Assembly: GCA_030446775.1 (NCBI GenBank) | Contig: JAUJMQ010000007.1 | Span: 5,569 to 69,568, forward strand | DNA length: 64,000 nucleotides | DNA from: Egibacteraceae bacterium | Lineage (GTDB): Bacteria > Actinomycetota > Nitriliruptoria > Euzebyales > Egibacteraceae | Reading direction: 5' to 3' | Part shown: positions 1 through 64,000 of the stretch, one piece after another | Numbering within the stretch: the stretch's first letter is position 1 | How the letters are laid out: each line of letters begins with the position of its first letter | Translations under genes and position numbers: made by a program | The notes under the pieces: generated by a model | The model's input: the letters and a program-made list of their open reading frames with translations, nothing else | What the model was told of the DNA's origin: nothing | The model's database searches: none

Positions 1-501
1 CCAGCGGTGCTGGGCGGTCCACACCCTGCTGACGGCGGCGTGCCGCAACTCATCGCGGCGCGTCATGCGGAAGAAGGCGGTTGCCGCCGGCGACCGTCGC
101 TGCGGGTCGGCTGCAACCCTGGGAGGCGCATCACCCGCTGGACGCGTTGCGGTTGACCGGCTGGCCCCGCTGCCGCGCCGCCAGCGCCGCGACGATCCGT
201 GTGCCGTCGGTGGGATGCGCCTTGGCGATCTCGACGATCACGTCGTCGCCGGGATGGCCACGCCCGGGAACAACCTGCTGCGGGCGACACGCTCGTTCAC
301 TCCCAGCCCCGCTCGGCAGTTGCCTCCCACGGCTTCGCCAACCCGGCTTGGCCGCCCTCCAGCGGCCGGTCGAGCCGCTGGTGGTACAGCGTCTCGGCGA
401 TCTCGTACTCCCGGGACGCGTCGGGGACGCCGCAGCCCCGCCAGCACATTCTCGGTCTTCTGCTCCGCGCTGAACTGCCGGTACTTGCGCTTCTCGCTCA
501 T
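1..501 (-). pseudogene. IS3-family transposase orfA/orfB with at least 3 frame breaks, 3-prime partial
   Basis: OrfA starts at ATG 501 and stops at TGA 297-299 only after a 1-nt shift. The orfB pieces lie in three different frames (see ORFs 63..290 and 238..564). Confidence 0.55.
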
Positions 502-560
502 CCAGCCCTTACGGCGGTCAGAGCGACGATCCTCGCCCAAGCCCGCCGGCCAGAGCAACG
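1..560 (-). mobile_element. IS3-family insertion sequence remnant, truncated by the window edge
   Basis: Minus-strand reading from ATG 501 gives MSEKRKYRQFSAEQKTE.VLAGLR, then after a frame break SREYEIAETLYHQRLDRPLEGGQAGLA (IS3/IS911-type OrfA HTH). Downstream fragments VIVEIAKAHPTDGTRIVAALAARQRGQPVNR, RVQRVMRLPGLQPTR and FFRMTRRDELRHA..VWTAQHRW resemble the start of an IS3 OrfB and run off position 1. No terminal inverted repeat was identified, so the outer boundary (501-620) is uncertain. Confidence 0.6.
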
Positions 561-729
561 TCAACGTCGTCTCGGGGTCCAGGTCACAACCGTCGGCAGC
601 GGCGACTCTCGAGCAGAGGCCATGTCGGTCTCCGACCCCGACAGCGCCGGTCTATGAAGCGGCGCAGCACAAGCTCGCGGCGCATGAACCGCCACACGAG
701 CAGCAGCAGCTCGGCGTCACCTGCACTCG

Positions 730-2862
730 TTACGCGGGCGTGGGCATCAATGCGGGTGTGCTGGAGCGCGCGATCCAGGCAGGGAGCTGCTCGGCGGGCA
801 GCGGGGGGGCGAACAGGTAGCCCTGGCCGTGCTCGCAGGCGAGAGCGCGGAGTCGCTGCAGCTGCTCGGGATTCTCGATGCCCTCAGCGACGCTTTTTAG
901 CCCGAGTGCAGCGATCAGGCCGATGACTCCTTCGACCAGCGCCCGCTTTCGGGGGTCGGCGCCTACGAGGCCGTTAACGAAGGACTTGTCGATCTTGACG
1001 AGGTCGACCGGGAGTTGGTGCAGGTAGCTCAGGGAGGAGTAGCCGGTGCCGAAGTCGTCGATCGCGATCCGCACCCCGATCCGCTTCAACGACTCCAGTC
1101 GCGCGGCCATCGCGGCGAGATCCTGCAGGAGCACGCTTTCGGTGATCTCCAGGACGAGCCGCGACGGTTGCAGGCCGGTGGCCGACAGCGCCGCTCGAAC
1201 ATCGTCGACGAACGCCGCGGACTCGAGCTGCCGTCCGGAGACGTTGACCGTCACCGCGGGCGCCTCCCACGGTGCATGCTCGTCGTCGTACCGCCGCGTC
1301 TGCGCGCACGCCTCGTGCACGACCCACCGCCCGATGTCCAGGATGAGGCCGGTCTCCTCCGCCAGGGGGATGAACTCCAGCGGCGGCACCAGCCCGAGAG
1401 ACGGATGGCGCCAGCGCAAAAGGGCCTCGAACGCACGGGTCCGCCCGCTGTCCAGGTTGACGATCGGCTGGTAGAGGACGTGCAGCTCACCATCGTCCAG
1501 CGCCCGCCGCAGGTCGCTCTTCAGCTGCACCCGCCGGGCGATCTGCCCGGTCATCCGCGGATCAAAGCGCTCGTAGCGGCCCTTCCCGCGCCGTTTGGCG
1601 GCGTAAAGCGCGGCGTCGGCGTCGCGCAGGAGGTCCTCCGGCGGCTCGCCGGGTGTTGCGACGGCGGCGCCGACAGATGCGCCGGTGATTACCTGCCGGT
1701 CGCAGATCGCCACCGGCTGGCGCACCGCGGCCAGGATGCGATCCGCCACCTCGGACAGCTCTTGTTCGCTCTGGCAGTCCGACAGCACGATCGCGAACTC
1801 GTCGCCGCCCAGTCGCGCGACCGTGTCGCCGCCGCGAACGCAGTCGCGCAGCCGGCCGGCGACGGCCACCAGGAGGGCGTCCCCCGCGCTGTGGCCCATA
1901 CTGTCGTTGACCGACTTGAAGTCGTCGAGGTCCAACATCAGGACCGCCGGGGGGCCGCTCGACGACCTCATCCGCGCCAGCCGCCGCTCGACACGGTCGA
2001 GGAACAGCGCACGGTTGGCAAGCCCCGTCAGCGGGTCGTGGAAGGCCTGGAACGTCAGCTGGTCCTGCAGGCGAGTGCGCTCGGTCACGTCGCGCAGGCT
2101 CAAGACGATCCCGTCCACCGCCGGGTCCCCCAGGAGGTTCTCGACGCTTGCCTCCACGTTCCGCCACGACCCGTCGTGGTGGCGCAGACGGCAGTGCAGG
2201 GTGGAGGAGGAGCGGGGCTCGACCGCGGACTCCGCGAGGACGGCGATGACCCGGTCGCGGTCGTCATGGTGGACCACCGCGGGCAGCGGAGCGCCGACCA
2301 GCGCACCTTCCCGGTAGCCGAACACCCGCTCGACCAGGCCGCTTTGGTACCGGACCACCCCGTCCCGGTCGACGATCGTGACCACGCCGCCCGAGTACTC
2401 CACCAGCCCACGCAGCCGGGAGGAATGCCGCCTCATGAAGTGGTAGCCCGCGACGACGAGCAGCATCGTCGCGGTGCTGATGGCCCAGGTCAGGGACCGC
2501 TCGCTGGGGGGCAGCTTCACCAGTCCAAACGCGACCGCCGCCGAACAGATCAAGGCGTGCACCAGCGCCGCGCGTGTGCCGTAGAAGAACACGGCGAACA
2601 GGACGACCCAGATGTAGATCATCACGTACAAGATGCTGAGGTACGTGCCTCCTGCCATGGAGATCACCCATGCGACGAGCACGGTACCGATCACCGACGT
2701 GGCGTGGCTCAGCGCGATGGTGTAGCGGTGGCGCAACAGCAAGATCACGACGGCGGCGGCGAGCGCGACGGCGCCCACGGCGATGATCCCGCCCCGGTTG
2801 ACCACGGCCGGCGGCACGGGCAGCATCGACAGGGCGGTGAGCACCGCCCCCGACGCGTACAT
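730..2862 (-). CDS. Membrane-anchored PAS-GGDEF-EAL cyclic-di-GMP signalling protein
   Basis: Part of ORF 730..3720. There are several TM helices after MYASGAV, then a PAS-like segment. GGDEF motif: ARLGGDEFAIVL. EAL domain: FEALLRWRHP, DDFGTGYSSLSYL, KIDKSF. The start is taken at ATG 2862 and an upstream GTG is possible; the long N-terminal extension of the ORF looks non-coding. Confidence 0.85.
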   Translation of the reverse strand: MYASGAVLTALSMLPVPPAVVNRGGIIAVGAVALAAAVVILLLRHRYTIALSHATSVIGTVLVAWVISMAGGTYLSILYVMIYIWVVLFAVFFYGTRAALVHALICSAAVAFGLVKLPPSERSLTWAISTATMLLVVAGYHFMRRHSSRLRGLVEYSGGVVTIVDRDGVVRYQSGLVERVFGYREGALVGAPLPAVVHHDDRDRVIAVLAESAVEPRSSSTLHCRLRHHDGSWRNVEASVENLLGDPAVDGIVLSLRDVTERTRLQDQLTFQAFHDPLTGLANRALFLDRVERRLARMRSSSGPPAVLMLDLDDFKSVNDSMGHSAGDALLVAVAGRLRDCVRGGDTVARLGGDEFAIVLSDCQSEQELSEVADRILAAVRQPVAICDRQVITGASVGAAVATPGEPPEDLLRDADAALYAAKRRGKGRYERFDPRMTGQIARRVQLKSDLRRALDDGELHVLYQPIVNLDSGRTRAFEALLRWRHPSLGLVPPLEFIPLAEETGLILDIGRWVVHEACAQTRRYDDEHAPWEAPAVTVNVSGRQLESAAFVDDVRAALSATGLQPSRLVLEITESVLLQDLAAMAARLESLKRIGVRIAIDDFGTGYSSLSYLHQLPVDLVKIDKSFVNGLVGADPRKRALVEGVIGLIAALGLKSVAEGIENPEQLQRLRALACEHGQGYLFAPPLPAEQLPAWIARSSTPALMPTPA

Positions 2863-3279
2863 GAGCGCCGCCACCCGCGAGCGCGCCCGCCAGCCGCCGC
2901 CTTCGCTGTCCACGACCTGCCCCCGGTTCGGTAACGGTCTACGGAGACAGTTGTCGGCATTCCGGGCTGCTGCCTGAGCGCCGCTGAAACGGAAGTACCT
3001 CCCACCCCAAGCGCCAACCCCCGACCGGTGCCCGCCGGTCTCGTGGTGCACGCCGGTCGAGCCCAGCCGCGGCCGCCGACCGCCAGCAGCGCGACCGCGA
3101 TGGCAACGGGAACGCCTGACCAAGCCCTTCCCTGTTCCACGTGACACCGCACCTCTGGCGCGGCCAGGGGCGCGACCGAGCGAGGGAAGTCCGGTCGACG
3201 GGGGCGGAGGCGACGTCTCCTGCCGTCCAGGTTCTTGACGAAGAACTCCCAACGCGAGCTCACGGGCGCCCGCACGTGT

Positions 3280-3324
3280 GAACCGCCCCGGGTTCGGAGC
3301 CTCCACCCGAACCAGGGCGGGTTC
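3280..3324 (+). promoter_or_regulatory. Two adjacent GAACC-N6-GGTTC dyads (candidate operator or paired hairpins) upstream of the TasA-like gene
   Basis: gaaccgccccgggttc lies at 3280-3295 and gaaccagggcgggttc at 3309-3324, 29 nt centre to centre and about 140-180 nt upstream of GTG 3461. Confidence 0.3.
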
Positions 3325-3460
3325 AGCTTGTGGCGCACTAAAGGAGGCAGCCAGATCCACCGAAGGACCGAATGTCGTGACGGTCGCCGTCGCGTGAGGA
3401 CTCAAGCAAGCAGGTCGCTGCCACGGCGGCGCACCGGCGTGACCAGACCAGGAGAACCAA

Positions 3461-4081
3461 GTGGAGCACGCACTTCTCAGCCCCCGCCCGAGTCGCAGGC
3501 TCTGGCAGTCGGGCGTCAGCTTCGCGCTGGCCGTCGCGACGCTCACCATCGCCGTAACGGGCGCGATCTTCACCGACACCGATAGCCGCGGCGGGAACAC
3601 GTTGAGCACCGGCACGGTGGACATCTCAACCGGCGCCACCACCGCGATCGTGAGTTTTTCGAACATGGCGCCGGGCGACACGACCGGTCCCAAGACGCTG
3701 ACCGTTTCCAACAACGGCACTCTGCAGCTGCGCTATGCGATCACCAGCACGGCCACGAACGCCGACGGCAAGAACCTCGCCGGAGAACTGGATCTGACGG
3801 TGTGGGCGGAGTCGGCCGAGGTCGGCGGCACGGTCGGTACCTGCGAGACTCCCACCTCGCCGCTGTACAACGCACTCGCGCTGGGCACCACTACCGGCAC
3901 CAACATCGTCGGCGACCCCACGCAGGGAGCGCACACCGGTGACCGCACGCTCAACGCCAGTGCGAGCGAAAAGCTGTGCTTCAAGGTCGACTTGCCCTTG
4001 CTGACGAGCAACCTCTTCCAAGGCGCCTCGACCACCGCGACGTTCGACTTCAAGGCGGAGCAGATGGCCAACAACGCCTGA
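3461..4081 (+). CDS. TasA/camelysin-like secreted protein with a SipW-dependent-type signal peptide
   Basis: GTG start preceded by AGGAGAA. The N-terminus has a TM segment plus GAIFTDTDSRGGNTLSTGTVDIS, matching the B. subtilis TasA signal region pattern (A-x-F-x-D ... S-G-T-L/V-D). It lies directly upstream of a SipW-type peptidase. Confidence 0.8.
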   Translation: MEHALLSPRPSRRLWQSGVSFALAVATLTIAVTGAIFTDTDSRGGNTLSTGTVDISTGATTAIVSFSNMAPGDTTGPKTLTVSNNGTLQLRYAITSTATNADGKNLAGELDLTVWAESAEVGGTVGTCETPTSPLYNALALGTTTGTNIVGDPTQGAHTGDRTLNASASEKLCFKVDLPLLTSNLFQGASTTATFDFKAEQMANNA

Positions 4082-4161
4082 GCTGGGTCCGGGGGGCGGG
4101 CGACTGCCCCCCGGACTTTTTCTTCCAGCCCGGCTTCGCCGTCGCGCAAGCGGGGACAGAC

Positions 4162-4893
4162 ATGACGCTCAACGCAGAAACCAGGCGGCACGGCAACTCG
4201 ACGGGCTGGCGACGCACCCGCGCGGTGCGTCTCGCCCGCTCGTCGCTGCAGTTGGTGATCACCGTTGTCGCCGGCCTGCTCACAGTATTCGCTCTTCTGC
4301 CTGCCGCCGGCCATGAGGTGATGGTCGTCACCAGCGGCAGCATGGCGCCGATGTTCACAGCCGGCGACGCAGTTGTCCTGAGCAAGACAACGCCGCGCGA
4401 CGTCGCGATTGGCGACGTCATCACCTTCCAGGGCTACGGGACGAGGGCGCTGACGACCCACCGTGTCGTCGGCCAGCGCCTGGTCGGCGGGCGGCTGCAC
4501 TTCCAGACCAAGGGGGACGCCAACACCACCGTCGATCCCAACCTCGCCCCCGCCCACGGTCTGCAGGGTCGCGTCGTCGCCGTACTCCCCAACGCGGGCC
4601 GAGGCATGTTGCTGCTGCGAGACCCATGGGTGCGACTGGGCCTCCTGGGCGGTCCCAGCCTGTTGACCCTCGCCGGTCTCGCTCGCCAGACGGCCGTGTC
4701 GGCCCGGGCTCAGGGTGAGTCGACCAAGGCCCATCCATGGTCGCGGCGACTACTGCGTAGCGGCGTCGCCGCTTGCCTTTTGCTTTCCGCCGTCTCCGCT
4801 GGCGTGATCGTCACGACCCAGCTCACTGCCGCGACGCTGGCAGACCAACAACCCGTCGGCGACAACACCTTCACCACCAAGACACTCCTGTGA
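4162..4893 (+). CDS. sipW: Signal peptidase I, SipW (archaeal/ER S26B) type, with an aberrant C-terminal extension
   Basis: ATG 4162. A TM segment is followed by VVTSGSMAPMF (catalytic Ser box), HRVV and TKGDAN motifs. The C-terminal 45 aa form a second signal-peptide-like segment ending AATLADQQPVGDNTFTTKTLL-stop (see findings). Confidence 0.8.
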   Translation: MTLNAETRRHGNSTGWRRTRAVRLARSSLQLVITVVAGLLTVFALLPAAGHEVMVVTSGSMAPMFTAGDAVVLSKTTPRDVAIGDVITFQGYGTRALTTHRVVGQRLVGGRLHFQTKGDANTTVDPNLAPAHGLQGRVVAVLPNAGRGMLLLRDPWVRLGLLGGPSLLTLAGLARQTAVSARAQGESTKAHPWSRRLLRSGVAACLLLSAVSAGVIVTTQLTAATLADQQPVGDNTFTTKTLL

Positions 4894-4963
4894 CACCCGC
4901 CTCCGCGTGACACAGGTCCTCCAGCGCGCGTCCCACACCTAGCCGTCGGGTGACCAGGACATA

Positions 4964-5086
4964 TTACGAAGAGTGTTCAAGGTCCACGGCCAGCAAGTCG
5001 AGTCCAACGTCTTTCTCCAGCTGGGGGTCGCCCACCGCAGCCAGGCGATCGTCAAGGCACGCGACGCCGGCACGGGCGACCCGTAG
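4964..5086 (+). pseudogene. Orphan C-terminal fragment of a LuxR/NarL-type HTH regulator
   Basis: The translation LRRVFKVHGQQVESNVFLQLGVAHRSQAIVKARDAGTGDP-stop resembles the end of a LuxR-type HTH (..TVKVH......KLGV..R.QAV..A...G). No N-terminal part or start codon is present. The preceding sequence is locally AT-richer. Confidence 0.35.
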
Positions 5087-5186
5087 GCGTCGCGACACCT
5101 CCCGGCCCGCGTGGGTCTGCGGTCCCATGACAGCGGGACACCGCCCGGGGCACCGTCACGGCATCGCAACGGAGCCCGGAGGTGCC

Positions 5187-5591
5187 ATGAACGCGCAAGC
5201 CCTGCCCCAGACCAGCACGACACTCACCCGAGTGGGCGCCGTCGCCGCCATCGCCACGGGCGTCGCCCTCATCACCAAGGTCACCGTCGCGGTCGTGACG
5301 GCGGGCCAGGTCGATGCCGCCGTGACCGGCACCCTGTACGTCGCCGGCATGGCGCTGCCGCTGATCGCCGCGGCGGGCATCGCCTCCGCGCTCGGCGGCG
5401 GCTGGCCCAAGATGATCGCCGTGTTCGGGGCGATCCTGCTCGCCCACGCGATGTACGTCACCACGCTGTCCGACGGCGTCGGCGCGCTGGTCGAGCAGTT
5501 CACCGACGAGGCGTACCTGGCAGTCCTGGGGTCGGTGTGGTTGATCCTGGGCTTCGCCCTGCGCCGCCGGCTGGACGCAGCGGTCGGCTGA
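5187..5591 (+). CDS. Hypothetical integral membrane protein (about 4 TM)
   Basis: ATG 5187 follows GGAGCCCGGAGG. The product is hydrophobic (VGAVAAIATGVALITKV.., GMALPLIAAAGIASALGGGW.., IAVFGAILLAHAMYV.., LAVLGSVWLILGFAL) with high GC3. Confidence 0.6.
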   Translation: MNAQALPQTSTTLTRVGAVAAIATGVALITKVTVAVVTAGQVDAAVTGTLYVAGMALPLIAAAGIASALGGGWPKMIAVFGAILLAHAMYVTTLSDGVGALVEQFTDEAYLAVLGSVWLILGFALRRRLDAAVG

Positions 5592-5671
5592 CCGTACTTC
5601 GCAGCCTCGGGCACTCGTCCGTCGCCACCGACCGGCCCGGGACCCCACGGTTCGCGGGCCTGTGGCGGCGG

Positions 5672-8600
5672 CTACCCGGCGGCGGCTATCCGGCGTCGGG
5701 GCAGCTGCGGGCGTACGGGCGCTGCGCGCCGACGAGGGAGTTCCACTCCGACAGGGCAGCTGCGGGCGTACGGGCGCTGCGCGCCGACGAGGGAGTTCCA
5801 CTCCGACACGGTGAGGTTGCGGTTGGCGACGGTGCAGGCCCGCCGGCGCCAGGACTCGCGGTCGAGGTCCCACAGGATGATCCGCTGGTCCTCCGCGCCG
5901 GAGGCCAGCGCTCGGCCGTCGGGGCGGTAGGCCACGGTCCGGATGACCGACTCGTGCCCCGCCAGCGGCTCGCCGATCCGGACCCGCGAGGCCGCGTCCC
6001 ACAGGATGATCGTCCGATCCAGGCTCCCGGACGCGAACGTCGTCCCGTCGGGGCTGAACGCCAGAGCGAAGATGGGCCCGTCGTGGCTGGTCAGCGGCTC
6101 CCCCAGCGGGCGACCCGACTCCAGGTCCCAGACGTAGATCCGCCCGTCGTTCCCGCCGGAGGCGAGCACCCGCCCGTCGGGACTGAAGTCCAGCGTTCGC
6201 ACCGCCAGGTCGTGAGCCCTGAGCGGGGCACCGATGGGGCCCCCAGTCGTGACGTCCCACAGCCGCACGGTCCGGTCGTCGCCGGCGGAGGCCAACCTCG
6301 CGCCGTCCGGACTGAAGGCCACGGCAAGCACGGGCCCCTCGTGGCCGCGCAGGGGGCCGCCGCGCGGGCGCCCGGAGGGTATGTCTCGGAGGACGATCGC
6401 CCCCTTGTCGTCCACAGTGGCGAGCGTGCCGCCGTCCGGGCTGAGCGCTCCCGAAACGAGCGGCCGATCCCCGGGGAGGGCAACTGGCCGGGAATCGCGC
6501 CGCCCGCGGAAGTGCTGCAGGACGACGCTGCCGTCCTCGGCCCACGACACCACGCGTTGCTGGTCCGGCGTGAGCGTCACGCCGCTGACGGGCGCCTCGT
6601 GGCCACGCAGCCGTCGGCTCCCGGCCCGCCCGCCCTCGGGGTCCCACACCCGCAGGCTGCCGTCCTGAGCGCCCGAGACCAGCGTCCCGTCGGAGGAGAA
6701 CACGACGTCGCGTACCCAGTCGGCATGGCCGCCCAGCGGCCGCAGCAGCCCGGACGGCGCGACGGTGTCCCACAGCACGACGGTGCCGTCGTTGCTTCCC
6801 GACGCCAGCGTGCGACCATCCGGCGCGAACGCGACGCTGCGCACCGGGCCGCCGTGGCCATCCAGGGACGGCTCGACCTGCGCCCTCGTCTGCAGGTCCC
6901 ACAACACCACCCTGGAGCTGTCGGTGCCCGCCGCCAGCATGCGGCCGTCCGGGCGGTAGGTGACACTGCGGATCCGGTCGTCGTCGCCGAACAACGGTGC
7001 ACCCAGAGCCGTCCCGTCAGAGACGTTCCACAGCCGGATAGTCCCGTCGTCGCCACCGGAGGCGATCGTCCGGCCGTCGGGCGCGAAGGCCACCGTCCGC
7101 ACAGGTCCGGTGTGCCCCGTCAGCGGCGATCCGTGACGGCGACCGGTCTGGACGTCCCAGACCAGGATCACCCCGCCGGCACCCGCGGCGGCGACGAGGC
7201 GTCCGTCCGGGCTGAACGCCACGCTCGTGACCGGCGTGTCGAGGCCCGCGAGCGGCTCCCCGGACGGTCTGCCCGCGGCCAGGTCCCACAGGATGACGCT
7301 GCCGTCGTCGCCGCCGGAGGCCAGCACCCCGCCGTCGGGGTGCACCGCGATGGTCCGGACGGCGCCGACGTGGCCGCGCAGCGGCTCGCGGGACTCCCGG
7401 CGTGCCCGCACGTCCCAGGAGCGGATCGTCCCGTCGAGGCTGCCGGACAGCAGCGTGCTGCCCTCCGGGGTGAAGGCGACGGCCTCCACCGGTCCTGTGT
7501 GCCCGGCGAGGGGTTCACCCAGCCGCTGGCCGCCGTCGACCTCCCACAAGAAGACCGTGCCGTGATCGCTGCCGGTGGCCAGCAGCGTGCCGCCGGCGTC
7601 GAAGGCCACCGCGGGTGCCCGCCCCGCGTGGCCGTTGAGGAAGGCGCGGATGGCTCTGCTGCGATCGAGCCCGGCGAGCAGCGCGCTGTAGCCCTCGACG
7701 TGGTTGCGGTGACGCAACGACTCCAGCGCGAGCAGCAGGGAGCGGTCGAGCCGGTCGGCCAGCTCGTCGACGGCACGGGCGGCCAGGTAGCGGTCGGTGG
7801 CGACACTCGCCTGGAACCCGGCCCGTCGGCTCCACACGACGGCCTGCGAGCCGGCGACCAGCGACAGCACGAGAAGGACGGCGAAGCCCGTGGCCAGCCG
7901 GCGCATCCGCCGAGCGGTCCGCAGTCGCTGCGCGGCCTGCCTGCGCGCCTCCGACAGCTCCACCGCAGCAGCCTCACGGCTGGCCTCGAGGAAGTCGCAC
8001 TCCAGGGCCGTCAGCTCACCGACGTGCTGGTCATACCACGAGATGGCCGCGGCCAGCCTGGCTCCGCGGTACAGGGAGCCCGGGTCACGACCGAGCGCGT
8101 GCCAGTCATGGCTGTCCTCGGCGATCTGCCGCTGCACGCGCAGGGACTCCCTGTCGTCCTCGATCCACCGGCCCAGAGTGGGCCATCCGGCGATGAGCGC
8201 CTCGTGTGCCAGGTCGACCCTGGGACCCAGGTCACCTTCGCCGGCCGACAGGGTCAACAGTCGCGAAGCCGCGAGATGGCGCAACGTGCGGTCGAACAGC
8301 CGTGGGTCGTCGGCCGCGGCTCGCAGATGCTCCACCGGCTGCTGCCGGCGTGTGTCGTCGCGGCCGTCGCCGACCTGCACGAGCCGCAGCAGGATCCGCC
8401 GTGCCACCTCGCGTTCGGCCGGCGGCAGCTCGGCGAGCGTGGCGTCCGCCTTCGTCGCCAGCGCCACGGCCAGGCCGCTCACGCCGTCGCGGCCGAGCGA
8501 CTCGTAGCTGTCGAGGGTCAACCGGTGGCCGTCCCGGCGCTCCCACAGCAGGACCATCGTCTCCTGGACCAGCGGCAGCACACCGGGTTCCTGGGCGGCG

Positions 8601-10060
8601 TCGGCCAGCAGGCGCTCCAGCAGTGCGGGCTCGACCTCGACGCCGAGCTCTGCGGCCGGCGCCGCGATGGCGCGGCTGAGAGCGGGACCGTGCAGCGGTG
8701 TGACCTCGAACCGCTCGCCCTCCGTCAGCGGCCACAGCGGCGACTCCATGAGTTCGGGATAGAAGTCAGCGCGCATCGTGACCACGACGACGCACCGGCG
8801 GACCCGCCGCAAGCCACCCAGCGCCTCCAGGAACTCCGTCCGCTCGGTCCGGTCAGCCTGGGCGAACACCTCCTCGAGCTGATCGACGACGAGCAGCAGC
8901 CGTCGCGCAGGCCCCGTCGCGAGCAACGCGTCGACGCGCTGGGCCGCAACCAGCGGGTCGGTCAAGGTGGTGGCGTCGCCCAGACCGAGGGTAGTTCCCA
9001 GAGCGGCGGGACCGGCGAAGACCAGCGAGGACTTGCCGGAGCCCGAGGGACCGACGATCAGCACGAAGCGGTGGTGGCGGAGGCGCTGAGCAAGGTCGGC
9101 GACCTCCTTCTCGCGGCCGCGGAAGAACCTCTTGTCGCCTTCGCCGAAGGTCGCCATCCCGGGGTAGGGGCAGTCGAGCTCCCCCGCGGGTGGGGCCACC
9201 GTGGGCGCGGTGATCGGTCCGGACGACGCCGGCTGCCAGTCGAGCTCGGGCGACTGCCGCAAAATCCGCTCGTACAGCCTCTGCAACTGCGGGCTGGGGT
9301 CGATGCCGAGCTCGTCGCCGAGTTCCCGCAGCGCCGCCTGGTAGGCGGCCAGGGCTTCGGCCTGCCGCTGACAGCGGTACAGGGCCAGCATGAGCTGGGC
9401 TCGCATCCGTTCCCGGAGGGGGTTTGCGCGAACCAGCTCCTGCAGGGGTCCCGCCATCTCGGCGTGATCGCCCAGCAGCAGCGCCGCCTCGGCGTGGTCC
9501 TCGATGGCGTCCAGTCGCAGGCTCTCCAGCCGGTCGACCTCGGCTGTCGCGAACGGTTCGTCGGCCAAGTCCGCCAGCGGCCTGCCACGCCACAGGCCGA
9601 GAGCCTCCGCCAGGCGTACTCGCGCCTCGCCTGCGGCCCCGCGCACCAGGGCGGCGCGTCCCTCGCTGACGAGCCGTTCGAACCGTCGCAGGTCGATCTG
9701 GTCGGGGTCGACGCGGAGGGCGTAGCCGGGACGGCGGGTCTCCAACACCAGCGCGCCTGCGGACCCGAGCGCGCGTCGCAGGTGCGACACGTAGGTGCGT
9801 ACGACCGCCTGTGCGGTCTCCGGAGGACTGCCTGCCCAGACCTCCTCGATGAGCCAGTCGCTGGCCACAACCGCCGGCGCATGCATGACCAGCAACGCGA
9901 GGACGGAGCGTTGCTTCACGCCACCAAGGTTCAGTAGGCGGCCTCCCGCCGCCACCTCTACCGGGCCCAGGAGCCGGAACTCCAGCCGGCCCGCCGCAAC
10001 GGTCGGTGGGACGTCCGACGTTGGGGTCAGCGAGGTCACGTCAACGCCTCCGCCTGCCAT
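5672..10060 (-). CDS. SARP (OmpR-type wHTH + BTAD) - STAND P-loop NTPase - 14x WD40 regulator, 1462 aa
   Basis: ATG 10060. The N-terminus LEFRLLGPVEV...RTYVSHLRRAL plus LWRGRPLADL...AYQAALRELGDELGIDPSPQL is a SARP/BTAD module. It is followed by CPYPGMATFGEGDKRFFRGREKE and Walker A GPSGSGKSS, with Walker B LLLVVDQLEE. I counted 14 WD40 units (GH..V..VAF.PDG..LASGS.D.T..LWD). The C-terminal tail is altered by the 55-bp duplication. Confidence 0.9.
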   Translation of the reverse strand: MAGGGVDVTSLTPTSDVPPTVAAGRLEFRLLGPVEVAAGGRLLNLGGVKQRSVLALLVMHAPAVVASDWLIEEVWAGSPPETAQAVVRTYVSHLRRALGSAGALVLETRRPGYALRVDPDQIDLRRFERLVSEGRAALVRGAAGEARVRLAEALGLWRGRPLADLADEPFATAEVDRLESLRLDAIEDHAEAALLLGDHAEMAGPLQELVRANPLRERMRAQLMLALYRCQRQAEALAAYQAALRELGDELGIDPSPQLQRLYERILRQSPELDWQPASSGPITAPTVAPPAGELDCPYPGMATFGEGDKRFFRGREKEVADLAQRLRHHRFVLIVGPSGSGKSSLVFAGPAALGTTLGLGDATTLTDPLVAAQRVDALLATGPARRLLLVVDQLEEVFAQADRTERTEFLEALGGLRRVRRCVVVVTMRADFYPELMESPLWPLTEGERFEVTPLHGPALSRAIAAPAAELGVEVEPALLERLLADAAQEPGVLPLVQETMVLLWERRDGHRLTLDSYESLGRDGVSGLAVALATKADATLAELPPAEREVARRILLRLVQVGDGRDDTRRQQPVEHLRAAADDPRLFDRTLRHLAASRLLTLSAGEGDLGPRVDLAHEALIAGWPTLGRWIEDDRESLRVQRQIAEDSHDWHALGRDPGSLYRGARLAAAISWYDQHVGELTALECDFLEASREAAAVELSEARRQAAQRLRTARRMRRLATGFAVLLVLSLVAGSQAVVWSRRAGFQASVATDRYLAARAVDELADRLDRSLLLALESLRHRNHVEGYSALLAGLDRSRAIRAFLNGHAGRAPAVAFDAGGTLLATGSDHGTVFLWEVDGGQRLGEPLAGHTGPVEAVAFTPEGSTLLSGSLDGTIRSWDVRARRESREPLRGHVGAVRTIAVHPDGGVLASGGDDGSVILWDLAAGRPSGEPLAGLDTPVTSVAFSPDGRLVAAAGAGGVILVWDVQTGRRHGSPLTGHTGPVRTVAFAPDGRTIASGGDDGTIRLWNVSDGTALGAPLFGDDDRIRSVTYRPDGRMLAAGTDSSRVVLWDLQTRAQVEPSLDGHGGPVRSVAFAPDGRTLASGSNDGTVVLWDTVAPSGLLRPLGGHADWVRDVVFSSDGTLVSGAQDGSLRVWDPEGGRAGSRRLRGHEAPVSGVTLTPDQQRVVSWAEDGSVVLQHFRGRRDSRPVALPGDRPLVSGALSPDGGTLATVDDKGAIVLRDIPSGRPRGGPLRGHEGPVLAVAFSPDGARLASAGDDRTVRLWDVTTGGPIGAPLRAHDLAVRTLDFSPDGRVLASGGNDGRIYVWDLESGRPLGEPLTSHDGPIFALAFSPDGTTFASGSLDRTIILWDAASRVRIGEPLAGHESVIRTVAYRPDGRALASGAEDQRIILWDLDRESWRRRACTVANRNLTVSEWNSLVGAQRPYARSCPVGVELPRRRAAPVRPQLPRRRIAAAG
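5699..5808. repeat. Perfect 55-bp tandem duplication (2 copies) inside the 3-prime end of the SARP-STAND-WD40 gene
   Basis: 5699-5753 and 5754-5808 are identical (gggcagctgcgggcgtacgggcgctgcgcgccgacgagggagttccactccgaca). Confidence 0.95.
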
Positions 10061-10297
10061 CAGCTCCCCATGGCTGACGGTCGCGGCAGGGTATGCGGAC
10101 GACTTTCGGCTGACCACGGATCGGCGGGGACGACCCGCGCGGTTGAGCGCAGAGAGCCTGCCCCGCCGTGTCACCGCGCAGTGGGCGCACGCTCGCGGCG
10201 ACGCGCTCGTCCAAGACCCCCGACTTTCGGCTCGAGCGTCCCGGCGGCCGTGGACCCCTTGCCCGGTCTGCGGCCTTTGGTGGCCTCCTCCACGCCG

Positions 10298-10330
10298 CTT
10301 CAACACCGGCTCTGCGGTCGTTCAACGCGC
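10298..10330 (+). promoter_or_regulatory. Three 11-nt direct-repeat units (cTTCAacaccg / gctctgcggtc / GTTCAacgcgc), PHO-box/SARP-type candidate operator
   Basis: The site lies in the divergent region between the SARP-STAND gene (start 10060) and the NHL gene (start 10454). It shares an extended module (10264-10330) with the phoD upstream region. Confidence 0.4.
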
Positions 10331-10453
10331 CTGGTCCAGCGTCAGCTCACCGTACGGCGCGGGGCCTGCGTGCCCTCGGGACCGGACGGTGCGCTGGCCC
10401 CCGTGGGGCCGCCGCGGCGGGAGATGTCGCGTGACGAACGTGGGAGGCACACC

Positions 10454-12335
10454 ATGGATGCTGCGAACAGGGCCATCGTCCGGCTGTCGCCCGGTCGCCA
10501 GGCCGCATGGGAACCGGCGAACCAGCAGTGGCTGCGTCGGCTGCCGGTGTGGCTGTGGGCGGTGGCGGTGGCGGTCGCGTCGCTGGGCGGGGTCGCTCCC
10601 GGGGCGGAGGCACAGACGACCGCGGCCTCGGTGACGGCCGCGCCAACCTGGGTGCGGCAGATCGGCGGGTCGGGACGGGCGGAGATGTATCCGTCGGGGG
10701 TGGAGGTCGCGCGGGGCTCGCGGGGGGCGGCGAGCGGCCAGCGTGGGTGGGTGTTCGTCGCCGACACCGGCAACGACCGGGTTGCCGCCTACGCCGGGAG
10801 CGGGCGGTTGTTATGGCGGTCCGGGATCCGCGGCCGCGGCAGGGGCCAGTTCTCCGAGCCGCGTGACGTGGCGTATCTCAACGGCAGGGTGTACGTGGCG
10901 GACACCGGCAACAACCGCGTGCAGGTGCTGGACGCCGCGACGGGTCGGTGGCTGGCGACGTGGCCGACCCGGTTCGGCGCGGCGATGGGAATCACGGCGG
11001 GCAGGAACGGGGCGGGGGCGTGGCGGCTGGTGGTGGCCGACGGCAAGCACAGCCGCATGTCGATCCACGCCCCGGCCGATACCACGCGCACCTATGTGGG
11101 GTCGTTCGGCAAGAGCGACGGGCAGCTCAACGAGCCGCGCGACGGCGCGTTCGACAGCAAGGGCAACCTGTACGTGGCGGACTTCCGCAACCACCGGGTG
11201 GCGAAGTTCGACGCGTCGTACCGCTGGGTGCGCAGCTGGGGACGGCTCGGGGGTGATCCCGGTCAGTTCCGCGGTCCGTACGGCATCGAGGTCGATGACG
11301 CCGATGGGGTGTACGTCGCCGACGCGAACAACCAGCGCATCCAGAAGCTGACGACCAGCGGCGCGTTCGTGCGGTCGTGGGGGTCGGCCGGCACGCGCGC
11401 CGGACAGCCTGCGGCAGCTGCGCAACGTCGCGGTGGGTGGGGGCGCGAACCCCGATGTGTTCGCCGTGGACTTGTGGGGCTACAAGGCCGAGCAGTGGGG
11501 GCAGGGCGGCGCGCACAAGCGCACCTTCGCCGGGCAGGCGCCGCCGCTGGGGCGCTTCAACAAGCCGTACGGGCTGGCGTTGGGCGGGGGCAAGGTCTAC
11601 GTCGCTGACACCGTCCACCACCGCATCCAGCGCTTCAGCGGCGGCGGGCTGTTCGAGTCGTCGTTCGGCGACCGCGGCTGGGCGCCCAACCTCAACGGGT
11701 TGAACTGGCCGCGCGGGGTGGCCTACGACGCCGCCCGCAACATGGTGTGGGTCGCTGACACCAAGAACTGGCGGGTCACCGAGTTCACGTCGGCCGGGGC
11801 GCCGACGGGGGTCACGTACGGCAAGCTCGGCGCGGGCGACGGCGGCCTGAACTGGCCGTCGACGATCGCGCCGGTGGGCAACGGCGTGGTCATCGCCGAC
11901 ACCTACAACCACCGCATCGTGCGCTGGGATCCGGACACCGGAACCCGCTGGACCGCCACGGGCTTCAAGTACCCCAAGGACGTCAAGGTCCACGGCTCCA
12001 GCGTGTACGTCGCCGACGCGCTGAACCGGCGCATCGTGACCCTGCGGCTGTCCGACGGGGCGCGGCTGAGCGCCTTCGGCGCCGGCGTGCTGCACCGGGT
12101 CGAAGGGGTCGTGGTCGCCTCCGACGGCGACGTCTGGGTGACCGACACGGCAGCCAACCGCCTGGTCGAGTTCAGCCCCTCGGGTGCGGTCAAGCAGACC
12201 TTCGGGTCCAAGGGCGCTGCCCACGGGCAGTTCTGGGAGCCGACCAACCTGCAGCTGCGACGCGACTCGACCGGTGACCTGCTGTACGTCGCCGACACGT
12301 TCAACGACCGCATCGAAGTGTTCCGCATCCAGTAG
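10454..12335 (+). pseudogene. Secreted NHL-repeat (beta-propeller) protein, reading frame broken near 11405
   Basis: ATG 10454 follows GGGAGG. Signal peptide: WLWAVAVAVASLGGVAPGAEA. There are repeated NHL units (GQFSEPRDVAY..GRVYVADTGNNRVQVL, GQLNEPRDGAFDSKGNLYVADFRNHRVAKF and others). ORF 10070..11608 and ORF 11433..12335 join if one nt is removed at ggacagCctgcgg, giving ..GTRAGQLRQLRNVAVGG... Confidence 0.75.
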
Positions 12336-12362
12336 AACCCGCGGTCGGATCAAAGCACGATC

Positions 12363-13075
12363 GTGAGCACCACCTTCACGGCAGCCCTTCCCCAGTGGCT
12401 GGGGGCCCCGCCCGTCGCCACGGCGGCGGCCATCCTCGCAGCTGCCCCCGCCGGCGTCGGGGGGGCGACGCCGGCGGGGGCGTTCGCCACCGCGTACGGC
12501 TTCCGCGGTCAAGCGGGGGTCTATCCGTACGGGATGGACCGCAACGACGCCAACGCCATCTTGGGTGGGCGGCGTCTGGAACGACGGGTCAAGCCGTTCG
12601 CCCATGAGCGGGTCACCGGCGGGCGGGACGGTCTTCACCGGCAGGGAGGTTCGAGCTGCCCAACGACCGCATCGAGGTGTTCGACGTCGAGGCCGACCCG
12701 CGGCGGGGCAACAGCGAGCGCACCCGGCCAACGAGGCGGACTCGGGGGTGGACCACTACCGCGCCAACGGGACATGAGTGAGCTCAACCGTCCCACGGGG
12801 TCATCCTGAGCCTCGCGAAGCGTCGACTGTACGTCAGCTACTTGTACAACCGCCGCGTTGCCCGGATCCGGCTCAGCGTGGATGGATACCCGACCGCGAC
12901 CGCCGACCTGGTGCCCACGGGCGGCGACACGGCGACGGGTTGGCCAGACGATCAACCCCGCGCCACTGGCCTTCGATCGTCGCGACGGCAAGCCGTACAT
13001 CAGCGACTTCAACCGGCGCGCGTACGCCTACATCATCAGCGTGAGCCCTGGTTGTGGGTGCAACCGGGGTAAGCC
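12363..13075 (+). pseudogene. Degenerate second NHL/SMP-30-like repeat gene, fragments in all three frames
   Basis: The start is signal-peptide-like (VSTTFTAALPQWLGAPPVATAAAILAAAPA). Repeat relics follow in different frames: FELPNDRIEVFDV, LYVSYLYNRRVARIRLSV, PLAFDRRDGKPYISDFNRRAYAYIISV. No single frame is open across the region. Confidence 0.45.
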
Positions 13076-13418
13076 GGCGCCTTCAGGAATCCGGTCGGTT
13101 CAGCCAGACCTCCACGATGAGGGGTCGTGGACGTCGAGAAGTGACTCCTCCCGCTCCCCGCTGTGCTTGCAACCTATGCCTGACGGTCGTCGCAGCGAAC
13201 GCCCCGGACACGTCGGTCACCAGGGAAACCGGCGAGCAGGACATACCGGGTAGCAGCGGAGAGCCGCTCGGGGCGCGCCCTCGCAAAGCGGCTCCACAGC
13301 TCAGCACGTCTGGCGCCGGGCGGCAATGCAAGCCCCGGCTGACCGTCTGTGTGTGGCCTGTCAGCGCTCCGTCGGTCTGCGCCTCTTGCGCCCCCGACCG
13401 CCGGTCCGTTCCACGCCG

Positions 13419-13462
13419 GTTCAACGCCGGTTCAACGCCGGCTCTGCCGTCCTTCAACACCA
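13419..13462 (+). promoter_or_regulatory. Four contiguous 11-nt direct-repeat units (GTTCAacgccg x2, gctctgccgtc, cTTCAacacca), PHO-box-like operator upstream of phoD-like gene
   Basis: The 11-nt phasing is exact and the GTTCA core matches the Streptomyces PhoP direct-repeat-unit core. The site is 155-198 nt upstream of ATG 13617 of a Tat-secreted PhoD-family phosphatase. Confidence 0.5.
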
Positions 13463-13616
13463 CTCGCGCACTGTCGCTCCGCAGCACCTGACGCGGCCGG
13501 CCTCGCCAGACCGCCCGGGGGCTGGGGGGACATCGCGGACACGGCGGCTGGCGGACAGGGGGCGCCAGCCGCCGAGGCGGGAGGTGCGGCCTAGCCGCAC
13601 CCCAGGAGGAACACCC

Positions 13617-14951
13617 ATGGCGGAGAGGAAACGAACGGGTCGTACAGGCGTCTCCCGACGCGAGTTCCTGCGCGCGACAGCAGCACTGGCCGCAGGATCC
13701 ACGCTGCGAGGTGGCGGTCCGGACGCAGCAGCAGCCCGCCCGCGAGAAGTCGGCGCAGCAGACGATGAGTCCGCGGCTCCACTTCCGGACGGTGCGTCCG
13801 CAACGCTCACCGACGGCGGGATGACCATTACTGCCAAAGCCACCGGCCCGGCACGCATCAAGCTCCTCGTCTGGCCGACGGCCCACCCGGCATCGATCAC
13901 CGAAACGGCATGGAAGAACACGAATGCTTCTCAGGCGGCGACCTTCAAGCTCAACGCAGTGGGCACGGCGGGGCACGGCTGGAGCTGGCGTGCGGTGATC
14001 CAGGATCAGGCCGCTGTCGGCGCGGCAACGCAGGACGCCGTCCGTACGGTTCCTTGGAGACCCAAGAAGGGCGTGAACGCCAACTTCAGGTTTGTCGTGA
14101 GCTCTTGCATGGTGCTGGGTCTGCCGGCTCCTGCGCTGCGTGTGGCTGTCAGTGCCAACCCCGTCTTCTTCGGCATGATCGGGGATATGGGTTACGTCGA
14201 CACCAAAAAGCGGGCGGCCCAGGACTACAGGTTGTACTCGAACCAGTTCAGGGACTTCCTCAACCACGCAGACTCCAGGCCTCTGCTCGCCAAGACCGCG
14301 TTGGTCGGCATGCAAGACGACCATGACTATGGTCAGGATGAATGCGACCGGACGAGCTGGAAGCCCTATGCCGCGCAGGCGTTCGCGGATCTCATCCCAG
14401 GCGCGGTCGCTACCGGAATCAGCTACCGGAAGTGGTCGGTTGGCGCCGCGGACTTCTTCCTCCTCGACAATCGCCGCTTCCAAGATCCCAAGGAGGGCCC
14501 GTTCGAGAACGGGCAGTATCACAGCGTGCTCGGGAACAGACAGCGCACCTGGCTTACCAACAACCTCGCTGCCTCGACCGCACGCGTGAAGTTCGTCCTG
14601 GCGCCCATGACCTTCACTTGGTACTGGTCCGACGGCGAGAAGAAGGCGCTCGTGAACTTCATCGAGCGGAACGTCAGCGGGAAAGTGATCTTCTGCACCG
14701 GTGACAAGCACGCCGCTGCGCTGGTCCGACCGAGCACTAAGACGTACCAGATGCTCGGTGGTCCGATCAACATTGATGTGAAGAGTCCGACGCATTACCG
14801 TCCAAACGTGCTTTGGACTGAGAACGGAACGGGAACGCCCTATAGCAACGTCATCGGCTTGGTGCATGTAGCCACAACGAGTAACCGGGTGCTGCTCCGC
14901 TTGATGCGCGAGGACGGCGTCGAGCTGGCACGTGTTGCGGTGCCGATCTGA
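13617..14951 (+). CDS. phoD: Tat-secreted PhoD-family alkaline phosphatase/phosphodiesterase
   Basis: ATG 13617 follows AGGAGGA. Twin-arginine signal: GVSRREFLRATAALAAGS. Metallophosphatase-type motifs: GDMGY, MQDDHDYGQDE, FCTGDKHAAAL. GC3 is visibly lower than in the neighbours (AGG, AGA, TTG and T-ending codons). Confidence 0.8.
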   Translation: MAERKRTGRTGVSRREFLRATAALAAGSTLRGGGPDAAAARPREVGAADDESAAPLPDGASATLTDGGMTITAKATGPARIKLLVWPTAHPASITETAWKNTNASQAATFKLNAVGTAGHGWSWRAVIQDQAAVGAATQDAVRTVPWRPKKGVNANFRFVVSSCMVLGLPAPALRVAVSANPVFFGMIGDMGYVDTKKRAAQDYRLYSNQFRDFLNHADSRPLLAKTALVGMQDDHDYGQDECDRTSWKPYAAQAFADLIPGAVATGISYRKWSVGAADFFLLDNRRFQDPKEGPFENGQYHSVLGNRQRTWLTNNLAASTARVKFVLAPMTFTWYWSDGEKKALVNFIERNVSGKVIFCTGDKHAAALVRPSTKTYQMLGGPINIDVKSPTHYRPNVLWTENGTGTPYSNVIGLVHVATTSNRVLLRLMREDGVELARVAVPI

Positions 14952-15010
14952 GGCAGCGTCGAACCGGCCGTCCCAGGGTTTGGCGTCCGTCGAGGTGAAG
15001 GCGACGACGC

Positions 15011-15026
15011 GGTCCGACGGCGGACC
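15011..15026 (+). terminator. Weak hairpin downstream of phoD (ggtccg acgg cggacc, then gacgTTTgc)
   Basis: A 6-bp stem with a 4-nt loop lies 60 nt after the stop, with only a short T tract. Confidence 0.25.
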
Positions 15027-15070
15027 GACGTTTGCACCAAGATGACCGGGCGAGATGCTATGGTGCTGCC

Positions 15071-15331
15071 ATGCGCACGACGGTCCGGATCGACGACGAG
15101 CTGTACCGCACGCTGAAGGAGCGGGCAGCACGGACGGGACGCACGGTCGGCGAGATCGTCGAGGACGCGATCCGGCGATCGTTCGCCGCCGCTGACGTGA
15201 GCAGCGACGAGCCGCTGCCGCCGCTCCCGGTCCACGGGGGCAGCGGGGTGCTGCCCGGTGTCGACCTCACCAGCAACGCGGCGTTGCGCGACCTGATGGA
15301 CGGTGACGAGCCCGTCGATGCGCTGCGTTGA
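15071..15331 (+). CDS. vapB: VapB-type antitoxin (ribbon-helix-helix)
   Basis: MRTTVRIDDELYRTLKERAARTGRTVGEIVEDAIRRS is a typical RHH/CopG N-terminus. The gene overlaps the downstream PIN gene by 14 nt. Confidence 0.8.
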   Translation: MRTTVRIDDELYRTLKERAARTGRTVGEIVEDAIRRSFAAADVSSDEPLPPLPVHGGSGVLPGVDLTSNAALRDLMDGDEPVDALR

Positions 15332-15752
15332 CGTCAACGTCCTCGTCTACGCCCATCGACCGGAATCTCCCGATCACCATGACTATCGCGCATGGCTCGA
15401 CGACGCGCGCACCGGCGACGAGCCCCTGGGCGTCAGCGATCTGGTGCTGTCGGGATTCCTCCGGATCGTGACCCATCCCCGCGTGTTCCGCGACCCGAGT
15501 CCGCTGGACACCGCGCTGGACTTCGCCGAGGCGTTGCGGACCGCACCCAGCGCGCTGACGGTCGCCCCCGGGTCGCGGCACTGGGCCATCTTCGCGCGGC
15601 TGTGTCGCTCCGCGGACGCCCGCGGCAACCTGGTGCCCGACGCCTACCTCGCGGCCATGGCGATGGAGCGGGGCGCAACGTGGTACTCCGCGGACCGCAG
15701 CTTCGCGCGGTTCTCCGGTCTCCGGTGGCGCCACCCGCTCGAGGCGCCGTGA
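15318..15752 (+). CDS. vapC: VapC-type PIN-domain ribonuclease toxin
   Basis: MRCVDVNVLVYAH (first acidic residue), DLVLSGFLRIVTHP, VPDAYLAAMAMERG and SADRSFARF are PIN signature positions. The ATG at 15318 lies inside the vapB 3-prime end. Confidence 0.8.
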   Translation: MRCVDVNVLVYAHRPESPDHHDYRAWLDDARTGDEPLGVSDLVLSGFLRIVTHPRVFRDPSPLDTALDFAEALRTAPSALTVAPGSRHWAIFARLCRSADARGNLVPDAYLAAMAMERGATWYSADRSFARFSGLRWRHPLEAP

Positions 15753-15837
15753 GCGACCGCCTCGCCAGGCGGGTCCGATCACGGGCGCCCGCGCACCCTT
15801 GGCATCAGTCGCGCCGGGTGCACGATCCCGGCGGACG

Positions 15838-17202
15838 CTACCCCGCGACGACCGGCACGCGTGCCATGGCGTCGCGGACCTCCTGCTTGGGATAGTCCAG
15901 GTCGACGAGCTCGCCGCGGAAGAACGCGTCGTAGGCGCCCATGTCGAAGTGGCCGTGGCCGCACATCGCGGTGAGGATGACCTTCTGTTCGCCGGTCTCG
16001 GTGCAGCGCTTGGCCTCCCGGATCGCCGCGGCGATGGGGTGCGGCGGCTCGGGCGCCGGCACGATCCCCTCGGTGCGGGCGAACAGCACGCCCGCCTCGA
16101 AGCACTCGACCTGGGCGATCGCCTCGGCCTCGACCAGCCCCAGCTCCAGGATGTGGCTGAGCAGCGGGGACATGCCGTGGTAGCGCAGACCGCCCGCGTG
16201 GATCGGCTCGGGCACGAAGTCGTGCCCGAGCGTGTGCATCTTGATCAACGGCGTCATCCCCGCGGTGTCACCGAAGTCGTAGCGGTACTCCCCCATCGTC
16301 AGGCTTGGGCACGCGGCCGGCTCCACGCAGCGGATCGTGGGGGCGAGCCGGCCCGCCAGCTTCTCGCGCAGGAACGGAAACGACAGCCCGGCGAAGTTCG
16401 AGCCGCCGCCGGTGCAGCCGACGATGACGTCCGGCGTGTCGCCGACCTTGGCGAGCTGGGCGAGGGCCTCCTCCCCGATGACCGTCTGGTGCAACAGCAC
16501 GTGGTTGAGCACGCTGCCCAGGGCGTAGCGGGTGCCGGGGTCGGAGGCGGCGACCTCCACCGCCTCGCTGATCGCGATCCCGAGGCTGCCGGGGCTGTCG
16601 GGGTGCTCGGCGAGGATCGCCCGGCCGGCGCCCGTCAGCTCCGACGGGCTGGAGTGCACCGTGGCCCCCCACACCTCCATCAGCGACTTGCGGTACGGCT
16701 TGTGCAGGTAGGACGCGGCGACCTGCCACACCTCGCAGTCCAGGCCGAACTGGCTGCACGCGAAGGCCAGGGCGCTGCCCCACTGGCCGGCACCGGTCTC
16801 GGTCGTCAGCCGGCGCACCCCCTCGGCGGCGTTGTAGTAGGCCTGCGGCACCGCCGTGTTCGGCTTGTGCGAGCCGGCCGGGCTGACACCCTCGTACTTG
16901 TAGTAGATGCGCGCCGGAGTCCCGAGCGCGCGCTCCAGGCGCCGGGCCCGGTACAGCGGCGAGGGCCGCCACAGCCGGTAGATGTCCAGGATCTCGCCGG
17001 GGATGTCGATGTACCGCTCGGTCGACACCTCCTGGGCGATCAGCGCCATCGGGAACAGCGGCGCCAGGTCGTCGGGCCCGACCGGCTCGTGCGTGCCGGG
17101 GTGCAGCACCGGCGGCGGCGGCTCGGGCAGGTCGCCGACGATGTTGTACCAGCGGGTCGGCATCTCGGACTCGTCGAGGAGAATCCTGGTCGGCTCGGCC
17201 AC
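15838..17202 (-). CDS. TrpB2-type tryptophan synthase beta-like PLP enzyme
   Basis: GTG 17202 follows AAGGGGGA. Motifs: [42 protein letters not shown] (PLP lysine), [11 protein letters not shown]. Confidence 0.85.
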
Positions 17203-17427
17203 GTCGTCCCCCTTGCGCGTCTGACGTCCTCCTGGCCGGCCGAACCTACTCCCGGCTCCAAGGGCGTCCAGACACCGGCCGAATCGGCTCCGCGACGACG
17301 TGGGGTCCGCTCCGGTGCGGTGACTCGTGGGCACCTCGGCCGCCCTCGCGCTCGTCCACCACGCGGAACCGGCACGTCATCACCGAGGGCTACGACAACC
17401 GGGAGGTCTCGGCGACTGCCTGGACGG

Positions 17428-17589
17428 CTACTCGCGCAGGGCGGCCGCGATGCGGCTCAGCAGCTCGTCGGCCGCCGCGAGCACGAAGGTGTCGGCGGGG
17501 TCCGCCGGACCCGAGGGGACGGCGACCTCGCTGTCGGGGCGCGTCCGTCGCGACGTCGTGGGCCGGCGCTGGATCCGTTCCTGGCGCAT
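17428..17589 (-). CDS. Small hypothetical protein (53 aa)
   Basis: ATG 17589 is preceded by AGGAGG at 6-nt spacing. Product: MRQERIQRRPTTSRRTRPDSEVAVPSGPADPADTFVLAAADELLSRIAAALRE. I recognise no family. Confidence 0.4.
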   Translation of the reverse strand: MRQERIQRRPTTSRRTRPDSEVAVPSGPADPADTFVLAAADELLSRIAAALRE

Positions 17590-17812
17590 CGCGTGCCTCC
17601 TGTGGAGACCTTCGTGGTCAACCTTGCACGCAGGAGTCGGCACGGGCATCGCCAACCTTGAGGATCCCACCCGGTGACAATTCGGAAGGGGCCTGGTACC
17701 GTTGGGCACCGAGGGCACGACGTACGTGCAGTCTGCAGTGGTACCAAGCGCCAGCGCAGCACCTCACCGGGCCGCACGGTCCGATGCAACGAGGAAAGAC
17801 GAGGGCATCGCA

Positions 17813-18016
17813 ATGGCAGTAGGTACCGTCAAGTGGTTCAGCGACGACAAGGGCTTCGGCTTCATCTCCCGGGAGGACGGCGACGACGTCTTCGTGCACT
17901 TCTCGGCGATCACGGGCTCGGGCTTCAAGACCCTCGCCGAGGGTGCGAAGGTCGAGTTCGACATCACCCAGGGTCAAAAGGGCGAGCAGGCCTCGAACGT
18001 CACCGTCATCGGCTGA
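17813..18016 (+). CDS. cspA: Cold-shock protein (CspA family, 67 aa)
   Basis: [33 protein letters not shown] carries the RNP1/RNP2 motifs. There is a long untranslated leader upstream. Confidence 0.95.
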
Positions 18017-18752
18017 CTCCACCGCTCCGACGCTTCACGACGCCCCGGCCTGTGCGGCCGGGGCGTCGTCGTGTCCGCGCCCGGGCGGCGGTGGTGGCGG
18101 CGGCCTCCAGCAGGTCGCCGACGGCGTCGGTCAGTCGTCGGGTCGCGGCCGCCGGGTGCTCGTCGGGTGTGACCGTCAGCGGCGGGCCGAAGCGAACGAC
18201 GAGCGGGACGGCTCGCCGGCCCGCGGCGCGCGGCCGACCGCGCAGGACACGCTGCTGCACCTCGCGCCCGCCGAGCACGGCCGCCGGCACGAGTGGAGCG
18301 CCGCACGACGCGGCGAGGCGGACGGCGCCGGTCTTCGCCCGCCCGGGTGAGAACTCCGGGCAGATCGTCCCCTCGGGGAAGACCACGAGCAGCTGTCCGG
18401 ACGCAAGCTCGGCGGCGGCGTCACCGATCGCCGCCGCGGGCCGGCCGGCGCGGTCCACGGGGACCTGGCGCAGGCGGCGCAGCACCGTCCCCAGCACCGG
18501 CACGCCGAACAGCTCGCGCTTGGTCAGGTGCCGCGGCGCCCGCCCCGCCCGCTGCAGTGCGATGCCGAGCATCACGGGGTCCAGGTAGCTGTTGTGGTTC
18601 GCGGCGACGACCGCGGGCCCCGTGGGCGGCACGTGCTCCAGGCCCGCCACGAGCAGCGGCGAGCCGACGGCGCGCACGACCCCCCGGGCGATGCCCAGCA
18701 CGGCCCGCTCCGTCGGTGTGAAGCGTCCGCAGGTCTGGCTGGGAGCCGTCAC
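18006..18752 (-). CDS. plsC: 1-acyl-sn-glycerol-3-phosphate (lysophospholipid) acyltransferase
   Basis: Acyltransferase motifs [10 protein letters not shown] (NHxxxxD) and VVFPEGT. GTG 18752 overlaps the nei stop (GTGA). The Arg-rich C-terminal tail runs through the cspA terminator, so the 3-prime end is uncertain. Confidence 0.7.
18037..18069. terminator. Perfect 14-bp stem-loop after cspA (acgacgccccggcc tgtgc ggccggggcgtcgt)
   Basis: A 14-bp GC-rich stem with a 5-nt loop lies 21 nt after the cspA stop. There is no U tract, as in I-shaped actinobacterial terminators. It lies inside the tail of the convergent plsC ORF. Confidence 0.55.
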
Positions 18753-19603
18753 CGGCGCGCGGCCGGCGCGGCAGCGCCGCGGCGGTGCGGCCCGGGTCCC
18801 TGGCAGCGCGGGCACCAGTAGGTCAGCCGGGCCTGCTCGCCCTGCCCGGCGACCGCGATCGGCGTCGAGCAGCGGAGGCACGGCCGGCGCGCACGCCCGT
18901 AGACGTGCAGGCGCGGCCCGCCGGCACCCGGGTTGGCGGTCGTGACCCGGATCGGGCTTCCGCCGGCCCGGACGTTGGCCTTGAGCAGCCGCTCGGCGGT
19001 GGCCAGCAGCGCGTCGCGGACCTCCTCGGCCACCTCGTCCACACGCGCCCACGGGTCCACCGCATGCAGGAACAGCACCTCGCTCTTGTAGACGTTGCCG
19101 ACGCCCGCCAGGACCCGCTGGTCCAGCAGCGCCTCGCCGACCGTCCAGCCGGCCCGTGCGTCCAGGCGCCTGCGCGCCTCGGGCAGGTCGGTGCGGTCGT
19201 CCAGGGCGTCGGGCCCCAACGCCGCCAGCGCGCGATGGCACTCGACTTGCGCCCGTGACAGCAGCTCGCACACCGGCGCCGAGAAGCACACGGCGGTCCA
19301 GCCCTCCACCGACAGCACCAGCGTGGCGAGGCGCTCGGGTCTGCGCCACCGCTGTCCAGGCCGGTAGACGTGCCACGACCCGGTCATCCGCATATGGGTG
19401 TGCAACGCGAGGTCGCCGGGCGAGAACCAGATCAGCAGGTGCTTGCCGCGCGGCTGGACCGCCGTCACCGTCTGGCCGACGAGCCGCTGGGCGCCGAGCG
19501 CCCGGACGCGCGGCGCGGTGGTGGCGACCGCGACCACGACGCGACCCTCCAGGGTCTCACGCAGGCTGCGGGCGGCGCGGAAGATCGTGTCGCCCTCGGG
19601 CAT
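18749..19603 (-). CDS. nei: Fpg/Nei-family DNA glycosylase (endonuclease VIII)
   Basis: MPEGDTIFRAA has the N-terminal catalytic Pro2. There is an H2TH region (LLDQRVLAGVGNVYKSEVLF) and a C-terminal zinc finger (CLRC...CPRC). Confidence 0.85.
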   Translation of the reverse strand: MPEGDTIFRAARSLRETLEGRVVVAVATTAPRVRALGAQRLVGQTVTAVQPRGKHLLIWFSPGDLALHTHMRMTGSWHVYRPGQRWRRPERLATLVLSVEGWTAVCFSAPVCELLSRAQVECHRALAALGPDALDDRTDLPEARRRLDARAGWTVGEALLDQRVLAGVGNVYKSEVLFLHAVDPWARVDEVAEEVRDALLATAERLLKANVRAGGSPIRVTTANPGAGGPRLHVYGRARRPCLRCSTPIAVAGQGEQARLTYWCPRCQGPGPHRRGAAAPAARR

Positions 19604-19817
19604 CGGCCTCAGGCTAGCCCGCGCTGCCTGCCGTGCGACCCCTACCCACCCGCGCGCGACAGGCGCGGCGCGCGGCCGAGCAGCACCTCGGTGCAGTGGC
19701 CGGCGGTGCACTCGACGGTGGCCTCGATGCCCAGCGGGCTGTTGGACAGCCGGCGGATCTGCGACGGCCAGTAGGCCACGGTCCGCCCGCAGCCCGGGCA
19801 CCATCCGCGGTGCACGG

Positions 19818-20879
19818 TCACGCCGCCCGGGCCGGGGCGGGCGCCGGCGCCGGCGGCGCCGGTGCGGCCGCGGGACGGTCGCGGCGGCTCGTCAGGTACG
19901 CGCCGGCGCTGACCAGGGCGGTGCCGAGCAGCGACGCCACCGCGACCGTCTCGCCGCGGAACGACACGCCCAACGCGACGGCCACGAGCGGGATGAAGTA
20001 GATCGCCACCGATCCGCGCGCCGCGCCGACCCGGCCGACGAGCACCGACATCCCCACGAACGCCAGCGCCGTGCCGCCCGCCCCGAGCGCGACCACCGCC
20101 GCCAGGCTGGACCAGCCGAACGTCGACGGGCCGATCCCCGCCAGCCCCAGCGGTGCGACGACGACGAGTGCGAACAGCTGCGCGCGCAGCAGCACCGGCA
20201 GCGCGCCGTGCCGGCGCTGCAGGGGCACGGCGAGGTTGATCGCCGCGCCGTAGCACAGGCACGCCAGCACCACGAGCGCCGCGCCGAGCGCCGTCGCGCG
20301 CGCGCCCTGCACCGCCGGCCAGCTCACCACGACGACGCCTGCGAAGCCGACGAGCAGGCCGAGCAGCTGCGCCCGTCCCGGCAGGCGGCGCGCGACGAGC
20401 GTCGCCACGGCCGCGGCGAACAGCGGGACGCCGCCGTTGAGCATCCCGGCCAGCGACGAGTCGATGTGCTGCTGGGCGTAGGGGAACAACAGCAGCGGGA
20501 CCGCCATCCACAGCACGCCGAGCAGCGCGACCGCCCCCCAGTCCGAGCGCGGCACCGCCCGGCGGCTCGCGGGGAACGCGAACACCGTCGCGGCGCCGAA
20601 CGCCACACGCAGCAGGGTCACGAGCGCGGGGGAGAAGTGCTCCAGACCGATCTCGATGAGCAGGAACGACGACCCCCAGATGGCGGCGACGCCCGCGAGC
20701 AGCCGCCAGTCGGCACCGGTGAACGCCTGGGTGCCGGCGGCGGCGCCGGCGCCGGCCCCCCCCCGCCCCCCCGCCCGCCGCGCCCCCCCCCCGCTGGGCT
20801 CCGTCCCGCGCGGCGCGATGCCGACAGGACCGTGGTGCGTGATGGTGCTTACGGTACCTGTCGCGCTGTAAGGAGTCAA
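19818..20879 (-). CDS. EamA/DMT-family transporter (10 TM); start unresolved
   Basis: There are two EamA-like halves (IWGSSFLLIEIGL.., GVVVVSWPAV..). The only in-frame start is TTG 20879, which coincides with a -35-like hexamer. A C9/C7/C10 homopolymer patch (20756-20792) lies between it and TM1. Confidence 0.65.
   Translation of the reverse strand: MTPYSATGTVSTITHHGPVGIAPRGTEPSGGGARRAGGRGGAGAGAAAGTQAFTGADWRLLAGVAAIWGSSFLLIEIGLEHFSPALVTLLRVAFGAATVFAFPASRRAVPRSDWGAVALLGVLWMAVPLLLFPYAQQHIDSSLAGMLNGGVPLFAAAVATLVARRLPGRAQLLGLLVGFAGVVVVSWPAVQGARATALGAALVVLACLCYGAAINLAVPLQRRHGALPVLLRAQLFALVVVAPLGLAGIGPSTFGWSSLAAVVALGAGGTALAFVGMSVLVGRVGAARGSVAIYFIPLVAVALGVSFRGETVAVASLLGTALVSAGAYLTSRRDRPAAAPAPPAPAPAPARAA
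20851..20879 (-). promoter_or_regulatory. Sigma-70-like promoter (TTGACT - 17 nt - TACCGT) for the EamA gene
   Basis: The minus strand reads cTTGACTccttacagcgcgacaggTACCGTaagc. It sits in the only AT-richer stretch of the divergent region. Confidence 0.4.
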
Positions 20880-20880
20880 G

Positions 20881-21432
20881 ATGAATTTCGAAGGTTACAG
20901 CGACTGTGGGGTCGTCCTGGCCGTCGACCTCGTCAACAGCGCCGGCGCAACCGACACGCTGCCGGACGTGGCCGCGCTGGAGGCGTTCGTCACCGAGCGG
21001 CGCGTCAGCGCGCCGGGCCCGATCACGCGGGCGGTTCTCGTCGAGGTCCACGCGCTGCGGCCACGCCTGCGCGCGATCTTCGAGGCCCCGACCGCGGTGC
21101 AGGCCGCCCGCGTCGTCAACGAGCTGCTCGCCGAGACGGGTGCCCTGCCGCAGCTGTCCGACCACGACGGCGAGGCGTGGCACCTGCACTTCACGCCTCC
21201 GGGGGCGCCCCTGGCGACGCGCTTCGCCGCGGAGTCGGCGATGGGCCTGGCCGCGGTGATCAAGGCCGGCGGATTCGAGCGGATGAGCACCTGCGCGGAC
21301 GACACCTGCAACGACGTCTTCGTCGATGCCTCCCGGAACCGGTCGCGGCGCTTCTGCAACCCCGACACGTGCGGCAACCGCTCGGCGGTAGCCGCTCATC
21401 GCGCGCGCCGCCGAGCCATGGTGGCGGGCTGA
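20881..21432 (+). CDS. CGNR zinc-finger (ABATE domain) protein
   Basis: ATG follows AGGAG. The C-terminus is CADDTCNDVFVDASRNRSRRFCNPDTCGNRSAVAAHRARR (zf-CGNR). Confidence 0.85.
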   Translation: MNFEGYSDCGVVLAVDLVNSAGATDTLPDVAALEAFVTERRVSAPGPITRAVLVEVHALRPRLRAIFEAPTAVQAARVVNELLAETGALPQLSDHDGEAWHLHFTPPGAPLATRFAAESAMGLAAVIKAGGFERMSTCADDTCNDVFVDASRNRSRRFCNPDTCGNRSAVAAHRARRRAMVAG

Positions 21433-21471
21433 CGCGTCGGGACGGCTGCGCGGGCCGGGCGGCGGCTCGGG

Positions 21472-24400
21472 TCAGCGGCCCGGGCGATGGCGCAGGACCA
21501 GGCCGCGTGGATGGTCGACGAACCCGGCCGCGCGCAGGCCGGCCACCACCGGCTCGGCGGGGCCGGCGTCGAGGGGTCCGCCGTCCACGCGCTGCACCAC
21601 GAAGCTCGCCACCGTGCCGGCCGTGACGAGGCCGGCCAGGGCGCCGGCCGCGGCGGCGAGCTCGTCGGGGTCGCCGCCGAAGGTCAGCAGCGACCGGCCC
21701 CCGCGCTCGGCGTACAGCACGAGGCGCCCGGCCAGGGTCACGACGTGGGCGCCGGCGACGCGGCGCGGCCGGTGACGCACGTCCGGGGCGGGGTCGGGCC
21801 ACCCGAGCGCCGCACCGTACGGGTTGGCCGGGTCGGTCGCCGCGAGCACGACGGTGCGGCCGCCGACCTCGTCGTCGGCGGCGGGCTCGCGGGCGGCGCG
21901 TAGCCGGTCGACGGCGCCTGGGAGCGCGAACTGGGCGCCGCCCAGGCCCTCGACGAAGTAGCCGCGCCGGCAGCGCCCGGACTCCTCCATCGCCTTGAGC
22001 ACCGGATACACCGCCCCGAAGCCCCCGACGATCTCCTCGGCGGCGACGGCGTCACGGGTGACGACGCCGTGCCGGTCGAGCGCTCGCGCGGCGAGCGCCG
22101 CCGCCCTGGCGGTGGGCGTCTCGGCGGGCTCCAGGAGCTCCGCGACGAGCGTCCAGCGGCCGGCGGCCGAAGGTGGCCCCGCCCGTGACAGCGCCCGGCC
22201 GGGGCGGCGCCGCGCCGGCGTGCGCGCGCCGGACGGCCGGCGCCGGTCAGCGCCCGCAGCGGCCCGAGTGTGTCATTGGTGACCACGCCGGCCCACACGA
22301 GGTCCCACAGCGCCGCGAGGACCGTCGCGGCGTCCCCGCCCCCGCCGCGGCGTACAGCTGCGGCCAGAACGAAGCACCCCGCGCGCGCAGGTGGTCCAGC
22401 AGCGCCGCGTGGCGCGGCGACCACCACGGTGGGGTGTCGTCCGGCGAGCCCGGCAGGTCGGGAGGGAACGGCGCGAGCAGGGCGCGCGGTCGCGCAGGTA
22501 CAGCGACATCCGGCCGTCGTCGCCGCCGAGGGCCGCGGCCGACCCAGACCACCTCACCCGACGCGCACAGCTCGTCGAGGTCGGCGGGGCGGTAGCCGCG
22601 CACCCGGCCGGCGAGGATGTCGCGTTCGATGGCGCTGGCAGGCAGCGCGACGCCCTGCAGCTGCTCGACGGCCTCCAGCGCGCGGTCGGCTCCCGACGCG
22701 CGAGCGCCGATCCCGTGCCACGCGGGCAGGAAGCGGCTGAGCGCCTCGGGCTCGACCGGCTCGACCTCGCGCCGCAGCACCGCCAGTGACCGGCGCCGCC
22801 GCCGCCGCTGCACTGGGGTGCCCCCCCCCGCGCCCCCGCGCCCGCCGGGGCGCAACGCGCGGGACCCCCCGCGCCCCTCGGGGTCGGGGTGCCCCCGGCC
22901 CAGCGCGACCGCGTCGCGGGGCAGGCCCAACCGGGCCGCGACGTCGTCGGGCCGGAAAGGCCCGTGGGTGCGGGCGTAGCGCGACACGAGGTCGACCAGC
23001 GGCCGGTCGACCGGCGTCGTGAACGCGTCGGGAAGCCCGAGCGCCGGCGGCACCCCCAGCCCGTCGCGGAAGCGGGCGGCGTCCTCGGCGGCGCCCCAGC
23101 GCTGCTCGCCGGCGACCCGCAGCCGGTACGCGCGCCGGTCGGTCTCCAGCTGCCCCAGCCAGCCGGCCACCGTCTGGGCGTCCGCGTCGCTGCGGGCCGT
23201 GACCTCGTCGTCGCGCAGGTCGCCGACCTCGCGCAGCAGGTCGTGCACCGCGTCCGCCGACCGTGCACGGCGGTCATCGACGAGGCGCTGCAGCGTGAGC
23301 TCGAGCTCGGCCAGCGCGCCGGCGTCCAGCAGCTCGCGCAGCTCCGCCGACCCGAGCAGCTCCGCGAGGAGCTCGCGGTCCAGCGACAGCGCCGACGCCC
23401 GCCGTTCGGCCAGGGGCGCGTCGCCTTCGTACATGTACGACGCGATGTAGTCGAACAGCAGCGAGGAGGCGAACGGTGACGCCGCCGCGGTCTCCACCTG
23501 CACGACGCGGACGCTGCGCGACGCGACCGCCTCGAGCACGCCGGTGAGCGCGGGCAGGTCGAACACGTCGCGCAGGCACTCGCGGTAGGTCTCCAGCAGG
23601 ATCGGGAAGCTGCCGTAGCGCCCGGCGACGGCGAGCAGGTCGGCGGCCCTCTGGCGTTGCTGCCACAGGGGCGTGCGCCCACCCGGCCGGCGCCGCGGCA
23701 ACAGCAGCGCCCGCGCAGCGCACTCGCGGAACCGTGCGGCGAACAGCGCCGACTCGGCGAGCTCCCCCACGACGAGGTCGGTGACGTCGGCGGGGTCGAC
23801 CAGGACGGTGTCCGCGGGCGTGCCGTCGGGGTCCTCGACGTCGGGCAGCCGCACGACGATCCCGTCGTCGGCCTCGATCGTCTGCACCTCGATGCCGAGC
23901 CGGTCGCGGGCGCGGGCGCGGATCGCCAACGCCCACGGGGCGTGGACCCGGCGACCGAACGGCGACAGGACGCACACGCGCCAGTCACCGATCTCGTCGC
24001 GGAAGCGCTCGATGACGATCGTGCGATCGCTGGGCACGGTTCCGGTGACCTCGCGCTGCTCGGCGACGTACTGCACGAGGTTCGACGCGGCGAGATCGTC
24101 CAGCCCGTAGACCGTCGTCAACCGCTCGACGGCCCGTGCCGCCGGCAGGTCGGCGACCTCGCGCAGGAACGCGCCGACGGCGCGGCCGACCTCCACCGGC
24201 CGTCCGGGGGCGTCGCCGTGCCAGAACGGCAGCTTGCCGGGCTCCCCGGGAGCCGGCGTGACCAGCACCTGGTCGCGGGTGATGTCGCTGATCCGCCACG
24301 TCGACGAGCCGAGCGTGAACGTCTCGCCGGGGCGGGTCTCGTAGACCATCTCCTCGTCGAGCTCGCCGACCCGCCGGCCGCCGCCGTCGCCCTCCAGGAA

Positions 24401-26086
24401 GACCCCGTACAGGCCGCGGTCGGGGATCGTCCCGCCGGAGGTGACCGCCAGCCGCTGGGCACCCGGGCGGCCGGTGACCGTGTCCGACACCCGGTCCCAG
24501 TTCAGCCGCGGCCGCAGCTCGGCGAACTCGTCGCTGGGATAGCGACCCGAGAGCATGTCGAGCACCCCGTCGAGCTGGGCGCGCGACAGCTCCGCGAACG
24601 GGGCCGCCGCGCGGGCGGTCCGCCACAGGACGTCGACGGGCCAGCGGTCCATCGCGGTCATCGCCACGATCTGCTGGGCCAGGACGTCCAGGGGGTTGCG
24701 CGGGTAGGAGGTCGCCTCGATGTCCCCGTCGCGCATGCGCCGCACGACGACCGCGCACTCCACGAGGTCGCCGCGGAACTTGGGGAACACCTTGCCGACG
24801 CTCGGCGCGCCGACGGCGTGCCCGGCGCGGCCGATGCGCTGCAGCCCGCTGGCCACCGACCCGGGCGACTCGACCTGGACGACGAGGTCGACGGCGCCCA
24901 TGTCGATGCCGAGCTCCAACGACGAGGTCGCCACCACGCAGCGCAGCCGCCCGGCCTTGAGGTCGGACTCGATCCCGACGCGCTGCTCGCGTGACACCGA
25001 CCCGTGGTGCGCGCGGGCGATCGGCTCTACCACCTCGTCGTCGCCGGCGTCCTCGGCGTGCAGCTCGTTGAGCCGCGCGCACAGCCGCTCGGCGAGGCGT
25101 CGGGAGTTGGCGAACACGATCGTCGAGCGGTGGGAGCGGACGAGCTGGAGGATCCGCGGGTGGACCGCCGGCCAGATCGACCGGCGCAGCTCGCCGCCGC
25201 CCGACGCCGGCCCGCTCGGCGGCTCGTCGATCACCTCGCCGAGGCGGCTCATGTCCTGTACGGGGACGACGATCTCGACGTCGAGCTGCTTGCCGGCGCC
25301 GACGTCGACGATCTCGACGGGGCGCGCCGCCCAGCCACCGTCGGCGCCCACCGTCCCGCCGCCGAGGAACCGGGCGACCTCGTCGAGCGGCCGCTGCGTC
25401 GCCGACAGCCCGACCCGCTGCAGCGGCGGGCGGCTCCCGGCGGCCACGAGCGCCTCGAGACGCTCGAGGGTGAGCGCGAGGTGGGCGCCGCGCTTGGTCC
25501 CGGCGACCGCGTGGACCTCGTCGACGATCACGGTCTCGACCCCGGCGCGGTTGTCGCGCGCCCGCGAGGTCAGCAGCAGGAACAGCGACTCCGGTGTGGT
25601 GATGAGGATGTCCGGCGGCGTCCGGGCCAGGCGCCGCCGCTCGTCGGTGGGGGTGTCCCCCGAGCGGATCGCGACGTCCACGGCCGGCACGGCCGTGCCG
25701 AGCCGCTCGGCCGCACGCCCGATGCCGACCAGCGGCGCGCGCAGGTTGCGGTCGACGTCGTAGGCGAGCGCCTTGAGGGGCGACACGTACAGCACCCGGG
25801 TGCGGGCCTTGACATCGGTGGGGCGCGGGACTGTCAGCAGCCGGTCGATCGCAGCGAGGAACGCCGCGAGCGTCTTGCCCGAGCCGGTGGGGGCGCTGAC
25901 CAGGACACTGCCGCCGCCGGCGGTGGCGGCCCACGCACCGGTCTGCGCGGCGGTGGGGGCGGCGAACGCCGACCGGAACCACGCCTGCGTGGGCGCCGAG
26001 AAGCGCGTCAGGACGTCGGCGGGCGAGCCCTCCGCAGGGCCGGCGCCGTCACTGCCTGCCGTGAGCGTCGGCGACTGTGCTGACAT
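21472..26086 (-). pseudogene. lhr: Lhr-type large ATP-dependent DEAD/DEAH helicase, at least 5 frame breaks in the last 1.1 kb
   Basis: ATG 26086. Motifs: VSAPTGSGKTLAAFLA (motif I), VIVDEVH (motif II), ATSSLELGIDMG. The C-terminal region is spread over ORFs 22247.., 22273.., 21738.. and 21472.. (ALGGDDGRMSLYLRDRAP / LWDLVWAGVVTNDTLGPLRAL / YPVLKAMEESGRCRRGYFVEGLGGAQFA). It is adjacent to nei, as in M. tuberculosis. Confidence 0.85.
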
Positions 26087-26183
26087 CGCGCAAGGATAGG
26101 ACGCGGGTGTGACGGGCCCGACGGCCCGGCAGCCGCGCCGGCAGCTACCGCGGCGGTCCGCCGGCGGCCGGGGTGATGTGGCG

Positions 26184-26396
26184 CTACAGCGGCTCGTCGC
26201 CCGACCGTGGGGTCGATGCCCCGCTGACCGCCACCCCCATCTCCAGCAGCTGGGTCGACAGGTCGGCCAGATGCCAGGCCGCGTCGTGCGCCTCGGCCTG
26301 CTCGGCCTGGCGCGACAGCACGAGGAGCCCGTCGCCGAGCGTCTGCAGCTGCTCGGCCGCCAGCCCGCGGTAGTACGCGTCGAGGTTGATCGACAT
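26184..26396 (-). CDS. Small hypothetical protein (70 aa)
   Basis: ATG 26396 follows GGAGAG. Product: MSINLDAYYRGLAAEQLQTLGDGLLVLSRQAEQAEAHDAAWHLADLSTQLLEMG..., with high GC3. It lies upstream of lhr on the same strand. Confidence 0.5.
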   Translation of the reverse strand: MSINLDAYYRGLAAEQLQTLGDGLLVLSRQAEQAEAHDAAWHLADLSTQLLEMGVAVSGASTPRSGDEPL

Positions 26397-26536
26397 GAGC
26401 TCTCCAGCGTCGTTTGCGGTCGCTGTCCCCGCTGTGCGGCCGGGGCAACCGCGACGGTAGGCTGCGAGGCGACCCGGTGGTGCGGCGGTGGGCCGCGCAC
26501 GGCCCTTGGAACCAACGGAAAAGAGACCGCGCACCC

Positions 26537-26938
26537 GTGGCCTTCGACCTCGTGACCGTGATGGTGCCGGCCAGCGCCGGGCACCTCGCCGTCCTGCGCA
26601 CCGCCGTCGGCGGCTTCGCCGCGCGTGACTCGTTCACCCTCGACCAGGTCGACGACCTGCGCATGGCCGTCGAGGAGGCGGCGGTGCAGCTCCTGCGTCA
26701 CACCAGGGGCGACCGCGTCGGCATGGAGATGGAGACCACCGAGGCGGGAGTCGAGGTACGCCTGCGCAGCGAGGTGGCGCCCGGGGACTCGGTCATCGAC
26801 GAGTCGTCGTTCTCCTGGACAATCCTGCGCGCGCTGGCCGACGACCTGCGCGTCGACGCGGGCGACGCCTCCGCCACCATCGTGCTCGCCAAGCACCGGA
26901 TCGACGTGTCGGGGCCGGGCGACGAGCTATGGCCGTGA
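26537..26938 (+). CDS. rsbW: Anti-sigma factor (RsbW/UsfX-like)
   Basis: Product VAFDLVTVMVPASAGHLAVLRTAVGGFAARDSFTLDQVDDLRMAVEEAAVQLL... The gene overlaps the downstream SigB/F-type sigma gene by 10 nt. The choice of start (GTG 26537 or ATG 26561) is uncertain. Confidence 0.7.
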   Translation: MAFDLVTVMVPASAGHLAVLRTAVGGFAARDSFTLDQVDDLRMAVEEAAVQLLRHTRGDRVGMEMETTEAGVEVRLRSEVAPGDSVIDESSFSWTILRALADDLRVDAGDASATIVLAKHRIDVSGPGDELWP

Positions 26939-27693
26939 GCAACCTGGATCGGCGCGCCCACACCAAGGCGCTGTTCACCGAACTGCGCGCGACGGGCGAC
27001 ACCGCCAAGCGCGAGGAGCTCGCCAAGCTGCACCTGCCGCTCGTGGAATACCTCGCGAAGCGCTTCAAGGACCGGGGAGAGCCGCTCGACGACCTGATCC
27101 AGGTGGGCTCCGTCGGCCTGCTCAAGGCCATCGACCGCTTCGACCTCGGCCGCGAGGTCGAGTTCTCCACCTATGCCACGCCCACGATCGTCGGCGAGCT
27201 CAAGCGCTACTTCCGCGACAAGGGCTGGGCGGTGCGGGTTCCGCGGCGGCTCCAGGAGCTGTCGCTGCGGCTGAACAAGCTCGTCGCGCAGCTCACGCAG
27301 GATCTCGGCCGGTCCCCGACGGTGCCCGAGCTCGCCAAGGCGGCCGGCGTCTCCGAAGACGAGGTCCTCGAGGCCCTGGAGAGCGGGCAGGCGTACTCCA
27401 CCACGTCGCTGGACGCGCCCTCGGGCGAGGACGACGACGCCCCCATGCGCATGGACCGCATCGGTGAGGAGGACATGCGCCTGGACAACCTGGAGTACTT
27501 CGCCTCGCTCGCGCCGCTCATCGAGCGCCTGCCCGAGCGGGAGCAGACGATCCTGTACCTGCGCTTCTTCAAGGGGATGACCCAGTCCCGGATCGCCGAG
27601 CAGGTCGGGATCAGCCAGATGCACGTCTCGCGGCTGCTCACCAGGATCTTGGAGTTCCTCCGCGAGGGCATGGAGGGCACAGCAGAGTACTGA
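26929..27693 (+). CDS. sigF: SigB/SigF/SigG-subfamily RNA polymerase sigma factor
   Basis: Regions 2-4 are recognisable: DDLIQVGSVGLLKAIDRFD, STYATPTIVGELKRYFRDKGW, RVPRRLQEL, MTQSRIAEQVGISQMHVSRLL. Confidence 0.85.
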   Translation: MAVSNLDRRAHTKALFTELRATGDTAKREELAKLHLPLVEYLAKRFKDRGEPLDDLIQVGSVGLLKAIDRFDLGREVEFSTYATPTIVGELKRYFRDKGWAVRVPRRLQELSLRLNKLVAQLTQDLGRSPTVPELAKAAGVSEDEVLEALESGQAYSTTSLDAPSGEDDDAPMRMDRIGEEDMRLDNLEYFASLAPLIERLPEREQTILYLRFFKGMTQSRIAEQVGISQMHVSRLLTRILEFLREGMEGTAEY

Positions 27694-27780
27694 CCCGGCG
27701 ACGCCCCGCGGCAGCCACGGACGCGCGGGCTTCAAGCCGCACCCAGCAAGCCGACGGCGACCTGCTGTTACCGTGACGCG

Positions 27781-28698
27781 GTGCGGGCGCTGCTGATCCA
27801 CAACCCCAACGCGACGACGACGACACCGGCGGTGACCGACGTCATCGCACGCGCGCTGTCAGCCGAGCTCAAGCTCGACGTCGAGGCGACGAAACGGCGC
27901 GACCATGCGAGTTTCCTGGCCGCGGCAGCGGTGGACGACGGCTACGAGGTCGTGCTCGCACTGGGCGGCGACGGGACCGCCAACGAGGTGCTGCAGGGGC
28001 TGGCGGGTACCGGCGCGCGGCTGGCGGTCATCCCCGGCGGCTCGACGAACGTCTGGGCGCGCAGCCTGGGGCTGCCCAACGACGCGGTCGAGGCCACCTC
28101 GGTGCTGCTGCGCCTGCTGCGCAACCGCTGCGAGCGCGTCGTCAACCTCGGCACCGCCAACGGGCGCTACTTCGGGTTCACGGCGGGCTACGGCTACGAC
28201 GCGGAGGTCGTGCGCTACGTCGAGCACCGCTTCCGGCTGAAGCGCGCGGTGCGCCAGGCCTCCTTCCTGTACTGCGCGGCGGCCGCCTACGCGGCAGGCG
28301 CACGGGGTCGCCGCTGGGCGCGCGTGGAGATCTCGACGACCGTCGACGGGCACCCCACGCCCGACACGCTGCGCTCGGCGGTGTGCTGCAACTCCAACCC
28401 CTGGACGTTCCTGGGCCCCTGGCCCGCGCAGCTGTGCCCCGGCGCCGACCTGGACAAGCGCCTGGACGTCACGGGCTTCACCCGCCTGAACCCGATGTCC
28501 ATCGCACGGGTCGCCAGGACGACGTTGACGTCGGCGGGGGTGGGACGGCTGCGGTCGGTGCGGACCTGGCACGACCACGCGGCCTACGACCTGCGCAGCG
28601 ACACCCCCCTGGCGCTGCAGGTCGACGGTGACTTCGTCGGGGAGACGGCCGCCGTCGCGCTGCGCAGCGTCCCCGACGCCCTCGCCGTCGTCGCCTAG
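27781..28698 (+). CDS. Diacylglycerol/lipid kinase family protein (DAGK catalytic domain)
   Basis: GTG start. Motifs: LIHNPNA, VVLALGGDGTANEV, VIPGGSTNVWAR. Confidence 0.8.
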   Translation: MRALLIHNPNATTTTPAVTDVIARALSAELKLDVEATKRRDHASFLAAAAVDDGYEVVLALGGDGTANEVLQGLAGTGARLAVIPGGSTNVWARSLGLPNDAVEATSVLLRLLRNRCERVVNLGTANGRYFGFTAGYGYDAEVVRYVEHRFRLKRAVRQASFLYCAAAAYAAGARGRRWARVEISTTVDGHPTPDTLRSAVCCNSNPWTFLGPWPAQLCPGADLDKRLDVTGFTRLNPMSIARVARTTLTSAGVGRLRSVRTWHDHAAYDLRSDTPLALQVDGDFVGETAAVALRSVPDALAVVA

Positions 28699-28819
28699 GA
28701 CGCACCTCAAACGCCGGGCGGCTCGCGTCCAACGACTCCCTGCGGGAGACAGGCCCCGAGGACGCACCTCAAACGCCGGGCGGCTTTCGTCCAACGACTC
28801 CCTCCGGGAGACAGGCTCC
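28698..28819 (+). repeat. Two head-to-tail copies (62-nt period) of a ~58-nt two-hairpin intergenic repeat element
   Basis: Copy 1 (from 28698): GGACGCacctcaaacgccgggcggctcGCGTCCaacgaCTCCCtgcGGGAGacagg. Copy 2 (from 28760) has stem GGACG/CGTCC and loop tcc. The element starts on the last base of the TAG stop of the kinase gene. Confidence 0.85.
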
Positions 28820-28968
28820 AACGTTTTCCGCGCGGGAAAGCAGGGGAACGGAGCCCCCGTACAGAAGACCAAGGCGGGCCCCCGGCGCGAGACCCCATCG
28901 AACCAATTCGGCCGCACCCCTAGACGTCGCCGGAACGCGACGTATAGAGTCCGACGACGTACGCGGCT

Positions 28969-28984
28969 TGTGACCGGCTTCACA
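28969..28984. promoter_or_regulatory. Perfect CRP/FNR-family binding site TGTGAccggctTCACA upstream of whiB1
   Basis: The sequence matches TGTGA-N6-TCACA exactly and lies 136-151 nt upstream of ATG 29120. Confidence 0.6.
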
Positions 28985-29119
28985 TATCGGTCCGGCCGAG
29001 CGACCGGCGCGCCGTGACCCGGCGGCCGTGCGACTCCCGCCCCTTGCGAGGGCCGCTGGCATGCGCTCCAGACGCGCGGACCGGCCCTGCGGCACAGCGA
29101 CGAAAGCGAGTAGAAATTC

Positions 29120-29371
29120 ATGGACTGGCGTCAGCAGGCTGCGTGCCTGGACACCGACCCTGAGCTGTTCTTTCCGGTCGGCACCACCGGCCCCGCCCTG
29201 GAGCAGGTGGAGCGCGCCAAGGCCGTGTGCCGCGAGTGCGAGGTAATCGACTCCTGCCTGGAGTGGGCCCTCGACACGAACCAGGACGCGGGGGTCTGGG
29301 GTGGCATGAGCGAGGACGAGCGCCGCACCCTGCGGCGCAGCCGCCAGCGCCGCCGCCGCATGGCCAGCTGA
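29120..29371 (+). CDS. whiB1: WhiB-family Fe-S transcription factor (WhiB1-like)
   Basis: MDWRQQAACLDTDPELFFP...AKAVCRECEVIDSCLEWAL..GVWGG carries four Cys, the GVWGG turn and a basic tail. It is adjacent to pdtaS, as in M. tuberculosis Rv3219/Rv3220c. Confidence 0.9.
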   Translation: MDWRQQAACLDTDPELFFPVGTTGPALEQVERAKAVCRECEVIDSCLEWALDTNQDAGVWGGMSEDERRTLRRSRQRRRRMAS

Positions 29372-29485
29372 CCTCGCCCCGACACCGCAGAGCTGACCTC
29401 ACCGCACCCCGGCAGACAGCCCGCCTCCCGCTGCCACGCCGGCCGCCTCCCCGTCCGCCGCGCGGACCCGACGTACCCGGCCGTC

Positions 29486-30952
29486 TCACGGCAGCGGCAC
29501 GACGAGCTGCACGGTCGTCCCCGCGGGCACCGGCGGGGCCGTGAGCGTGCCGCCGAGCTCGCTCTCGACGAGCGTGCGGGCGATCTGCAGGCCCAGGTTG
29601 GCCACCGAGTCCAGCGTGGCCCCGGGTGGCAGGCCCACACCGTCGTCGCTGACGGTCACCGACAGCGTCTCCGGCTCGCAGGCGAACCGCAGGCCCACCG
29701 TCCCTCCCCGCGCGGCCCCCGCCTCAGCGGCTCCCGGGAAGGCGTGCTCGACGCAGTTCTGCAGCAGCTCGGTGATGACGAGCGCCAGCGGCGTGGCCAC
29801 GTCCGCCGGCAGGTCGCCCGGCTCCCCGTCGATCTCGAAGCGCACGGGCACGTCGGGGTCGGTGAGGCCGTCGCCGAGCATCTCCACGATCCGCCTGGCG
29901 ACCTTGAGGAAGTCCACGCGCTGGCGCGACTCCTGGCTCAGCGTCTCGTGCACGAGCGCGATCGACGAGATCCGCCGGACGCTCTCGGCCAGCGCGTCCC
30001 GGGCCTCGGCCGACTGCAGGCGCCGCCCCTGCAGCCGCAACAGGGACGCGACGGTCTGCAGGTTGTTCTTCACCCGGTGGTGGATCTCGCGGATCGTGGC
30101 GTCCTTGAGCCGCAGTGCACGCTCGTGGCGGCGCAGCTCGGTGATCTCCCGCACGAGCAGCAGCCCCCCGATGACGTCGTCGTGGCCGATCAGCGGCAGG
30201 AGTCGTCGCATGACCACGGCGCCCTGACGCTCGACCTCGGTCACGACCGGCTCCCCCGATCGCAGGGCCGCGGTGAGCTCGGCGTGACCCAGGTCGAACA
30301 TCGACAGGTGCTGGCCCACGTACTGCTCGAGGCTGCCCAGCCGGCGGTAGGCCGAGATCGCGTTCGGCGAGGCGAACGTCACTGTCCCCTCGGCGTCCAC
30401 GCGCATGATCCCGTCACCGACCCGCGGGGAGAGCTCCCGCTCCTCGGGCTGCCCGCCGCCATACGGGAACGTGCCGTCGGCGAGCATCTGGGCCAGCTCT
30501 CCGGCCGACTGCAGGTAGGTCAGCTCCAGCTGCGACGGTGACCGCGCGGTGGCGACGTTCGCCTCGCGGGTGACGACCGCGACCACCTCGCCGCGGAAGT
30601 GGACGGGGATCGCCTCCTCACGGACGGGGACACCGGTGGACCAGTCGGGGTCGGCGTCGCGGATGACCCGCTGCTCGGCCATCGCCCGTCCCACCATCGG
30701 GCGGTCGGTGACCGGGAACGCCTGACCGACGAGGTCCTCGGAGTAGATCGTCTGGGCGGTGTACGGCCGCATCTGGCCGACGCACAGGTAGGTCGCCTTT
30801 GCGTCGGGCAGCGTGTGCCCGACGAACAGCAGCAGGTCGGCGAAGGACAGGTCGGCCAGGATCTGCCAGTCGTCGAGCAGCAGGCGGAGGTGGTCGACGG
30901 TGTCGGCCGGCAGGCCGGCCCGCTCAAGCAGGAGCTCTTCGAGCACGGGCAT
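29486..30952 (-). CDS. pdtaS: PdtaS-type GAF-PAS sensor histidine kinase
   Basis: The N-terminal GAF/PAS region is followed by the H box REIHHRVKNNLQTVASLLRLQ and an HATPase domain (LVITELLQNCVEHAF, DDGVGLP). Confidence 0.85.
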   Translation of the reverse strand: MPVLEELLLERAGLPADTVDHLRLLLDDWQILADLSFADLLLFVGHTLPDAKATYLCVGQMRPYTAQTIYSEDLVGQAFPVTDRPMVGRAMAEQRVIRDADPDWSTGVPVREEAIPVHFRGEVVAVVTREANVATARSPSQLELTYLQSAGELAQMLADGTFPYGGGQPEERELSPRVGDGIMRVDAEGTVTFASPNAISAYRRLGSLEQYVGQHLSMFDLGHAELTAALRSGEPVVTEVERQGAVVMRRLLPLIGHDDVIGGLLLVREITELRRHERALRLKDATIREIHHRVKNNLQTVASLLRLQGRRLQSAEARDALAESVRRISSIALVHETLSQESRQRVDFLKVARRIVEMLGDGLTDPDVPVRFEIDGEPGDLPADVATPLALVITELLQNCVEHAFPGAAEAGAARGGTVGLRFACEPETLSVTVSDDGVGLPPGATLDSVANLGLQIARTLVESELGGTLTAPPVPAGTTVQLVVPLP

Positions 30953-30973
30953 CGGGCGGCGCCTCCTGCTGGC

Positions 30974-31222
30974 CTACGCCGGAGCGGCGAGGGTGTCGGG
31001 GTTGCTGCCGTCGTCGAGCACGACGAGCACGTCGCCCTCGGAGATCACGTCGGCGACGTCGACGTTGACGGCCGCGACCTTCCCGTCGGCGGGCGCGAGC
31101 ACGGGGATCTCCATCTTCATAGACTCGACGACCAGCAGCGTCTGTCCCGCGGCGACATGGGCGCCGGGGATCACGGCGACGCTCACGACGTTCGCGACCA
31201 GCTGGGCGGTGACCTCGACCAT
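30974..31222 (-). CDS. Biotin/lipoyl-attachment domain protein (TB7.3-like)
   Basis: 82 aa with the biotinyl-lysine motif VVESMKMEIPV. GAGGAGA lies upstream of the ATG. Confidence 0.85.
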   Translation of the reverse strand: MVEVTAQLVANVVSVAVIPGAHVAAGQTLLVVESMKMEIPVLAPADGKVAAVNVDVADVISEGDVLVVLDDGSNPDTLAAPA

Positions 31223-31288
31223 CGTCTCCTCGCCGGGCCCGGGACGCGGAGCCTACCGGCGGCGTCCCCCGGGTCGCCGGGCAGCCGG

Positions 31289-31612
31289 TCAGCGGCCGAG
31301 GAAGCGCTCCAGGCCCTTGATGGGACCCACCTCGCGCATCCGCGAGAACGCGCGGGCCTCGATCTTCTTGACCTCCGGGATGGTCATGCCCAGCCGATCG
31401 GCGACCTCGCCGGGCTTGGCGGGGTTGCCGTCGACCAGGCCCATCCGCAGCTCCACCACCCGCCGCTCGATGTCGGGCAGCCGGCGCAGGACCCCTGACA
31501 GCCTCTGGCGCAGCGCGGCCACGGCCGCGTCGTCGGGGTCGGCGTCACGGCCGCGCGCTGCGCCGGGCCGTGTGGGGCCTCGGTCGGCGGGGGAGGTCCC
31601 AGAGGCGCTCAT
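31289..31612 (-). CDS. Sigma-70 region-4-like HTH protein
   Basis: LPDIERRVVELRMGLVDGNPAKPGEVADRLGMTIPEVKKIEARAFSRMRE resembles sigma region 4.2 only. Confidence 0.7.
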   Translation of the reverse strand: MSASGTSPADRGPTRPGAARGRDADPDDAAVAALRQRLSGVLRRLPDIERRVVELRMGLVDGNPAKPGEVADRLGMTIPEVKKIEARAFSRMREVGPIKGLERFLGR

Positions 31613-31661
31613 GGCGCGACCATGCTACAGCCGGGAAGTTGCGGGCCTGGTGGCGGCCCTA

Positions 31662-31719
31662 GCACGCACCTCAAACGCCGGGCGGCTTACGTGCAACGAC
31701 TCCCTTCGGGAGACAGGTC
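31662..31719 (+). repeat. Third copy of the two-hairpin repeat element
   Basis: GCACGcacctcaaacgccgggcggcttaCGTGCaacgaCTCCCttcGGGAGacagg. Stem 1 carries a compensatory G-C to C-G change relative to the 28.7-kb copies. The element ends 15 nt before GTG 31734. Confidence 0.85.
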
Positions 31720-31733
31720 CTAGGCTCGCCGGT

Positions 31734-32750
31734 GTGGGCGACCTGCAGCAGCTCGTCGACGCCGCGGATGCCGCGGCCCTGCTGCGCGCCGTCGACGGGC
31801 TGTGCGCCACCCGCGACTGGGACGCCCTGGTCGACCTCGGCCGTCGCTGCACCGACGCCGTCGAGCTCGGCAGGCAGCTGTGGCCTGTCGCCATGCACAT
31901 CGACTACCGGCTGGCGCTGGAGGGGCCGGCGGCCCACGCGGCCGCCGTGCTGCGGCCGGGAGCGGGGCGGTTCGCACTCGGGCCGCTGACCGAGGTCGCC
32001 GCCAGCACCCCCGACTGGGCGTCGCTCGCACCCCACCTGCGCGATCCCGTCACGGCGGCGACTGTCGCCGCCGAGCGGGTGCTGCGCGGCGAGGACCTCA
32101 CCGCCGGCGTGGCGGGGTCTGTGCTCGGCGTGACCGAGCTGCCGTTGCGGCGCTGCGCCTGGGAGCCGTCCTACGCGCTGCCGACCTACCGCGACCGCTC
32201 CGCCGCCTTCCCGTCGCCTCCGGTGGCCACCGCGGGTCCCCCACTGCCGGCGACCACAGCGGGGCGGCGGCTGGACGCCGACGAGGTGGTCTGCGCGCGG
32301 ACCGACCTCGTCGAGGTCTGGGTCGCCCAGTCGGCGGGCCGCGCCGCGGCGGTCGTGGTCGCAGGCGACGCGGCGGCCGCCGTCGGCCGGCTGGACAGCG
32401 AGGCGGTCGTCGAGCCGCTGCCTGCCGCCGACGCCCTGGCGCTGCTGCAGTGGGCGGGGGCGAGCGGGGGCGCGTACGGGCGCCGCCGCGGCGGGGCGGC
32501 GGGCCGCTTCGCGACGTGGTGGTCGGCGGCGGCGCTCGCCTGCGGCCTACCGTGGCCCGACGGCCCGGTGGACGCCGGATTCTGCGACGAGCTCGGCGAC
32601 GCCGTCACCGACCTGCGCTGGCACCGCTGGCGCGGGACCGCGCCCGACACCGGTTGGGTGCTCCGGCTGGCCGTCGAGGATCCGGTCGACGGTCTGGCGT
32701 GGGCGGTCGACGCCGCCGACGAGCGCGACGAGGACCTGCCCGTCCGTTGA
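31734..32750 (+). CDS. Conserved hypothetical protein (338 aa)
   Basis: High-GC3 frame within ORF 30813..32750, starting at GTG 31734 (VGDLQQLVDAADAAALLRAVDGLCATRDWDALVDLGRR...). I recognise no motif. Confidence 0.55.
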   Translation: MGDLQQLVDAADAAALLRAVDGLCATRDWDALVDLGRRCTDAVELGRQLWPVAMHIDYRLALEGPAAHAAAVLRPGAGRFALGPLTEVAASTPDWASLAPHLRDPVTAATVAAERVLRGEDLTAGVAGSVLGVTELPLRRCAWEPSYALPTYRDRSAAFPSPPVATAGPPLPATTAGRRLDADEVVCARTDLVEVWVAQSAGRAAAVVVAGDAAAAVGRLDSEAVVEPLPAADALALLQWAGASGGAYGRRRGGAAGRFATWWSAAALACGLPWPDGPVDAGFCDELGDAVTDLRWHRWRGTAPDTGWVLRLAVEDPVDGLAWAVDAADERDEDLPVR

Positions 32751-32955
32751 CGCCAGGACCGGCCGCGCGCCCGGGGCGTGGGCAGCTGCAACGCGCTATG
32801 CCGCGCCCGCGCACGACACGAGGCGGCCGGCACGCCATGTGCCCCTGTACCACCTGTGCCCTGTCGCCGTGCCGTGTGCCGGCGGCATGCCGGCCAGGCG
32901 CGGCGCCGGGGCGCGTGACCGGCTGCCCGGTGGCGCCCGTGTCACCTGTGCCACC

Positions 32956-33534
32956 ATGGCGGGCATGGTGCTCGTGGGCGTGACCGTGGCCGCCGCTGTG
33001 GTCGTCGGCCGGCTTCGCGGCGGTCGCCTGCGCAATCTGGGGGCGGTGTCCCTGCGGCGACCGTGGCTGCTGGCGGTGTCGGTCGGGGCGCAGCTCATCC
33101 TGGCCGCCGTCGCCCGCGCCGGCGGCCCCGCCGAGGCGCTGGCGCTCCCGCTGCTCGTCGCCTCTCAGGTGGCGCTCGCGGGCTTCCTGGTCGCCAACCT
33201 CGCGCTGCCCGGGATCGTGCTGGTCACCGCGGGCGCCGCGGCCAACGCCGCGGTGATCCTCGCCAACGGGGCGATGCCCGTCTCGCGTGCGGCGCTGTTG
33301 GCCGTGAGTCCCCGTGCGGTGGACTTCGAGCCCGCCAAGCACCGGCTCCTCAGCGATGGCGACCGCCTGTCCTGGCTGGCCGACGTGATCCCGGTACCCC
33401 TGCTGCGCACCGTGGTCAGCGCGGGTGACGTCGTGCTGGCCGTCGGCGTCGCCGTCCTCGTCGCGGGCCTCATGCGCGACGACCCGCCCGCCCAGCGGTG
33501 GCGGGCCTCGCCACGGGCGAGCTCAGTCGCGTAG
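32956..33534 (+). CDS. Integral membrane protein (DUF5317-like)
   Basis: MAGMVLVGVTVAAAVVVGRL.. with about 5 TM segments, then ILANGAMPVS...AKHRLLSDGDRLSWLADVIPVP. The alternative start is ATG 32965. Confidence 0.6.
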   Translation: MAGMVLVGVTVAAAVVVGRLRGGRLRNLGAVSLRRPWLLAVSVGAQLILAAVARAGGPAEALALPLLVASQVALAGFLVANLALPGIVLVTAGAAANAAVILANGAMPVSRAALLAVSPRAVDFEPAKHRLLSDGDRLSWLADVIPVPLLRTVVSAGDVVLAVGVAVLVAGLMRDDPPAQRWRASPRASSVA

Positions 33535-34467
33535 CCAGTCGACGGTCCTCGCGAGTCCCTCGCGCAGGCTCGTGCGCGGCTTCCAGCCCAGCTCCGCACC
33601 GGCGAGGCGGGTGTCGAGCGCGATCTGGCGCAGCTCGCCCGGGCGCTCGGGCGCGTACTGGGCCTCGCGTTCGTAGCCGGTCAGCTCCGCCAACGACGCG
33701 AACAGCTGGTTGACGCTCGTCGTCTCGCCGGTGCCGATGTTGCAACGCACCCCGTCTCCGCGGTCGATCGCGGCGACGACGGCGTCCACGACGTCGGTGA
33801 CGAACACGAAGTCGCGGCTCTGCTCGCCGTCGCCGTAGACGGTGAGCGGCAGCCCCTGCAGCATGCGCCCGCCGAAGATCGAGACAACCCCCGCCTCTCC
33901 CCCGGGGTCCTGGCGCGGCCCGTAGACGTTCGCCAGCGCCAGCGACGTCCAGCGCAGCCCGTACAGCGCCGAGTAGGCGTAGAAGTACTCCTCCACACCG
34001 CGCTTGCTCGCGCCGTACTGGGAATGGGGATGGCCGGGGTAGTCCTCGGCGATCGGCAGGTCGGCGGGTCCCGGCTCACCGTAGATGCAGCCGCCCGAGG
34101 TCGTCATGACGACCTTGCCGACGCCGTGGCGCCGGGCCGCCTCGAGCAGGTTCACCGTGCCGACCACGTTGACCATCGCGTCGTGGATCGGGTCGGCGAC
34201 GCTGCGCCGGACGTCGATCTGCGCGGCGAGGTGCAGGATGACCTCCGGCCGCGTGTCGGCCACGACGGCGACGACGTCGGGCGACGTGATGTCGATCTCG
34301 TGGAACGTCAGCGGCGCGTCAGGCCTGGAGCGGGCGTCGTCGAGGTTGGCGAGCCTGCCGGTGGACAGGTCGTCGACGACGGCGACCTCGTGGCCCTCCG
34401 CCAGCAGCCGGTCGGTCAGGTTGGACCCGATGAAGCCGGCCCCGCCGGTCACGAGCACACGTGCCAT
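33523..34467 (-). CDS. NAD-dependent epimerase/dehydratase (UDP-glucose 4-epimerase-like)
   Basis: MARVLVTGGAGFIGSNL (Rossmann fold) and the YGASK catalytic motif. GGAGG lies upstream. Confidence 0.85.
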   Translation of the reverse strand: MARVLVTGGAGFIGSNLTDRLLAEGHEVAVVDDLSTGRLANLDDARSRPDAPLTFHEIDITSPDVVAVVADTRPEVILHLAAQIDVRRSVADPIHDAMVNVVGTVNLLEAARRHGVGKVVMTTSGGCIYGEPGPADLPIAEDYPGHPHSQYGASKRGVEEYFYAYSALYGLRWTSLALANVYGPRQDPGGEAGVVSIFGGRMLQGLPLTVYGDGEQSRDFVFVTDVVDAVVAAIDRGDGVRCNIGTGETTSVNQLFASLAELTGYEREAQYAPERPGELRQIALDTRLAGAELGWKPRTSLREGLARTVDWLRD

Positions 34468-34591
34468 CAGTCGCCTCCGCAGTCTGTGGGGTACCGCTGC
34501 ACAGCGGCCCGGGCCGACCCGTAGACGGTCGGCACCGGCGGACAGGATCGGTCAGCGCGGCGCCGGGGGCAACGGCGCCGGTGCGGCGCCG

Positions 34592-34822
34592 TCACGACAG
34601 GACTCGCAGCTGCGCCTTGACGCGCTCGAGCAGGCCCGCAGGCGCGCAGTCGGTGCACTTCGCCGCGATGACGGCCCGCAGCCCGCGCTCGAACTCGGCG
34701 CGGTCGGTGCACGGGGAGCAGGCGCGCAGGTGGCGGGCCACGAGCGCCTCCAGGTCGTCGGGGCACTCGCCGTCGAGGTAGACCTCCAGCTCCCGCAGGA
34801 CCTCGTGACAGTCGTCAGGCAT
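34592..34822 (-). CDS. rshA: Zinc-associated anti-sigma factor (RshA/RsrA-like)
   Basis: [20 protein letters not shown]...HLRACSPC carries the HxxxCxxC motif. The gene overlaps the sigH stop by 8 nt. Confidence 0.85.
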
Positions 34823-35483
34823 CGGTGCGGCGCTCCCTGGGGTTCTCTTCGTGGCTCTCGGCCGGCCCGCCGGCGGCGGACAGCAGCCCCCGCTGGGTGG
34901 CGTAGTCGTACAACGCACGCTGGAGCGCTGCTCTTCCCCGGTGCAGCCGGCTCATCACCGTACCGATGGGTGTTCCCATGATGTCGGCGATCTCGGCGTA
35001 CGTGAAGCCCTCGACATCGGCGAGGTAGACCGCCATCCGGAACTGCTCGGGCAAGTCGGCCAGCGCCTGCTTGACCTCCTCGTCAGGCAGCCGGCGCAGG
35101 GCCTCCACCTCCGCCGGCGCTTGCGTCGCCGCAGCGATGCGGTCGTACAGCGAGAAGTCGCCGGCCCCGTCGGACAGGCCGTCGCGGTAGGCGTCCGCCG
35201 AGACCTCGTCGGGCCGGCGCTGCTGCTTGCGGTAGGTGTTGATGTAGGTGTTGGCCAGGATCCGGTACAGCCACGCCCGCAGGTTCGTCCCCGGCCGGAA
35301 CTGGTGGAACGCCGAGTAGGCCTTGGCGAAGGCCTCCTGGACCAGGTCCTCGGCGTCGGCGGGGTTGCGGGTGTAGCGCAGCGCCGCCGAGTACAGCTGG
35401 TCGAGGTACGGCAGCGCGTCGCGGGTGAAGGAGTCCCGACGTTCCTCGTCGGTCAGCTCCTGGCGCACCGTCCCACTGGGCAC
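34815..35483 (-). CDS. sigH: ECF sigma factor SigH/SigR-like
   Basis: GTG 35483 follows AAGGAGA at 7-nt spacing. Motifs: [55 protein letters not shown]. The alternative ATG 35504 has no RBS. Confidence 0.85.
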
Positions 35484-35675
35484 TCGCGCTCTCCTTGTCG
35501 GCATCGGCGCCAGCGAGTCTAGGCCGCGTCCGGCACCCGGCCCCGCCCGACCGGCACCCGGCGCCGGCCCTACCCGGCAGCGGAGTCCACAATGCGTCTC
35601 ATGCACTCTTGTGCTACGTCGTGCATCGTCGTACAACGTGGCCTCGAGGAACGTGGCCCGACGGAGGCGGCGACC

Positions 35676-36756
35676 ATGGACGACAGCCCGCTCGCAGCCT
35701 GGCTACGCGAGGCGCCGGGGGACGACACCGGCTGGGACGGCACGGCGGCGCCCGAGCCGGGACCCGGCCCGGCGCCGGAGCCGGTGACCCGGCACGCGGC
35801 CGCGGCCGGCGATCCTCTGCCCTGGGACGACGACCCGGCACCGCCGGCGAAGCGCCGGCGGCTGCTGATCCTCGCCGGGATCCCGTGGCTGGCGCTCGTC
35901 GCCGTCGCCGCCGCCGTGGGGGTGCGCGGTGCCTCCCAGGCCGCGCCGGTGACCCGGCCGGTCCCGCCACCGGCCGCGTCGCGGCCGGCCGCCGCGGCCG
36001 GCGGGGGCCCCGGCGCCGCGGGGGACGCGGCGTCGGTGCCCGGCGCGGGGGACGCCGGTGCCGCGCCCGGTGTCGCGCCCGGCCCGGCTCTGGAGGCCGG
36101 GGATGCGGCCGAGGCACCCCGCGGGCAGCTTCGACCGGCAGGCGGCCGCGACACCGGCGCCGGCGTCCGGCGAGGTTCCCGAGCCGGGCGCCGGCCTCGA
36201 CGCCGGCCTCGCCGGCCTGGACGCCGGCGGGGCGGCCGTCGAGCGCCAGGCGCTGGAGGCTGCCGCGACGACGGCCGTGCGCGCGGGGACCCGCCTGGTC
36301 GCCGGCGACCAGCGCTACGTCGACGCCGTGGCCGTGGAGCGGGTCCGCTGGACGGGCACCGTCGCTGTGGTGACCGTGCGGGCGGTCGTGCTGACCGGGC
36401 GCGGCGACGCCTGGACCACGGCCCGGCCGCAACGTCTTGCGGTCCCGGTCCAGCGCACCGCGGACGGCTACGTCGCCGTGGCCCGGGCCTGGCCGCTGCC
36501 CGTACCGACGCCGGCCCGTTCGCGGTGGCGGCCCGTGCGCGACCCGGCCCTGGCGGCGGCCGTCACGGACTCGCTGACCGAGGCCGGGTGGTCGGGTGTC
36601 GGCCTGCCGCGGCTCGAGCGCAGCGTCGGCGTCCCCGGTGCCTTGCGGGTCCGCGTCCGTGCCCGGTCCCCCGGTGGTGATGGTCTCACGACGTCGGAGG
36701 TGTGGCTGACCGACGAATCCCGTCCGCGGGTGCTCGGGACGGCGGTCCAGCCATGA
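35676..36756 (+). pseudogene. Membrane-anchored hypothetical protein, apparent frame break near 36.1 kb
   Basis: ATG 35676 follows GGAGG. The N-terminal part (frame of ORF 35592) has one TM (LLILAGIPWLALVAVAAAV). The C-terminal domain ([38 protein letters not shown]...) is in the frame of ORF 36058..36756. These could also be two separate genes. Confidence 0.4.
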
Positions 36757-36789
36757 GCGGCATGAGGGGAAACGGCGCGAGCGGCGCGA

Positions 36790-37431
36790 GTGGCGCGTCG
36801 CAGGAGCTCGTGCACCTGCGCGGCGCGCTGGCCGCCCGTTCGGATCCGGGCACGCGGAGCGGACCGGTCGCCCGGGTTCCGGCTGCCGGACCCGTGGGCG
36901 CGGGCCCTGCCGGCGGCGCCGGCCGCGGCCCGTCGCCCCGCCGGCCGGGCGAGCGCGCGCCGGCTCGACCCGCGCGAGGCGCTGGCAGCCGGCTTCGCCG
37001 CGCTGTTCTGCGAGGTCCAGGCGGGCGTCCGGCCGCGGCGGCTGCTCCGACCCTTCGTCACACCGCTGCTGCAGGCCCGGCTGTCGTACCTGCGCGTCCA
37101 CGCCGGGGTGCCCGCAACCGTGCTCGGCGTCGCCGGCAGCGCCGTCGGCCCGGGGATCTACGAGGCCGTGGCGCTCGTGCGCCGCGACGGGCGCTGCGGT
37201 GCGGTGGCGCTGCGCCTGATCCGGACCCCCGCAGGCTGGCGGGTCGACGACGTGGCCCGCCCGGAGGACGGGCCACTGCCGGAGCTGCGCTTCCCGACCG
37301 ACAGCGACGACTTCGACGGCGGCGACGGCGGCGACGGCAACGACGGCCGGGGGCTCGACGGCGCGCCGGACGGCCCCGGCACGGACGGCCTGGCCCGGTT
37401 GGCGTCGCAACAGCCGCGCCGGGTACCCTGA
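36790..37431 (+). CDS. Rv3235-family conserved actinobacterial protein
   Basis: EALAAGFAALFCEVQAGVRPRRLLRPFVTPLLQARL...YEAVALVRRDGRCGAVALRLIRTPAGWRVDDV. The start is uncertain: an ATGA-coupled ATG at 36753 lies in another frame. Confidence 0.55.
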   Translation: MARRRSSCTCAARWPPVRIRARGADRSPGFRLPDPWARALPAAPAAARRPAGRASARRLDPREALAAGFAALFCEVQAGVRPRRLLRPFVTPLLQARLSYLRVHAGVPATVLGVAGSAVGPGIYEAVALVRRDGRCGAVALRLIRTPAGWRVDDVARPEDGPLPELRFPTDSDDFDGGDGGDGNDGRGLDGAPDGPGTDGLARLASQQPRRVP

Positions 37432-37437
37432 GCGCCG

Positions 37438-38655
37438 ATGTCCGTGCCCCGCCGCACGCGACCGTCCCGACTCCCCCGCCTCGTCGGTTCGCTCGTGCTC
37501 GCCCTGGCTCTCGCCGTACCGGCCGCTTCCGCCGGTGCCGCCGACCCGCGCCTGGACCAGGCGCAGGCGCGCCGCGAGGCCGTGCAGGCTCGCCTCGATG
37601 ACCTGCTCGCCCGCATCGGCGGGCTCGAGGCCCAGACCAGCGCGGTGTCCGAGCGCCTCGACGCGCTCAACCGTGACGCCGGGGCGTCCGCGCGGGCCGC
37701 CCGCGCCGCCGACCGCCTCCTCGTCGCGCGGATGCGCGAGTCCTACAAGCGCGGCCAGACCGATCCCGCGTTGGCGCTGCTGGGCAGCGCGACCGCGGAG
37801 CAGGCCACCGAGCAGGCTCGGCTGCTGGCGATGATGGCCAGCACGAGCCGGGCGGAGTTCGAGACGGCGACCGCGGCGCGCAGCCGCACGCGCGCCACGG
37901 CGGCGCAGGTCGCCCGCGCGGTCGAGGAGCTGAAGGCGCGCCAGACCGAGCTCGACTCGGCGCGCGCCGAGGTCGCCGACCTGCTCGCCCAGGCCGAGCG
38001 CGAGGAGCTGGAGGTCCGCGCCACCCTCGCCGCCGAGCAGCGCGCGCGCGCGCGCGCGCCGCACAGCGGGCGGCCCGCCAGCGCCAGACGCAGCTCGCCG
38101 CGGCGTCACGCGCGTCGGCCGCGCGGGCCCCGCTCCCGCGGCCCCGGCGGCCGTGGCGGCGGCGCCGGCGGCGCCTGCGGCGTCCGGGGACGCCGCGGGT
38201 GACGATGCGCGCGCGGTGACGCCGGCGCCACGCGCTCCAGCGCACCGTCGACCGGCGGCGTGGCGTGCCCCGTCGGGACGCCGCGCAGCTACAGCGACAC
38301 GTTCGGGGCGCCCCGCTCCGGCGGGCGCAGCCACATGGGGACCGACATCCTCGCGCCGATGGGCACCCCGAGCTACGCCTACGAGGACGGCACGATCACG
38401 CGTATGGACGGCAACGCGCTCGGCGGGATCTCGCTGTACCTGCGCGGCGACAGCGGCGCCGTCTACTACTACACCCACCTCAGCGGCTACGCCCCGGGCG
38501 CGTCGGTCGGCAGGCACGTCGCCGCGGGAACCCACATCGCCCAGGTCGGCGACACCGGCAACGCGGCGGGCATCCCCCACCTGCACTTCGAGGTCATGCC
38601 GGGCGGTGGCGGCGGGGTCAACCCGTACCCCTACGTCGTGCGAGCCTGCGGCTGA
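37438..38655 (+). pseudogene. Secreted coiled-coil + M23 metallopeptidase, frame lost at the (GC)10 tract and regained before the M23 domain
   Basis: A signal peptide (LVLALALAVPAASAGA) and a long coiled coil run to 38040. The M23 domain is CPVGTPRSYSDTFGAPRSGGRSHMGTDILAPMGTP...THLSGY...GIPHLHFEV (ORF 38260..38655). A stop at 38200 separates the two, and an Ala/Pro linker is readable in another frame. Confidence 0.7.
38040..38059. repeat. (GC)10 dinucleotide microsatellite
   Basis: gcgcgcgcgcgcgcgcgcgc at 38040-38059, exactly where the peptidase reading frame degenerates. Confidence 0.9.
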
Positions 38656-38657
38656 CG

Positions 38658-39620
38658 GTGCCGGACCCGCGCCTGCTCGAGGTGGCGGCCGCCTTCCTGG
38701 CTCCCGGCGACCGGGTCGCGACGCCCTCGCCATCGGTGGCGCGGCGGCTGTCCGCCGGCGGAGCGCAGGTCACGGTCGCCGCGCCGGCGGACGTCGAGCC
38801 CGGCGGCTGCGACGCGGTCGTGCTCGTCGACGACGAGCTGTCGGCCGCCGGCGAGGACGCCGAGGCGCTCGTGGCCCACGTGGAGCAGGCGTTGCGGCCG
38901 GGAGGCGTCGCCGTCGTGGGGGCGCTCGGAGCCGTGCTGGCCCGCGTCACCGGCGCCGACCTCGGCGCGTCCCGCGCCTACACCGCCGAGCAGCTGACGC
39001 GCGTCGTCGGTCACCGCGGGTTCGCGCTGGAGCTGCTGTGCGCTCCAGGGGCGGCGGCCCGCCTGGCCGGGCAGGCCACGGGCCCGCTGGACCTGCCGCA
39101 CGACCGGATGCCGGGTCTGCTCGACGCCGGCGAGCGCCTCCTCGTCGTCGCCCGCAAGGGGCGCGACCGCGACGAGCGCAGCGCGGCCTTCTTCGCCACG
39201 CTGCCCCGCAAGGTCGTCGCCGCGGCGGTCCTGTGCCGTGACGACGACGATGGGTGCTGGTCGTCCACGACAGCTTCAAGCGGCACTGGACGATCCCCGG
39301 GGTGTCGTCGATCCGGGCGAGGATCCTCGCAGCGGAGCCGTCCGGGAGGCATGGAGGAGGCCGGCGTGCGCGTCGACGCCGACGCGGTGCTCGGGGTCTT
39401 CGCGGCCTCGTGGCCCGAGCGGCTGGTGTTCGTCTACGCCGCGAGACCACGCGACGGCCGTGCCGGGCCGACGGCCCCACGGCACGCCCACGAGATCGAC
39501 GCGGTCGCGTGGGTCAGCCTCGACGAGGCGCTCGACCGGCTGGCACCCCACGTCGCCGAGCAGGTCCGCCGCTGCCTCACCCAGCCGGGTCAGACCTGGT
39601 TCCAGGCCTCGGGCTCCTGA
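38658..39620 (+). CDS. Methyltransferase-like domain fused to a NUDIX hydrolase; NUDIX box garbled by three compensating 1-nt losses
   Basis: GTG 38658. The ORF is open overall, but between 39253 and 39355 the true reading (VLVVHDSFKRHWTIPG / GVVDPGEDPRSGAVREAW / EEAGVRV, the GX5EX7REUXEEXGU box) is spread over three frames. Confidence 0.7.
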   Translation: MPDPRLLEVAAAFLAPGDRVATPSPSVARRLSAGGAQVTVAAPADVEPGGCDAVVLVDDELSAAGEDAEALVAHVEQALRPGGVAVVGALGAVLARVTGADLGASRAYTAEQLTRVVGHRGFALELLCAPGAAARLAGQATGPLDLPHDRMPGLLDAGERLLVVARKGRDRDERSAAFFATLPRKVVAAAVLCRDDDDGCWSSTTASSGTGRSPGCRRSGRGSSQRSRPGGMEEAGVRVDADAVLGVFAASWPERLVFVYAARPRDGRAGPTAPRHAHEIDAVAWVSLDEALDRLAPHVAEQVRRCLTQPGQTWFQASGS

Positions 39621-39623
39621 CGG

Positions 39624-41156
39624 TCACGGCAGCCGGTCGGTGATCTCGGAGTAGTCGTAGACGTGCGCCTCGTCGCGCCAGATGAAGCTGCGATCCTCCA
39701 GCAGCGGCAGGTCCGCCCCGAAGTAGCTGTTGAAGATCACCCGCCAGGTGTTCACCGGCGAGATCGACGGATACAGGACGTCGGTCTCGTCGACCCCCGG
39801 CAGCAGGTAGGCGTTGAGGATGCGGAACTTCTCGGCGAGCTCGGCGTCGGTCGCGCGCGTCCAGTCGAAGTGCGCCTCGTCGCGTTTGACGCGGACGGGG
39901 TGGGGGCCCTGGTCGGCGGTGACGACGACGATCGGCCGCTGCGCCTCGTCGACGTCGAGCAACTCGTCGAGGAACGCGTCGATCTGGCCGTTCGTGTACT
40001 GCGTCTGCTCGATGTAGTTGCGCGTCCGGCCCCGGGCGGCGTCCTCCGGCAGGCTGATGTAGTCGCCGTCGGCGTCGAACACGAACGGCTCGTGCGGCAG
40101 CAGGATGTGCGCGAACGTGAACGTCGGGCCGGGCCGGGCGGCGGCTCGGCGCAGCTGGCGGAACTGGTCGATCGCGCCGTCGTAGTGGTCGCGCCGGCTG
40201 TCCTCGGCGAACGTCCGCGCCGGCGGCCGGCCGATCTCCGACAGCACGGTCGTGTTCCACAGGGCCTTGTGGTAGTCCGAGTCCAGCCCGTAGCCGAGGT
40301 TCAGGTCGGCGTTGCGGTTGGACTGGGTCGGGTCCCACCAGGCGCCGATGTGGACGTACTCGTAGCCGCGGTCTTTCAGGATCCGTCCGACGGCGTGGTC
40401 CTGCAGCCGCTCGTACAGGGGCAGCAGGTTGCCCGTGTCGCGGCCGTAGCGCTCGGTGAGGTCGTCGAGGTAGCGCATATTGAGCGTCGACGTGAGCGAC
40501 GAGGCCGTGCGCAGGAGGTTGGCGTTGCTGTCGTCGGCGACGTAGAAGCCCCGCTCACGCAGCCTGTCGATGAAGGCGCTGTTGTCGAAGCCGAAGCGGT
40601 CTCGCAGGCTGTCCTGGGAGCCGTAGCGGTCGAACACGAGGTAGTAGATGTCGCGGGGCTCCCCGGGCGCCGACCACGGCCCGATCCGCTCGTCGAGGGG
40701 CGTGACCGCCGCCGCGGCGCTGCGGGCGGTCAGCAGCGTCGGCGCGTACGCCCGGCCGATCGGCAGCAGCGACAGCACGACGAGGACCGCGGCGGTGCCC
40801 GACAGGATCGTCGTCAGCTCGTCGAGGAAACGCCGCGCGCGCACCGCCAGCACCGCGAGCACCGCCGCACCGGCCAGCCAGGCCGGCAACAGCCAGGTGG
40901 GGTCCGACAGCTCGTCGCGGACCGATCCCCACAGCATCACCGCGATGACACCGACCGTGGTGAGCAGCCCCGCCCGGCGGGCGTCGCGCAGCGCGAGGGT
41001 GGCTGCGACGAACAGCAGCGCGGTGCACCCGGTGACGAGCAGCAGCGCGGTGACCGCCTCGCGCAGCGGGGTCTCCGACACGTTGCGGGCGTACAGGAAC
41101 AGCACCGGCCAGGCCGCGAACAGCAGCGGATGCCAGACCAGCCGAGGCCGCTTCAC
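39624..41156 (-). CDS. Membrane-anchored alkaline-phosphatase-superfamily (sulfatase/LTA-synthase-like) protein
   Basis: GTG 41156 overlaps the upstream stop (GTGA). About 5 N-terminal TM segments are followed by an extracytoplasmic domain (IYYLVFDRYG, FAHILLPHEPF, VVVTADQGP). Confidence 0.75.
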   Translation of the reverse strand: MKRPRLVWHPLLFAAWPVLFLYARNVSETPLREAVTALLLVTGCTALLFVAATLALRDARRAGLLTTVGVIAVMLWGSVRDELSDPTWLLPAWLAGAAVLAVLAVRARRFLDELTTILSGTAAVLVVLSLLPIGRAYAPTLLTARSAAAAVTPLDERIGPWSAPGEPRDIYYLVFDRYGSQDSLRDRFGFDNSAFIDRLRERGFYVADDSNANLLRTASSLTSTLNMRYLDDLTERYGRDTGNLLPLYERLQDHAVGRILKDRGYEYVHIGAWWDPTQSNRNADLNLGYGLDSDYHKALWNTTVLSEIGRPPARTFAEDSRRDHYDGAIDQFRQLRRAAARPGPTFTFAHILLPHEPFVFDADGDYISLPEDAARGRTRNYIEQTQYTNGQIDAFLDELLDVDEAQRPIVVVTADQGPHPVRVKRDEAHFDWTRATDAELAEKFRILNAYLLPGVDETDVLYPSISPVNTWRVIFNSYFGADLPLLEDRSFIWRDEAHVYDYSEITDRLP

Positions 41157-42604
41157 CGCCGGCGCAGCAGGTACAGGACGCGCGAGGAGCCGGGGACGGG
41201 CTCGCGCCGCTCGATGTCGAAGTGCTCGCACAGTGCCGCCTCGAACGCCGCGGCGGTGTAGTCGTCGAAGATGTCCTCGCGGGACGCCAGCAGCCGCCCC
41301 ACCATGGGATCGTCCTTGGGAACCCACTCGACCACCAGGGCGTGGCACAGCTGGGAGAACCAGCGCGCGACGTCGGGCAGCGGCACGTTGCCGGCGATCG
41401 CCAGATGGTGGACGAGCGCGAGCGCGAGGACGGCGTCCGCGGGGCCGCGGGCGGTCAGCGAGTCGCGCTCGGCGCAGGCCCAGCCCAGGGCCGGGCTCGG
41501 GTTCGCCAGGTCGGCAACGAGCGGCAGGACCGACGTCTCAGAGCGCTCACGCACCTGTTGCCAGCTCACCTCGACCGCGGACGGGTCCAGCTCCAGCGAC
41601 ACGACGGTGGCCCCGGCGGCGGCGGCGAGCCTGGAGAAGCGCCCGGTGTTCGCGCCGAGATCCCACACCGTCCGCGGCGACAGGTCGGCCAGCAGCTTGC
41701 CGACGAGCTCTTCCTTGGCGGCCAGCGCCGCATCCGTGTAGCTCTGCTTGGCGGCGTAGTAGTCGCGCCACGCCGAGGGTGACGGCTCCCAGGTCTGCTT
41801 CGTGACCGCGGTGCGCAGGCTCTCGACGAGCCCCCGGAACGCCTTGGTCGAGAAGCGGCCCGACCCGGCCAGGTCGGCGGCCCCGCGCCCGGCCGCCTCG
41901 CGGCCGGCGTCGGCGTGGCGCTGCTGGCTGCGGGCGTGGGAGTGCAGGTGCAGCGCGAGCCCGGGCGTCAGCTTGGTGCGTGCGGGCAGCAGCGCGGCGG
42001 CCAGGTCCAGGGGGATCCCGTCGAGGTGGGTCCGCAGCAGCCCCAGCAGGCGCACGTCGACCGCGCTTGCCAGGGCGAGCGGCGCGAGGAAGTGCTGGCA
42101 GAACTGGCGGTAGGCGACCCAGGGGCGGCCTTCCACCAGCGCTTCGAACGACAGGGTGTCGATGAGCACCGGCCGTCCGCGCAGGAACTGCACGTTGAAC
42201 GCGCTGGCGTCGCGCAGCGACATGCCCGCGTCCATCGCCAGCGTCTGGACCCGCAGGGTCAGCAGCGCGGCGTCGCGCAGCTGGCCCGGGCACCATTCGT
42301 AGGGATAGGAGATGAACGGCACCCGCTCGGGCCGCAGGATGCGGTGGGGGTCGGCCGCGGCGGGCTCGACGTCGACCTCCTCGACGGCCACGAGCAGCCC
42401 GTCACCGACGAGCGTGTCGTACAGGCCCGAGCTGTGCAGCAGGTCGTAGTCGGCCGCGCCCCGGGCGTTGACCTGCCGGTACAGCACCCCGCCGCGGGTG
42501 AACACGAACCCGGCGGGATCGCGGAACGACCCGCCGACGCGCGCCGCCGGACCGCTCGCCGTGCCGCCCGCTGCGGCGCGCCCGTCACCGGGCGGCGGTG
42601 GCAT
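41153..42604 (-). CDS. Class I SAM-dependent methyltransferase with conserved N-terminal domain (NoeA-like)
   Basis: ATG 42604. Motifs: SFRDPAGFVF, FISYPYEWCPGQLRDAALLTL, LIDTLSFE, then the SAM fold VWDLGANTGRFS. Confidence 0.75.
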   Translation of the reverse strand: MPPPPGDGRAAAGGTASGPAARVGGSFRDPAGFVFTRGGVLYRQVNARGAADYDLLHSSGLYDTLVGDGLLVAVEEVDVEPAAADPHRILRPERVPFISYPYEWCPGQLRDAALLTLRVQTLAMDAGMSLRDASAFNVQFLRGRPVLIDTLSFEALVEGRPWVAYRQFCQHFLAPLALASAVDVRLLGLLRTHLDGIPLDLAAALLPARTKLTPGLALHLHSHARSQQRHADAGREAAGRGAADLAGSGRFSTKAFRGLVESLRTAVTKQTWEPSPSAWRDYYAAKQSYTDAALAAKEELVGKLLADLSPRTVWDLGANTGRFSRLAAAAGATVVSLELDPSAVEVSWQQVRERSETSVLPLVADLANPSPALGWACAERDSLTARGPADAVLALALVHHLAIAGNVPLPDVARWFSQLCHALVVEWVPKDDPMVGRLLASREDIFDDYTAAAFEAALCEHFDIERREPVPGSSRVLYLLRRR

Positions 42605-42606
42605 CG

Positions 42607-42813
42607 TCAGTGGTTCCGGCGGAAGAAGCCGATGATGCGCTTCCAGAAGACCCTGACGCCGAGGCTGGCCGCCATGGCGGCGCCGACGACGACCTGGAAG
42701 ATGAGGCTGCCCGAGCCGGGATCGATGTAGGCGTTCGCAGCGGGGACCACCAGGAGTGACAGGCACACCGTGAGCCAGACGACCCACGTCACGTACGAGC
42801 CGACCTTGCGCAT
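42607..42813 (-). CDS. Small membrane protein (68 aa) with AYIDPGSGS motif
   Basis: ATG 42813 follows GGGAG. The product has two hydrophobic segments flanking ANAYIDPGSGSLIFQ. Its stop is 2 nt before the methyltransferase ATG. Confidence 0.6.
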   Translation of the reverse strand: MRKVGSYVTWVVWLTVCLSLLVVPAANAYIDPGSGSLIFQVVVGAAMAASLGVRVFWKRIIGFFRRNH

Positions 42814-42915
42814 GAAGACTCCCACGACCACGACGGACGCTTACCGGAAGGGCAACACGAGGTTAACAGCCGCCGCACGGGCGTGACGGTGGCCGACCTG
42901 CCCTGTCCGCGCCGG

Positions 42916-42973
42916 GGCTGTCTCCCGAAGGGAGTCGTTGGACGCAAGCCCCCCGGCCTTTGAGGTGCGTGCC
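42916..42973 (-). repeat. Fourth copy of the two-hairpin repeat element (reverse orientation)
   Basis: The reverse complement reads ggcACGCAcctcaaaggccggggggctTGCGTccaacgaCTCCCttcGGGAGacagcc. It lies downstream, in the sense orientation, of the decayed sulfatase gene. Confidence 0.85.
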
Positions 42974-42996
42974 AGCCGTCGGCGACGGTGAGGGGG

Positions 42997-44808
42997 TCAG
43001 TCGCCGCCCCGGCCCGACGAGCAGGACCGCGACGTCGTTGCGGCCGTCGCGCAGCAGCCGCGGCGGGATCATGGCGCTGAACTCGCGCTGGCCGCCGCCG
43101 CCGGGCTCCGCGCGCGTGACCGCCGCGACGGTCCCGTTCACGGCGACGGCCAACACGGGCGACGCGCCCGCGGTGACGCCGCGCACCACCCCGACGAGAT
43201 GGGCGGCGGGCAGGACCGGCGACGAGACATCCACGTCGGCGTAGGCCTGCGGGTGGCGCAAGGCGACCGACATGCCTGACGACGTAGCCGTCGTCGCCAC
43301 AGCGGGACGCCGCCCGAGCAGGTCGGCGGTGGCCCGGCGGGGCCAGACGGTAGGGGTCGCCCGTGCCGCCGGGACCGCCGAACAGCGCGAGCTTGCGGTC
43401 CACGGCCGCGCCGACCTGCGACCCGCCGGCGTCCATGCGCAGTTCCGCGCCCTCCTGTCGGTGATGCGTTTGGACGTCCGCGGGGCGGCCGACAGGTCGA
43501 GGGCCGAGCGTCCGTCAGCCCCGCGGGCGCCGTCGCGCCGAGCACGTCGAGCACGGTGGGGAGGACGTCCACGGTCTCCACCGGCAGGTCCGACGCGCGA
43601 CCGTCGCGCTGGCCGGGAGCCTTGACGAGCAGGGCACCGCGCCGATCTCACCGAACGTCTCGCGCGTGGCAACGCGCAGTGCCGTGCCCGGCGTGAAGCT
43701 GACGCCGTGGTCGGCCGCGACGACGACGAGCGAGCGGTCGTACAGGCCGCGCTGTTCGAGCTGGTCCAGCAGCTCGCCGAGCAGCCGGTCGACGAGTTGG
43801 ACCTGCACGAGGTGGCGCTGGTAGCCCTGCGCCGCCTGCCACACCGAGTCGGTCCAGCGGCGGTCGCGGTAGCCCGGCAGCTCGCCACCGGGATACCGCC
43901 TGCCGTCGGCGGTGTAGCGCCACGGCCGGTGCGGCAGCAGCGAGTGGATGGCGTGCAGGGTAGGGCGCGGACCCGGCCGTATCCCACGCACGAACTGGCG
44001 GAAGTCGGCGACGAGGTTGTCGTCCTTGGCCGTGCGAAAGCCGTCGAGGAAGGCCTCGCGCTTGCCCTTCCGGGGCGGCCTCCCGGCGGAACCGCTGCTG
44101 GCCGGCGCCGCCACTGTCCGGTGTCGATGGCCTCCTCGCCCTCGAAGTCGCGCCAGCCCTCGTCGAGCGGCGGCAGGCCGGCCGCCAGGTCGGCTGGCAT
44201 CACGAGATGCGACCCGATGACGAGGATGTCGGCGGCCAGGCTGCGCAGGCGCCTGGCGGCCGGCTCACGGTCGGTGGTGCGGCAACGGCCGTGGGGCACA
44301 GGTGGGTGACCGGCCCGCGACGTGCATGTCGTAGGTGCCGGCCAGCAGGAGAACAGGTTCGTCGGGTGGTCAGCGGCGATGGGCAGCTCGTCGCGCGCGG
44401 TGTAGCGGCCGCTGAGCAGCGCGGGCAGCGCGTCCATGGTCGACGTGTGCACCGTGGTGGCGTTGCGGAAGAACGTGGCGTCGGCGGCCAGCCGCGCGAA
44501 CGCGCAGGGTAGGTGGCCGCGTCGACCTGCCCGTCGCCGTCGAGCAGCGACGCCAGCGGCAGCTCGTCGAAGACGACGACCACGACCGGCGGCGCATCCG
44601 GACCCACGGCCACGGCTCCGGCGGTCGCCGGGGGCAAGACCAGGGCCCGGGCGGGGCTGGCCAGCAGGAACGTCGCGGCGACGACGGGCGCGGCGGCTGC
44701 GGCGAGGTTGAGCAACCGGCGCAGCGTCGCGCTGCGCCGGTAGCCGTCGCCGTGGCGACGCCCACCGCGGCCGCGATGGCGAGCGCCACCCCTCCGGCGA
44801 AATTTCAC
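42997..44808 (-). pseudogene. Second alkaline-phosphatase-superfamily (sulfatase-like) gene, heavily frame-broken
   Basis: Pieces lie in three frames: VVVVFDELPLASLLDGDGQVD, FFRNATTVHTSTMDALPALLSGRY, HSLLPHRPWRY, LYDRSLVVVAADHGVSF, VETVDVLPTVLDVLG, LAVAVNGTVAAVTRAEPGGGGQREFSAMIPPRLLRDGRNDVAVLLV. The 3-prime end is uncertain (candidate TGA 42997-42999; the raw ORF runs to 42863 through the repeat). Confidence 0.65.
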
Positions 44809-45180
44809 CAGCCCCGCCGACCCATCACCACGAGCACGAACGTCGCGGTCAGGACGGCGATCATCATCGCATGCAGGCTCGCACCGATGACGCGGTGCAC
44901 CAGCCGGCCCAGCAGGACCAGCGCGGCGGCGGCAGCAGGCGCTTGGGCATCAGGCCCACCGCGAGCAGCACCAGCTCTGCGGGGTCCACGTCACGTGGGC
45001 GACGAAGAACGGCGTTGCGGCCGAGCAGGTCCAGCAGCGGCTGCGCCACCGCCAGCGCGGTGAGGCCCACGAGCGACAGCACGACGTCGAGGGCCGACAC
45101 CCCGCAGACACCGTCGAACGCTGTCGTCCCGCCTCCGGCGAGCCGGTCACCGCCGCCGCGTCTGCAACCGGCGTGCTCAT
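44805..45180 (-). pseudogene. Frame-broken small polytopic membrane protein, GTGA-coupled to the decayed sulfatase gene
   Basis: ATG 45180. Hydrophobic pieces lie in different frames: ALDVVLSLVGLTALAVAQPLLDLLGRNAV, AELVLLAVGLMP, HAMMIAVLTATFVLVVMG. Confidence 0.4.
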
Positions 45181-45204
45181 GCGTCACCTCACCCGCCGGG
45201 CGGT

Positions 45205-48088
45205 TCATGCGCCGTGGCAGCGCTTGTACTTCTGACCCGAGCCGCAGGGGCAGGGGTCGTTGCGCCCACCTTGTCGGTGTTGCGCACCGTCTGCTGGGCG
45301 GACCTGGCGGCGGCGCCGTTGCCGGACGGGGCGGATCCGCCGGCGGAGCCGGTGGCGGTCGCGGCACCCCCAGGGTGTAGGTCGAGCCGCCGCCGTGGCT
45401 GACGGCGGTCCCCTCGGTGACCGCCGAGGTGTAGACAGCTGGGACGACATGGGCGCCCGCGGCTCGTCGCGCAGGGCGGGCCGCGCGACCTTGGCCGCTC
45501 CTGCCTGCTCGCGCGTGCCCGACGCTCCCGCTCGGCCTCGGCCTCAACCTCGGCCGCTTCCTCCGCCGCGGCGGCGGCCTCGTCGGGCTCGGGCTCGATG
45601 TGCACGGGAAGGTTGAAGAAGTATCCCGTCGACTCGGCCTTGATGTGGGCCATCATCTCGCCGAAGGCCTCGTAGGCCTCGCGCTGGTACTCCACGAGCG
45701 GGTCGCGCTGCCCGACGGCGCGCAGCCCGATGCCCTCGCGGAGGTGGTCCATCTCGTACAGGTGCTCGCGCCACACCCGGTCGACCACCGACAGGATCAC
45801 GCGGCGCTCCACCTGCCGCAGGACCTCGGATGCGAGCTCGGCCTCGCGCCGCTCGTAGGCAGACAGCGCGTCGTCGAGGACCTGCTCGAGCAGCTGCTCA
45901 CGCGTGACCGCGTCGTCGGCGATCGCCTTCCTGAGCGCGTCGCGGTCCAGGCCGACGGGATGGATCTGCTCCAGCGCCACCCACAGCTCGTCGAGGTCCC
46001 ACTCCTCGGGGAAGACCCCTTCAGGGGCGTAGGTGTCGACGATCGCGCGGAACGTCTCGTCGATGAAGTCCTCGGCGTACTCGGCCACCTTGTCGTCGGG
46101 CCCCGAGCACCGTCGAGCGCTGGGCGTAGATGACCTCACGCTGCTTGTTCATGACGTCGTCGTACTTCAGGACGTTCTTGCGGATCTCGAAGTTGCGTGC
46201 CTCCCTCCTGCGCCTGCGCGCGGGCGACGGCGCGCGAGACCATCTTGTGCTCGATCGGCATGTCCTCGGGCAGCTTCAGCCGCGTCATGATCGACTCGAC
46301 CGCGCTGGCGTTGAACAGCCGCATGAGGTCGTCCTCGAGCGACAGGAAGAAGCGCGACTCGCCCGGGTCGCCCTGGCGGCCCGACCGCCCGCGCAGCTGG
46401 TTGTCGATGCGCCGTGACTCGTGGCGCTCGGTGCCCAGGACGTACAGGCCACCGGCGGACCGCACCTGGTCGCCCTCGGCCTGGACCTGCGCGGCGTAGC
46501 GCGGCAGCGCCTCGGCGACGGCGGCGGCGTAGGCCTCCGGCTCCTCGGCAGGGTCGTGGGAACGGCGCGCCTCGGTCTCGGCCAGCGACTCGGCGTTGCC
46601 GCCCAGGACGATGTCGACGCCGCGGCCGGCCATGTTCGTCGCGACGGTCACCGCGCCGACGCGGCCGGCCTGGGCGACGATCTCGGCCTCCTTGAAGTGG
46701 TTCTTGGCGTTGAGGACCTCGTGGGGGATCCCCCGGCGGGTGAGCATCCCCGACAGCCGCTCGGACTTCTCGATCGACACGGTGCCGACGAGGACCGGCT
46801 GCCCGGCCTCGTGCCGGGCGACGATGTCGGCGGCGACCGCCTCGTACTTGGCCGCCTCCGTCTTGTAGATCTGGTCGGCGTGGTCGGCGCGGATGGGCGG
46901 GCGGTTCGTGGGGATCTGCACGACCCCGATGTCGTAGATGTGGGCGAACTCCGACTCCTCGGTCTTGGCCGTGCCGGTCATGCCCGACAGCTTGTCGTAG
47001 AGGCGGAAGTAGTTCTGCAGCGTGATCGTGGCGAGGGTCTGGTTCTCCTCCTTGATCCGCACACCCTCCTTGGCCTCGATCGCCTGGTGCAGCCCCTCGG
47101 AGTAGCGGCGGCCGTGCAGGGTGCGGCCGGTGAACTCGTCGACGATGAGGACCTCGCCGTCGGACACCATGTACTCGCGGTCGCGCAGGTACAGCTCCTT
47201 GGCGCGGATGGCGTTCTGCAGGTGGTGGATGAGCGGGGTGTTGACGCTCTCGTAGAGGTTCTCGACGCCGAGCAGCTGCTCGACGCGGGCGACGCCGTCC
47301 TCGGTCACCGCGACGGTGCGCTTGCCCTCGTCGATCTCGTAGTGGACGTCCTTGTCTAGGCGGGGGACGACCCGCCGCGCGAAGACGCTGTACCACTCGG
47401 TCGCCTGGTCGGCGGGGCCGGAGATGATCAGCGGGGTGCGTGCCTCGTCGACGAGGATCGAGTCGACCTCGTCGACGATCGCGTAGTGGTGGCCGCGCTG
47501 GACCTTCTCCGGCGACGACAGGACCATGTGGTCGCGCAGAAAGTCGAAGCCGAACTCGTTGTTGGTCCCGTGGGTGATGTCCGCGGCGTAGGCCTTGCGC
47601 TTGTCGACCTTGCCCTGCTGGGACGTGATCAGCCCGAGGGACAGGCCCAGGAACCGGTGGACGGGGCCCATCCACTCGGCGTCGCGGCTGGCCAGGTAGG
47701 GGTTGACGGTGACGACGTGCACGCCCTCGCCGGCCAGGGCGTTGAGGTAGACCGGCATCGTGGAGGTCAGCGTCTTGCCCTCACCCGTGCGCATCTCGGC
47801 GATGTCGCCCTGGTGCATCGCGGCGCCGCCGAGGACCTGGACGTCGTAGGGGCGCTGGCCCAGCACGCGCGAGGCGGTCTCGCGCACGGTGGCGAACGCC
47901 TCGGGCAGCAGGTCGTCGAGCGTCTCACCGTCGCCCAGCCGCCGCTTGAACTCGTCGGTGCGGGCGCGCAGCTGCTCGTCGGACAGGTCGGCGACCCCCT
48001 CCCCGGCGGCGTTCACCTCGGTGACGAGCGCCTGCAGCTGCCTGAGGTGACGGCCCTCACCGAGCCGGAGGATCTTCTGCAGCACCAC
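45205..48088 (-). pseudogene. secA: Preprotein translocase ATPase SecA (secA1 context), at least 4 frame breaks; probably sequence errors
   Basis: N-terminal 650 aa: [11 protein letters not shown].., [38 protein letters not shown]. Then [23 protein letters not shown] is in a third frame. [11 protein letters not shown]...GQRDPLVEYQREAYEAF is in ORF 45189..46139. The zinc-finger end [20 protein letters not shown] is in ORF 45205..45450. The start is ambiguous (GTG 48085/48088 or TTG 48106). Confidence 0.9.
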
Positions 48089-48198
48089 GTCGCACACCTG
48101 TCGCAAGGGGATCGGTCCGGCGGCTCAGTGTAGGTCAGCCCGTCGCCGCCGACCGGCCCCGATCGTCCCGGTTTGCAGGGGTTCCCAGGCGAAGGTGA

Positions 48199-48230
48199 AA
48201 GACTCCGGTCCGCATCCGGATCGGAGTCTT
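48199..48230 (-). terminator. Hairpin (AAGACTCCG ... CGGAGTCTT with an inner 4-bp stem) between the response-regulator gene and secA
   Basis: A 9-bp perfect outer stem plus an inner tccg/cgga stem, followed on the minus strand by TTTC. It lies about 160 nt downstream of the regulator stop. Confidence 0.35.
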
Positions 48231-48388
48231 CAACCTCGGGCCGCGTGGCCGGGGCCGGCGGTGGAGCAGTCCAGCGCGTGCAGGGCGACGAGGACCTCGG
48301 CGAGCCCGTGGTGCCGTGCGCCGGCGGAGTTCCGTGGCGGCGGGTGTTCGGGCGGGCGGGGGCGCAGCGGGGATTCCCGCAGGCGGGC

Positions 48389-49078
48389 CTACTTGATCTC
48401 GAGGAGCTTCTCCTTGACCGCGTACACGACGGCCTCCATCCGCGAGTGCAGCTGCAGCTTCTCGAGGATGTTGCGCACATGGTTCTTGACGGTGTTCTCC
48501 GAGATGAACAGCTCCTTGGCGATGTCGCGGTTGTTCAGCCCCTGCGCGACGAGGGTGAGCACCTGCATCTCCCGGTCGGTGAGCCTGGGCGTCGGCATCT
48601 GCTGGCGTTCGGAGTCCTTGCGCGCCATGGTCGCGAACTCGGTGAGCAGCTTGGACGCCATCGAGGGGGAGATCAGTGACTGGCCGGCGTGGACGCTGCG
48701 GATCGCGCCGGCCACGTCCTCGATGGAGATCTCCTTGAGCAGGTAGCCGCTCGCGCCCGCCTTGATCGCGTCGTAGAGATCCTCCTCTTCGTCGCTGATC
48801 GTCAGCATGAGGATCTTGGTGTGGGGGACCGCGTCCTTGATCGCCTGCGCGGCCTCGATGCCGCCCTGGCCGGGCATGCGCACGTCCATCAGCACGAGGT
48901 CGGGCATGTGCTCGACGGCCAGGACGACGACCTCGTTGCCGTCGTTGGCCTCCGCGACGACCTCGATGTCGGGCTCGGACTCCAGCACCATCTCCAGGCC
49001 ACGCCGGAACAGGGCGTGGTCGTCGGCGACGATCACCCGGATCGTGTCCGTGCGGGCGCCGCCCTCGGTTGTCGTCAT
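48389..49078 (-). CDS. NarL/LuxR-family two-component response regulator
   Basis: ATG 49078. Receiver domain: IRVIVADDHALFRRGL, DLVLMDVRMPG, KILMLT. HTH: LTDREMQVLTLVAQGLNNRDIAKELFISENTVKNHVRNILEKL. Confidence 0.9.
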   Translation of the reverse strand: MTTTEGGARTDTIRVIVADDHALFRRGLEMVLESEPDIEVVAEANDGNEVVVLAVEHMPDLVLMDVRMPGQGGIEAAQAIKDAVPHTKILMLTISDEEEDLYDAIKAGASGYLLKEISIEDVAGAIRSVHAGQSLISPSMASKLLTEFATMARKDSERQQMPTPRLTDREMQVLTLVAQGLNNRDIAKELFISENTVKNHVRNILEKLQLHSRMEAVVYAVKEKLLEIK

Positions 49079-49116
49079 CCTCGCCGACCTCCCGATCCGT
49101 CGCGCCGGAGCGCAGT

Positions 49117-49734
49117 CTATTCGCCCGCCTTGTCCAGGGTGCCGGGCTCGACGCCCTGGATGAGCCCCAGGTCGCCGTCGCGGCGGCGGTACACGACGTT
49201 GCACGCCCCGGAGGCGGCGTTGGTGAACACGAAGAAGTCGTGGCCGAGCAGCTCGAGCTGGACAGCGGCGTCGTCGGGCAGCATGGCCACGAGCTCGAAG
49301 TGCTTCGTGCGCACGATTCTGGGCCGCGGCCAGCCGTCGTCGGCGGCGGCGGGCTCGGCAGGCGCCGGCGCGGGGGGGCCGACCACGGCCAGTGGCGCGG
49401 CGTGGCGGTCACGGCCGCGGTAGCGGTCGACCTGGCGGGCCTTGTAGCGCGCGAGCTGGCGCTCGAAGCGCGCGACGGCGACGTCCACGGCACCGCGGTG
49501 GTCGGTGCCGGCCCCCTCGGCGCGGATGTGGTGGCCCTTGGTGCGGCCCGTCACCTCGACGACGGCGGGCTGGGCGATGCGCGGGTTGTGCTCCTCGCCG
49601 AAGACCACCTCGACGGCCAGCAGCCGGTCGAAGAAGCGGGTCGCGTGCTCGACGCGCGCGACGACGTCCTCCTTCACCCGGCTGGGCACCTGGCAGTTCT
49701 TGGCCTTGACGGTGATGTCCACAGTCCCTCCCAT
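49117..49734 (-). CDS. hpf: Ribosome hibernation promoting factor (long HPF/RaiA)
   Basis: VDITVKAKNCQVPSRVKEDVVARVEHATRFFDRLLAVEVVF... with the C-terminal dimerisation domain IVRTKHFELVAMLPDDAAVQLELLGHDFFVFTN. The alternative start is GTG 49722. Confidence 0.85.
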   Translation of the reverse strand: MGGTVDITVKAKNCQVPSRVKEDVVARVEHATRFFDRLLAVEVVFGEEHNPRIAQPAVVEVTGRTKGHHIRAEGAGTDHRGAVDVAVARFERQLARYKARQVDRYRGRDRHAAPLAVVGPPAPAPAEPAAADDGWPRPRIVRTKHFELVAMLPDDAAVQLELLGHDFFVFTNAASGACNVVYRRRDGDLGLIQGVEPGTLDKAGE

Positions 49735-49965
49735 CGCACGGTCGGCGCGCCGCGGCCGGGGACGGACGGCCCCCGGACGCGACACGGCCTCGGACGAGCG
49801 TCCGAGGCCGGGAGCAGGGGCATCAACGGGTGGTCGGTGGTGGTTCGATCGCGCACCGGAGCCCTTCGAGGTCGTGGCACCCTGCGGGCGCATCGTCACC
49901 CGCGTGACCCCTCCGGCGCAACCCCCGCCACCCGGGGGGACGGGGCGCCGACCTACACTGCCGCG

Positions 49966-50301
49966 ATGGTCAACGACCCGACCGTGAGCCGCGAGGAGGA
50001 CCTGCGGACCTGGCGGAGCCAGTACACCGACGCGGTGCCGATCGGCGAGGCGCGACCGCGCCACAAGACCACCTGCGTCGGGGTCGTGCACAAGATCCGG
50101 CTCGTGCCGGGACGCCAGCTCGAGGTGACGATCGAGGACGGGACCGGGCGCCTGACGGGCGTGTTCACCGGTCGGTCCAACCTGGCGGGCCTGGAGCTCG
50201 GCGCCGGGATCCGCATGACCGGGACGGTCGCCGACGCGGGCGAGGCGGGGCTGCAGGTGCGCAACCCCACCTGGGCCTCGGTCAGCGAGCCGTACACGTA
50301 G
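49966..50301 (+). CDS. OB-fold nucleic-acid-binding domain protein
   Basis: MVNDPTVSREEDLRTWR...TTCVGVVHKIRLVPGRQLEVTIEDGTGRLTGVFTGRSNLAGLELGAGIRMTG. Confidence 0.65.
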   Translation: MVNDPTVSREEDLRTWRSQYTDAVPIGEARPRHKTTCVGVVHKIRLVPGRQLEVTIEDGTGRLTGVFTGRSNLAGLELGAGIRMTGTVADAGEAGLQVRNPTWASVSEPYT

Positions 50302-50333
50302 CGCCGAGCGCCGGTCGGTCGCCCGGCGGCAGG

Positions 50334-50525
50334 TCAGCCTCGCCGGCGGCGGTCGGAGTCGGCGGTCGGGTCGGGGACGTCGCGGTGGGGTCGCACCGTG
50401 CGGCCGGGGCGGTAGTGGTGCTCGAGCTGCTCGGGGTCGACCTTGTGGTCGTCGACGAGGTGGGCTCGGACCTCGGGCTCGTCGCGGAAGCGCAGCTCGC
50501 AGCGGGGGCACTGGTGGACGGCCAT
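50334..50525 (-). CDS. Small C2H2-like zinc-finger protein (63 aa)
   Basis: MAVHQCPRCELRFRDEPEVRAHLVDDHK (CxxC...HxxxxH). The ATG is 1 nt after the trkA stop. Confidence 0.55.
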   Translation of the reverse strand: MAVHQCPRCELRFRDEPEVRAHLVDDHKVDPEQLEHHYRPGRTVRPHRDVPDPTADSDRRRRG

Positions 50526-50526
50526 C

Positions 50527-51198
50527 TCACGGCTCCTGACCGGCGCCGACGAGCTGGCGGCGCAGCTCCCCGGTCTCGTCGCCGGCGACCAGCGCGAGGA
50601 CCTCGTCGCCCACCGTCAGCGGTGTCGTCGCACGGCAGGTGACGACGTTGCCGTCGCGCACGAGCGCGACGAGCGCGACGTTGGCCGGCAGCTCGAGCTC
50701 CTCGACCCGCTTGTCGACGGCGGGTGAACGCTCGTCGAGGCGGATCTCCAGCAGCTGGACCCGGCCCCGTTGGAGCTTCAGCAGCGACACGAGGTCGCCG
50801 GTGGACACCTCCTCCTCGACGAGCGCGGCGAGCAGGTGCGGCGGGCTCACGGCGAGGTCGACGCCCCACGCCTCGTCGAACAGCCACTCGTTGACGGGGT
50901 GGTTGACCCGGGCGAGCACACGGGGGACCGCGAACTCCTGCTTGGCGAGCAGGCTGATGACGAGGTTGTCCTCGTCGTCGCCCGTCGCGGCGATGACGAC
51001 GTCGGCCTGGCGGGTGCCGGCGCTCTCGAGCACCTTGGGCGAGCACGCGTCGCCGGAGGTCATGTGCAGGTCGCTGCTGGGCACCATGGCCAGGGCCGCG
51101 TCGGACTGGTCGATCAGCGTGGTGTCGTGGCCGCGCGCCGCGAGGTCGACCGACAGGTAGCGCCCGATGTTGCCGGCGCCGGCGATGACGACGTTCAT
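50527..51198 (-). CDS. trkA: TrkA-family potassium-uptake NAD-binding protein
   Basis: MNVVIAGAGNIGRYLSVDL (Rossmann fold) plus a TrkA-C domain. The ATG shares one base with the upstream stop (TGATG). Confidence 0.9.
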   Translation of the reverse strand: MNVVIAGAGNIGRYLSVDLAARGHDTTLIDQSDAALAMVPSSDLHMTSGDACSPKVLESAGTRQADVVIAATGDDEDNLVISLLAKQEFAVPRVLARVNHPVNEWLFDEAWGVDLAVSPPHLLAALVEEEVSTGDLVSLLKLQRGRVQLLEIRLDERSPAVDKRVEELELPANVALVALVRDGNVVTCRATTPLTVGDEVLALVAGDETGELRRQLVGAGQEP

Positions 51199-51869
51199 CA
51201 GTGAGCCTCCTGCGCCATGCGGTCCAGCAGCGCATCGACGGTGTCGACGGCTTCGCGCTGGACTGCGAGATGCACCTGGTCGCCTGACTGCACCAGCATG
51301 TTCGCGACCGGAACGCGGGTGGTGCCGTCCCGGGTGACCGCGGCCAGGACGGCGCGCCCCGGGGTCGACAGCTGCGACGCCTTCGCGTCGCGCACGCCCG
51401 TCGGGATGGTGGCGGTCAGCAGCACGACGTCCTGCGCCCCCGGGCCGATCGAGCCCTCGACCCGGTTCCCCTCCGGCAGCAGCGTGCGCAGCACCGCGTC
51501 CGCGGTCCACTGCGCGGACGCGATGGTGGTGATGCCCAGCCGCTCGTAGATGGACGCCCGCTCCGGGTCGTAGATCCGCGCGACGACGCGCTCGACGGCG
51601 TAGCGCTCCTTGGCGGTGCGTGCCGAGACGATGTTGGAGTTGTCCCCGCTGGTGACGGCGACGAACGCCTGCGCGCGCTTGATCCCCGCCTCCTCCAGCG
51701 TGGGCCGGTCGAACACCACCCCTGGGAGGGCGCGGCCGGCGAAGTCCTTGCCGAGCCTGCGGAAGGCCGCGGGGTTCTTGTCGATGACGACGACGTCGTG
51801 ATCCTCGTCCGACAGCGTCTGGGCCAGCTGGGAACCGACCCGCCCACAACCGGCGATGATGACGTGCAC
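51198..51869 (-). CDS. trkA: TrkA-family potassium-uptake NAD-binding protein (second paralogue)
   Basis: GTG 51869 follows GGAGCCAAGGG. Product: VHVIIAGCGRVGSQLAQTL..., with a TrkA-C domain. Confidence 0.9.
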   Translation of the reverse strand: MHVIIAGCGRVGSQLAQTLSDEDHDVVVIDKNPAAFRRLGKDFAGRALPGVVFDRPTLEEAGIKRAQAFVAVTSGDNSNIVSARTAKERYAVERVVARIYDPERASIYERLGITTIASAQWTADAVLRTLLPEGNRVEGSIGPGAQDVVLLTATIPTGVRDAKASQLSTPGRAVLAAVTRDGTTRVPVANMLVQSGDQVHLAVQREAVDTVDALLDRMAQEAH

Positions 51870-51990
51870 CCCTTGGCTCCTGTGTCGGCGCGGGGCGGCC
51901 GGCAGGCGTGCTTGGCCCCTGCGCGGGCCTACGATACTGCCCGTCAGCGAGCGCCACGCACGGGCGGTCGGACAGAGCGAGGAGCGTTCG

Positions 51991-54303
51991 GTGACGGACC
52001 TGTCGACGCTGAAGCGTGTCGTCGTCGGGCGCCCCAAGGCCAGCCGGGAGCTCGGTCACACGCTGCTGCCCAAGTGGATGGCGCTGCCGGTCTTCTCCTC
52101 CGACCCGATGTCGTCGGTGGCGTACGCGACCGAGGAGATGATGCTGGTGCTGGCGCTCGCCGGCGCCGGCGCCTTCCGCCTCGTCGGGCCGCTGTCGCTG
52201 GCGGTCGCCACGCTGCTCGTGATCGTCATCATCAGCTACCGCCAGACGGTCCGCGCCTACCCGCGTGGCGGCGGCGCCTACATCGTGGCGCGGGAGAACC
52301 TCGGCGAGATCCCGGGGCTCGTCGCCGCGAGCGCGCTGCTCATCGACTACTCGCTCACCGTGGCGGTCTCGATCGCCGCGGGCGTCGCGGCGATCACGTC
52401 GGCGGCGTCGATCCTCGCCGAGCACAAGGTCTCGCTCGCGCTCGGCTTCGTCACCCTGGTCACCCTCGCCAACCTGCGCGGCGTCAAGGAGGCCGGGGTC
52501 GTCTTCGCGATCCCGACGTACACCTTCGTGGCGACGATCTACCTGCTCATCGCCACCGGGCTGCTGCGCTGCGTCGGCGGCTGCCCCCAGGCCGAGAGCG
52601 CCGGAACCGCCCTGGAGGTGGAGAGCGCGCTGGGGCTGTTCCTCGTGCTGAGGGCGTTCTCGTCGGGAGCCACCGCCCTGACCGGCGTCGAGGCGATCTC
52701 CGACGGGGTCGCCGCCTTTCGCTACCCCCAGAGCCGGAACGCGGCGGCCACCCTCGGGATCATGGGCGTCATCGCCGTGACGATGTTCCTGGGCATCAGC
52801 TACCTGGCGACCGCGACGAACGTCGTGGCGACCGAGGGCATGGAGCGCACCGTCGTCGCGCAGATCGCCGCGGCGGTGTTCGGCCAGGGGCCGCTGTTCT
52901 ACCTGGTCCAGGTCGTGACCGCGGCCATCCTCATCCTCGCGGCGAACACGGCCTACGCCGACTTCCCCCGGCTCGCCTCGATCCTGGCCGGTGACCGGTT
53001 CCTGCCGCGCCAGTTCCTCAGCCGCGGCGACCGCCTCGTGTTCAGCAACGGCGTGGTCGTGCTCGCCGTCAGCGCGAGCCTGCTGCTCGTGCTCTTCCAG
53101 GCCGAGGTCACCCGTCTGATCCAGCTGTACGTGGTCGGCGTGTTCACCTCGTTCACGTTGTCCCAGGCCGGGATGGTGCGCCGGCGCATCGCCCTGCGGG
53201 AGCCCCGCTGGCGGGAGGCGGCCATCGTCAGCGGCGTGGGGGCGTTCACGACGGGCGTGGTGCTCGTCGTCGTGTCGATCACGAAGTTCCGCGGTGGTGC
53301 CTGGATGGTGATCCTCGCGATCCCGCTCGTCGCGACCCTCATGCACCGGATCCACCGTCACTACGGTCAGGTGAGCCTGCAGCTGCGCGCGGACGTGACC
53401 ACGCGGCAGCCCGCACGGCCGTTGCACGCCGTCATCGTGCTCGACAAGATCGACGAGTCGGTCGCCCGGTCGCTGTCCTACGCCCGCGCCGTCAACGCCT
53501 CGTCGGTGAGCGCCTGCGTCGTGCCGTTGCCCGGCATCGACGTGGAGCGTGAGTGGGCCGCCTTCGCCCCCGACGTGCCGCTGACGGTGCTCGTCGCGTC
53601 CACTGACCCGCGCGCCGACGACGAGGTCGTCGCGCACCTGCAGCGCGAGCAGGGCGCCCATCCTCGGTCGTTCACGACCGCGATCGTGGCGGAGACGCTG
53701 TCGGAGAGCATGCTCGAAGTGGTGCGGCGGCACCGCCTCGCGGTGCGCATCAAGTCGGGACTGGTGCGCCAGGGCGTGGTCGTCGCCAATGTCACCGCGC
53801 CTGAGGTGCCCGGGCCGTTCGAGATCGAGGAGCCGGTCGAGCACCACGTCGTCGTGCTCGTGTCGGCGGTGAACAGCGCCACGATTCGCGCCCTGGCATA
53901 CGCCAGGAGCCTGCAGTCGACGTCCGTGCGAGCCCTGTCGGTCAACCTCGACACCGACCGCTCGACCGCGATCCTCCAGCAGTGGGACGACTGGGACCTC
54001 GAGGTGCCCCTGGAGATCGTCGACAGCCCCTTCCGCAGCCTCAGCGACTCGGTCCAGGCCTACGTCCGCGACTTCGGGCCCGACGGCAGGCACACGGTGG
54101 TCACGTGCGTGCTGCCGGAGTTCGTCCTGCCCAAGCTCGTCCACCGCCCGCTGCACAACCAGACCGCCCTGCAGATCAAGGGCGCGCTGCTGCTCGCGCG
54201 CGGAGTGGTGGTGACGAGCGTGCCGATCCACCTCGACCTGGAAGCCGACAAGCGCGAGACGCAGGGCGCCGCCTCCCGGGGGCCCGAGCCGCCCGGCGCT
54301 TGA
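51991..54303 (+). CDS. APC-superfamily permease with a large C-terminal cytoplasmic domain
   Basis: GTG 51991 follows GAGGAG. About 12 TM segments (FSSDPMSSVAYATEE.., ALLIDYSLTVAVSIAAG..), then a soluble region of about 330 aa. The stop lies inside the first 28-nt repeat unit. Confidence 0.8.
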   Translation: MTDLSTLKRVVVGRPKASRELGHTLLPKWMALPVFSSDPMSSVAYATEEMMLVLALAGAGAFRLVGPLSLAVATLLVIVIISYRQTVRAYPRGGGAYIVARENLGEIPGLVAASALLIDYSLTVAVSIAAGVAAITSAASILAEHKVSLALGFVTLVTLANLRGVKEAGVVFAIPTYTFVATIYLLIATGLLRCVGGCPQAESAGTALEVESALGLFLVLRAFSSGATALTGVEAISDGVAAFRYPQSRNAAATLGIMGVIAVTMFLGISYLATATNVVATEGMERTVVAQIAAAVFGQGPLFYLVQVVTAAILILAANTAYADFPRLASILAGDRFLPRQFLSRGDRLVFSNGVVVLAVSASLLLVLFQAEVTRLIQLYVVGVFTSFTLSQAGMVRRRIALREPRWREAAIVSGVGAFTTGVVLVVVSITKFRGGAWMVILAIPLVATLMHRIHRHYGQVSLQLRADVTTRQPARPLHAVIVLDKIDESVARSLSYARAVNASSVSACVVPLPGIDVEREWAAFAPDVPLTVLVASTDPRADDEVVAHLQREQGAHPRSFTTAIVAETLSESMLEVVRRHRLAVRIKSGLVRQGVVVANVTAPEVPGPFEIEEPVEHHVVVLVSAVNSATIRALAYARSLQSTSVRALSVNLDTDRSTAILQQWDDWDLEVPLEIVDSPFRSLSDSVQAYVRDFGPDGRHTVVTCVLPEFVLPKLVHRPLHNQTALQIKGALLLARGVVVTSVPIHLDLEADKRETQGAASRGPEPPGA

Positions 54304-54373
54304 GGTGCAGGCCGAGCCGCCCGGCGCTTGAGGTGCAGGCCGAGCCGCCCGGCGCTTGAGGTGCAGGCCGAGC
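54283..54373 (-). repeat. 3.25 tandem copies of a 28-nt unit derived from the 5-prime half of the two-hairpin repeat element
   Basis: Units (g/c)ccgagccgcccggcgcttgaggtgcag lie at 54283-54310, 54311-54338 and 54339-54366, plus a partial unit. The reverse complement ctgcacctcaagcgccgggcggctcgg aligns to gcacctcaaacgccgggcggctcg of the element. Confidence 0.85.
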
Positions 54374-54377
54374 GACG

Positions 54378-54999
54378 TCAGCGTTCCACCGCACGGCGGG
54401 CGGCGTCGCCGCCGACCGCCAGCGTGAGGACGAGCACCCGCGTCGCGCCGCCGTCACGCAGCGCGTCGGCGCAGGCCAGCGCCGTGGCCCCCGTGGTGCG
54501 CACGTCGTCGACGAGCACGACCGCCCGGGAACCGCCCCCGCGGGCGGAAGGCGCCGAGCGGGGCGGCGCGACGGGCGGGCGCCGCGAGCGACGTCTGGTC
54601 GGGGCGGTCGGCGACGCGGTCGAGCAGGGCGACCGCGCCGGGGCCGGCCAGCAGCCGTGTGAGCTCGAACCCGCGCTCGCGCAGGCGCCTGCGGGTGGAC
54701 GGCACCCACGTGACCGGCCAGCCCGCCGGCGGCGGCAGCCGCCGGCGCAGCAGCGCGCCGAGCGGCTCGGCTCCGGCGTGGCGCCCGCCGAGCTTGAGGC
54801 CTCGCACCGCCTCGGCCGCCAGCCCGGCGTAGGCGAACAGCCCGATCGCGCCGACGCCCGGGTCGAGCTCCTCCCAGCCGGCGTCGGGCAGGACGAGGCG
54901 CTCCGCGGCGAGCGCGCACCTCCGGCACAGCCCGCGCGGGGCAGGACGCGCGCACGCGGCGCACCGCAGCGGCAGCGCGGCCTCCAGCAGCGAACCCAC
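54378..54999 (-). pseudogene. comF: ComF-family phosphoribosyltransferase-like protein, one frame break in a G5 run
   Basis: GTG 54999. N-terminal zinc-finger-like region: LPLRCAACARPAPRGLCRRCA. C-terminal PRTase motif VVLVDDVRTTGAT in the other frame. The join is at cgggggcgg (plus strand 54536-54540). Confidence 0.7.
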
Positions 55000-55104
55000 C
55001 GGCCGACGGTATCCGGGCGCCCGGGGGCCCGCCCCCGCCCCGCCTCGCCCCCCCGGGGGGCGGGTGTAACCACCACCGATGCGGGGGGGCACCCCCGCCA
55101 CCTC

Positions 55105-56116
55105 GGGTCAGGCGCCGGAGGGAGGAGGCGTACGGGGGGCGGGCGACGCCCCGGTCGGTGACGATGGCCGTGACGAGCCGGGCCGGCGTCACGTCGAACG
55201 CCGGGTTCCACACCGGGCTGTCGGGGGGCGTGAGGGCGGTGTGGCCCATCGCGGTGCGGACCTCGCCGGGGTCGCGTTGCTCGATCTCGATGGCGTCACC
55301 GTCGGCGGTGTCGAGGTCGACCGTCGACGTCGGCGCGACGACGTAGAACGGGACGCCCGCGTCGGCGGCGAGCACCGCGAGCGTGCGGGTACCGACCTTG
55401 TTGGCGGTGTCACCGTTGGCGGCGATCCGGTCGGCGCCGACGAGGACCGCGTCGACCTGCCGCGTGCCCAACAGGGCCCCCGCCGCTCCGTCGACCACGA
55501 CGGCGTGGGGCATGCCCAGCGCGGCGGCCTCGAAGGCGGTCAGCCGCGCCCCCTGCAGCAGGGGGCGCGTCTCGTCGACCCACAGGTGGCCGAGCGCCCC
55601 CCGCTCGAACGCGGTACGGGCGACGCCGAACGCGCTGCCGATCCCCTGGCAGGCGAGCGCGCCGGTGTTGCAGTGGGTCAGCACCCGCGCGCCGTGGCCG
55701 AGCAGCGCGGCGCCGTGGCGGCCCATCGCGCGGCAGGCCTCCTCGTTCTCGACGTCGAGGCGACGCGCCTCGGCCAGCAACAGGTCCGGGTCGGCGTCCG
55801 GACCGCCCGCGGCGAGCACCCGCCGGCAGGCCCAGCCGAGGTTGACGGCGGTCGGCCGCTGCGCTGTCAGGGTCCGCGCGGCACCCGCCGCGTCGGCGTC
55901 CACGAGCGCGCCGAGCACGACGCCGTAGGCCGCCGCGACACCGAGCGCGGGGGCGCCGCGCACCCGCAGCGAGCGGATCGCCTCGGCCAGGCTGTCGACC
56001 GACCGGCAGTCGACCACCTCGACCCGCTCGGGCAGCAGCGTCTGGTCGAGCAGCCGCACCGCCGGGCCGGCGCCGTCGCCACCCGGGTCGACCCACCGCA
56101 CCGCGAACAGCTCCAC
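55105..56116 (-). CDS. mtnA: S-methyl-5-thioribose-1-phosphate isomerase (eIF-2B alpha/beta/delta family)
   Basis: GTG 56116. Motifs: LLDQTLLPERVE, RVRGAPALGVAAAYG, RPTAVNL, THCNTGALA, ADRIAANGDTANKVGT, NPAFDVTPARLVTAIVTDRG. The natural stop was not found: the frame stays open through the G/C-run patch 55021-55100, so the 3-prime end is approximate. Confidence 0.75.
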
Positions 56117-56118
56117 GG

Positions 56119-56957
56119 TCAGGGCAGCAGCGCCTGCGGCTGCAGGGCGACGATGCCGGTGGCGCCGAGGGCTCGCAGGTCGCCGAGGCGCCCCCACAGC
56201 TCGGTCTCGGTGACCACGAGGTGCACGGCGACGAGGTCGTCGCGCCCGGCAAGGGGCAGCACCGTCGGCGACGCCAGCCCGGGGAAGACGTCGCGCAGGT
56301 CCTCCAGGCGCTCGCCGGGGACGTGCAGCATGACGTAGCGGTGACGGCGGGCGGCGAGCACCGCGTCCAGGCGCAGGCTGAGGTCGTCCAGCGCGGGGGA
56401 GTCACCGGCGCGGACGAACAGCGCCTGGCAGTGGGCGAGCACCTCCAGCACCCGCAGGCGGTTGGTCATGAGGCTCGTGCCGGTCTCACGCAGGTCGACG
56501 ATCGCGTCGGCGAGCCCCGCGGCGCACACGCCCTCCAGCGACCCGCCCATCGGCACGACGGTGACGCCGACGCCCTTGCCGGTGAAGAAGCGCTCGGTCA
56601 GGGCGGGCAGGTGTGTGGCGACGACGCCGCCGGCGAGGTCGGCGATGCCCGAGCGCCCGTCGTCGTCGCGGCTGGCGAGCACGAGGTCGGAGCGGCTGAA
56701 ACCCAGCGGCAACGCGCGCAGGTCGTCGAGCTCGTGCTCGGCGACGATGTCGGTGGCCAGGAAGGCCGCGTGCAGCTGGCCGGCGGCGAGGGCGGCGGCG
56801 GCGTCGCGGGGTCGCATCTCGATGAGCTCGAGCCCGTCGAGCGCCGCGATCGACCCGGCGCCGTGCAGCATCGAGGTCGCGTAGCCGGCCGCCGACAGCA
56901 GCGCGAGGCAGTCGTCGCGCAGCCGCCCCTTGGACGGCACCCCCACCCGGGCGACGA

Positions 56958-56961
<4 letters not shown>
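56119..56961 (-). CDS. hisG: ATP phosphoribosyltransferase (long form)
   Basis: IVARVGVPSKGRLRDD.., EMRPRDAAAALAAGQLHAAFLATDIV, DLRETGTSLMTNRLRV, with the C-terminal regulatory domain. The start overlaps the hisE stop (GTGA). Confidence 0.85.
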
Positions 56962-58633
<1,672 letters not shown>

Positions 58634-58680
58634 TCATGACGGCAGCGACGTCGTGGGCGCGGCGACGGCCGGGCGGCCGG

Positions 58681-59466
58681 CTACAGGGCAGGGAGGAGCT
58701 CGCGCAGCATCGCAGCCAGCCGCGGCCCGCCGGTCCTGCCGGCGTCGAGCACCTCGGCGTGGTCGGTGGGGGTGCCACCCGGCCGGTGGACGTTGGTGAC
58801 CAGCGACACGCCGACGACGCGCAGGGCGACTGCCCGCGCCTGCACGACCTCCAGGACCGTCGACATCCCGACGGCGTCGGCGCCCAGGGCGCGCAGCATG
58901 CGGACCTCGGCGGGGGTCTCGTAGGCGGGGCCGACCAGCCCGGCGTACACGCCCTCGGTGACCGTCAGCCCGGCGAGCTCGGCGGCGCGGTGGGCGAGCG
59001 CCCGCAGCGCCGGATCGTAGGCGCCGGTCATGTCCACGAACTGGGGGGTGCCGCCCGCGCCGACGAGCGGGCTCGCCCCGGTGAGGTTGAGGTGGTCGGC
59101 CAGCACCAGCACGTCGCCCGGCGACATCGCCGGGTCCAGGCCGCCCGCGGCGTTGGTGACCAGGAACGTGTCGGCGCCCGCGTCGGCGGCGGCGCGGACG
59201 CAGGCCGCCACGTCGCGGGCGGCCACTCCCTCGTACAGGTGCAACCGACCCTGCTGGACGAGCACCGGCAGCCCGTGCAGCGTGCCCGCGACGATGCGCC
59301 CGGCGTGGCCGGGGACGGTGGGCTCGGGCAGACCGACCTCGGAGAAGCCCAGGGCGATCGCACCGTCGACCTCGTCGGCGAGCGCCGACAGCCCCGAGCC
59401 CAGCGTCAGCAGCGCCCGCGGGCGGAACCCGCCGAGCCGCTCGCGCAACGCCGCGGCGGCACTCAC
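58681..59466 (-). CDS. Purine nucleoside phosphorylase (PunA-type)
   Basis: LTLGSGLSALADEV, VPGHAGRIVAG, QGRLHLYEG, TNAAGGL, GPAYETPAEVRML, GMSTVLEV. Confidence 0.85.
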   Translation of the reverse strand: MSAAAALRERLGGFRPRALLTLGSGLSALADEVDGAIALGFSEVGLPEPTVPGHAGRIVAGTLHGLPVLVQQGRLHLYEGVAARDVAACVRAAADAGADTFLVTNAAGGLDPAMSPGDVLVLADHLNLTGASPLVGAGGTPQFVDMTGAYDPALRALAHRAAELAGLTVTEGVYAGLVGPAYETPAEVRMLRALGADAVGMSTVLEVVQARAVALRVVGVSLVTNVHRPGGTPTDHAEVLDAGRTGGPRLAAMLRELLPAL

Positions 59467-60584
59467 GGCCGCTGCCCCGCGACCGGGTCGGCCACCGGGG
59501 CCCCGCTAGGCCCGTGCGCGGCGCCGAGTGCGGCCTTCAACCGCTCGATGTTGGCGATGGGGGTCGGGTCACGGTCCAGCGCCAGGGCCGTGTAGACGCT
59601 GGCGAGGTCGCCGTGCAGCAGCAGGGACGCGAGCCGGGCCAGCGGCGCGCGACCCTGCGCGACGATGTCCCGCCGCCAGGCGAGCCGCTCGACGAGCAGG
59701 TCGCCGACGACCGCGAAGCGCTGCGCGACCCGCGGGTGCTCACCGCCGGGGTCGCGGACGGCGACCATCCCGCTCGTGCCGGTCAGCAGCGACGGTTCCT
59801 GCCAGGCGACGACCTCGTTGTGGCACGACTCGGGGACTTCGCCGTGCTTGGCGGGCAGCTTGGCGTTCTCGGCGAGCTGGCAGGCGAGCCGGTAGGCGGC
59901 CACCGCCCCGATGCCCCGCCCGCCCCAGACCAGCGGCACACCGCCGGCGGCGAGGTCCAGCGCCAGGGCCTTGGCGGGGTTGTCGGCGGTGGGCACGGCG
60001 CGCCCGAGCTCGCCGCCGAGCCGGGCGAGGACGTCGATCGCCTCGTCCAGGCCCTCGTCCAGGCCCAGCGCCACGAGCGCGGGGACGAGCAGGTACCCCA
60101 TGGAGTGGCGCGGCGGGCGCGGGGCGGTCCTCGGAGCGCTCACACGCCGGCGCCCGGCCGGGACGAGCACGCACGGCGTGGCGGTCTCCTCGCAGGTGGC
60201 CGCCAGCGCCCCGCCGACGGTGACCGCCCAGCGCCGCGCGCCGCGGCGACGGGCCTCGGCGAACGCCGACAGCGTCTCCTCGGTCCCGCCTGAGTACGAC
60301 GCCGCCATCACCAGCGTGCGCGGGCCGACGAACGCCGGCAGCCCGTAGCCCTTGTGCACGACGACCGGGCGGCGGGCGCTGCCGGTGGCCAGCGCCCACA
60401 CGATGTCCGCGCCGATGCCCGAGCCCCCCATGCCGGTGACCACGACGGTGTCGACGTCGTCGAGGTCCAGCGCGACCCCGGCGAGCTCGCGAGCGTGCGC
60501 CCACTGGTCGGCGGTCGTCTCCAGGTCGGCCAGCGCGTCGGACCCGTCCACGGCGCCGTAGCGCCGGGGGTCGTCGAGATCCAC
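59463..60584 (-). CDS. SIS-domain bifunctional phosphoglucose/phosphomannose isomerase-like protein
   Basis: VVVTGMGGSGIGADIV, MAASYSGGTEETL, and the C-terminal region. One short stretch (GRRRVSAPRTAPRPPRHS) looks like a compensated frame disturbance. Confidence 0.7.
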   Translation of the reverse strand: MDLDDPRRYGAVDGSDALADLETTADQWAHARELAGVALDLDDVDTVVVTGMGGSGIGADIVWALATGSARRPVVVHKGYGLPAFVGPRTLVMAASYSGGTEETLSAFAEARRRGARRWAVTVGGALAATCEETATPCVLVPAGRRRVSAPRTAPRPPRHSMGYLLVPALVALGLDEGLDEAIDVLARLGGELGRAVPTADNPAKALALDLAAGGVPLVWGGRGIGAVAAYRLACQLAENAKLPAKHGEVPESCHNEVVAWQEPSLLTGTSGMVAVRDPGGEHPRVAQRFAVVGDLLVERLAWRRDIVAQGRAPLARLASLLLHGDLASVYTALALDRDPTPIANIERLKAALGAAHGPSGAPVADPVAGQRP

Positions 60585-60796
60585 TAGGCGTCCGCCCCGT
60601 CACCGGCGGCGGGCGGGGAACGGCGCGGGGGCGGTCGCGTGGCCTCGTCGACGAGCATGACGGGGATGCCGTCGCGCACCGGGTAGTGCAGCCCGCAGGC
60701 CGTGCAGATGATGAGGTGGCGGCGGTCCTTGTACTCCACCTCGCCGTGACAGGCGGGGCACACCAGCAGCTCGAGCAACGCGGGGTCGACGGCCAC
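60584..60796 (-). CDS. Trm112-family (UPF0434) small zinc-ribbon protein
   Basis: GTG 60796 follows GAGGAGA. Product: LLELLVCPACHGEVEY...LICTACGLHYPVRDGIPVMLVDEA. Confidence 0.8.
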   Translation of the reverse strand: MAVDPALLELLVCPACHGEVEYKDRRHLIICTACGLHYPVRDGIPVMLVDEATRPPPRRSPPAAGDGADA

Positions 60797-60822
60797 GGCT
60801 GTCTCCTCGGGTCGGCGGACGG

Positions 60823-62159
60823 TCAGCGGATCAGCTGCAGGACGCGGTCGCGGACGGCCGCCATCTGCTCGGCGTCGGCGGCCTCGACGTTCAGGCGCAG
60901 CAGCGGCTCGGTGTTGGACGGGCGCAGGTTGAACCACCACCCGTCGCCTTCGAAGGTCAGGCCGTCGGTCCAGTCGGCCTCCCCCTGCCCGGCCAGCTCG
61001 CCGGCGACGCGCTCCATCGCGGCCGCCTGGTCGGCGACGGTGGTGTTGACCTCGCCGGACTGCACGTAGCGGTCATAGGGGGCGATGAGCTGCGACATCG
61101 TCCCGCCCGAGTCCGACAGGGCCTCTAACAGCAGCACCGCGGCGATGAGCCCCGAGTCCGCGCGGAAGTTGTCACGGAAGTAGTAGTGGCCCGAGTGCTC
61201 GCCGCCGAACACCGCCCCGGTGTCCTTCATGACGGCCTTGATGTAGGAGTGGCCCACGCGGGTGCGCACCGGGTGGCCCCCGGCCGCCTCGACCGTCTCG
61301 GGGACGACCCGGGAGACGATGAGGTTGTACAGGATCGTCGCGCCGGGGTTGCGCTCCAGCAGCGTGCCGGCGATGACGGCGGTGACCAGCGACGGGTTGA
61401 TCGGCCGACCCGCCTCGTCCACGCAGAACATCCGGTCGGCGTCGCCGTCGAAGGCCAGCCCCAGGTCACAGCCGGAGTCGGTGACGGCGGCCTGCAGGTC
61501 GACGAGGTTCTCCGGCTCGATGGGGTTCGCGGGGTGGTTGGGGAAGCTGCCGTCGAGCTCGAAGAACAGCTCGACGAGGTCGACGGGAAGGCCCGAGAAG
61601 ACCTCGGGGACGACGAGCCCGCCCATGCCGTTGCCGGCGTCGACGGCGACCTTGGTCGGCCGCAGCGCCCCGACGTCGACGAAGCCCCGGACGTGGTCGG
61701 CGTACTCCCCCAGCAGCGCCATCGTCCGGTGGCTGCCCTGCGCCGAGGACGCCGGGAACGAGCCGGACTGGGCGCGGTCGCGGATCTGGGCCAGCCCGGT
61801 GTCGATGCCGACGGGCTCGGCGCCCGCCCGGCACAGCTTCAGCCCGTTGTACTCGGCGGGGTTGTGGCTGGCCGTCCACATGGCCCCGGGCAGGCCGAGG
61901 CGGCCGGAGGCGTAGTACAGCAGATCCGTCGACGCCATCCCGATGTCGACGGTGTCCACGCCCTGGGCGCGGACGCCGGCCATGAACGCCTCGGACAGCT
62001 CCACCCCTGAGGGGCGCATGTCACGCGCGACGATGACCGCCTCGCCGTGCAGCTCCACCGCCGCGGCGCGGCCGAGGCGCTCGGCGAGCTCGGCGTCGAG
62101 CTGTCGCCGACGAGCCCGCGGACGTCGTAGGCCTTGACGATGGAGCCGAGGTCGAGCAT
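60823..62159 (-). pseudogene. manB: Phosphomannomutase/phosphoglucomutase, single 1-nt frame break near 62103
   Basis: ATG 62159 follows GGGAG. MLDLGSIVKAYDVRGLVGD is followed by a frame break. ORF 60823..62058 then carries ASHNPAEYNGLK (catalytic Ser), DGDADR and GGEHSGHYYF. Expected ggcgaCCag, observed ggcgaCag. Confidence 0.85.
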
Positions 62160-62341
62160 GCCGCGCTCCCGCACCGGAGGTTCGCCCGTGCGTCGGCGTC
62201 CGCGCCGGCCCGGGTCGTCGTCAGCGGCATCCTACGCAGGCGGCGGCCGGGCGCCGCCGGCGGGTCGGGCAGGCGGCGCCCGAGATGGGGACGGCGCCGG
62301 ACCCGTCGAGGGGTCCGGCGCCGCCGGGCTTGTCGCCGCGG

Positions 62342-62513
62342 CTAGCTGGCCACCTTGGTGAGCACCTCGGGCAGGGAGCTGGCCGCCGTGCTCGGCGTCG
62401 CTCCAGCCGCGGTGCTCGCACGCGCGACAGTGGGTGAAGCTCACCGGGCCGCCCTTGAGCGTCAGGCCCAGGCTCATCAGGTCGGTCGAGCTGCAGTTCG
62501 CGCACGTCGCCAC
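62342..62513 (-). CDS. Small CxxC...CxxC zinc-ribbon protein (about 57 aa) with an apparent frame break near its 3-prime end
   Basis: GTG 62513 is preceded by AAGGAGA. Product VATCANCSSTDLMSLGLTLKGGPVSFTHCRACEHRGWSDAEHGG, then SLPEVLTKVAS-stop in another frame. Confidence 0.35.
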
Positions 62514-62613
62514 GCCGGATCTCCTTGGGTCGCAAGAGTTCGTCGCAGTCCCAGTCGGCCGACTGCGGCGGAACTTGCGTTCTCGACGGGTGGTTCCCAC
62601 GTGCGCAGCTGGC

Positions 62614-62964
62614 CTAGTTCGCCACGTCCTCGTCGCCGGCGCCGCCACCGCCACGGGGCGGGCCGACCTCCACGAGCCGCCGGACGTCGGCGGGGAGCTG
62701 CCCGCCGATGTACTGCGACCGGGAGCGGCCACCGTCCTTCCAGTACGCGTACCAGTACGGCCCGTGGGGGCAGCCGTCGCAGCGCCGCCCGCAGCGGACG
62801 AGCGCCCGGCGGTAGCTCACGGCCGGGATGCCGGGCACGTCCGCGAGCTCGGTCACCGGCCCCTCGCTGCCGATGAGCAGACCCCGGACGAGGATGAGCA
62901 GCCGCCGCAGCTGATGCTCGTCGAGCCGCCGGACGGCGCGGACGAGCTCGCGCGGCAGCGTCAT
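62614..62964 (-). CDS. Hypothetical protein with CGRRCDGCPHGPYWYAYWKDGGRSRSQYIG motif
   Basis: ATG 62964. Product: MTLPRELVRAVRRLDEHQLRRLLILVRGLL... It lies in the same frame as the upstream DUF3499 ORF but is separated from it by an AT-richer, low-GC3 patch. Confidence 0.5.
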   Translation of the reverse strand: MTLPRELVRAVRRLDEHQLRRLLILVRGLLIGSEGPVTELADVPGIPAVSYRRALVRCGRRCDGCPHGPYWYAYWKDGGRSRSQYIGGQLPADVRRLVEVGPPRGGGGAGDEDVAN

Positions 62965-63009
62965 CGCACTGTCCCGCCCCGCCCGCCCGCCGACGCCCCC
63001 GCTGGCCGC

Positions 63010-63038
63010 ACATAAGAAGTCACAGGTGCAACGCTCAA
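63010..63038 (-). promoter_or_regulatory. Possible promoter (TTGAGC - 17 nt - TTATGT) for the 62964 gene
   Basis: This is the only AT-richer stretch in a 1.3-kb open frame. The -10 hexamer is imperfect. Confidence 0.25.
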
Positions 63039-63058
63039 GGGTTGAGACGCCATCGCTC

Positions 63059-63798
63059 AGTCGCGGGGCGGCCGCCGGCGCGAGCCGGCCAGGTCGATCG
63101 ACACGACGACGCCGCCGCCGGGCGCCGGCGCCGGCGCACAGGTCGTCCACCGGGATGGCGAGCTGCCCCGGGATCGGCGGTCCATCGGGCGGTGGCGCCC
63201 ACGGGCGCGACGCGAGTGCCGGCGCCAGCTCCCGGCTGGGCAGGGGGTCGGCCCCGTGCAGCGGCACCGCCCCGGCCGGCGCCTCGGAGCCGGCGGCCGG
63301 CGCGACCCGGCGGCGCGGAGCCGACGGACACAAGCACCTCCACGGCCAGCGCGCCTCCGGCGGCCGCGTCTGGGGCGCCCGCGCCGGCCGCCGGGGCCGG
63401 CGCGACCCCATCCTCGCCGGCGCCCCCGCCGGTGCGGCGGCGACCTCCGCGGCCAGGCGCGGCAGATCGGCGGCCAGGGCGGCGTAGCGGTTGACAGGCC
63501 CGCGGCCGGCGACGACCTCGGCGGCCTGCTCGCGACCCCAGCCGGCGTCGAGGTCGGCGCGGTCGCGGGCCGACGGCTCCACGACGACGAGCGGCTCGCT
63601 GCGGTCGTCGACGCGCTCCCAGCCGCGGGGCACGGTCAGCGCGTCGGCATGGTGCGGGCACAGGTCGTACAGCGCCGGATCGGGTGCCGCCGACAGGTCG
63701 GTCAGCCACACCTGCTTGGTCGCGTAGCGATAGGACAGGGAGGCGGCGGCGGGCCAGCGGCAGCCGGTCTTGGCGCAGGTGCGCAACGTCTCAGCCAT
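63059..63798 (-). CDS. DUF3499-like protein (Rv3258c-like); 3-prime end unresolved
   Basis: ATG 63798. Product: MAETLRTCAKTGCRWPAAASLSYRYATKQVWLTDLSAAPDPALYDLCPHHADALTVPRGWERVDDR. The raw ORF has no stop before 62614. The end given (TGA 63059-63061) is in a different frame and is only a guess. Confidence 0.5.
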
Positions 63799-63913
63799 GC
63801 GCGGCAACGTAGTGCACACTCCGCCCCCCGGCGGGGAACCGGCGCGTGGCGTCGCGGACGGGTGCCGGGCGGGCATCCTGCCCGCAGCTGAGCCCGACGA
63901 CTGTCCGGACACC

Positions 63914-64000
63914 ATGAGCAGCGACCGTCACGGCCGGACCGCCCACGTCGACAACGACCGGCGCCGGCGGCCCTTCGACGGCTTCCGCGTCCGCGACGCC
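63914..64000 (+). CDS. Start of a divergent gene (partial; MSSDRHGRTAHVDNDRRRRPFDGFRVRDA...)
   Basis: The ATG at 63914 opens a frame that runs to the window end. It is too short to identify. Confidence 0.25.
   Translation, partial: MSSDRHGRTAHVDNDRRRRPFDGFRVRDA

What the first reader, a model, noticed from the sequence alone, without database searches (positions are those of the whole stretch)
13373..13462. PHO-box-like array of four phased 11-nt GTTCA units upstream of a Tat-PhoD phosphatase
The four units gttcaacgccg, gttcaacgccg, gctctgccgtc and cttcaacacca (13419-13462) are exactly 11-nt phased direct repeats with the GTTCA core of Streptomyces PhoP direct-repeat units. They sit about 155 nt upstream of a PhoD-family secreted phosphatase, a classic Pho-regulon member. 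SARP regulators also bind 11-nt phased direct repeats. In S. coelicolor AfsR and PhoP share overlapping sites at some promoters, and a SARP-STAND regulator is encoded 3.3 kb away.
Basis: partly seen in the sequence, partly recalled or inferred. Interest (0 to 1): 0.6.

Follow-up and report, generated by a model that had tools for sequence, protein, structure and literature searches.

The report
SARP-type TTCAAC repeat promoter box
The 11-base repeats upstream of the secreted PhoD-like phosphatase gene are real, recur upstream of the neighbouring gene, and look more like the binding site of the adjacent AfsR-like SARP regulator than a phosphate (PhoP) box, which makes this an ordinary kind of actinobacterial promoter element in a little-studied lineage.

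Summary
There are five phased 11-nt units at 13408-13462, not four. They end 154 nt before the ATG (13617) of a Tat-signal PhoD-family gene.

A second copy of the module lies at 10287-10330, upstream of a secreted NHL-repeat gene and divergent from the SARP-nSTAND1-WD40 gene. An earlier scan note on this same window (e1-3871074) flagged it, and I verified it. The 28-nt core occurs exactly twice in the 2.4-Mb assembly. It is absent from the pstS and phoU/regX3 promoters.

I derived this lineage's Pho box from 16 pstS promoters of relatives. It is GTTCA[C/T]C. All five module cores are TTCAAC, with G or C in front.

Phased TTCAAC arrays also occur at seven loci in two related genomes. In all nine arrays a [C/T/G]AnnnT hexamer follows the last unit after exactly 6 nt. 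Three of the seven abut SARP genes, and a fourth lies 4.3 kb from one of those genes. Three arrays precede tiny LuxR-type regulator genes. None precedes a Pho gene.

Best reading (about 0.55): a SARP box replaces the -35 element of two promoters that the adjacent AfsR-like regulator activates. PhoP/RegX3 co-binding at the GTTCA units is not excluded. The kind is known; this is a new member. Binding was not tested, and no transcript data were available.

The parts
13408..13462 (+). TTCAAC-box array upstream of the PhoD-like gene. Five phased 11-nt units: GTTCCACGCCG, GTTCAACGCCG, GTTCAACGCCG, GCTCTGCCGTC, CTTCAACACCA.
13469..13474 (+). Candidate -10 hexamer CACTGT, 6 nt after the last unit. Inferred; no TSS data.
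   Evidence: Sequence. The same spacing is seen in 9 of 9 arrays. The afsS -10 is also CACTGT (PMC10936776).
13617..14951 (+). Tat-signal PhoD-family metallophosphatase gene (444 aa). About 62% G+C against 73.6% for the genome. No orthologue in 40 relatives.
10287..10330 (+). Second copy of the module, with four units: CCTCCACGCCG, CTTCAACACCG, GCTCTGCGGTC, GTTCAACGCGC. It lies in the SARP/NHL divergent intergenic region.
10337..10342 (+). Candidate -10 hexamer CAGCGT, 6 nt after the last unit (inferred).
10454..12335 (+). Secreted NHL-repeat beta-propeller gene. It reads as two overlapping frames (10454-11608 and 11352-12335), which implies a frameshift or a one-base assembly error near 11400.
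5672..10060 (-). Large SARP: OmpR-type DNA-binding domain plus BTAD plus nSTAND1 NTPase plus WD40 repeats. It is the candidate protein that binds the boxes. Its recognition helix is RTYVSHLRR, against RTYASRLRK in AfsR.

Best explanation
The array is a SARP box. It consists of direct repeats of the heptamer TTCAAC(R), spaced 11 or 22 bp apart on one face of the helix. The repeats take the place of a -35 element in two weak promoters, P(NHL) at about 10287-10342 and P(phoD-like) at about 13408-13474.

The adjacent AfsR-like regulator (5672-10060) carries an OmpR-type DNA-binding domain and a BTAD, gated by its STAND NTPase and WD40 sensor. It most likely binds the repeats side by side and recruits RNA polymerase, as shown structurally for AfsR at the afsS promoter. 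That would switch on two secreted proteins, an NHL beta-propeller and a Tat-exported PhoD-family phosphatase.

Shown here: the repeats, their duplication, their fixed distance to a -10-like hexamer, their recurrence beside SARP genes in relatives, and their difference from the lineage's Pho box.

Inferred: which protein binds, that binding activates transcription, the transcription start, and the signal. The two identical units in the phoD-like copy look like a recent one-unit slippage expansion.
For: 1. The module is restricted to this locus. The 28-nt core occurs exactly twice in the assembly, both copies on the + strand, upstream of + strand genes next to the SARP gene. The next best site has 7 mismatches, and a relaxed scan found nothing convincing.

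2. In-register identity is 33/38 (87%) inside the module and 28-30% upstream, which is the random level. It is 47% over the next 80 nt. That pattern fits constraint on the repeats.

3. TTCAAC-N5-TTCAAC gives 12 hits in 48 genomes of the order, and the reversed-pattern control gives 0. Nine hits lie in three G+C-rich genomes: G000, G003 (6 loci) and G017.

4. In all 9 arrays the last 11-nt unit is followed after exactly 6 nt by xAnnnT: CACTGT, CAGCGT, GACGAT, TAACCT, CAATGT, CAGGCT, CAGTCT, CAGATT, CATCCT. The chance of this is about 0.018 per site at this base composition (my arithmetic).

5. The geometry matches SARP promoters. Published repeats are 11 or 22 bp apart (heptamers with 4-15 nt spacers), the 3' repeat lies about 8 bp from the -10, and the -35 is poor. 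The afsS promoter has -35 TTCAGC inside the upstream repeat and -10 CACTGT (PMC10936776, PMC11301090, PMC10972967). The match is within 1 bp.

6. Arrays are adjacent to SARP genes. The G000 NHL copy lies 227 nt upstream of the SARP start, in divergent orientation. The G017:C40 array abuts a divergent 951-aa SARP. The G003:C542 array lies about 86 nt upstream of a 279-aa SARP. G003:C416 has one site about 40 nt upstream of a 948-aa SARP and another 4.3 kb away.

7. Downstream genes in relatives are regulators, not Pho genes. Small LuxR/GerE proteins of 64 aa and 78 aa follow the arrays at G003:C168 and G017:C40, and a similarly small one follows at G003:C185. A small SARP follows at C542. This resembles the AfsR-afsS and PimR-pimM cascades.

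8. The SARP keeps AfsR's DNA-contact residues R87, T88, S91 and R94. The base-contacting R92 is H here. The array-adjacent G017:C40 SARP also has R, S and H at these positions.
Against: The genome is about 60% complete, so further copies, including copies at Pho genes, could be missed.

In both G000 copies the unit that would sit at -40 to -30 is GCTCTGC(C/G)GTC, not TTCAAC. AfsR and the G003 arrays use two adjacent repeats there. This conserved odd unit is unexplained.

The G000 SARP is only 49% identical in its DNA-binding domain to the G017:C40 SARP. It does not belong to that SARP's tight subfamility, which comprises G045:C121, G003:C94, C189 and C416. Three members of that subfamily have no array within 1.5 kb.

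The two G000 copies may descend from one duplication, so they are not fully independent.

The phoD-like copy has three consecutive GTTCx units, and the gene family is a classic Pho target. The pstS promoters of the lineage share a similar layout (strong unit, weak unit, CA unit, 5 nt, TACGGT). PhoP/RegX3 binding therefore remains plausible.
Confidence: 0.55

Rival explanations
1. The array is a PHO box. The RegX3/PhoP-type response regulator encoded next to phoU binds the GTTCA units and makes the phoD-like gene, and perhaps the NHL gene, inducible by phosphate starvation. It could act alone or in competition with the SARP, as PhoP and AfsR do at afsS, pstS and phoRP in S. coelicolor.
For: The phoD-like copy has three consecutive units starting GTTC(C/A)AC. 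The genome encodes pstSCAB, phoU and a regulator closest to M. tuberculosis RegX3 (E 2e-88), with a PhoR/PnpS-like kinase. In pstS promoters of 16 genomes (own plus 15 relatives), CGTTCA is the most widespread 6-mer (15/16), and 11-nt phased GTTCA pairs occur in five. One proximal pstS box reads GTTCAACTTCC (L034). The strong units of the phoD-like array sit within 1 nt of where the strong pstS unit sits relative to the -10. PhoD is a validated PhoP target in S. coelicolor (PMC2275107), and AfsR binds PHO boxes there (PMC6988585).
Against: The module is absent from the pstS and phoU/regX3 promoters of this genome. Position 6 is A in 5 of 5 cores, against 1 of 38 in the lineage's Pho boxes. Position 1 is C in 2 of 5 cores here and in most units of related arrays, whereas it is G in 33 of 38 Pho-box cases and is essential for S. 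coelicolor PhoP (PMC2275107). The NHL copy has only one GTTCA unit. Related TTCAAC arrays precede LuxR or SARP genes, not Pho genes. Nine canonical phoD genes of relatives whose start could be placed show no phased GTTCA pairs. The phoD-like protein is a remote family member (E 0.007 to B. subtilis PhoD).
Confidence: 0.25
2. The array has no regulatory function. It is a slippage-generated tandem repeat, or a leftover of a duplicated NHL promoter that now happens to lie upstream of a horizontally acquired phoD-like gene.
For: Short tandem repeats are very common in this genome (922 TRF rows). Two units are identical, as after recent slippage. A decayed NHL-like gene lies between the two copies at 12363-13060. 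The phoD-like gene has foreign composition and no orthologue in relatives. No array lies upstream of five homologues in other organisms.
Against: Identity is concentrated in the repeat block (87%), while upstream flanks are at the random level. Both copies keep the same 6-nt distance to an xAnnnT hexamer, as do seven independent arrays in relatives. Period-11 arrays that contain A/T are rare.
Confidence: 0.12

Closest known systems
afs box of the afsS promoter, bound by the large SARP AfsR (Streptomyces coelicolor)
   Same: Both have 11-bp direct repeats with a TTCA core overlapping a poor -35 element (TTCAGC in afsS). The 11-nt unit ends 6 nt before a weak -10 (CACTGT in afsS, and CACTGT here at 13469). 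The regulator is a large SARP with a STAND/NOD NTPase encoded next to the target. The box resembles a PHO box.
   Different: The core here is TTCAAC. In this window the two promoter-proximal cores are 22 bp apart, with a conserved non-consensus unit (GCTCTGCSGTC) between them. The regulator has nSTAND1 plus WD40 instead of NB-ARC plus TPR, and H replaces the base-contacting R92. The targets are secreted enzymes, not a small regulator. The host is an Euzebyales/Egibacteraceae MAG, not Streptomyces. Binding was not tested.
Streptomyces PHO box (PhoP direct repeat units, G(G/T)TCAYYYR(G/C)G)
   Same: The units are 11 nt long, consecutive and start GTTCA. The array lies next to the core promoter and upstream of a PhoD-family gene. 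The same type of box (GTTCA[C/T]C) is conserved at pstS promoters of this lineage.
   Different: Positions 6, 8 and 9 depart from the consensus. Position 1 is not fixed. The module is missing from the Pho promoters of the same genome and is tied to SARP genes in relatives.
PimR (SARP-LAL) operator upstream of pimM (PAS-LuxR), with heptameric repeats and 4-nt spacers
   Same: Both have three heptamers at 11-bp period. A SARP drives a LuxR-type regulator gene, as the arrays in G003:C168, G003:C185 and G017:C40 appear to do.
   Different: The heptamer sequence differs. The PimR site does not overlap the -35. In this window the targets are not regulators.

Membership tests
SARP box (SARP-activated promoter) | Heptameric direct repeats spaced 11 or 22 bp apart (spacers of 4-15 nt) | tested here: met
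   TTCAAC(R) cores start at 13420, 13431 and 13453, and at 10299 and 10321. The spacings are 11 and 22. The rule is stated in PMC10936776 and PMC10972967.
SARP box (SARP-activated promoter) | The 3' repeat lies about 8 bp from the -10 and overlaps or replaces a poor -35 | tested here: inconclusive
   An xAnnnT hexamer lies exactly 6 nt after the last 11-nt unit in 9 of 9 arrays. This is within 1 bp of the afsS geometry. No TSS data exist, so the -10 is inferred.
SARP box (SARP-activated promoter) | A SARP gene is encoded nearby (cluster-situated regulator) | tested here: met
   The G000 SARP starts 227 nt from the NHL copy. G017:C40, G003:C542 and G003:C416 arrays abut SARP genes.
SARP box (SARP-activated promoter) | SARP binds the repeats and activates transcription | not testable with these tools
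   This needs EMSA or footprinting and reporter assays.
Streptomyces-type PHO box (PhoP/RegX3 operator) | At least two consecutive 11-nt direct repeat units | tested here: met
Streptomyces-type PHO box (PhoP/RegX3 operator) | Core matches GTTCAYY, with G1 and T2 required | tested here: inconclusive
   GTTCA is present in two units of the phoD-like copy (plus a GTTCC unit) and one unit of the NHL copy. Position 6 is A in 5 of 5 cores, against 1 of 38 in the lineage's pstS boxes. Position 1 is C in 2 of 5. The consensus is from PMC2275107.
Streptomyces-type PHO box (PhoP/RegX3 operator) | The same motif occurs at other Pho-regulon promoters of the genome (pstS, phoU/phoP) | tested here: not met
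   The pstS promoter has one GTTCACCCGCG unit plus degenerate units. The phoU/regX3 spacer has none. The TTCAAC module occurs only at the two sites of this window. About 40% of the genome is unassembled.
Streptomyces-type PHO box (PhoP/RegX3 operator) | PhoP binding and phosphate-dependent expression | not testable with these tools
PhoD-family phosphatase (PF09423), Tat-exported (the downstream gene) | Pfam PhoD domain above the gathering score, and a twin-arginine signal | tested here: met
   50.2 bits against a cut-off of 27, with the match covering profile positions 58-268 only. The SRREFL motif has RR invariant in homologues, and GDMGY, DDHDYG and GDKHA motifs are conserved. Similarity to B. 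subtilis PhoD 2YEQ is weak (E 0.007).

The most novel reading that the evidence does not exclude
The phoD-like promoter is a dual-input integrator. The shared TTCAAC module takes the SARP, while the extra upstream GTTCx units, present only in the phoD-like copy, recruit RegX3/PhoP. A WD40-sensing STAND regulator and phosphate starvation would then jointly control a secreted phosphatase. This would extend the AfsR/PhoP competition known from Streptomyces to the class Nitriliruptoria and to a new SARP architecture.
Probability: 0.2. Interest if true: 0.5.

Novelty: new member of a known kind. Interest (0 to 1): 0.35.

Why it matters
SARP regulators and their boxes are known almost only from Streptomyces antibiotic clusters. 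This case gives a testable operator consensus, (G/C)TTCAAC(R)C at 11 or 22 bp, followed after 6 nt by xAnnnT. It applies to SARPs of an uncultured Euzebyales/Egibacteraceae lineage that carries up to 15 SARP paralogues per genome.

It links a WD40-type STAND SARP to two secreted enzymes. It also shows how close a SARP box can sit to the Pho box of the same lineage, differing mainly at one core position. That is the situation in which regulator cross-talk arises.

Practically, it warns against calling Pho regulon members from GTTCA repeats alone. The significance is modest, because the mechanism is the established SARP one.

Tried and rejected
- **RNA element.** Rfam at permissive E-values over 12000-14000 gave no hit. 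Folding the putative 5' leaders gave z = -1.0 and +0.45, so neither is more stable than expected from composition.
- **Promoter and terminator scan.** The sigma-70 consensus and intrinsic terminator scan of 12300-13700 found nothing. That is expected for actinobacterial promoters.
- **Conservation upstream of homologues.** The phoD-like gene has no orthologue in 40 relatives. Five homologues at 29-49% identity in other organisms have no array upstream.
- **Public collections.** The module was searched for in genome and metagenome collections, with 0 hits.
- **Other GTTCA pair-like sites in the genome.** They lie beside an aldo-keto reductase, a sulfotransferase and unknown genes, not Pho genes.
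- **Canonical phoD genes of relatives.** They have no phased GTTCA pairs. Six of nine have a single GTTCA within 400 nt.
- **ECF-sigma promoter reading.** I considered TCAAC as the -35 and CGTC as the -10 and rejected it. The spacings are 11 or 22 nt, not 16-17.
- **TTCAAC pairs in G026 and G049.** These genomes have no SARP hits, and the sequence context is A/T-rich, so I treated the hits as chance.

Full report
**Observation**

Window 13408-13462 holds five 11-nt units in exact phase: GTTCCACGCCG, GTTCAACGCCG, GTTCAACGCCG, GCTCTGCCGTC and CTTCAACACCA. The repeat finder reports three copies at spacing 11, 11. TRF reports period 11, 3.1 copies and score 61.

The downstream gene starts at ATG 13617, preceded by aggagg at 13604-13609. 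It encodes 444 aa with the signal MAERKRTGRTGVSRREFLRATAALAAGS and a partial but significant Pfam PhoD match (50.2 bits against a cut-off of 27). The RR of the Tat motif and the metallophosphatase-like motifs GDMGY, DDHDYG and GDKHA are conserved in its closest homologues, which are 44-48% identical and come from metagenomes. This supports the long start rather than the 376-aa gene call on record.

The gene has about 62% G+C, against 73.6% for the genome. It has no orthologue in 40 relatives. Its similarity to B. subtilis PhoD is weak (E 0.007). It is therefore a remote, probably acquired member of the PhoD family.

**Organism and Pho system**

The window lies in a 2.4-Mb MAG of 78 contigs that is about 60% complete. 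Its PstS is closest to MAGs titled Euzebyales and Egibacteraceae, which agrees with an earlier scan note.

Contig C16 carries pstSCAB and phoU. Divergent from phoU is a response regulator closest to M. tuberculosis RegX3 (E 2e-88), followed by a PhoR/PnpS-like kinase.

**The lineage's Pho box**

I collected the pstS upstream regions of 16 genomes, the own genome plus 15 relatives. CGTTCA is the most widespread 6-mer (15/16), and GTTCACC occurs in 11/16. Phased 11-nt pairs occur in five genomes.

The promoters share one layout: [GTTCxxx][GTTCA(C/T)C....][weak unit][..CA.C....], then 5 nt, then TACGGT. The own promoter reads CGACACCTTGC GTTCACCCGCG GCCCGCCGGCG TGACACCGGCC CTGGC TACGGT.

In these regions TTCA is preceded by G in 33 of 38 cases. 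It is followed by CC in 21 cases, TC in 9 and AC in 1. The Pho box here is therefore the Streptomyces type, whose published consensus is G(G/T)TCAYYYR(G/C)G with the first seven positions informative (PMC2275107).

**A second copy**

An earlier first-stage note on this window (e1-3871074) claimed a related module near 10264-10330. I verified it. Positions 10287-10330 read CCTCCACGCCG CTTCAACACCG GCTCTGCGGTC GTTCAACGCGC.

The pattern TTCAACRCCGGCTCTGCSGTCSTTCAAC occurs exactly twice in the assembly, and the next best site has 7 mismatches. The best local alignment of the two upstream regions is an ungapped 38-nt block at 33/38 identity. Its score is 51, against 22.5 +/- 2.7 for shuffles.

Measured in register, identity is 87% in the block and 28-30% upstream, which is the random level. 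It is 47% over the following 80 nt. The phoD-like copy equals the NHL copy plus one extra unit, and its two identical units suggest a recent slippage.

Both copies face + strand genes. The first gene is a secreted NHL-repeat beta-propeller gene with ATG at 10454. This copy lies 227 nt upstream of, and divergent from, the start (ATG 10060) of a 1,462-aa protein. That protein has an OmpR-type DNA-binding domain, BTAD, nSTAND1 NTPase and WD40 repeats.

In both copies the last unit is followed after 6 nt by CA..GT: CACTGT at 13469 and CAGCGT at 10337.

**PhoP or SARP?**

The module is not at the pstS or phoU/regX3 promoters of this genome. All five of its cores are TTCAAC, preceded by G three times and C twice. 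They therefore depart from the Pho box at the position that is C or T in 30 of 38 Pho-box cases, and at the G that S. coelicolor PhoP requires (PMC2275107).

I then searched 48 genomes of the order for TTCAAC-N5-TTCAAC. There were 12 hits and none for the reversed control. Nine of the hits are in three G+C-rich genomes: G000, G003 (six loci) and G017.

Every one of the nine arrays has 2-3 phased cores (TTCAAC, some with one mismatch), or cores 22 bp apart, followed after exactly 6 nt by xAnnnT. The seven hexamers in relatives are GACGAT, TAACCT, CAATGT, CAGGCT, CAGTCT, CAGATT and CATCCT. At this base composition an A and a T at fixed positions have a chance of about 0.018 per site (my arithmetic). 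These are therefore real promoters of one class.

The genomic contexts of these arrays are as follows.

| Array | Context |
|---|---|
| G017:C40 | Abuts a divergent 951-aa SARP; precedes a 78-aa LuxR/GerE gene |
| G003:C542 | About 86 nt upstream of a 279-aa SARP |
| G003:C416 | One site about 40 nt upstream of a 948-aa SARP, another 4.3 kb away |
| G003:C168 | Precedes a 64-aa LuxR-type gene |
| G003:C185 | Precedes a similarly small LuxR-type gene |
| G003:C62 | Follows a phosphofructokinase gene |
| G003:C102 | Follows an HxlR-type regulator gene |

No array is next to a Pho gene. G003 has 15 SARP loci in 5.5 Mb. Windows of 10 kb around them cover about 3% of the genome, yet two of its six arrays fall inside such windows (my arithmetic).

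**Comparison with known SARP promoters**

Published SARP sites are direct repeats 11 or 22 bp apart (heptamers with 4-15 nt spacers). The 3' repeat lies about 8 bp from the -10 and overlaps a poor -35.

In the afsS promoter the 22-bp afs box spans -40 to -19. The -35 is TTCAGC inside the upstream repeat, and the -10 is CACTGT. Two SARP protomers bind side by side and contact sigma region 4 and the RNA polymerase core (PMC10936776, PMC11301090, PMC10972967).

The arrays here fit that geometry within 1 bp. AfsR and PhoP are known to share PHO-box-like sites, with different preferences at single positions (PMC6988585).

The G000 SARP aligns to AfsR (PDB 8HVR, E 2e-40). It keeps the DNA-contact residues R87, T88, S91 and R94, while the base-contacting R92 is H. 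That position varies among 38 paralogues examined. The array-adjacent G017:C40 SARP also has R, S and H at the equivalent positions.

The two proteins are nevertheless only 49% identical in this domain. The G000 SARP is not part of that SARP's tight subfamily, so this point is only suggestive.

**Conclusion**

The array is best read as a SARP box that substitutes for the -35 element of two promoters controlled by the adjacent AfsR-like regulator (confidence about 0.55).

PhoP/RegX3 binding, alone or in competition, stays open (about 0.25). The phoD-like copy has three consecutive GTTCx units, the gene family is a classic Pho target, and the pstS promoters have a comparable layout.

A functionless repeat is unlikely (about 0.12).

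**Unexplained**

The conserved non-consensus unit GCTCTGC(C/G)GTC sits between the two promoter-proximal cores in both G000 copies. The arrays in relatives and the afs box have a second repeat at that position.

**Limits**

- About 40% of the genome is missing.
- The two G000 copies may share ancestry.
- The -10 assignments are inferred from conservation of spacing only.

Noticed in passing
window 11352-11608: The NHL-repeat gene reads as two overlapping frames (10454-11608 and 11352-12335), both with NHL repeats. This implies a frameshift near 11400. It is either a pseudogene or a one-base assembly error of the kind another note reports for this window.
   Followed up: partly
window 12363-13060: The 1.28-kb 'empty' stretch between the NHL gene and the array holds a decayed NHL-like gene. 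It has a signal-like start (VSTTFTAALPQWLG...) and fragments such as NDRIEVFDVE, LYVSYLYNRRVARIRL and KPYISDFNRRAYAYII in different frames.
   Followed up: partly
window 13542-13574: A perfect 12-bp inverted repeat (CGGCGGCTGGCG, 9 nt, CGCCAGCCGCCG) lies in the putative 5' leader of the phoD-like gene. The leader as a whole is not unusually stable (z = -1.0). There is no Rfam hit.
   Followed up: partly
window 13617-14951: The phoD-like gene has about 62% G+C against 73.6% for the genome, a GC3 near 0.76, and no orthologue in 40 relatives. It was probably acquired horizontally. The gene call on record (376 aa) starts at an internal Met and drops the Tat signal.
   Followed up: yes
L088 (G003:C168) 1714-2141; L106 (G017:C40) 9690-10017; L103 (G003:C185) 9897-10163: TTCAAC arrays in relatives sit upstream of tiny stand-alone LuxR/GerE HTH genes (64 aa and 78 aa in the first two, 70% identical to each other). 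One of them lies next to a large SARP. The arrangement recalls AfsR-afsS and PimR-pimM cascades.
   Followed up: partly
L005 (G000:C16:44000-63000) 8230-8386, and L031-L049: The pstS promoters of this order share a conserved architecture: GTTCA(C/T)C units, two degenerate units, 5 nt, then CCTACGGT. This gives a usable lineage-specific Pho-box and -10 model.
   Followed up: yes
window 15303-15752: A PIN-domain gene (149 aa) lies just downstream of the phoD-like gene. The short ORF at 14999-15331 in front of it could be its antitoxin partner.
   Followed up: no
G000:C16:142089-142119 (outside the window): This is the only other perfect period-11 tandem repeat in the assembly that contains A/T: TGGTGGGCAAC, 2.8 copies. 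It may be another helical-phase operator.
   Followed up: no

What the first reader, a model, noticed from the sequence alone, without database searches (positions are those of the whole stretch)
28698..28819. Unannotated ~58-nt two-hairpin intergenic repeat family, five loci in 64 kb
The consensus G(G/C)ACGCACCTCAAACGCCGGGCGGCT..CGT(C/G)CAACGACTCCCT.CGGGAGACAGG occurs at four loci: 28698 and 28760 (tandem, 62-nt period), 31662, and in reverse orientation at 42916-42973. A derived form occurs at 54283-54373. Hairpin 1 shows one compensatory double change (GGACG/CGTCC in the 28.7-kb copies versus GCACG/CGTGC at 31.6 kb). Hairpin 2 keeps the CTCCC/GGGAG stem while its loop varies (tgc, tcc, ttc). 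Three loci sit in the sense orientation just after a stop codon; at 28698 the element overlaps the last base of the TAG. One copy ends 15 nt before a GTG start. This behaves like a REP/MITE-like or 3-prime-UTR structural RNA element. I do not recognise it as any named family.
Basis: seen in the sequence. Interest (0 to 1): 0.72.

Follow-up and report, generated by a model that had tools for sequence, protein, structure and literature searches.

The report
Tiny CTAG-targeted interspersed repeat family
A real family of about 58-base repeats in an uncultured Egibacteraceae actinobacterium looks like a miniature mobile element that inserts at the rare sequence CTAG, not a dedicated RNA element; this is an ordinary kind of bacterial repeat, with one odd, unexplained link to phage hairpins.

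Summary
There are four full copies of 57-58 nt (28699, 28761, 31663 on +; 42971-42914 on -) and a 3.2 x 28-nt tandem array of the 21-nt core alone (54284-54373). A weak core-like relic lies at 45185.

The key new fact is that the 'TAG' in front of the copies is half of a CTAG target site, not a stop-codon signal. CTAG occurs 13 times in the window against about 152 expected, and 3 of those 13 flank the element. Copy 3 sits between two CTAGs. Four syntenic relatives carry a single empty CTAG at that exact spot, 5-11 nt before the DUF6183 start codon.

Copies in other Egibacteraceae MAGs are also flanked by (C)CTAG. They occur in both orientations relative to genes and are absent from close relatives.

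Structure support is weak within the full copies: one compensatory pair, a score reached by 101 of 500 shuffles, and folding z-scores near 0. No Rfam family, terminator, terminal inverted repeats or nearby transposase was found.

Best reading: a non-autonomous MITE/REP-like mobile repeat, a new member of a known kind. One point stays unexplained: the 17-19-nt core, closed by a covarying stem, recurs in multi-copy hairpins of uncultured phage contigs.

The parts
28695..28698 (+). CTAG at the left edge of copy 1. Its TAG (28696-28698) is the stop codon of the DAGK-family gene 27781-28698.
   Evidence: Relatives end the same protein at the same residue with TGA.
28699..28756 (+). Copy 1, full two-module element (core 28703-28723; second module 28730-28753).
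28757..28760 (+). CGAG junction between copies 1 and 2, a degenerate CTAG.
28761..28817 (+). Copy 2, head-to-tail with copy 1 and 92% identical to it. It is followed by CCAA in place of CTAG.
31659..31662 (+). Left CTAG of copy 3. It is not a gene's stop codon.
31663..31719 (+). Copy 3, 57 nt. It lies in the divergent region between the sigma70_r4 gene (31289-31612, -) and DUF6183 (GTG 31734, +).
31720..31723 (+). Right CTAG of copy 3. This is the ancestral CTAG, found unoccupied in relatives L132, L133, L142 and L143.
42914..42971 (-). Copy 4, in reverse orientation, with 2 core mismatches. Its flanks are CTGG / CCGG-like (decayed). It lies at the 3' end of a lineage-specific sulfatase-like ORF region and upstream of the small ORF 42607-42840 (-).
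54284..54373 (-). Tandem array of 3.2 x 28 nt made of the core module only (CACCTCAAGCGCCGGGCGGCT plus a 7-nt spacer). It overlaps the last 20 nt, including the TGA, of the amino-acid-permease ORF 51856-54303 (+).
   Evidence: (D12).
45185..45205 (+). Weak core-like relic (18/21). It is part of a 28-nt segment bounded by a 7-nt direct repeat (CGCATGA on the - strand) between the SecA stop and the next ATG. Its reverse strand places GAGGTG 5 nt before that ATG.
   Evidence: Absent from the same junction in relatives L150-L153.

Best explanation
The repeats are a family of miniature, non-coding, non-autonomous mobile elements (MITE/REP-like in the broad sense) of an Egibacteraceae lineage.

- Size and layout: a full element is 57-58 nt. 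It has a left module, a short variable stem closing the conserved 17-21-nt sequence (CACC)TCAARCGCCGGGYGGCT. It also has a lineage-specific right module ending in GAGACAGG(Y)C or GAGACACGCT.
- Target: it integrates at the tetranucleotide CTAG, which then appears on both sides. This is either a CTAG/TA target-site duplication, or a CTAG target plus an element end that recreates it.
- Why copies hug genes: CTAG is about 12-fold depleted in this genome and survives mainly as C+TAG stop codons and in intergenic DNA. Copies therefore accumulate right at gene ends and in promoter regions, in either orientation.
- Arrays: the core module, or the whole unit, can also multiply locally into head-to-tail arrays with 28-30-nt and 62-nt periods.

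Shown: repetition far beyond chance, the CTAG association, one precise empty-versus-filled site, patchy phylogenetic distribution, mixed orientation, and absence of terminal inverted repeats.

Inferred: mobilisation in trans by an enzyme encoded elsewhere in the genome, with the conserved hairpin core as its recognition site. The enzyme class is not established. An IS630/IS5-type DDE transposase would fit the CTAG target. A single-strand HUH (Y1) enzyme, as for REP/RAYT or IS200/IS605, would fit the hairpin, the tiny size, the lack of inverted repeats and the head-to-tail arrays.

Side effects on neighbouring genes are likely incidental: new stop codons, altered C-termini, and a Shine-Dalgarno-like GAGGTG on the reverse strand.
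For: 1. Copy number: 8 core matches against 0.00 expected, and 4 second-module matches against 0 expected.
2. CTAG depletion: 13 observed against about 152 expected from base composition. Three of the 13 abut the element.
3. Empty versus filled site: the window reads ...GGCC-CTAG-[57 nt]-CTAG-GCTCGCCGGT-GTG(DUF6183). Syntenic relatives read GATCG-CTAG-GCTCGCACGCG-GTG (L132, L133) and GGACCA-CTAG-CATCC-ATG (L142, L143), with no insert.
4. Copies elsewhere show the same flanks: L117 CCTAG...CCTAG; L061 CCTAG...CTAG, where the right CTAG is the TAG stop of a HisRS-like gene on the opposite strand; and L045, L075 and L020 with CCTAG on the left.
5. No copy was found in about 190 kb of syntenic or related Egibacteraceae/Euzebyales loci. 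These include another locus of MAG YX1bin5 (72% aa identity at the methyltransferase locus), which carries the element elsewhere, and a relative of YX2bin43 with 93% aa identity at the HisRS site.
6. Orientation relative to genes is mixed.
7. The stem flanking the core varies between lineages yet pairs better within a sequence than across sequences: mean 4.9 vs 3.9 bp, 0 of 5000 permutations.
Against: - No terminal inverted repeats beyond chance, so the classical DDE-MITE definition is not met.
- No autonomous partner or transposase was seen in the window or next to any copy. Whole genomes could not be searched.
- Only one insertion has a clean orthologous empty site. At the HisRS site the relative's intergenic DNA is too diverged to define the breakpoint.
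- At the DAGK site relatives have TGA, not TAG, so a CTAG must be assumed for the ancestor of this lineage.
- Left CTAGs are better preserved than right ones (7 of 9 vs 3 of 8 by my reading). A simple neutral duplication does not predict this.
- The core is conserved across genomes, and even in phage contigs, which suggests a function beyond selfish spread.
Confidence: 0.62

Rival explanations
1. Structured cis-acting RNA in 3' UTRs (terminator, stabiliser or processing site). The two hairpins would form in the mRNA just after the stop codon.
For: - Copies 1/2 follow the DAGK stop codon in sense orientation. L075 and probably L045 do too.
- Hairpin 2 (CTCCC/GGGAG) is kept in the four window copies and hairpin 1 shows one double change.
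- Flanks of the core pair better than expected.
Against: - Copy 3 and L006 lie in divergent promoter regions. L061, L113 and L117 are antisense to the adjacent genes.
- MFE z-scores on the element strand run from -1.05 to +0.63 for the full copies.
- 101 of 500 shuffles reach the observed covariation.
- No T-tail or terminator call.
- No Rfam hit even at E up to 10.
- The right-hand module is replaced by unrelated sequence in YX2bin43 copies.
Confidence: 0.1
2. A double-stranded DNA binding-site array for a host protein, such as a nucleoid-associated or regulatory factor. The conserved 21-bp core would be the site, spread by duplication and recombination rather than transposition.
For: - The core is far better conserved than its flanks, within and between genomes.
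- It works in both orientations and is confined to intergenic DNA.
- Arrays have periods of 28-30 and 62 nt, roughly 3 and 6 helical turns.
Against: - This does not explain the CTAG on both sides or the precise empty site.
- No palindromy or half-site structure is visible in the core.
- The family is absent from close relatives that keep the same genes. A regulon site should be conserved with its targets.
Confidence: 0.1
3. Translation-related module. The reverse strand carries a small GC hairpin plus UUUGAGGUG (Shine-Dalgarno-like), the forward strand CACCUC (identical to the anti-SD hexamer of 16S rRNA, from general knowledge). Copies would be retained because they tune initiation or coupling of the neighbouring gene.
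For: - The relic at 45185 puts GAGGTG 5 nt before an ATG.
- The third, degenerate unit in L113 puts GAGGAG 9 nt before an ATG.
- In at least 7 phage loci the reverse strand lies 10-13 nt upstream of an ATG.
Against: - None of the four full copies in the window has a start codon at the right distance on the reverse strand.
- Copies 1/2 and the 54.3-kb array have no downstream gene in that orientation.
- This reading explains neither the CTAG flanks nor the second module.
Confidence: 0.06
4. Chance similarity or an assembly artefact of a metagenome-assembled genome.
For: The source is a MAG contig (100% protein matches on an 88.7-kb NCBI contig).
Against: - 0 of 100 shuffles give even one core match.
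- Copies differ from each other by 8-10% and have unique flanks.
- The same element occurs in independent assemblies: L045, L117 and the YX2bin43 loci.
Confidence: 0.01

Closest known systems
MITEs derived from IS630/Tc1-mariner elements (or from IS5-family elements). IS630 prefers TA within 5'-CTAG-3' and duplicates TA (Tenzen & Ohtsubo 1991, listed in the references of PMC2170065). That IS5 duplicates a 4-bp YTAR site comes from memory.
   Same: Short, non-coding, multi-copy and intergenic. Insertion is at CTAG with the site repeated on both sides. Distribution is patchy. Copies can change gene ends.
   Different: No terminal inverted repeats. At 46-58 nt it is shorter than typical bacterial MITEs. 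Its most conserved part is an internal hairpin core rather than the termini. No cognate IS was found.
REP/BIME elements mobilised by RAYT (Y1 HUH) transposases, and IS200/IS605-derived palindrome-associated elements (from memory).
   Same: A tiny extragenic hairpin is preceded by a conserved tetranucleotide (GTAG in REPs, CTAG here). There are no inverted terminal repeats. Copies cluster, often just after genes, in both orientations.
   Different: REP hairpins have long stems and small loops; here the stem is 3-6 bp around a conserved core of about 21 nt. REPs are not flanked by duplicated target sites. The two hairpins here are unlike each other, whereas IS200/IS605 ends carry similar hairpins. 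No RAYT/TnpA gene was seen.
MIRU, mycobacterial interspersed repetitive units (from memory: Supply et al. 1997).
   Same: An actinobacterial family of 40-100-nt units, sometimes tandem, in intergenic regions, touching the stop or start codons of neighbouring genes.
   Different: MIRUs are co-oriented with transcription and carry small ORFs that overlap the flanking stop and start codons. Here orientation is mixed and the codon overlap is explained by CTAG.
Multi-copy regulatory hairpins of phage genomes: start-associated sequences SAS/ESAS of Cluster K mycobacteriophages (PMC3203893) and PeSL cassettes of T4-type phages (from memory).
   Same: The phage contigs that share the core carry 2-3 related hairpins each, several placed a fixed short distance upstream of start codons.
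   Different: I could not verify any sequence similarity to SAS/ESAS. This comparison concerns the phage relatives of the core, not the chromosomal repeat itself.

Membership tests
MITE (DDE-transposase dependent, IS630/IS5 type) | Short non-coding element present in multiple dispersed copies | tested here: met
   Four full copies plus one array in 64 kb, and copies in at least 3 other assemblies.
MITE (DDE-transposase dependent, IS630/IS5 type) | Target-site duplication flanking each insertion, with an empty site in relatives | tested here: met
   CTAG flanks both sides of copy 3, L117 and L061. A single CTAG sits at the orthologous site in L132, L133, L142 and L143. Older copies have decayed flanks.
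MITE (DDE-transposase dependent, IS630/IS5 type) | Terminal inverted repeats matching those of an autonomous IS | tested here: not met
   The best match between the left 16 nt and the reverse-complemented right 16 nt is 5-8 of 16. This is reached by 370-1840 of 2000 shuffles.
MITE (DDE-transposase dependent, IS630/IS5 type) | Cognate transposase-encoding element in the same genome | not testable with these tools
   None in the window (Pfam on neighbours).
REP / RAYT system | Imperfect palindrome directly preceded by a conserved tetranucleotide | tested here: inconclusive
   (C)TAG directly precedes a stem of 3-6 bp in most copies. However, the stem is short, the 'loop' is a conserved 17-21-mer, and the tetranucleotide is CTAG rather than GTAG.
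REP / RAYT system | RAYT gene flanked by inverted REPs in the same genome | not testable with these tools
No Y1 transposase lies among the neighbours scanned.
IS200/IS605-derived miniature element | Similar subterminal hairpins at both ends; insertion 3' of a fixed tetra/pentanucleotide without duplication | tested here: inconclusive
   A fixed CTAG on the left is met, and the right end also reads CTAG. That pattern cannot be told apart from a duplication. The two hairpins are dissimilar.
Any Rfam RNA family | Covariance-model match at or near the gathering score | tested here: not met
   No gathering-level hit in the window or in 20 related loci. Only noise appeared at E up to 10.
Intrinsic (rho-independent) terminator | GC-rich hairpin followed by a T-run, downstream of a gene in sense orientation | tested here: not met
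   No terminator-like site at the 28.7-kb or 31.7-kb copies. Orientation is mixed.
MIRU-like intercistronic repeat | Uniform orientation with transcription, and small ORFs overlapping the flanking stop and start codons | tested here: not met
   Mixed orientation and location in divergent and convergent intergenic regions.

The most novel reading that the evidence does not exclude
The conserved core (a variable, covarying stem closing TCAARCGCCGGGYGGCT) may be a previously undescribed nucleic-acid module shared across very different replicons. These are Egibacteraceae chromosomes (73% G+C), multi-copy intergenic hairpins of uncultured phage contigs (36-61% G+C, several just upstream of terminase small-subunit genes), and 205-nt repeats next to ssb/radC in an ICE- or plasmid-like contig. 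Under this reading it is the recognition hairpin of a widespread single-strand-DNA enzyme or RNA-binding factor, and the chromosomal repeat is one mobile carrier of it.
Probability: 0.15. Interest if true: 0.65.

Novelty: new member of a known kind. Interest (0 to 1): 0.35.

Why it matters
If the reading is right, this is an unnamed, very small mobile repeat of a poorly studied actinobacterial family.

- It shows how strict CTAG targeting in a CTAG-starved, high-G+C genome drives insertions onto stop codons and promoter regions. The results are new stop codons, altered C-termini and changed spacing between divergent promoters.
- For annotation, it warns against reading 'element right after the stop codon' as evidence of a 3'-UTR RNA.
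- The lack of inverted repeats, together with a conserved hairpin core shared with phage hairpins, leaves open a single-strand (HUH-type) or otherwise unusual mobilisation route. That is the only part that could interest a specialist beyond routine repeat cataloguing.

Tried and rejected
Searches that found nothing:
- Rfam at gathering and at permissive thresholds on the window, the related loci and the phage loci.
- blastn of the element or of the phage/ICE-like motif against plasmids, cultured phages and E. coli genomes; no meaningful match.
- Full-text search for the core sequence, and for Egibacter repeats.
- Viral scan for the second module: 0 hits.

Features tested and not found:
- Terminator and promoter scans.
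- Terminal inverted repeats, at chance level.
- A transposase in the lineage-specific 2.3-kb segment beside copy 4. It is a sulfatase-like paralogue region with frame changes.

Limits of the collection searches:
- The genome-collection scan used too loose a pattern. Only the Egibacteraceae MAG loci were informative.
- Fetching the source contig failed.
- A second empty site at the HisRS locus: the 93%-identical relative lacks the element, but its intergenic DNA is too diverged to define a breakpoint.

Ideas considered by inspection of the sequence and dropped:
- TAG read-through or a PYLIS-like signal. Copy 3's TAG is not in a gene.
- A sigma-54 promoter. GG is absent at -24 in the actinobacterial copies, and to my knowledge Actinobacteria lack RpoN.
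- An ECF-type promoter on the reverse strand. The spacing is variable and the spacer is conserved.
- A tRNA T-arm mimic. The loop does not fit.
- An integron attC. There are no R''/R' core sites.

Full report
**What is there.** The window is 70-78% G+C. Reading the coordinates confirms four full copies of a repeat of about 58 nt and a tandem array of its first half.
- The 21-nt core CACCTCAAACGCCGGGCGGCT has 8 matches at up to 3 mismatches, against 0.00 expected from shuffles.
- The second module CAACGACTCCCNNNGGGAGACAGG has 4 matches against 0 expected.
- Copies are 90-92% identical to each other.
- The 54.3-kb locus is three identical 28-nt units of the core only, on the minus strand (family D12).
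- An HMM built from ten copies finds nothing further in the window except a weak relic at 45185.
- Rfam has no match at gathering or at permissive thresholds.

**Gene context.** Pfam and codon-position G+C give the following layout.
- Copies 1/2: DAGK-family kinase 27781-28698 (+, stop TAG), then copies 1 and 2, then WhiB 29120-29371 (+).
- Copy 3: PdtaS, a biotin-lipoyl protein and a sigma70_r4 protein lie on the minus strand (29486-31612). Copy 3 follows, then DUF6183 from GTG 31734 (+). Copy 3 is therefore in a divergent promoter region, and the TAG in front of it ends no gene.
- Copy 4 (-) lies between a lineage-specific sulfatase-like region and a small ORF upstream of a methyltransferase-like gene.
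- The 28-nt array lies in a convergent intergenic region. It overlaps the last 20 nt of an amino-acid-permease ORF, whose TGA is the TTGAGG of repeat unit 1. The true downstream gene is 54454-55101 (-).

**The TAG is half of a CTAG.**
- Almost every copy, here and elsewhere, is directly preceded by (C)CTAG.
- CTAG is extremely rare in the window: 13 sites against about 152 expected from base composition. Three of the 13 abut the element.
- Copy 3 is bracketed by CTAG on both sides.
- The source protein set matches an 88.7-kb NCBI contig. The nearest relatives, at 72-75% amino-acid identity, are Egibacteraceae/Euzebyales MAGs.
- Their syntenic loci keep the gene order PBP-DAGK-(GDPD)-WhiB-PdtaS-...-sigma70_r4-DUF6183.
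- At the sigma70_r4/DUF6183 junction, L132 and L133 read GATCG-CTAG-GCTCGCACGCG-GTG. L142 and L143 read GGACCA-CTAG-CATCC-ATG. The window reads GGCC-CTAG-[57 nt]-CTAG-GCTCGCCGGT-GTG.

This is a classical empty-versus-filled site. An ancestral CTAG 5-11 nt before the start codon received the element, and CTAG now flanks it on both sides.

**Copies elsewhere.**
It still recovered real copies in two Egibacteraceae MAGs: YX2bin43 (L006, L020, L061, L075) and YX1bin5 (L045).
- A strict metagenome scan gave only eight loci. Among them, L117 is a full element between CCTAG and CCTAG, and L113/L118 carry tandem core units.
- In L061 the element lies between convergent genes, and its right CTAG supplies the TAG stop of a HisRS-like gene on the opposite strand.
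- YX2bin43 copies share the left module but have a different right module that still ends in GAGACACG(CT).
- About 190 kb of related loci contain no copy. These include another YX1bin5 locus and a contig whose HisRS is 93% identical to that of YX2bin43.

The family is therefore patchy and shows gain or loss between close relatives.

**Structure.**
- Folding energies of single full copies are ordinary, with z from -1.05 to +0.63 on the element strand.
- On six full copies, the two-hairpin model plus a 3-bp inner helix has 91.7% of cells paired. Only one pair changes on both sides, copy 4 breaks it, and 101 of 500 shuffles do as well.
- Across all 32 distinct core occurrences I collected, the flanks of the core do pair better with each other than with the flanks of other occurrences. 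The mean stem is 4.9 vs 3.9 bp, with 0 of 5000 permutations as good.
- A short stem of variable sequence closing a conserved core is therefore a consistent feature. Whether it forms in RNA or in single-stranded DNA is unknown.

**Orientation and function.**
- Relative to neighbouring genes, copies are sense after a stop (window 1/2, L075, probably L045), antisense (L061, L113, L117), or in divergent regions (window 3, L006).
- No terminator-like or sigma-70-like sites were found at the 28.7-kb and 31.7-kb copies scanned.
- This argues against a dedicated strand-specific 3'-UTR element and for a DNA-level element that lands wherever a CTAG is tolerated.
- In a 73% G+C genome those places are chiefly C+TAG stop codons and intergenic DNA, which explains the apparent stop-codon association.

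**Mechanism.** CTAG targeting with the site repeated on both flanks is what IS630 does. It duplicates TA within CTAG (Tenzen & Ohtsubo 1991, listed in the references of PMC2170065). From memory, IS5-type elements duplicate a 4-bp YTAR site. Several features fit less well with a DDE transposase:
- The element has no terminal inverted repeats beyond chance.
- It is only 46-58 nt long.
- Its best-conserved part is an internal hairpin core.
- It forms head-to-tail arrays.

These features recall REP/RAYT and IS200/IS605-type single-strand elements. For those, a fixed tetranucleotide next to a hairpin is the cleavage or target site, and an element end that recreates the target would look like a duplication. 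No transposase of either kind lies near any copy examined, and whole genomes were out of reach. I therefore commit to 'non-autonomous CTAG-targeted mobile repeat' (confidence about 0.6) and leave the enzyme class open.

**Side observations that bear on function.**
- The weak relic at 45185 is a 28-nt segment bounded by a 7-nt direct repeat, between the SecA stop and the next ATG. It is absent from relatives, and its reverse strand gives GAGGTG 5 nt before the ATG.
- In L113 a degenerate third unit similarly provides GAGGAG before a start codon.
- The relic and copy 4 are in inverted orientation at the two ends of a 2.3-kb segment that relatives lack between SecA and the small ORF. I could not test whether they mobilised it.

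**The unexplained link to phages.**
- A viral-contig scan for CCTCAARCGCCGGGYGGCT found 12 contigs with 36-61% G+C.
- There the core is closed by stems that differ between lineages: CCCC/GGGG, ACACC/GGTGT, GCCC/GGGC, ATCC/GGGT. It is followed by TTTYAAAA.
- In at least 7 loci its reverse strand ends 10-13 nt before an ATG. This includes the terminase small-subunit gene of four related contigs.
- Another copy directly follows a gene's stop codon.
- An HMM of the phage form finds 2-3 related hairpins per contig, only some with this core.
- A 51% G+C contig with radC, an ECF-like sigma gene and ssb carries the core at the start of two 205-nt repeats.
- No Rfam family, cultured phage, plasmid or paper matches.
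- A few chance hits are expected for a 19-mer in a collection of this size. However, a multi-member hairpin family sharing the same two variable positions (A/G and C/T) as the actinobacterial copies is unlikely to be chance.

I cannot say whether this reflects common descent of a mobile hairpin module, a shared host factor, or convergence.

**Verdict.** The RNA half is not supported. This is a new, unnamed member of a well-known kind of bacterial repeat, of modest interest, with a minority possibility that its core is a broader, undescribed hairpin module.

Noticed in passing
L120-L131 (IMG/VR contigs), e.g. L131 6120-6157 (-) and 3203-3235 (-); L121 6101-6136, 3774-3798, 1568-1593: Uncultured phage contigs carry 2-3 copies each of an intergenic hairpin of the form ATCCCC-[insert]-GGGG-TTTYAAAA. 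A subset has the same 17-19-nt core as the window repeat. Several lie antisense 10-13 nt upstream of an ATG, including terminase small-subunit genes. No Rfam or literature match.
   Followed up: partly
L115 8733-9140 (metagenome contig Ga0206819_10257, 51% G+C): Two tandem units of about 205 nt each begin with the core hairpin. They lie between radC / an ECF-like sigma gene and an ssb-like gene, a layout like the leading region of an ICE or plasmid. As single-stranded DNA the + strand folds better than shuffles (z -2.3).
   Followed up: partly
window 42850-45190: This roughly 2.3-kb segment is absent from relatives, which have SecA, a small ORF and a methyltransferase directly adjacent. It holds a sulfatase-like paralogue whose coding phase shifts several times, so it is a pseudogene or has assembly frameshifts. 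It is bounded by the weak reverse core relic (45185) and copy 4 (42914-42971) in inverted orientation.
   Followed up: partly
window 28699-29119 versus L132 4467-5587, L138 10392-11373: Relatives carry a GDPD (glycerophosphodiester phosphodiesterase) gene on the opposite strand between DAGK and WhiB. The window lacks it and has copies 1/2 there instead. The DAGK stop is TAG here but TGA in the relatives.
   Followed up: no
whole window: CTAG is about 12-fold under-represented: 13 sites against about 152 expected from base composition.
   Followed up: yes
L142 12181-12444 and 14997-15143; L142 450-2700 (Egibacteraceae MAG GCA_050743125.1): A different Egibacteraceae genome has unrelated intergenic repeats that also start at CTAG (CTAGTGGTCCAAGCGGAAAG... 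followed by 33-nt tandem units). It also has four tandem units of about 640 nt, each with a small ORF of 85-97 aa.
   Followed up: no
window 5865-7389: Eight copies of a 109-nt unit at 129-nt spacing lie inside the long minus-strand ORF 5672-10321. This looks like a repeat-domain protein (43-residue period), unrelated to the finding.
   Followed up: no
window 54176-56197 (-): One minus-strand ORF runs through the 28-nt array. Codon-position G+C shows coding in that frame only above about 55050 and in another frame for 54454-55101. That means either two genes or a frameshift.
   Followed up: partly
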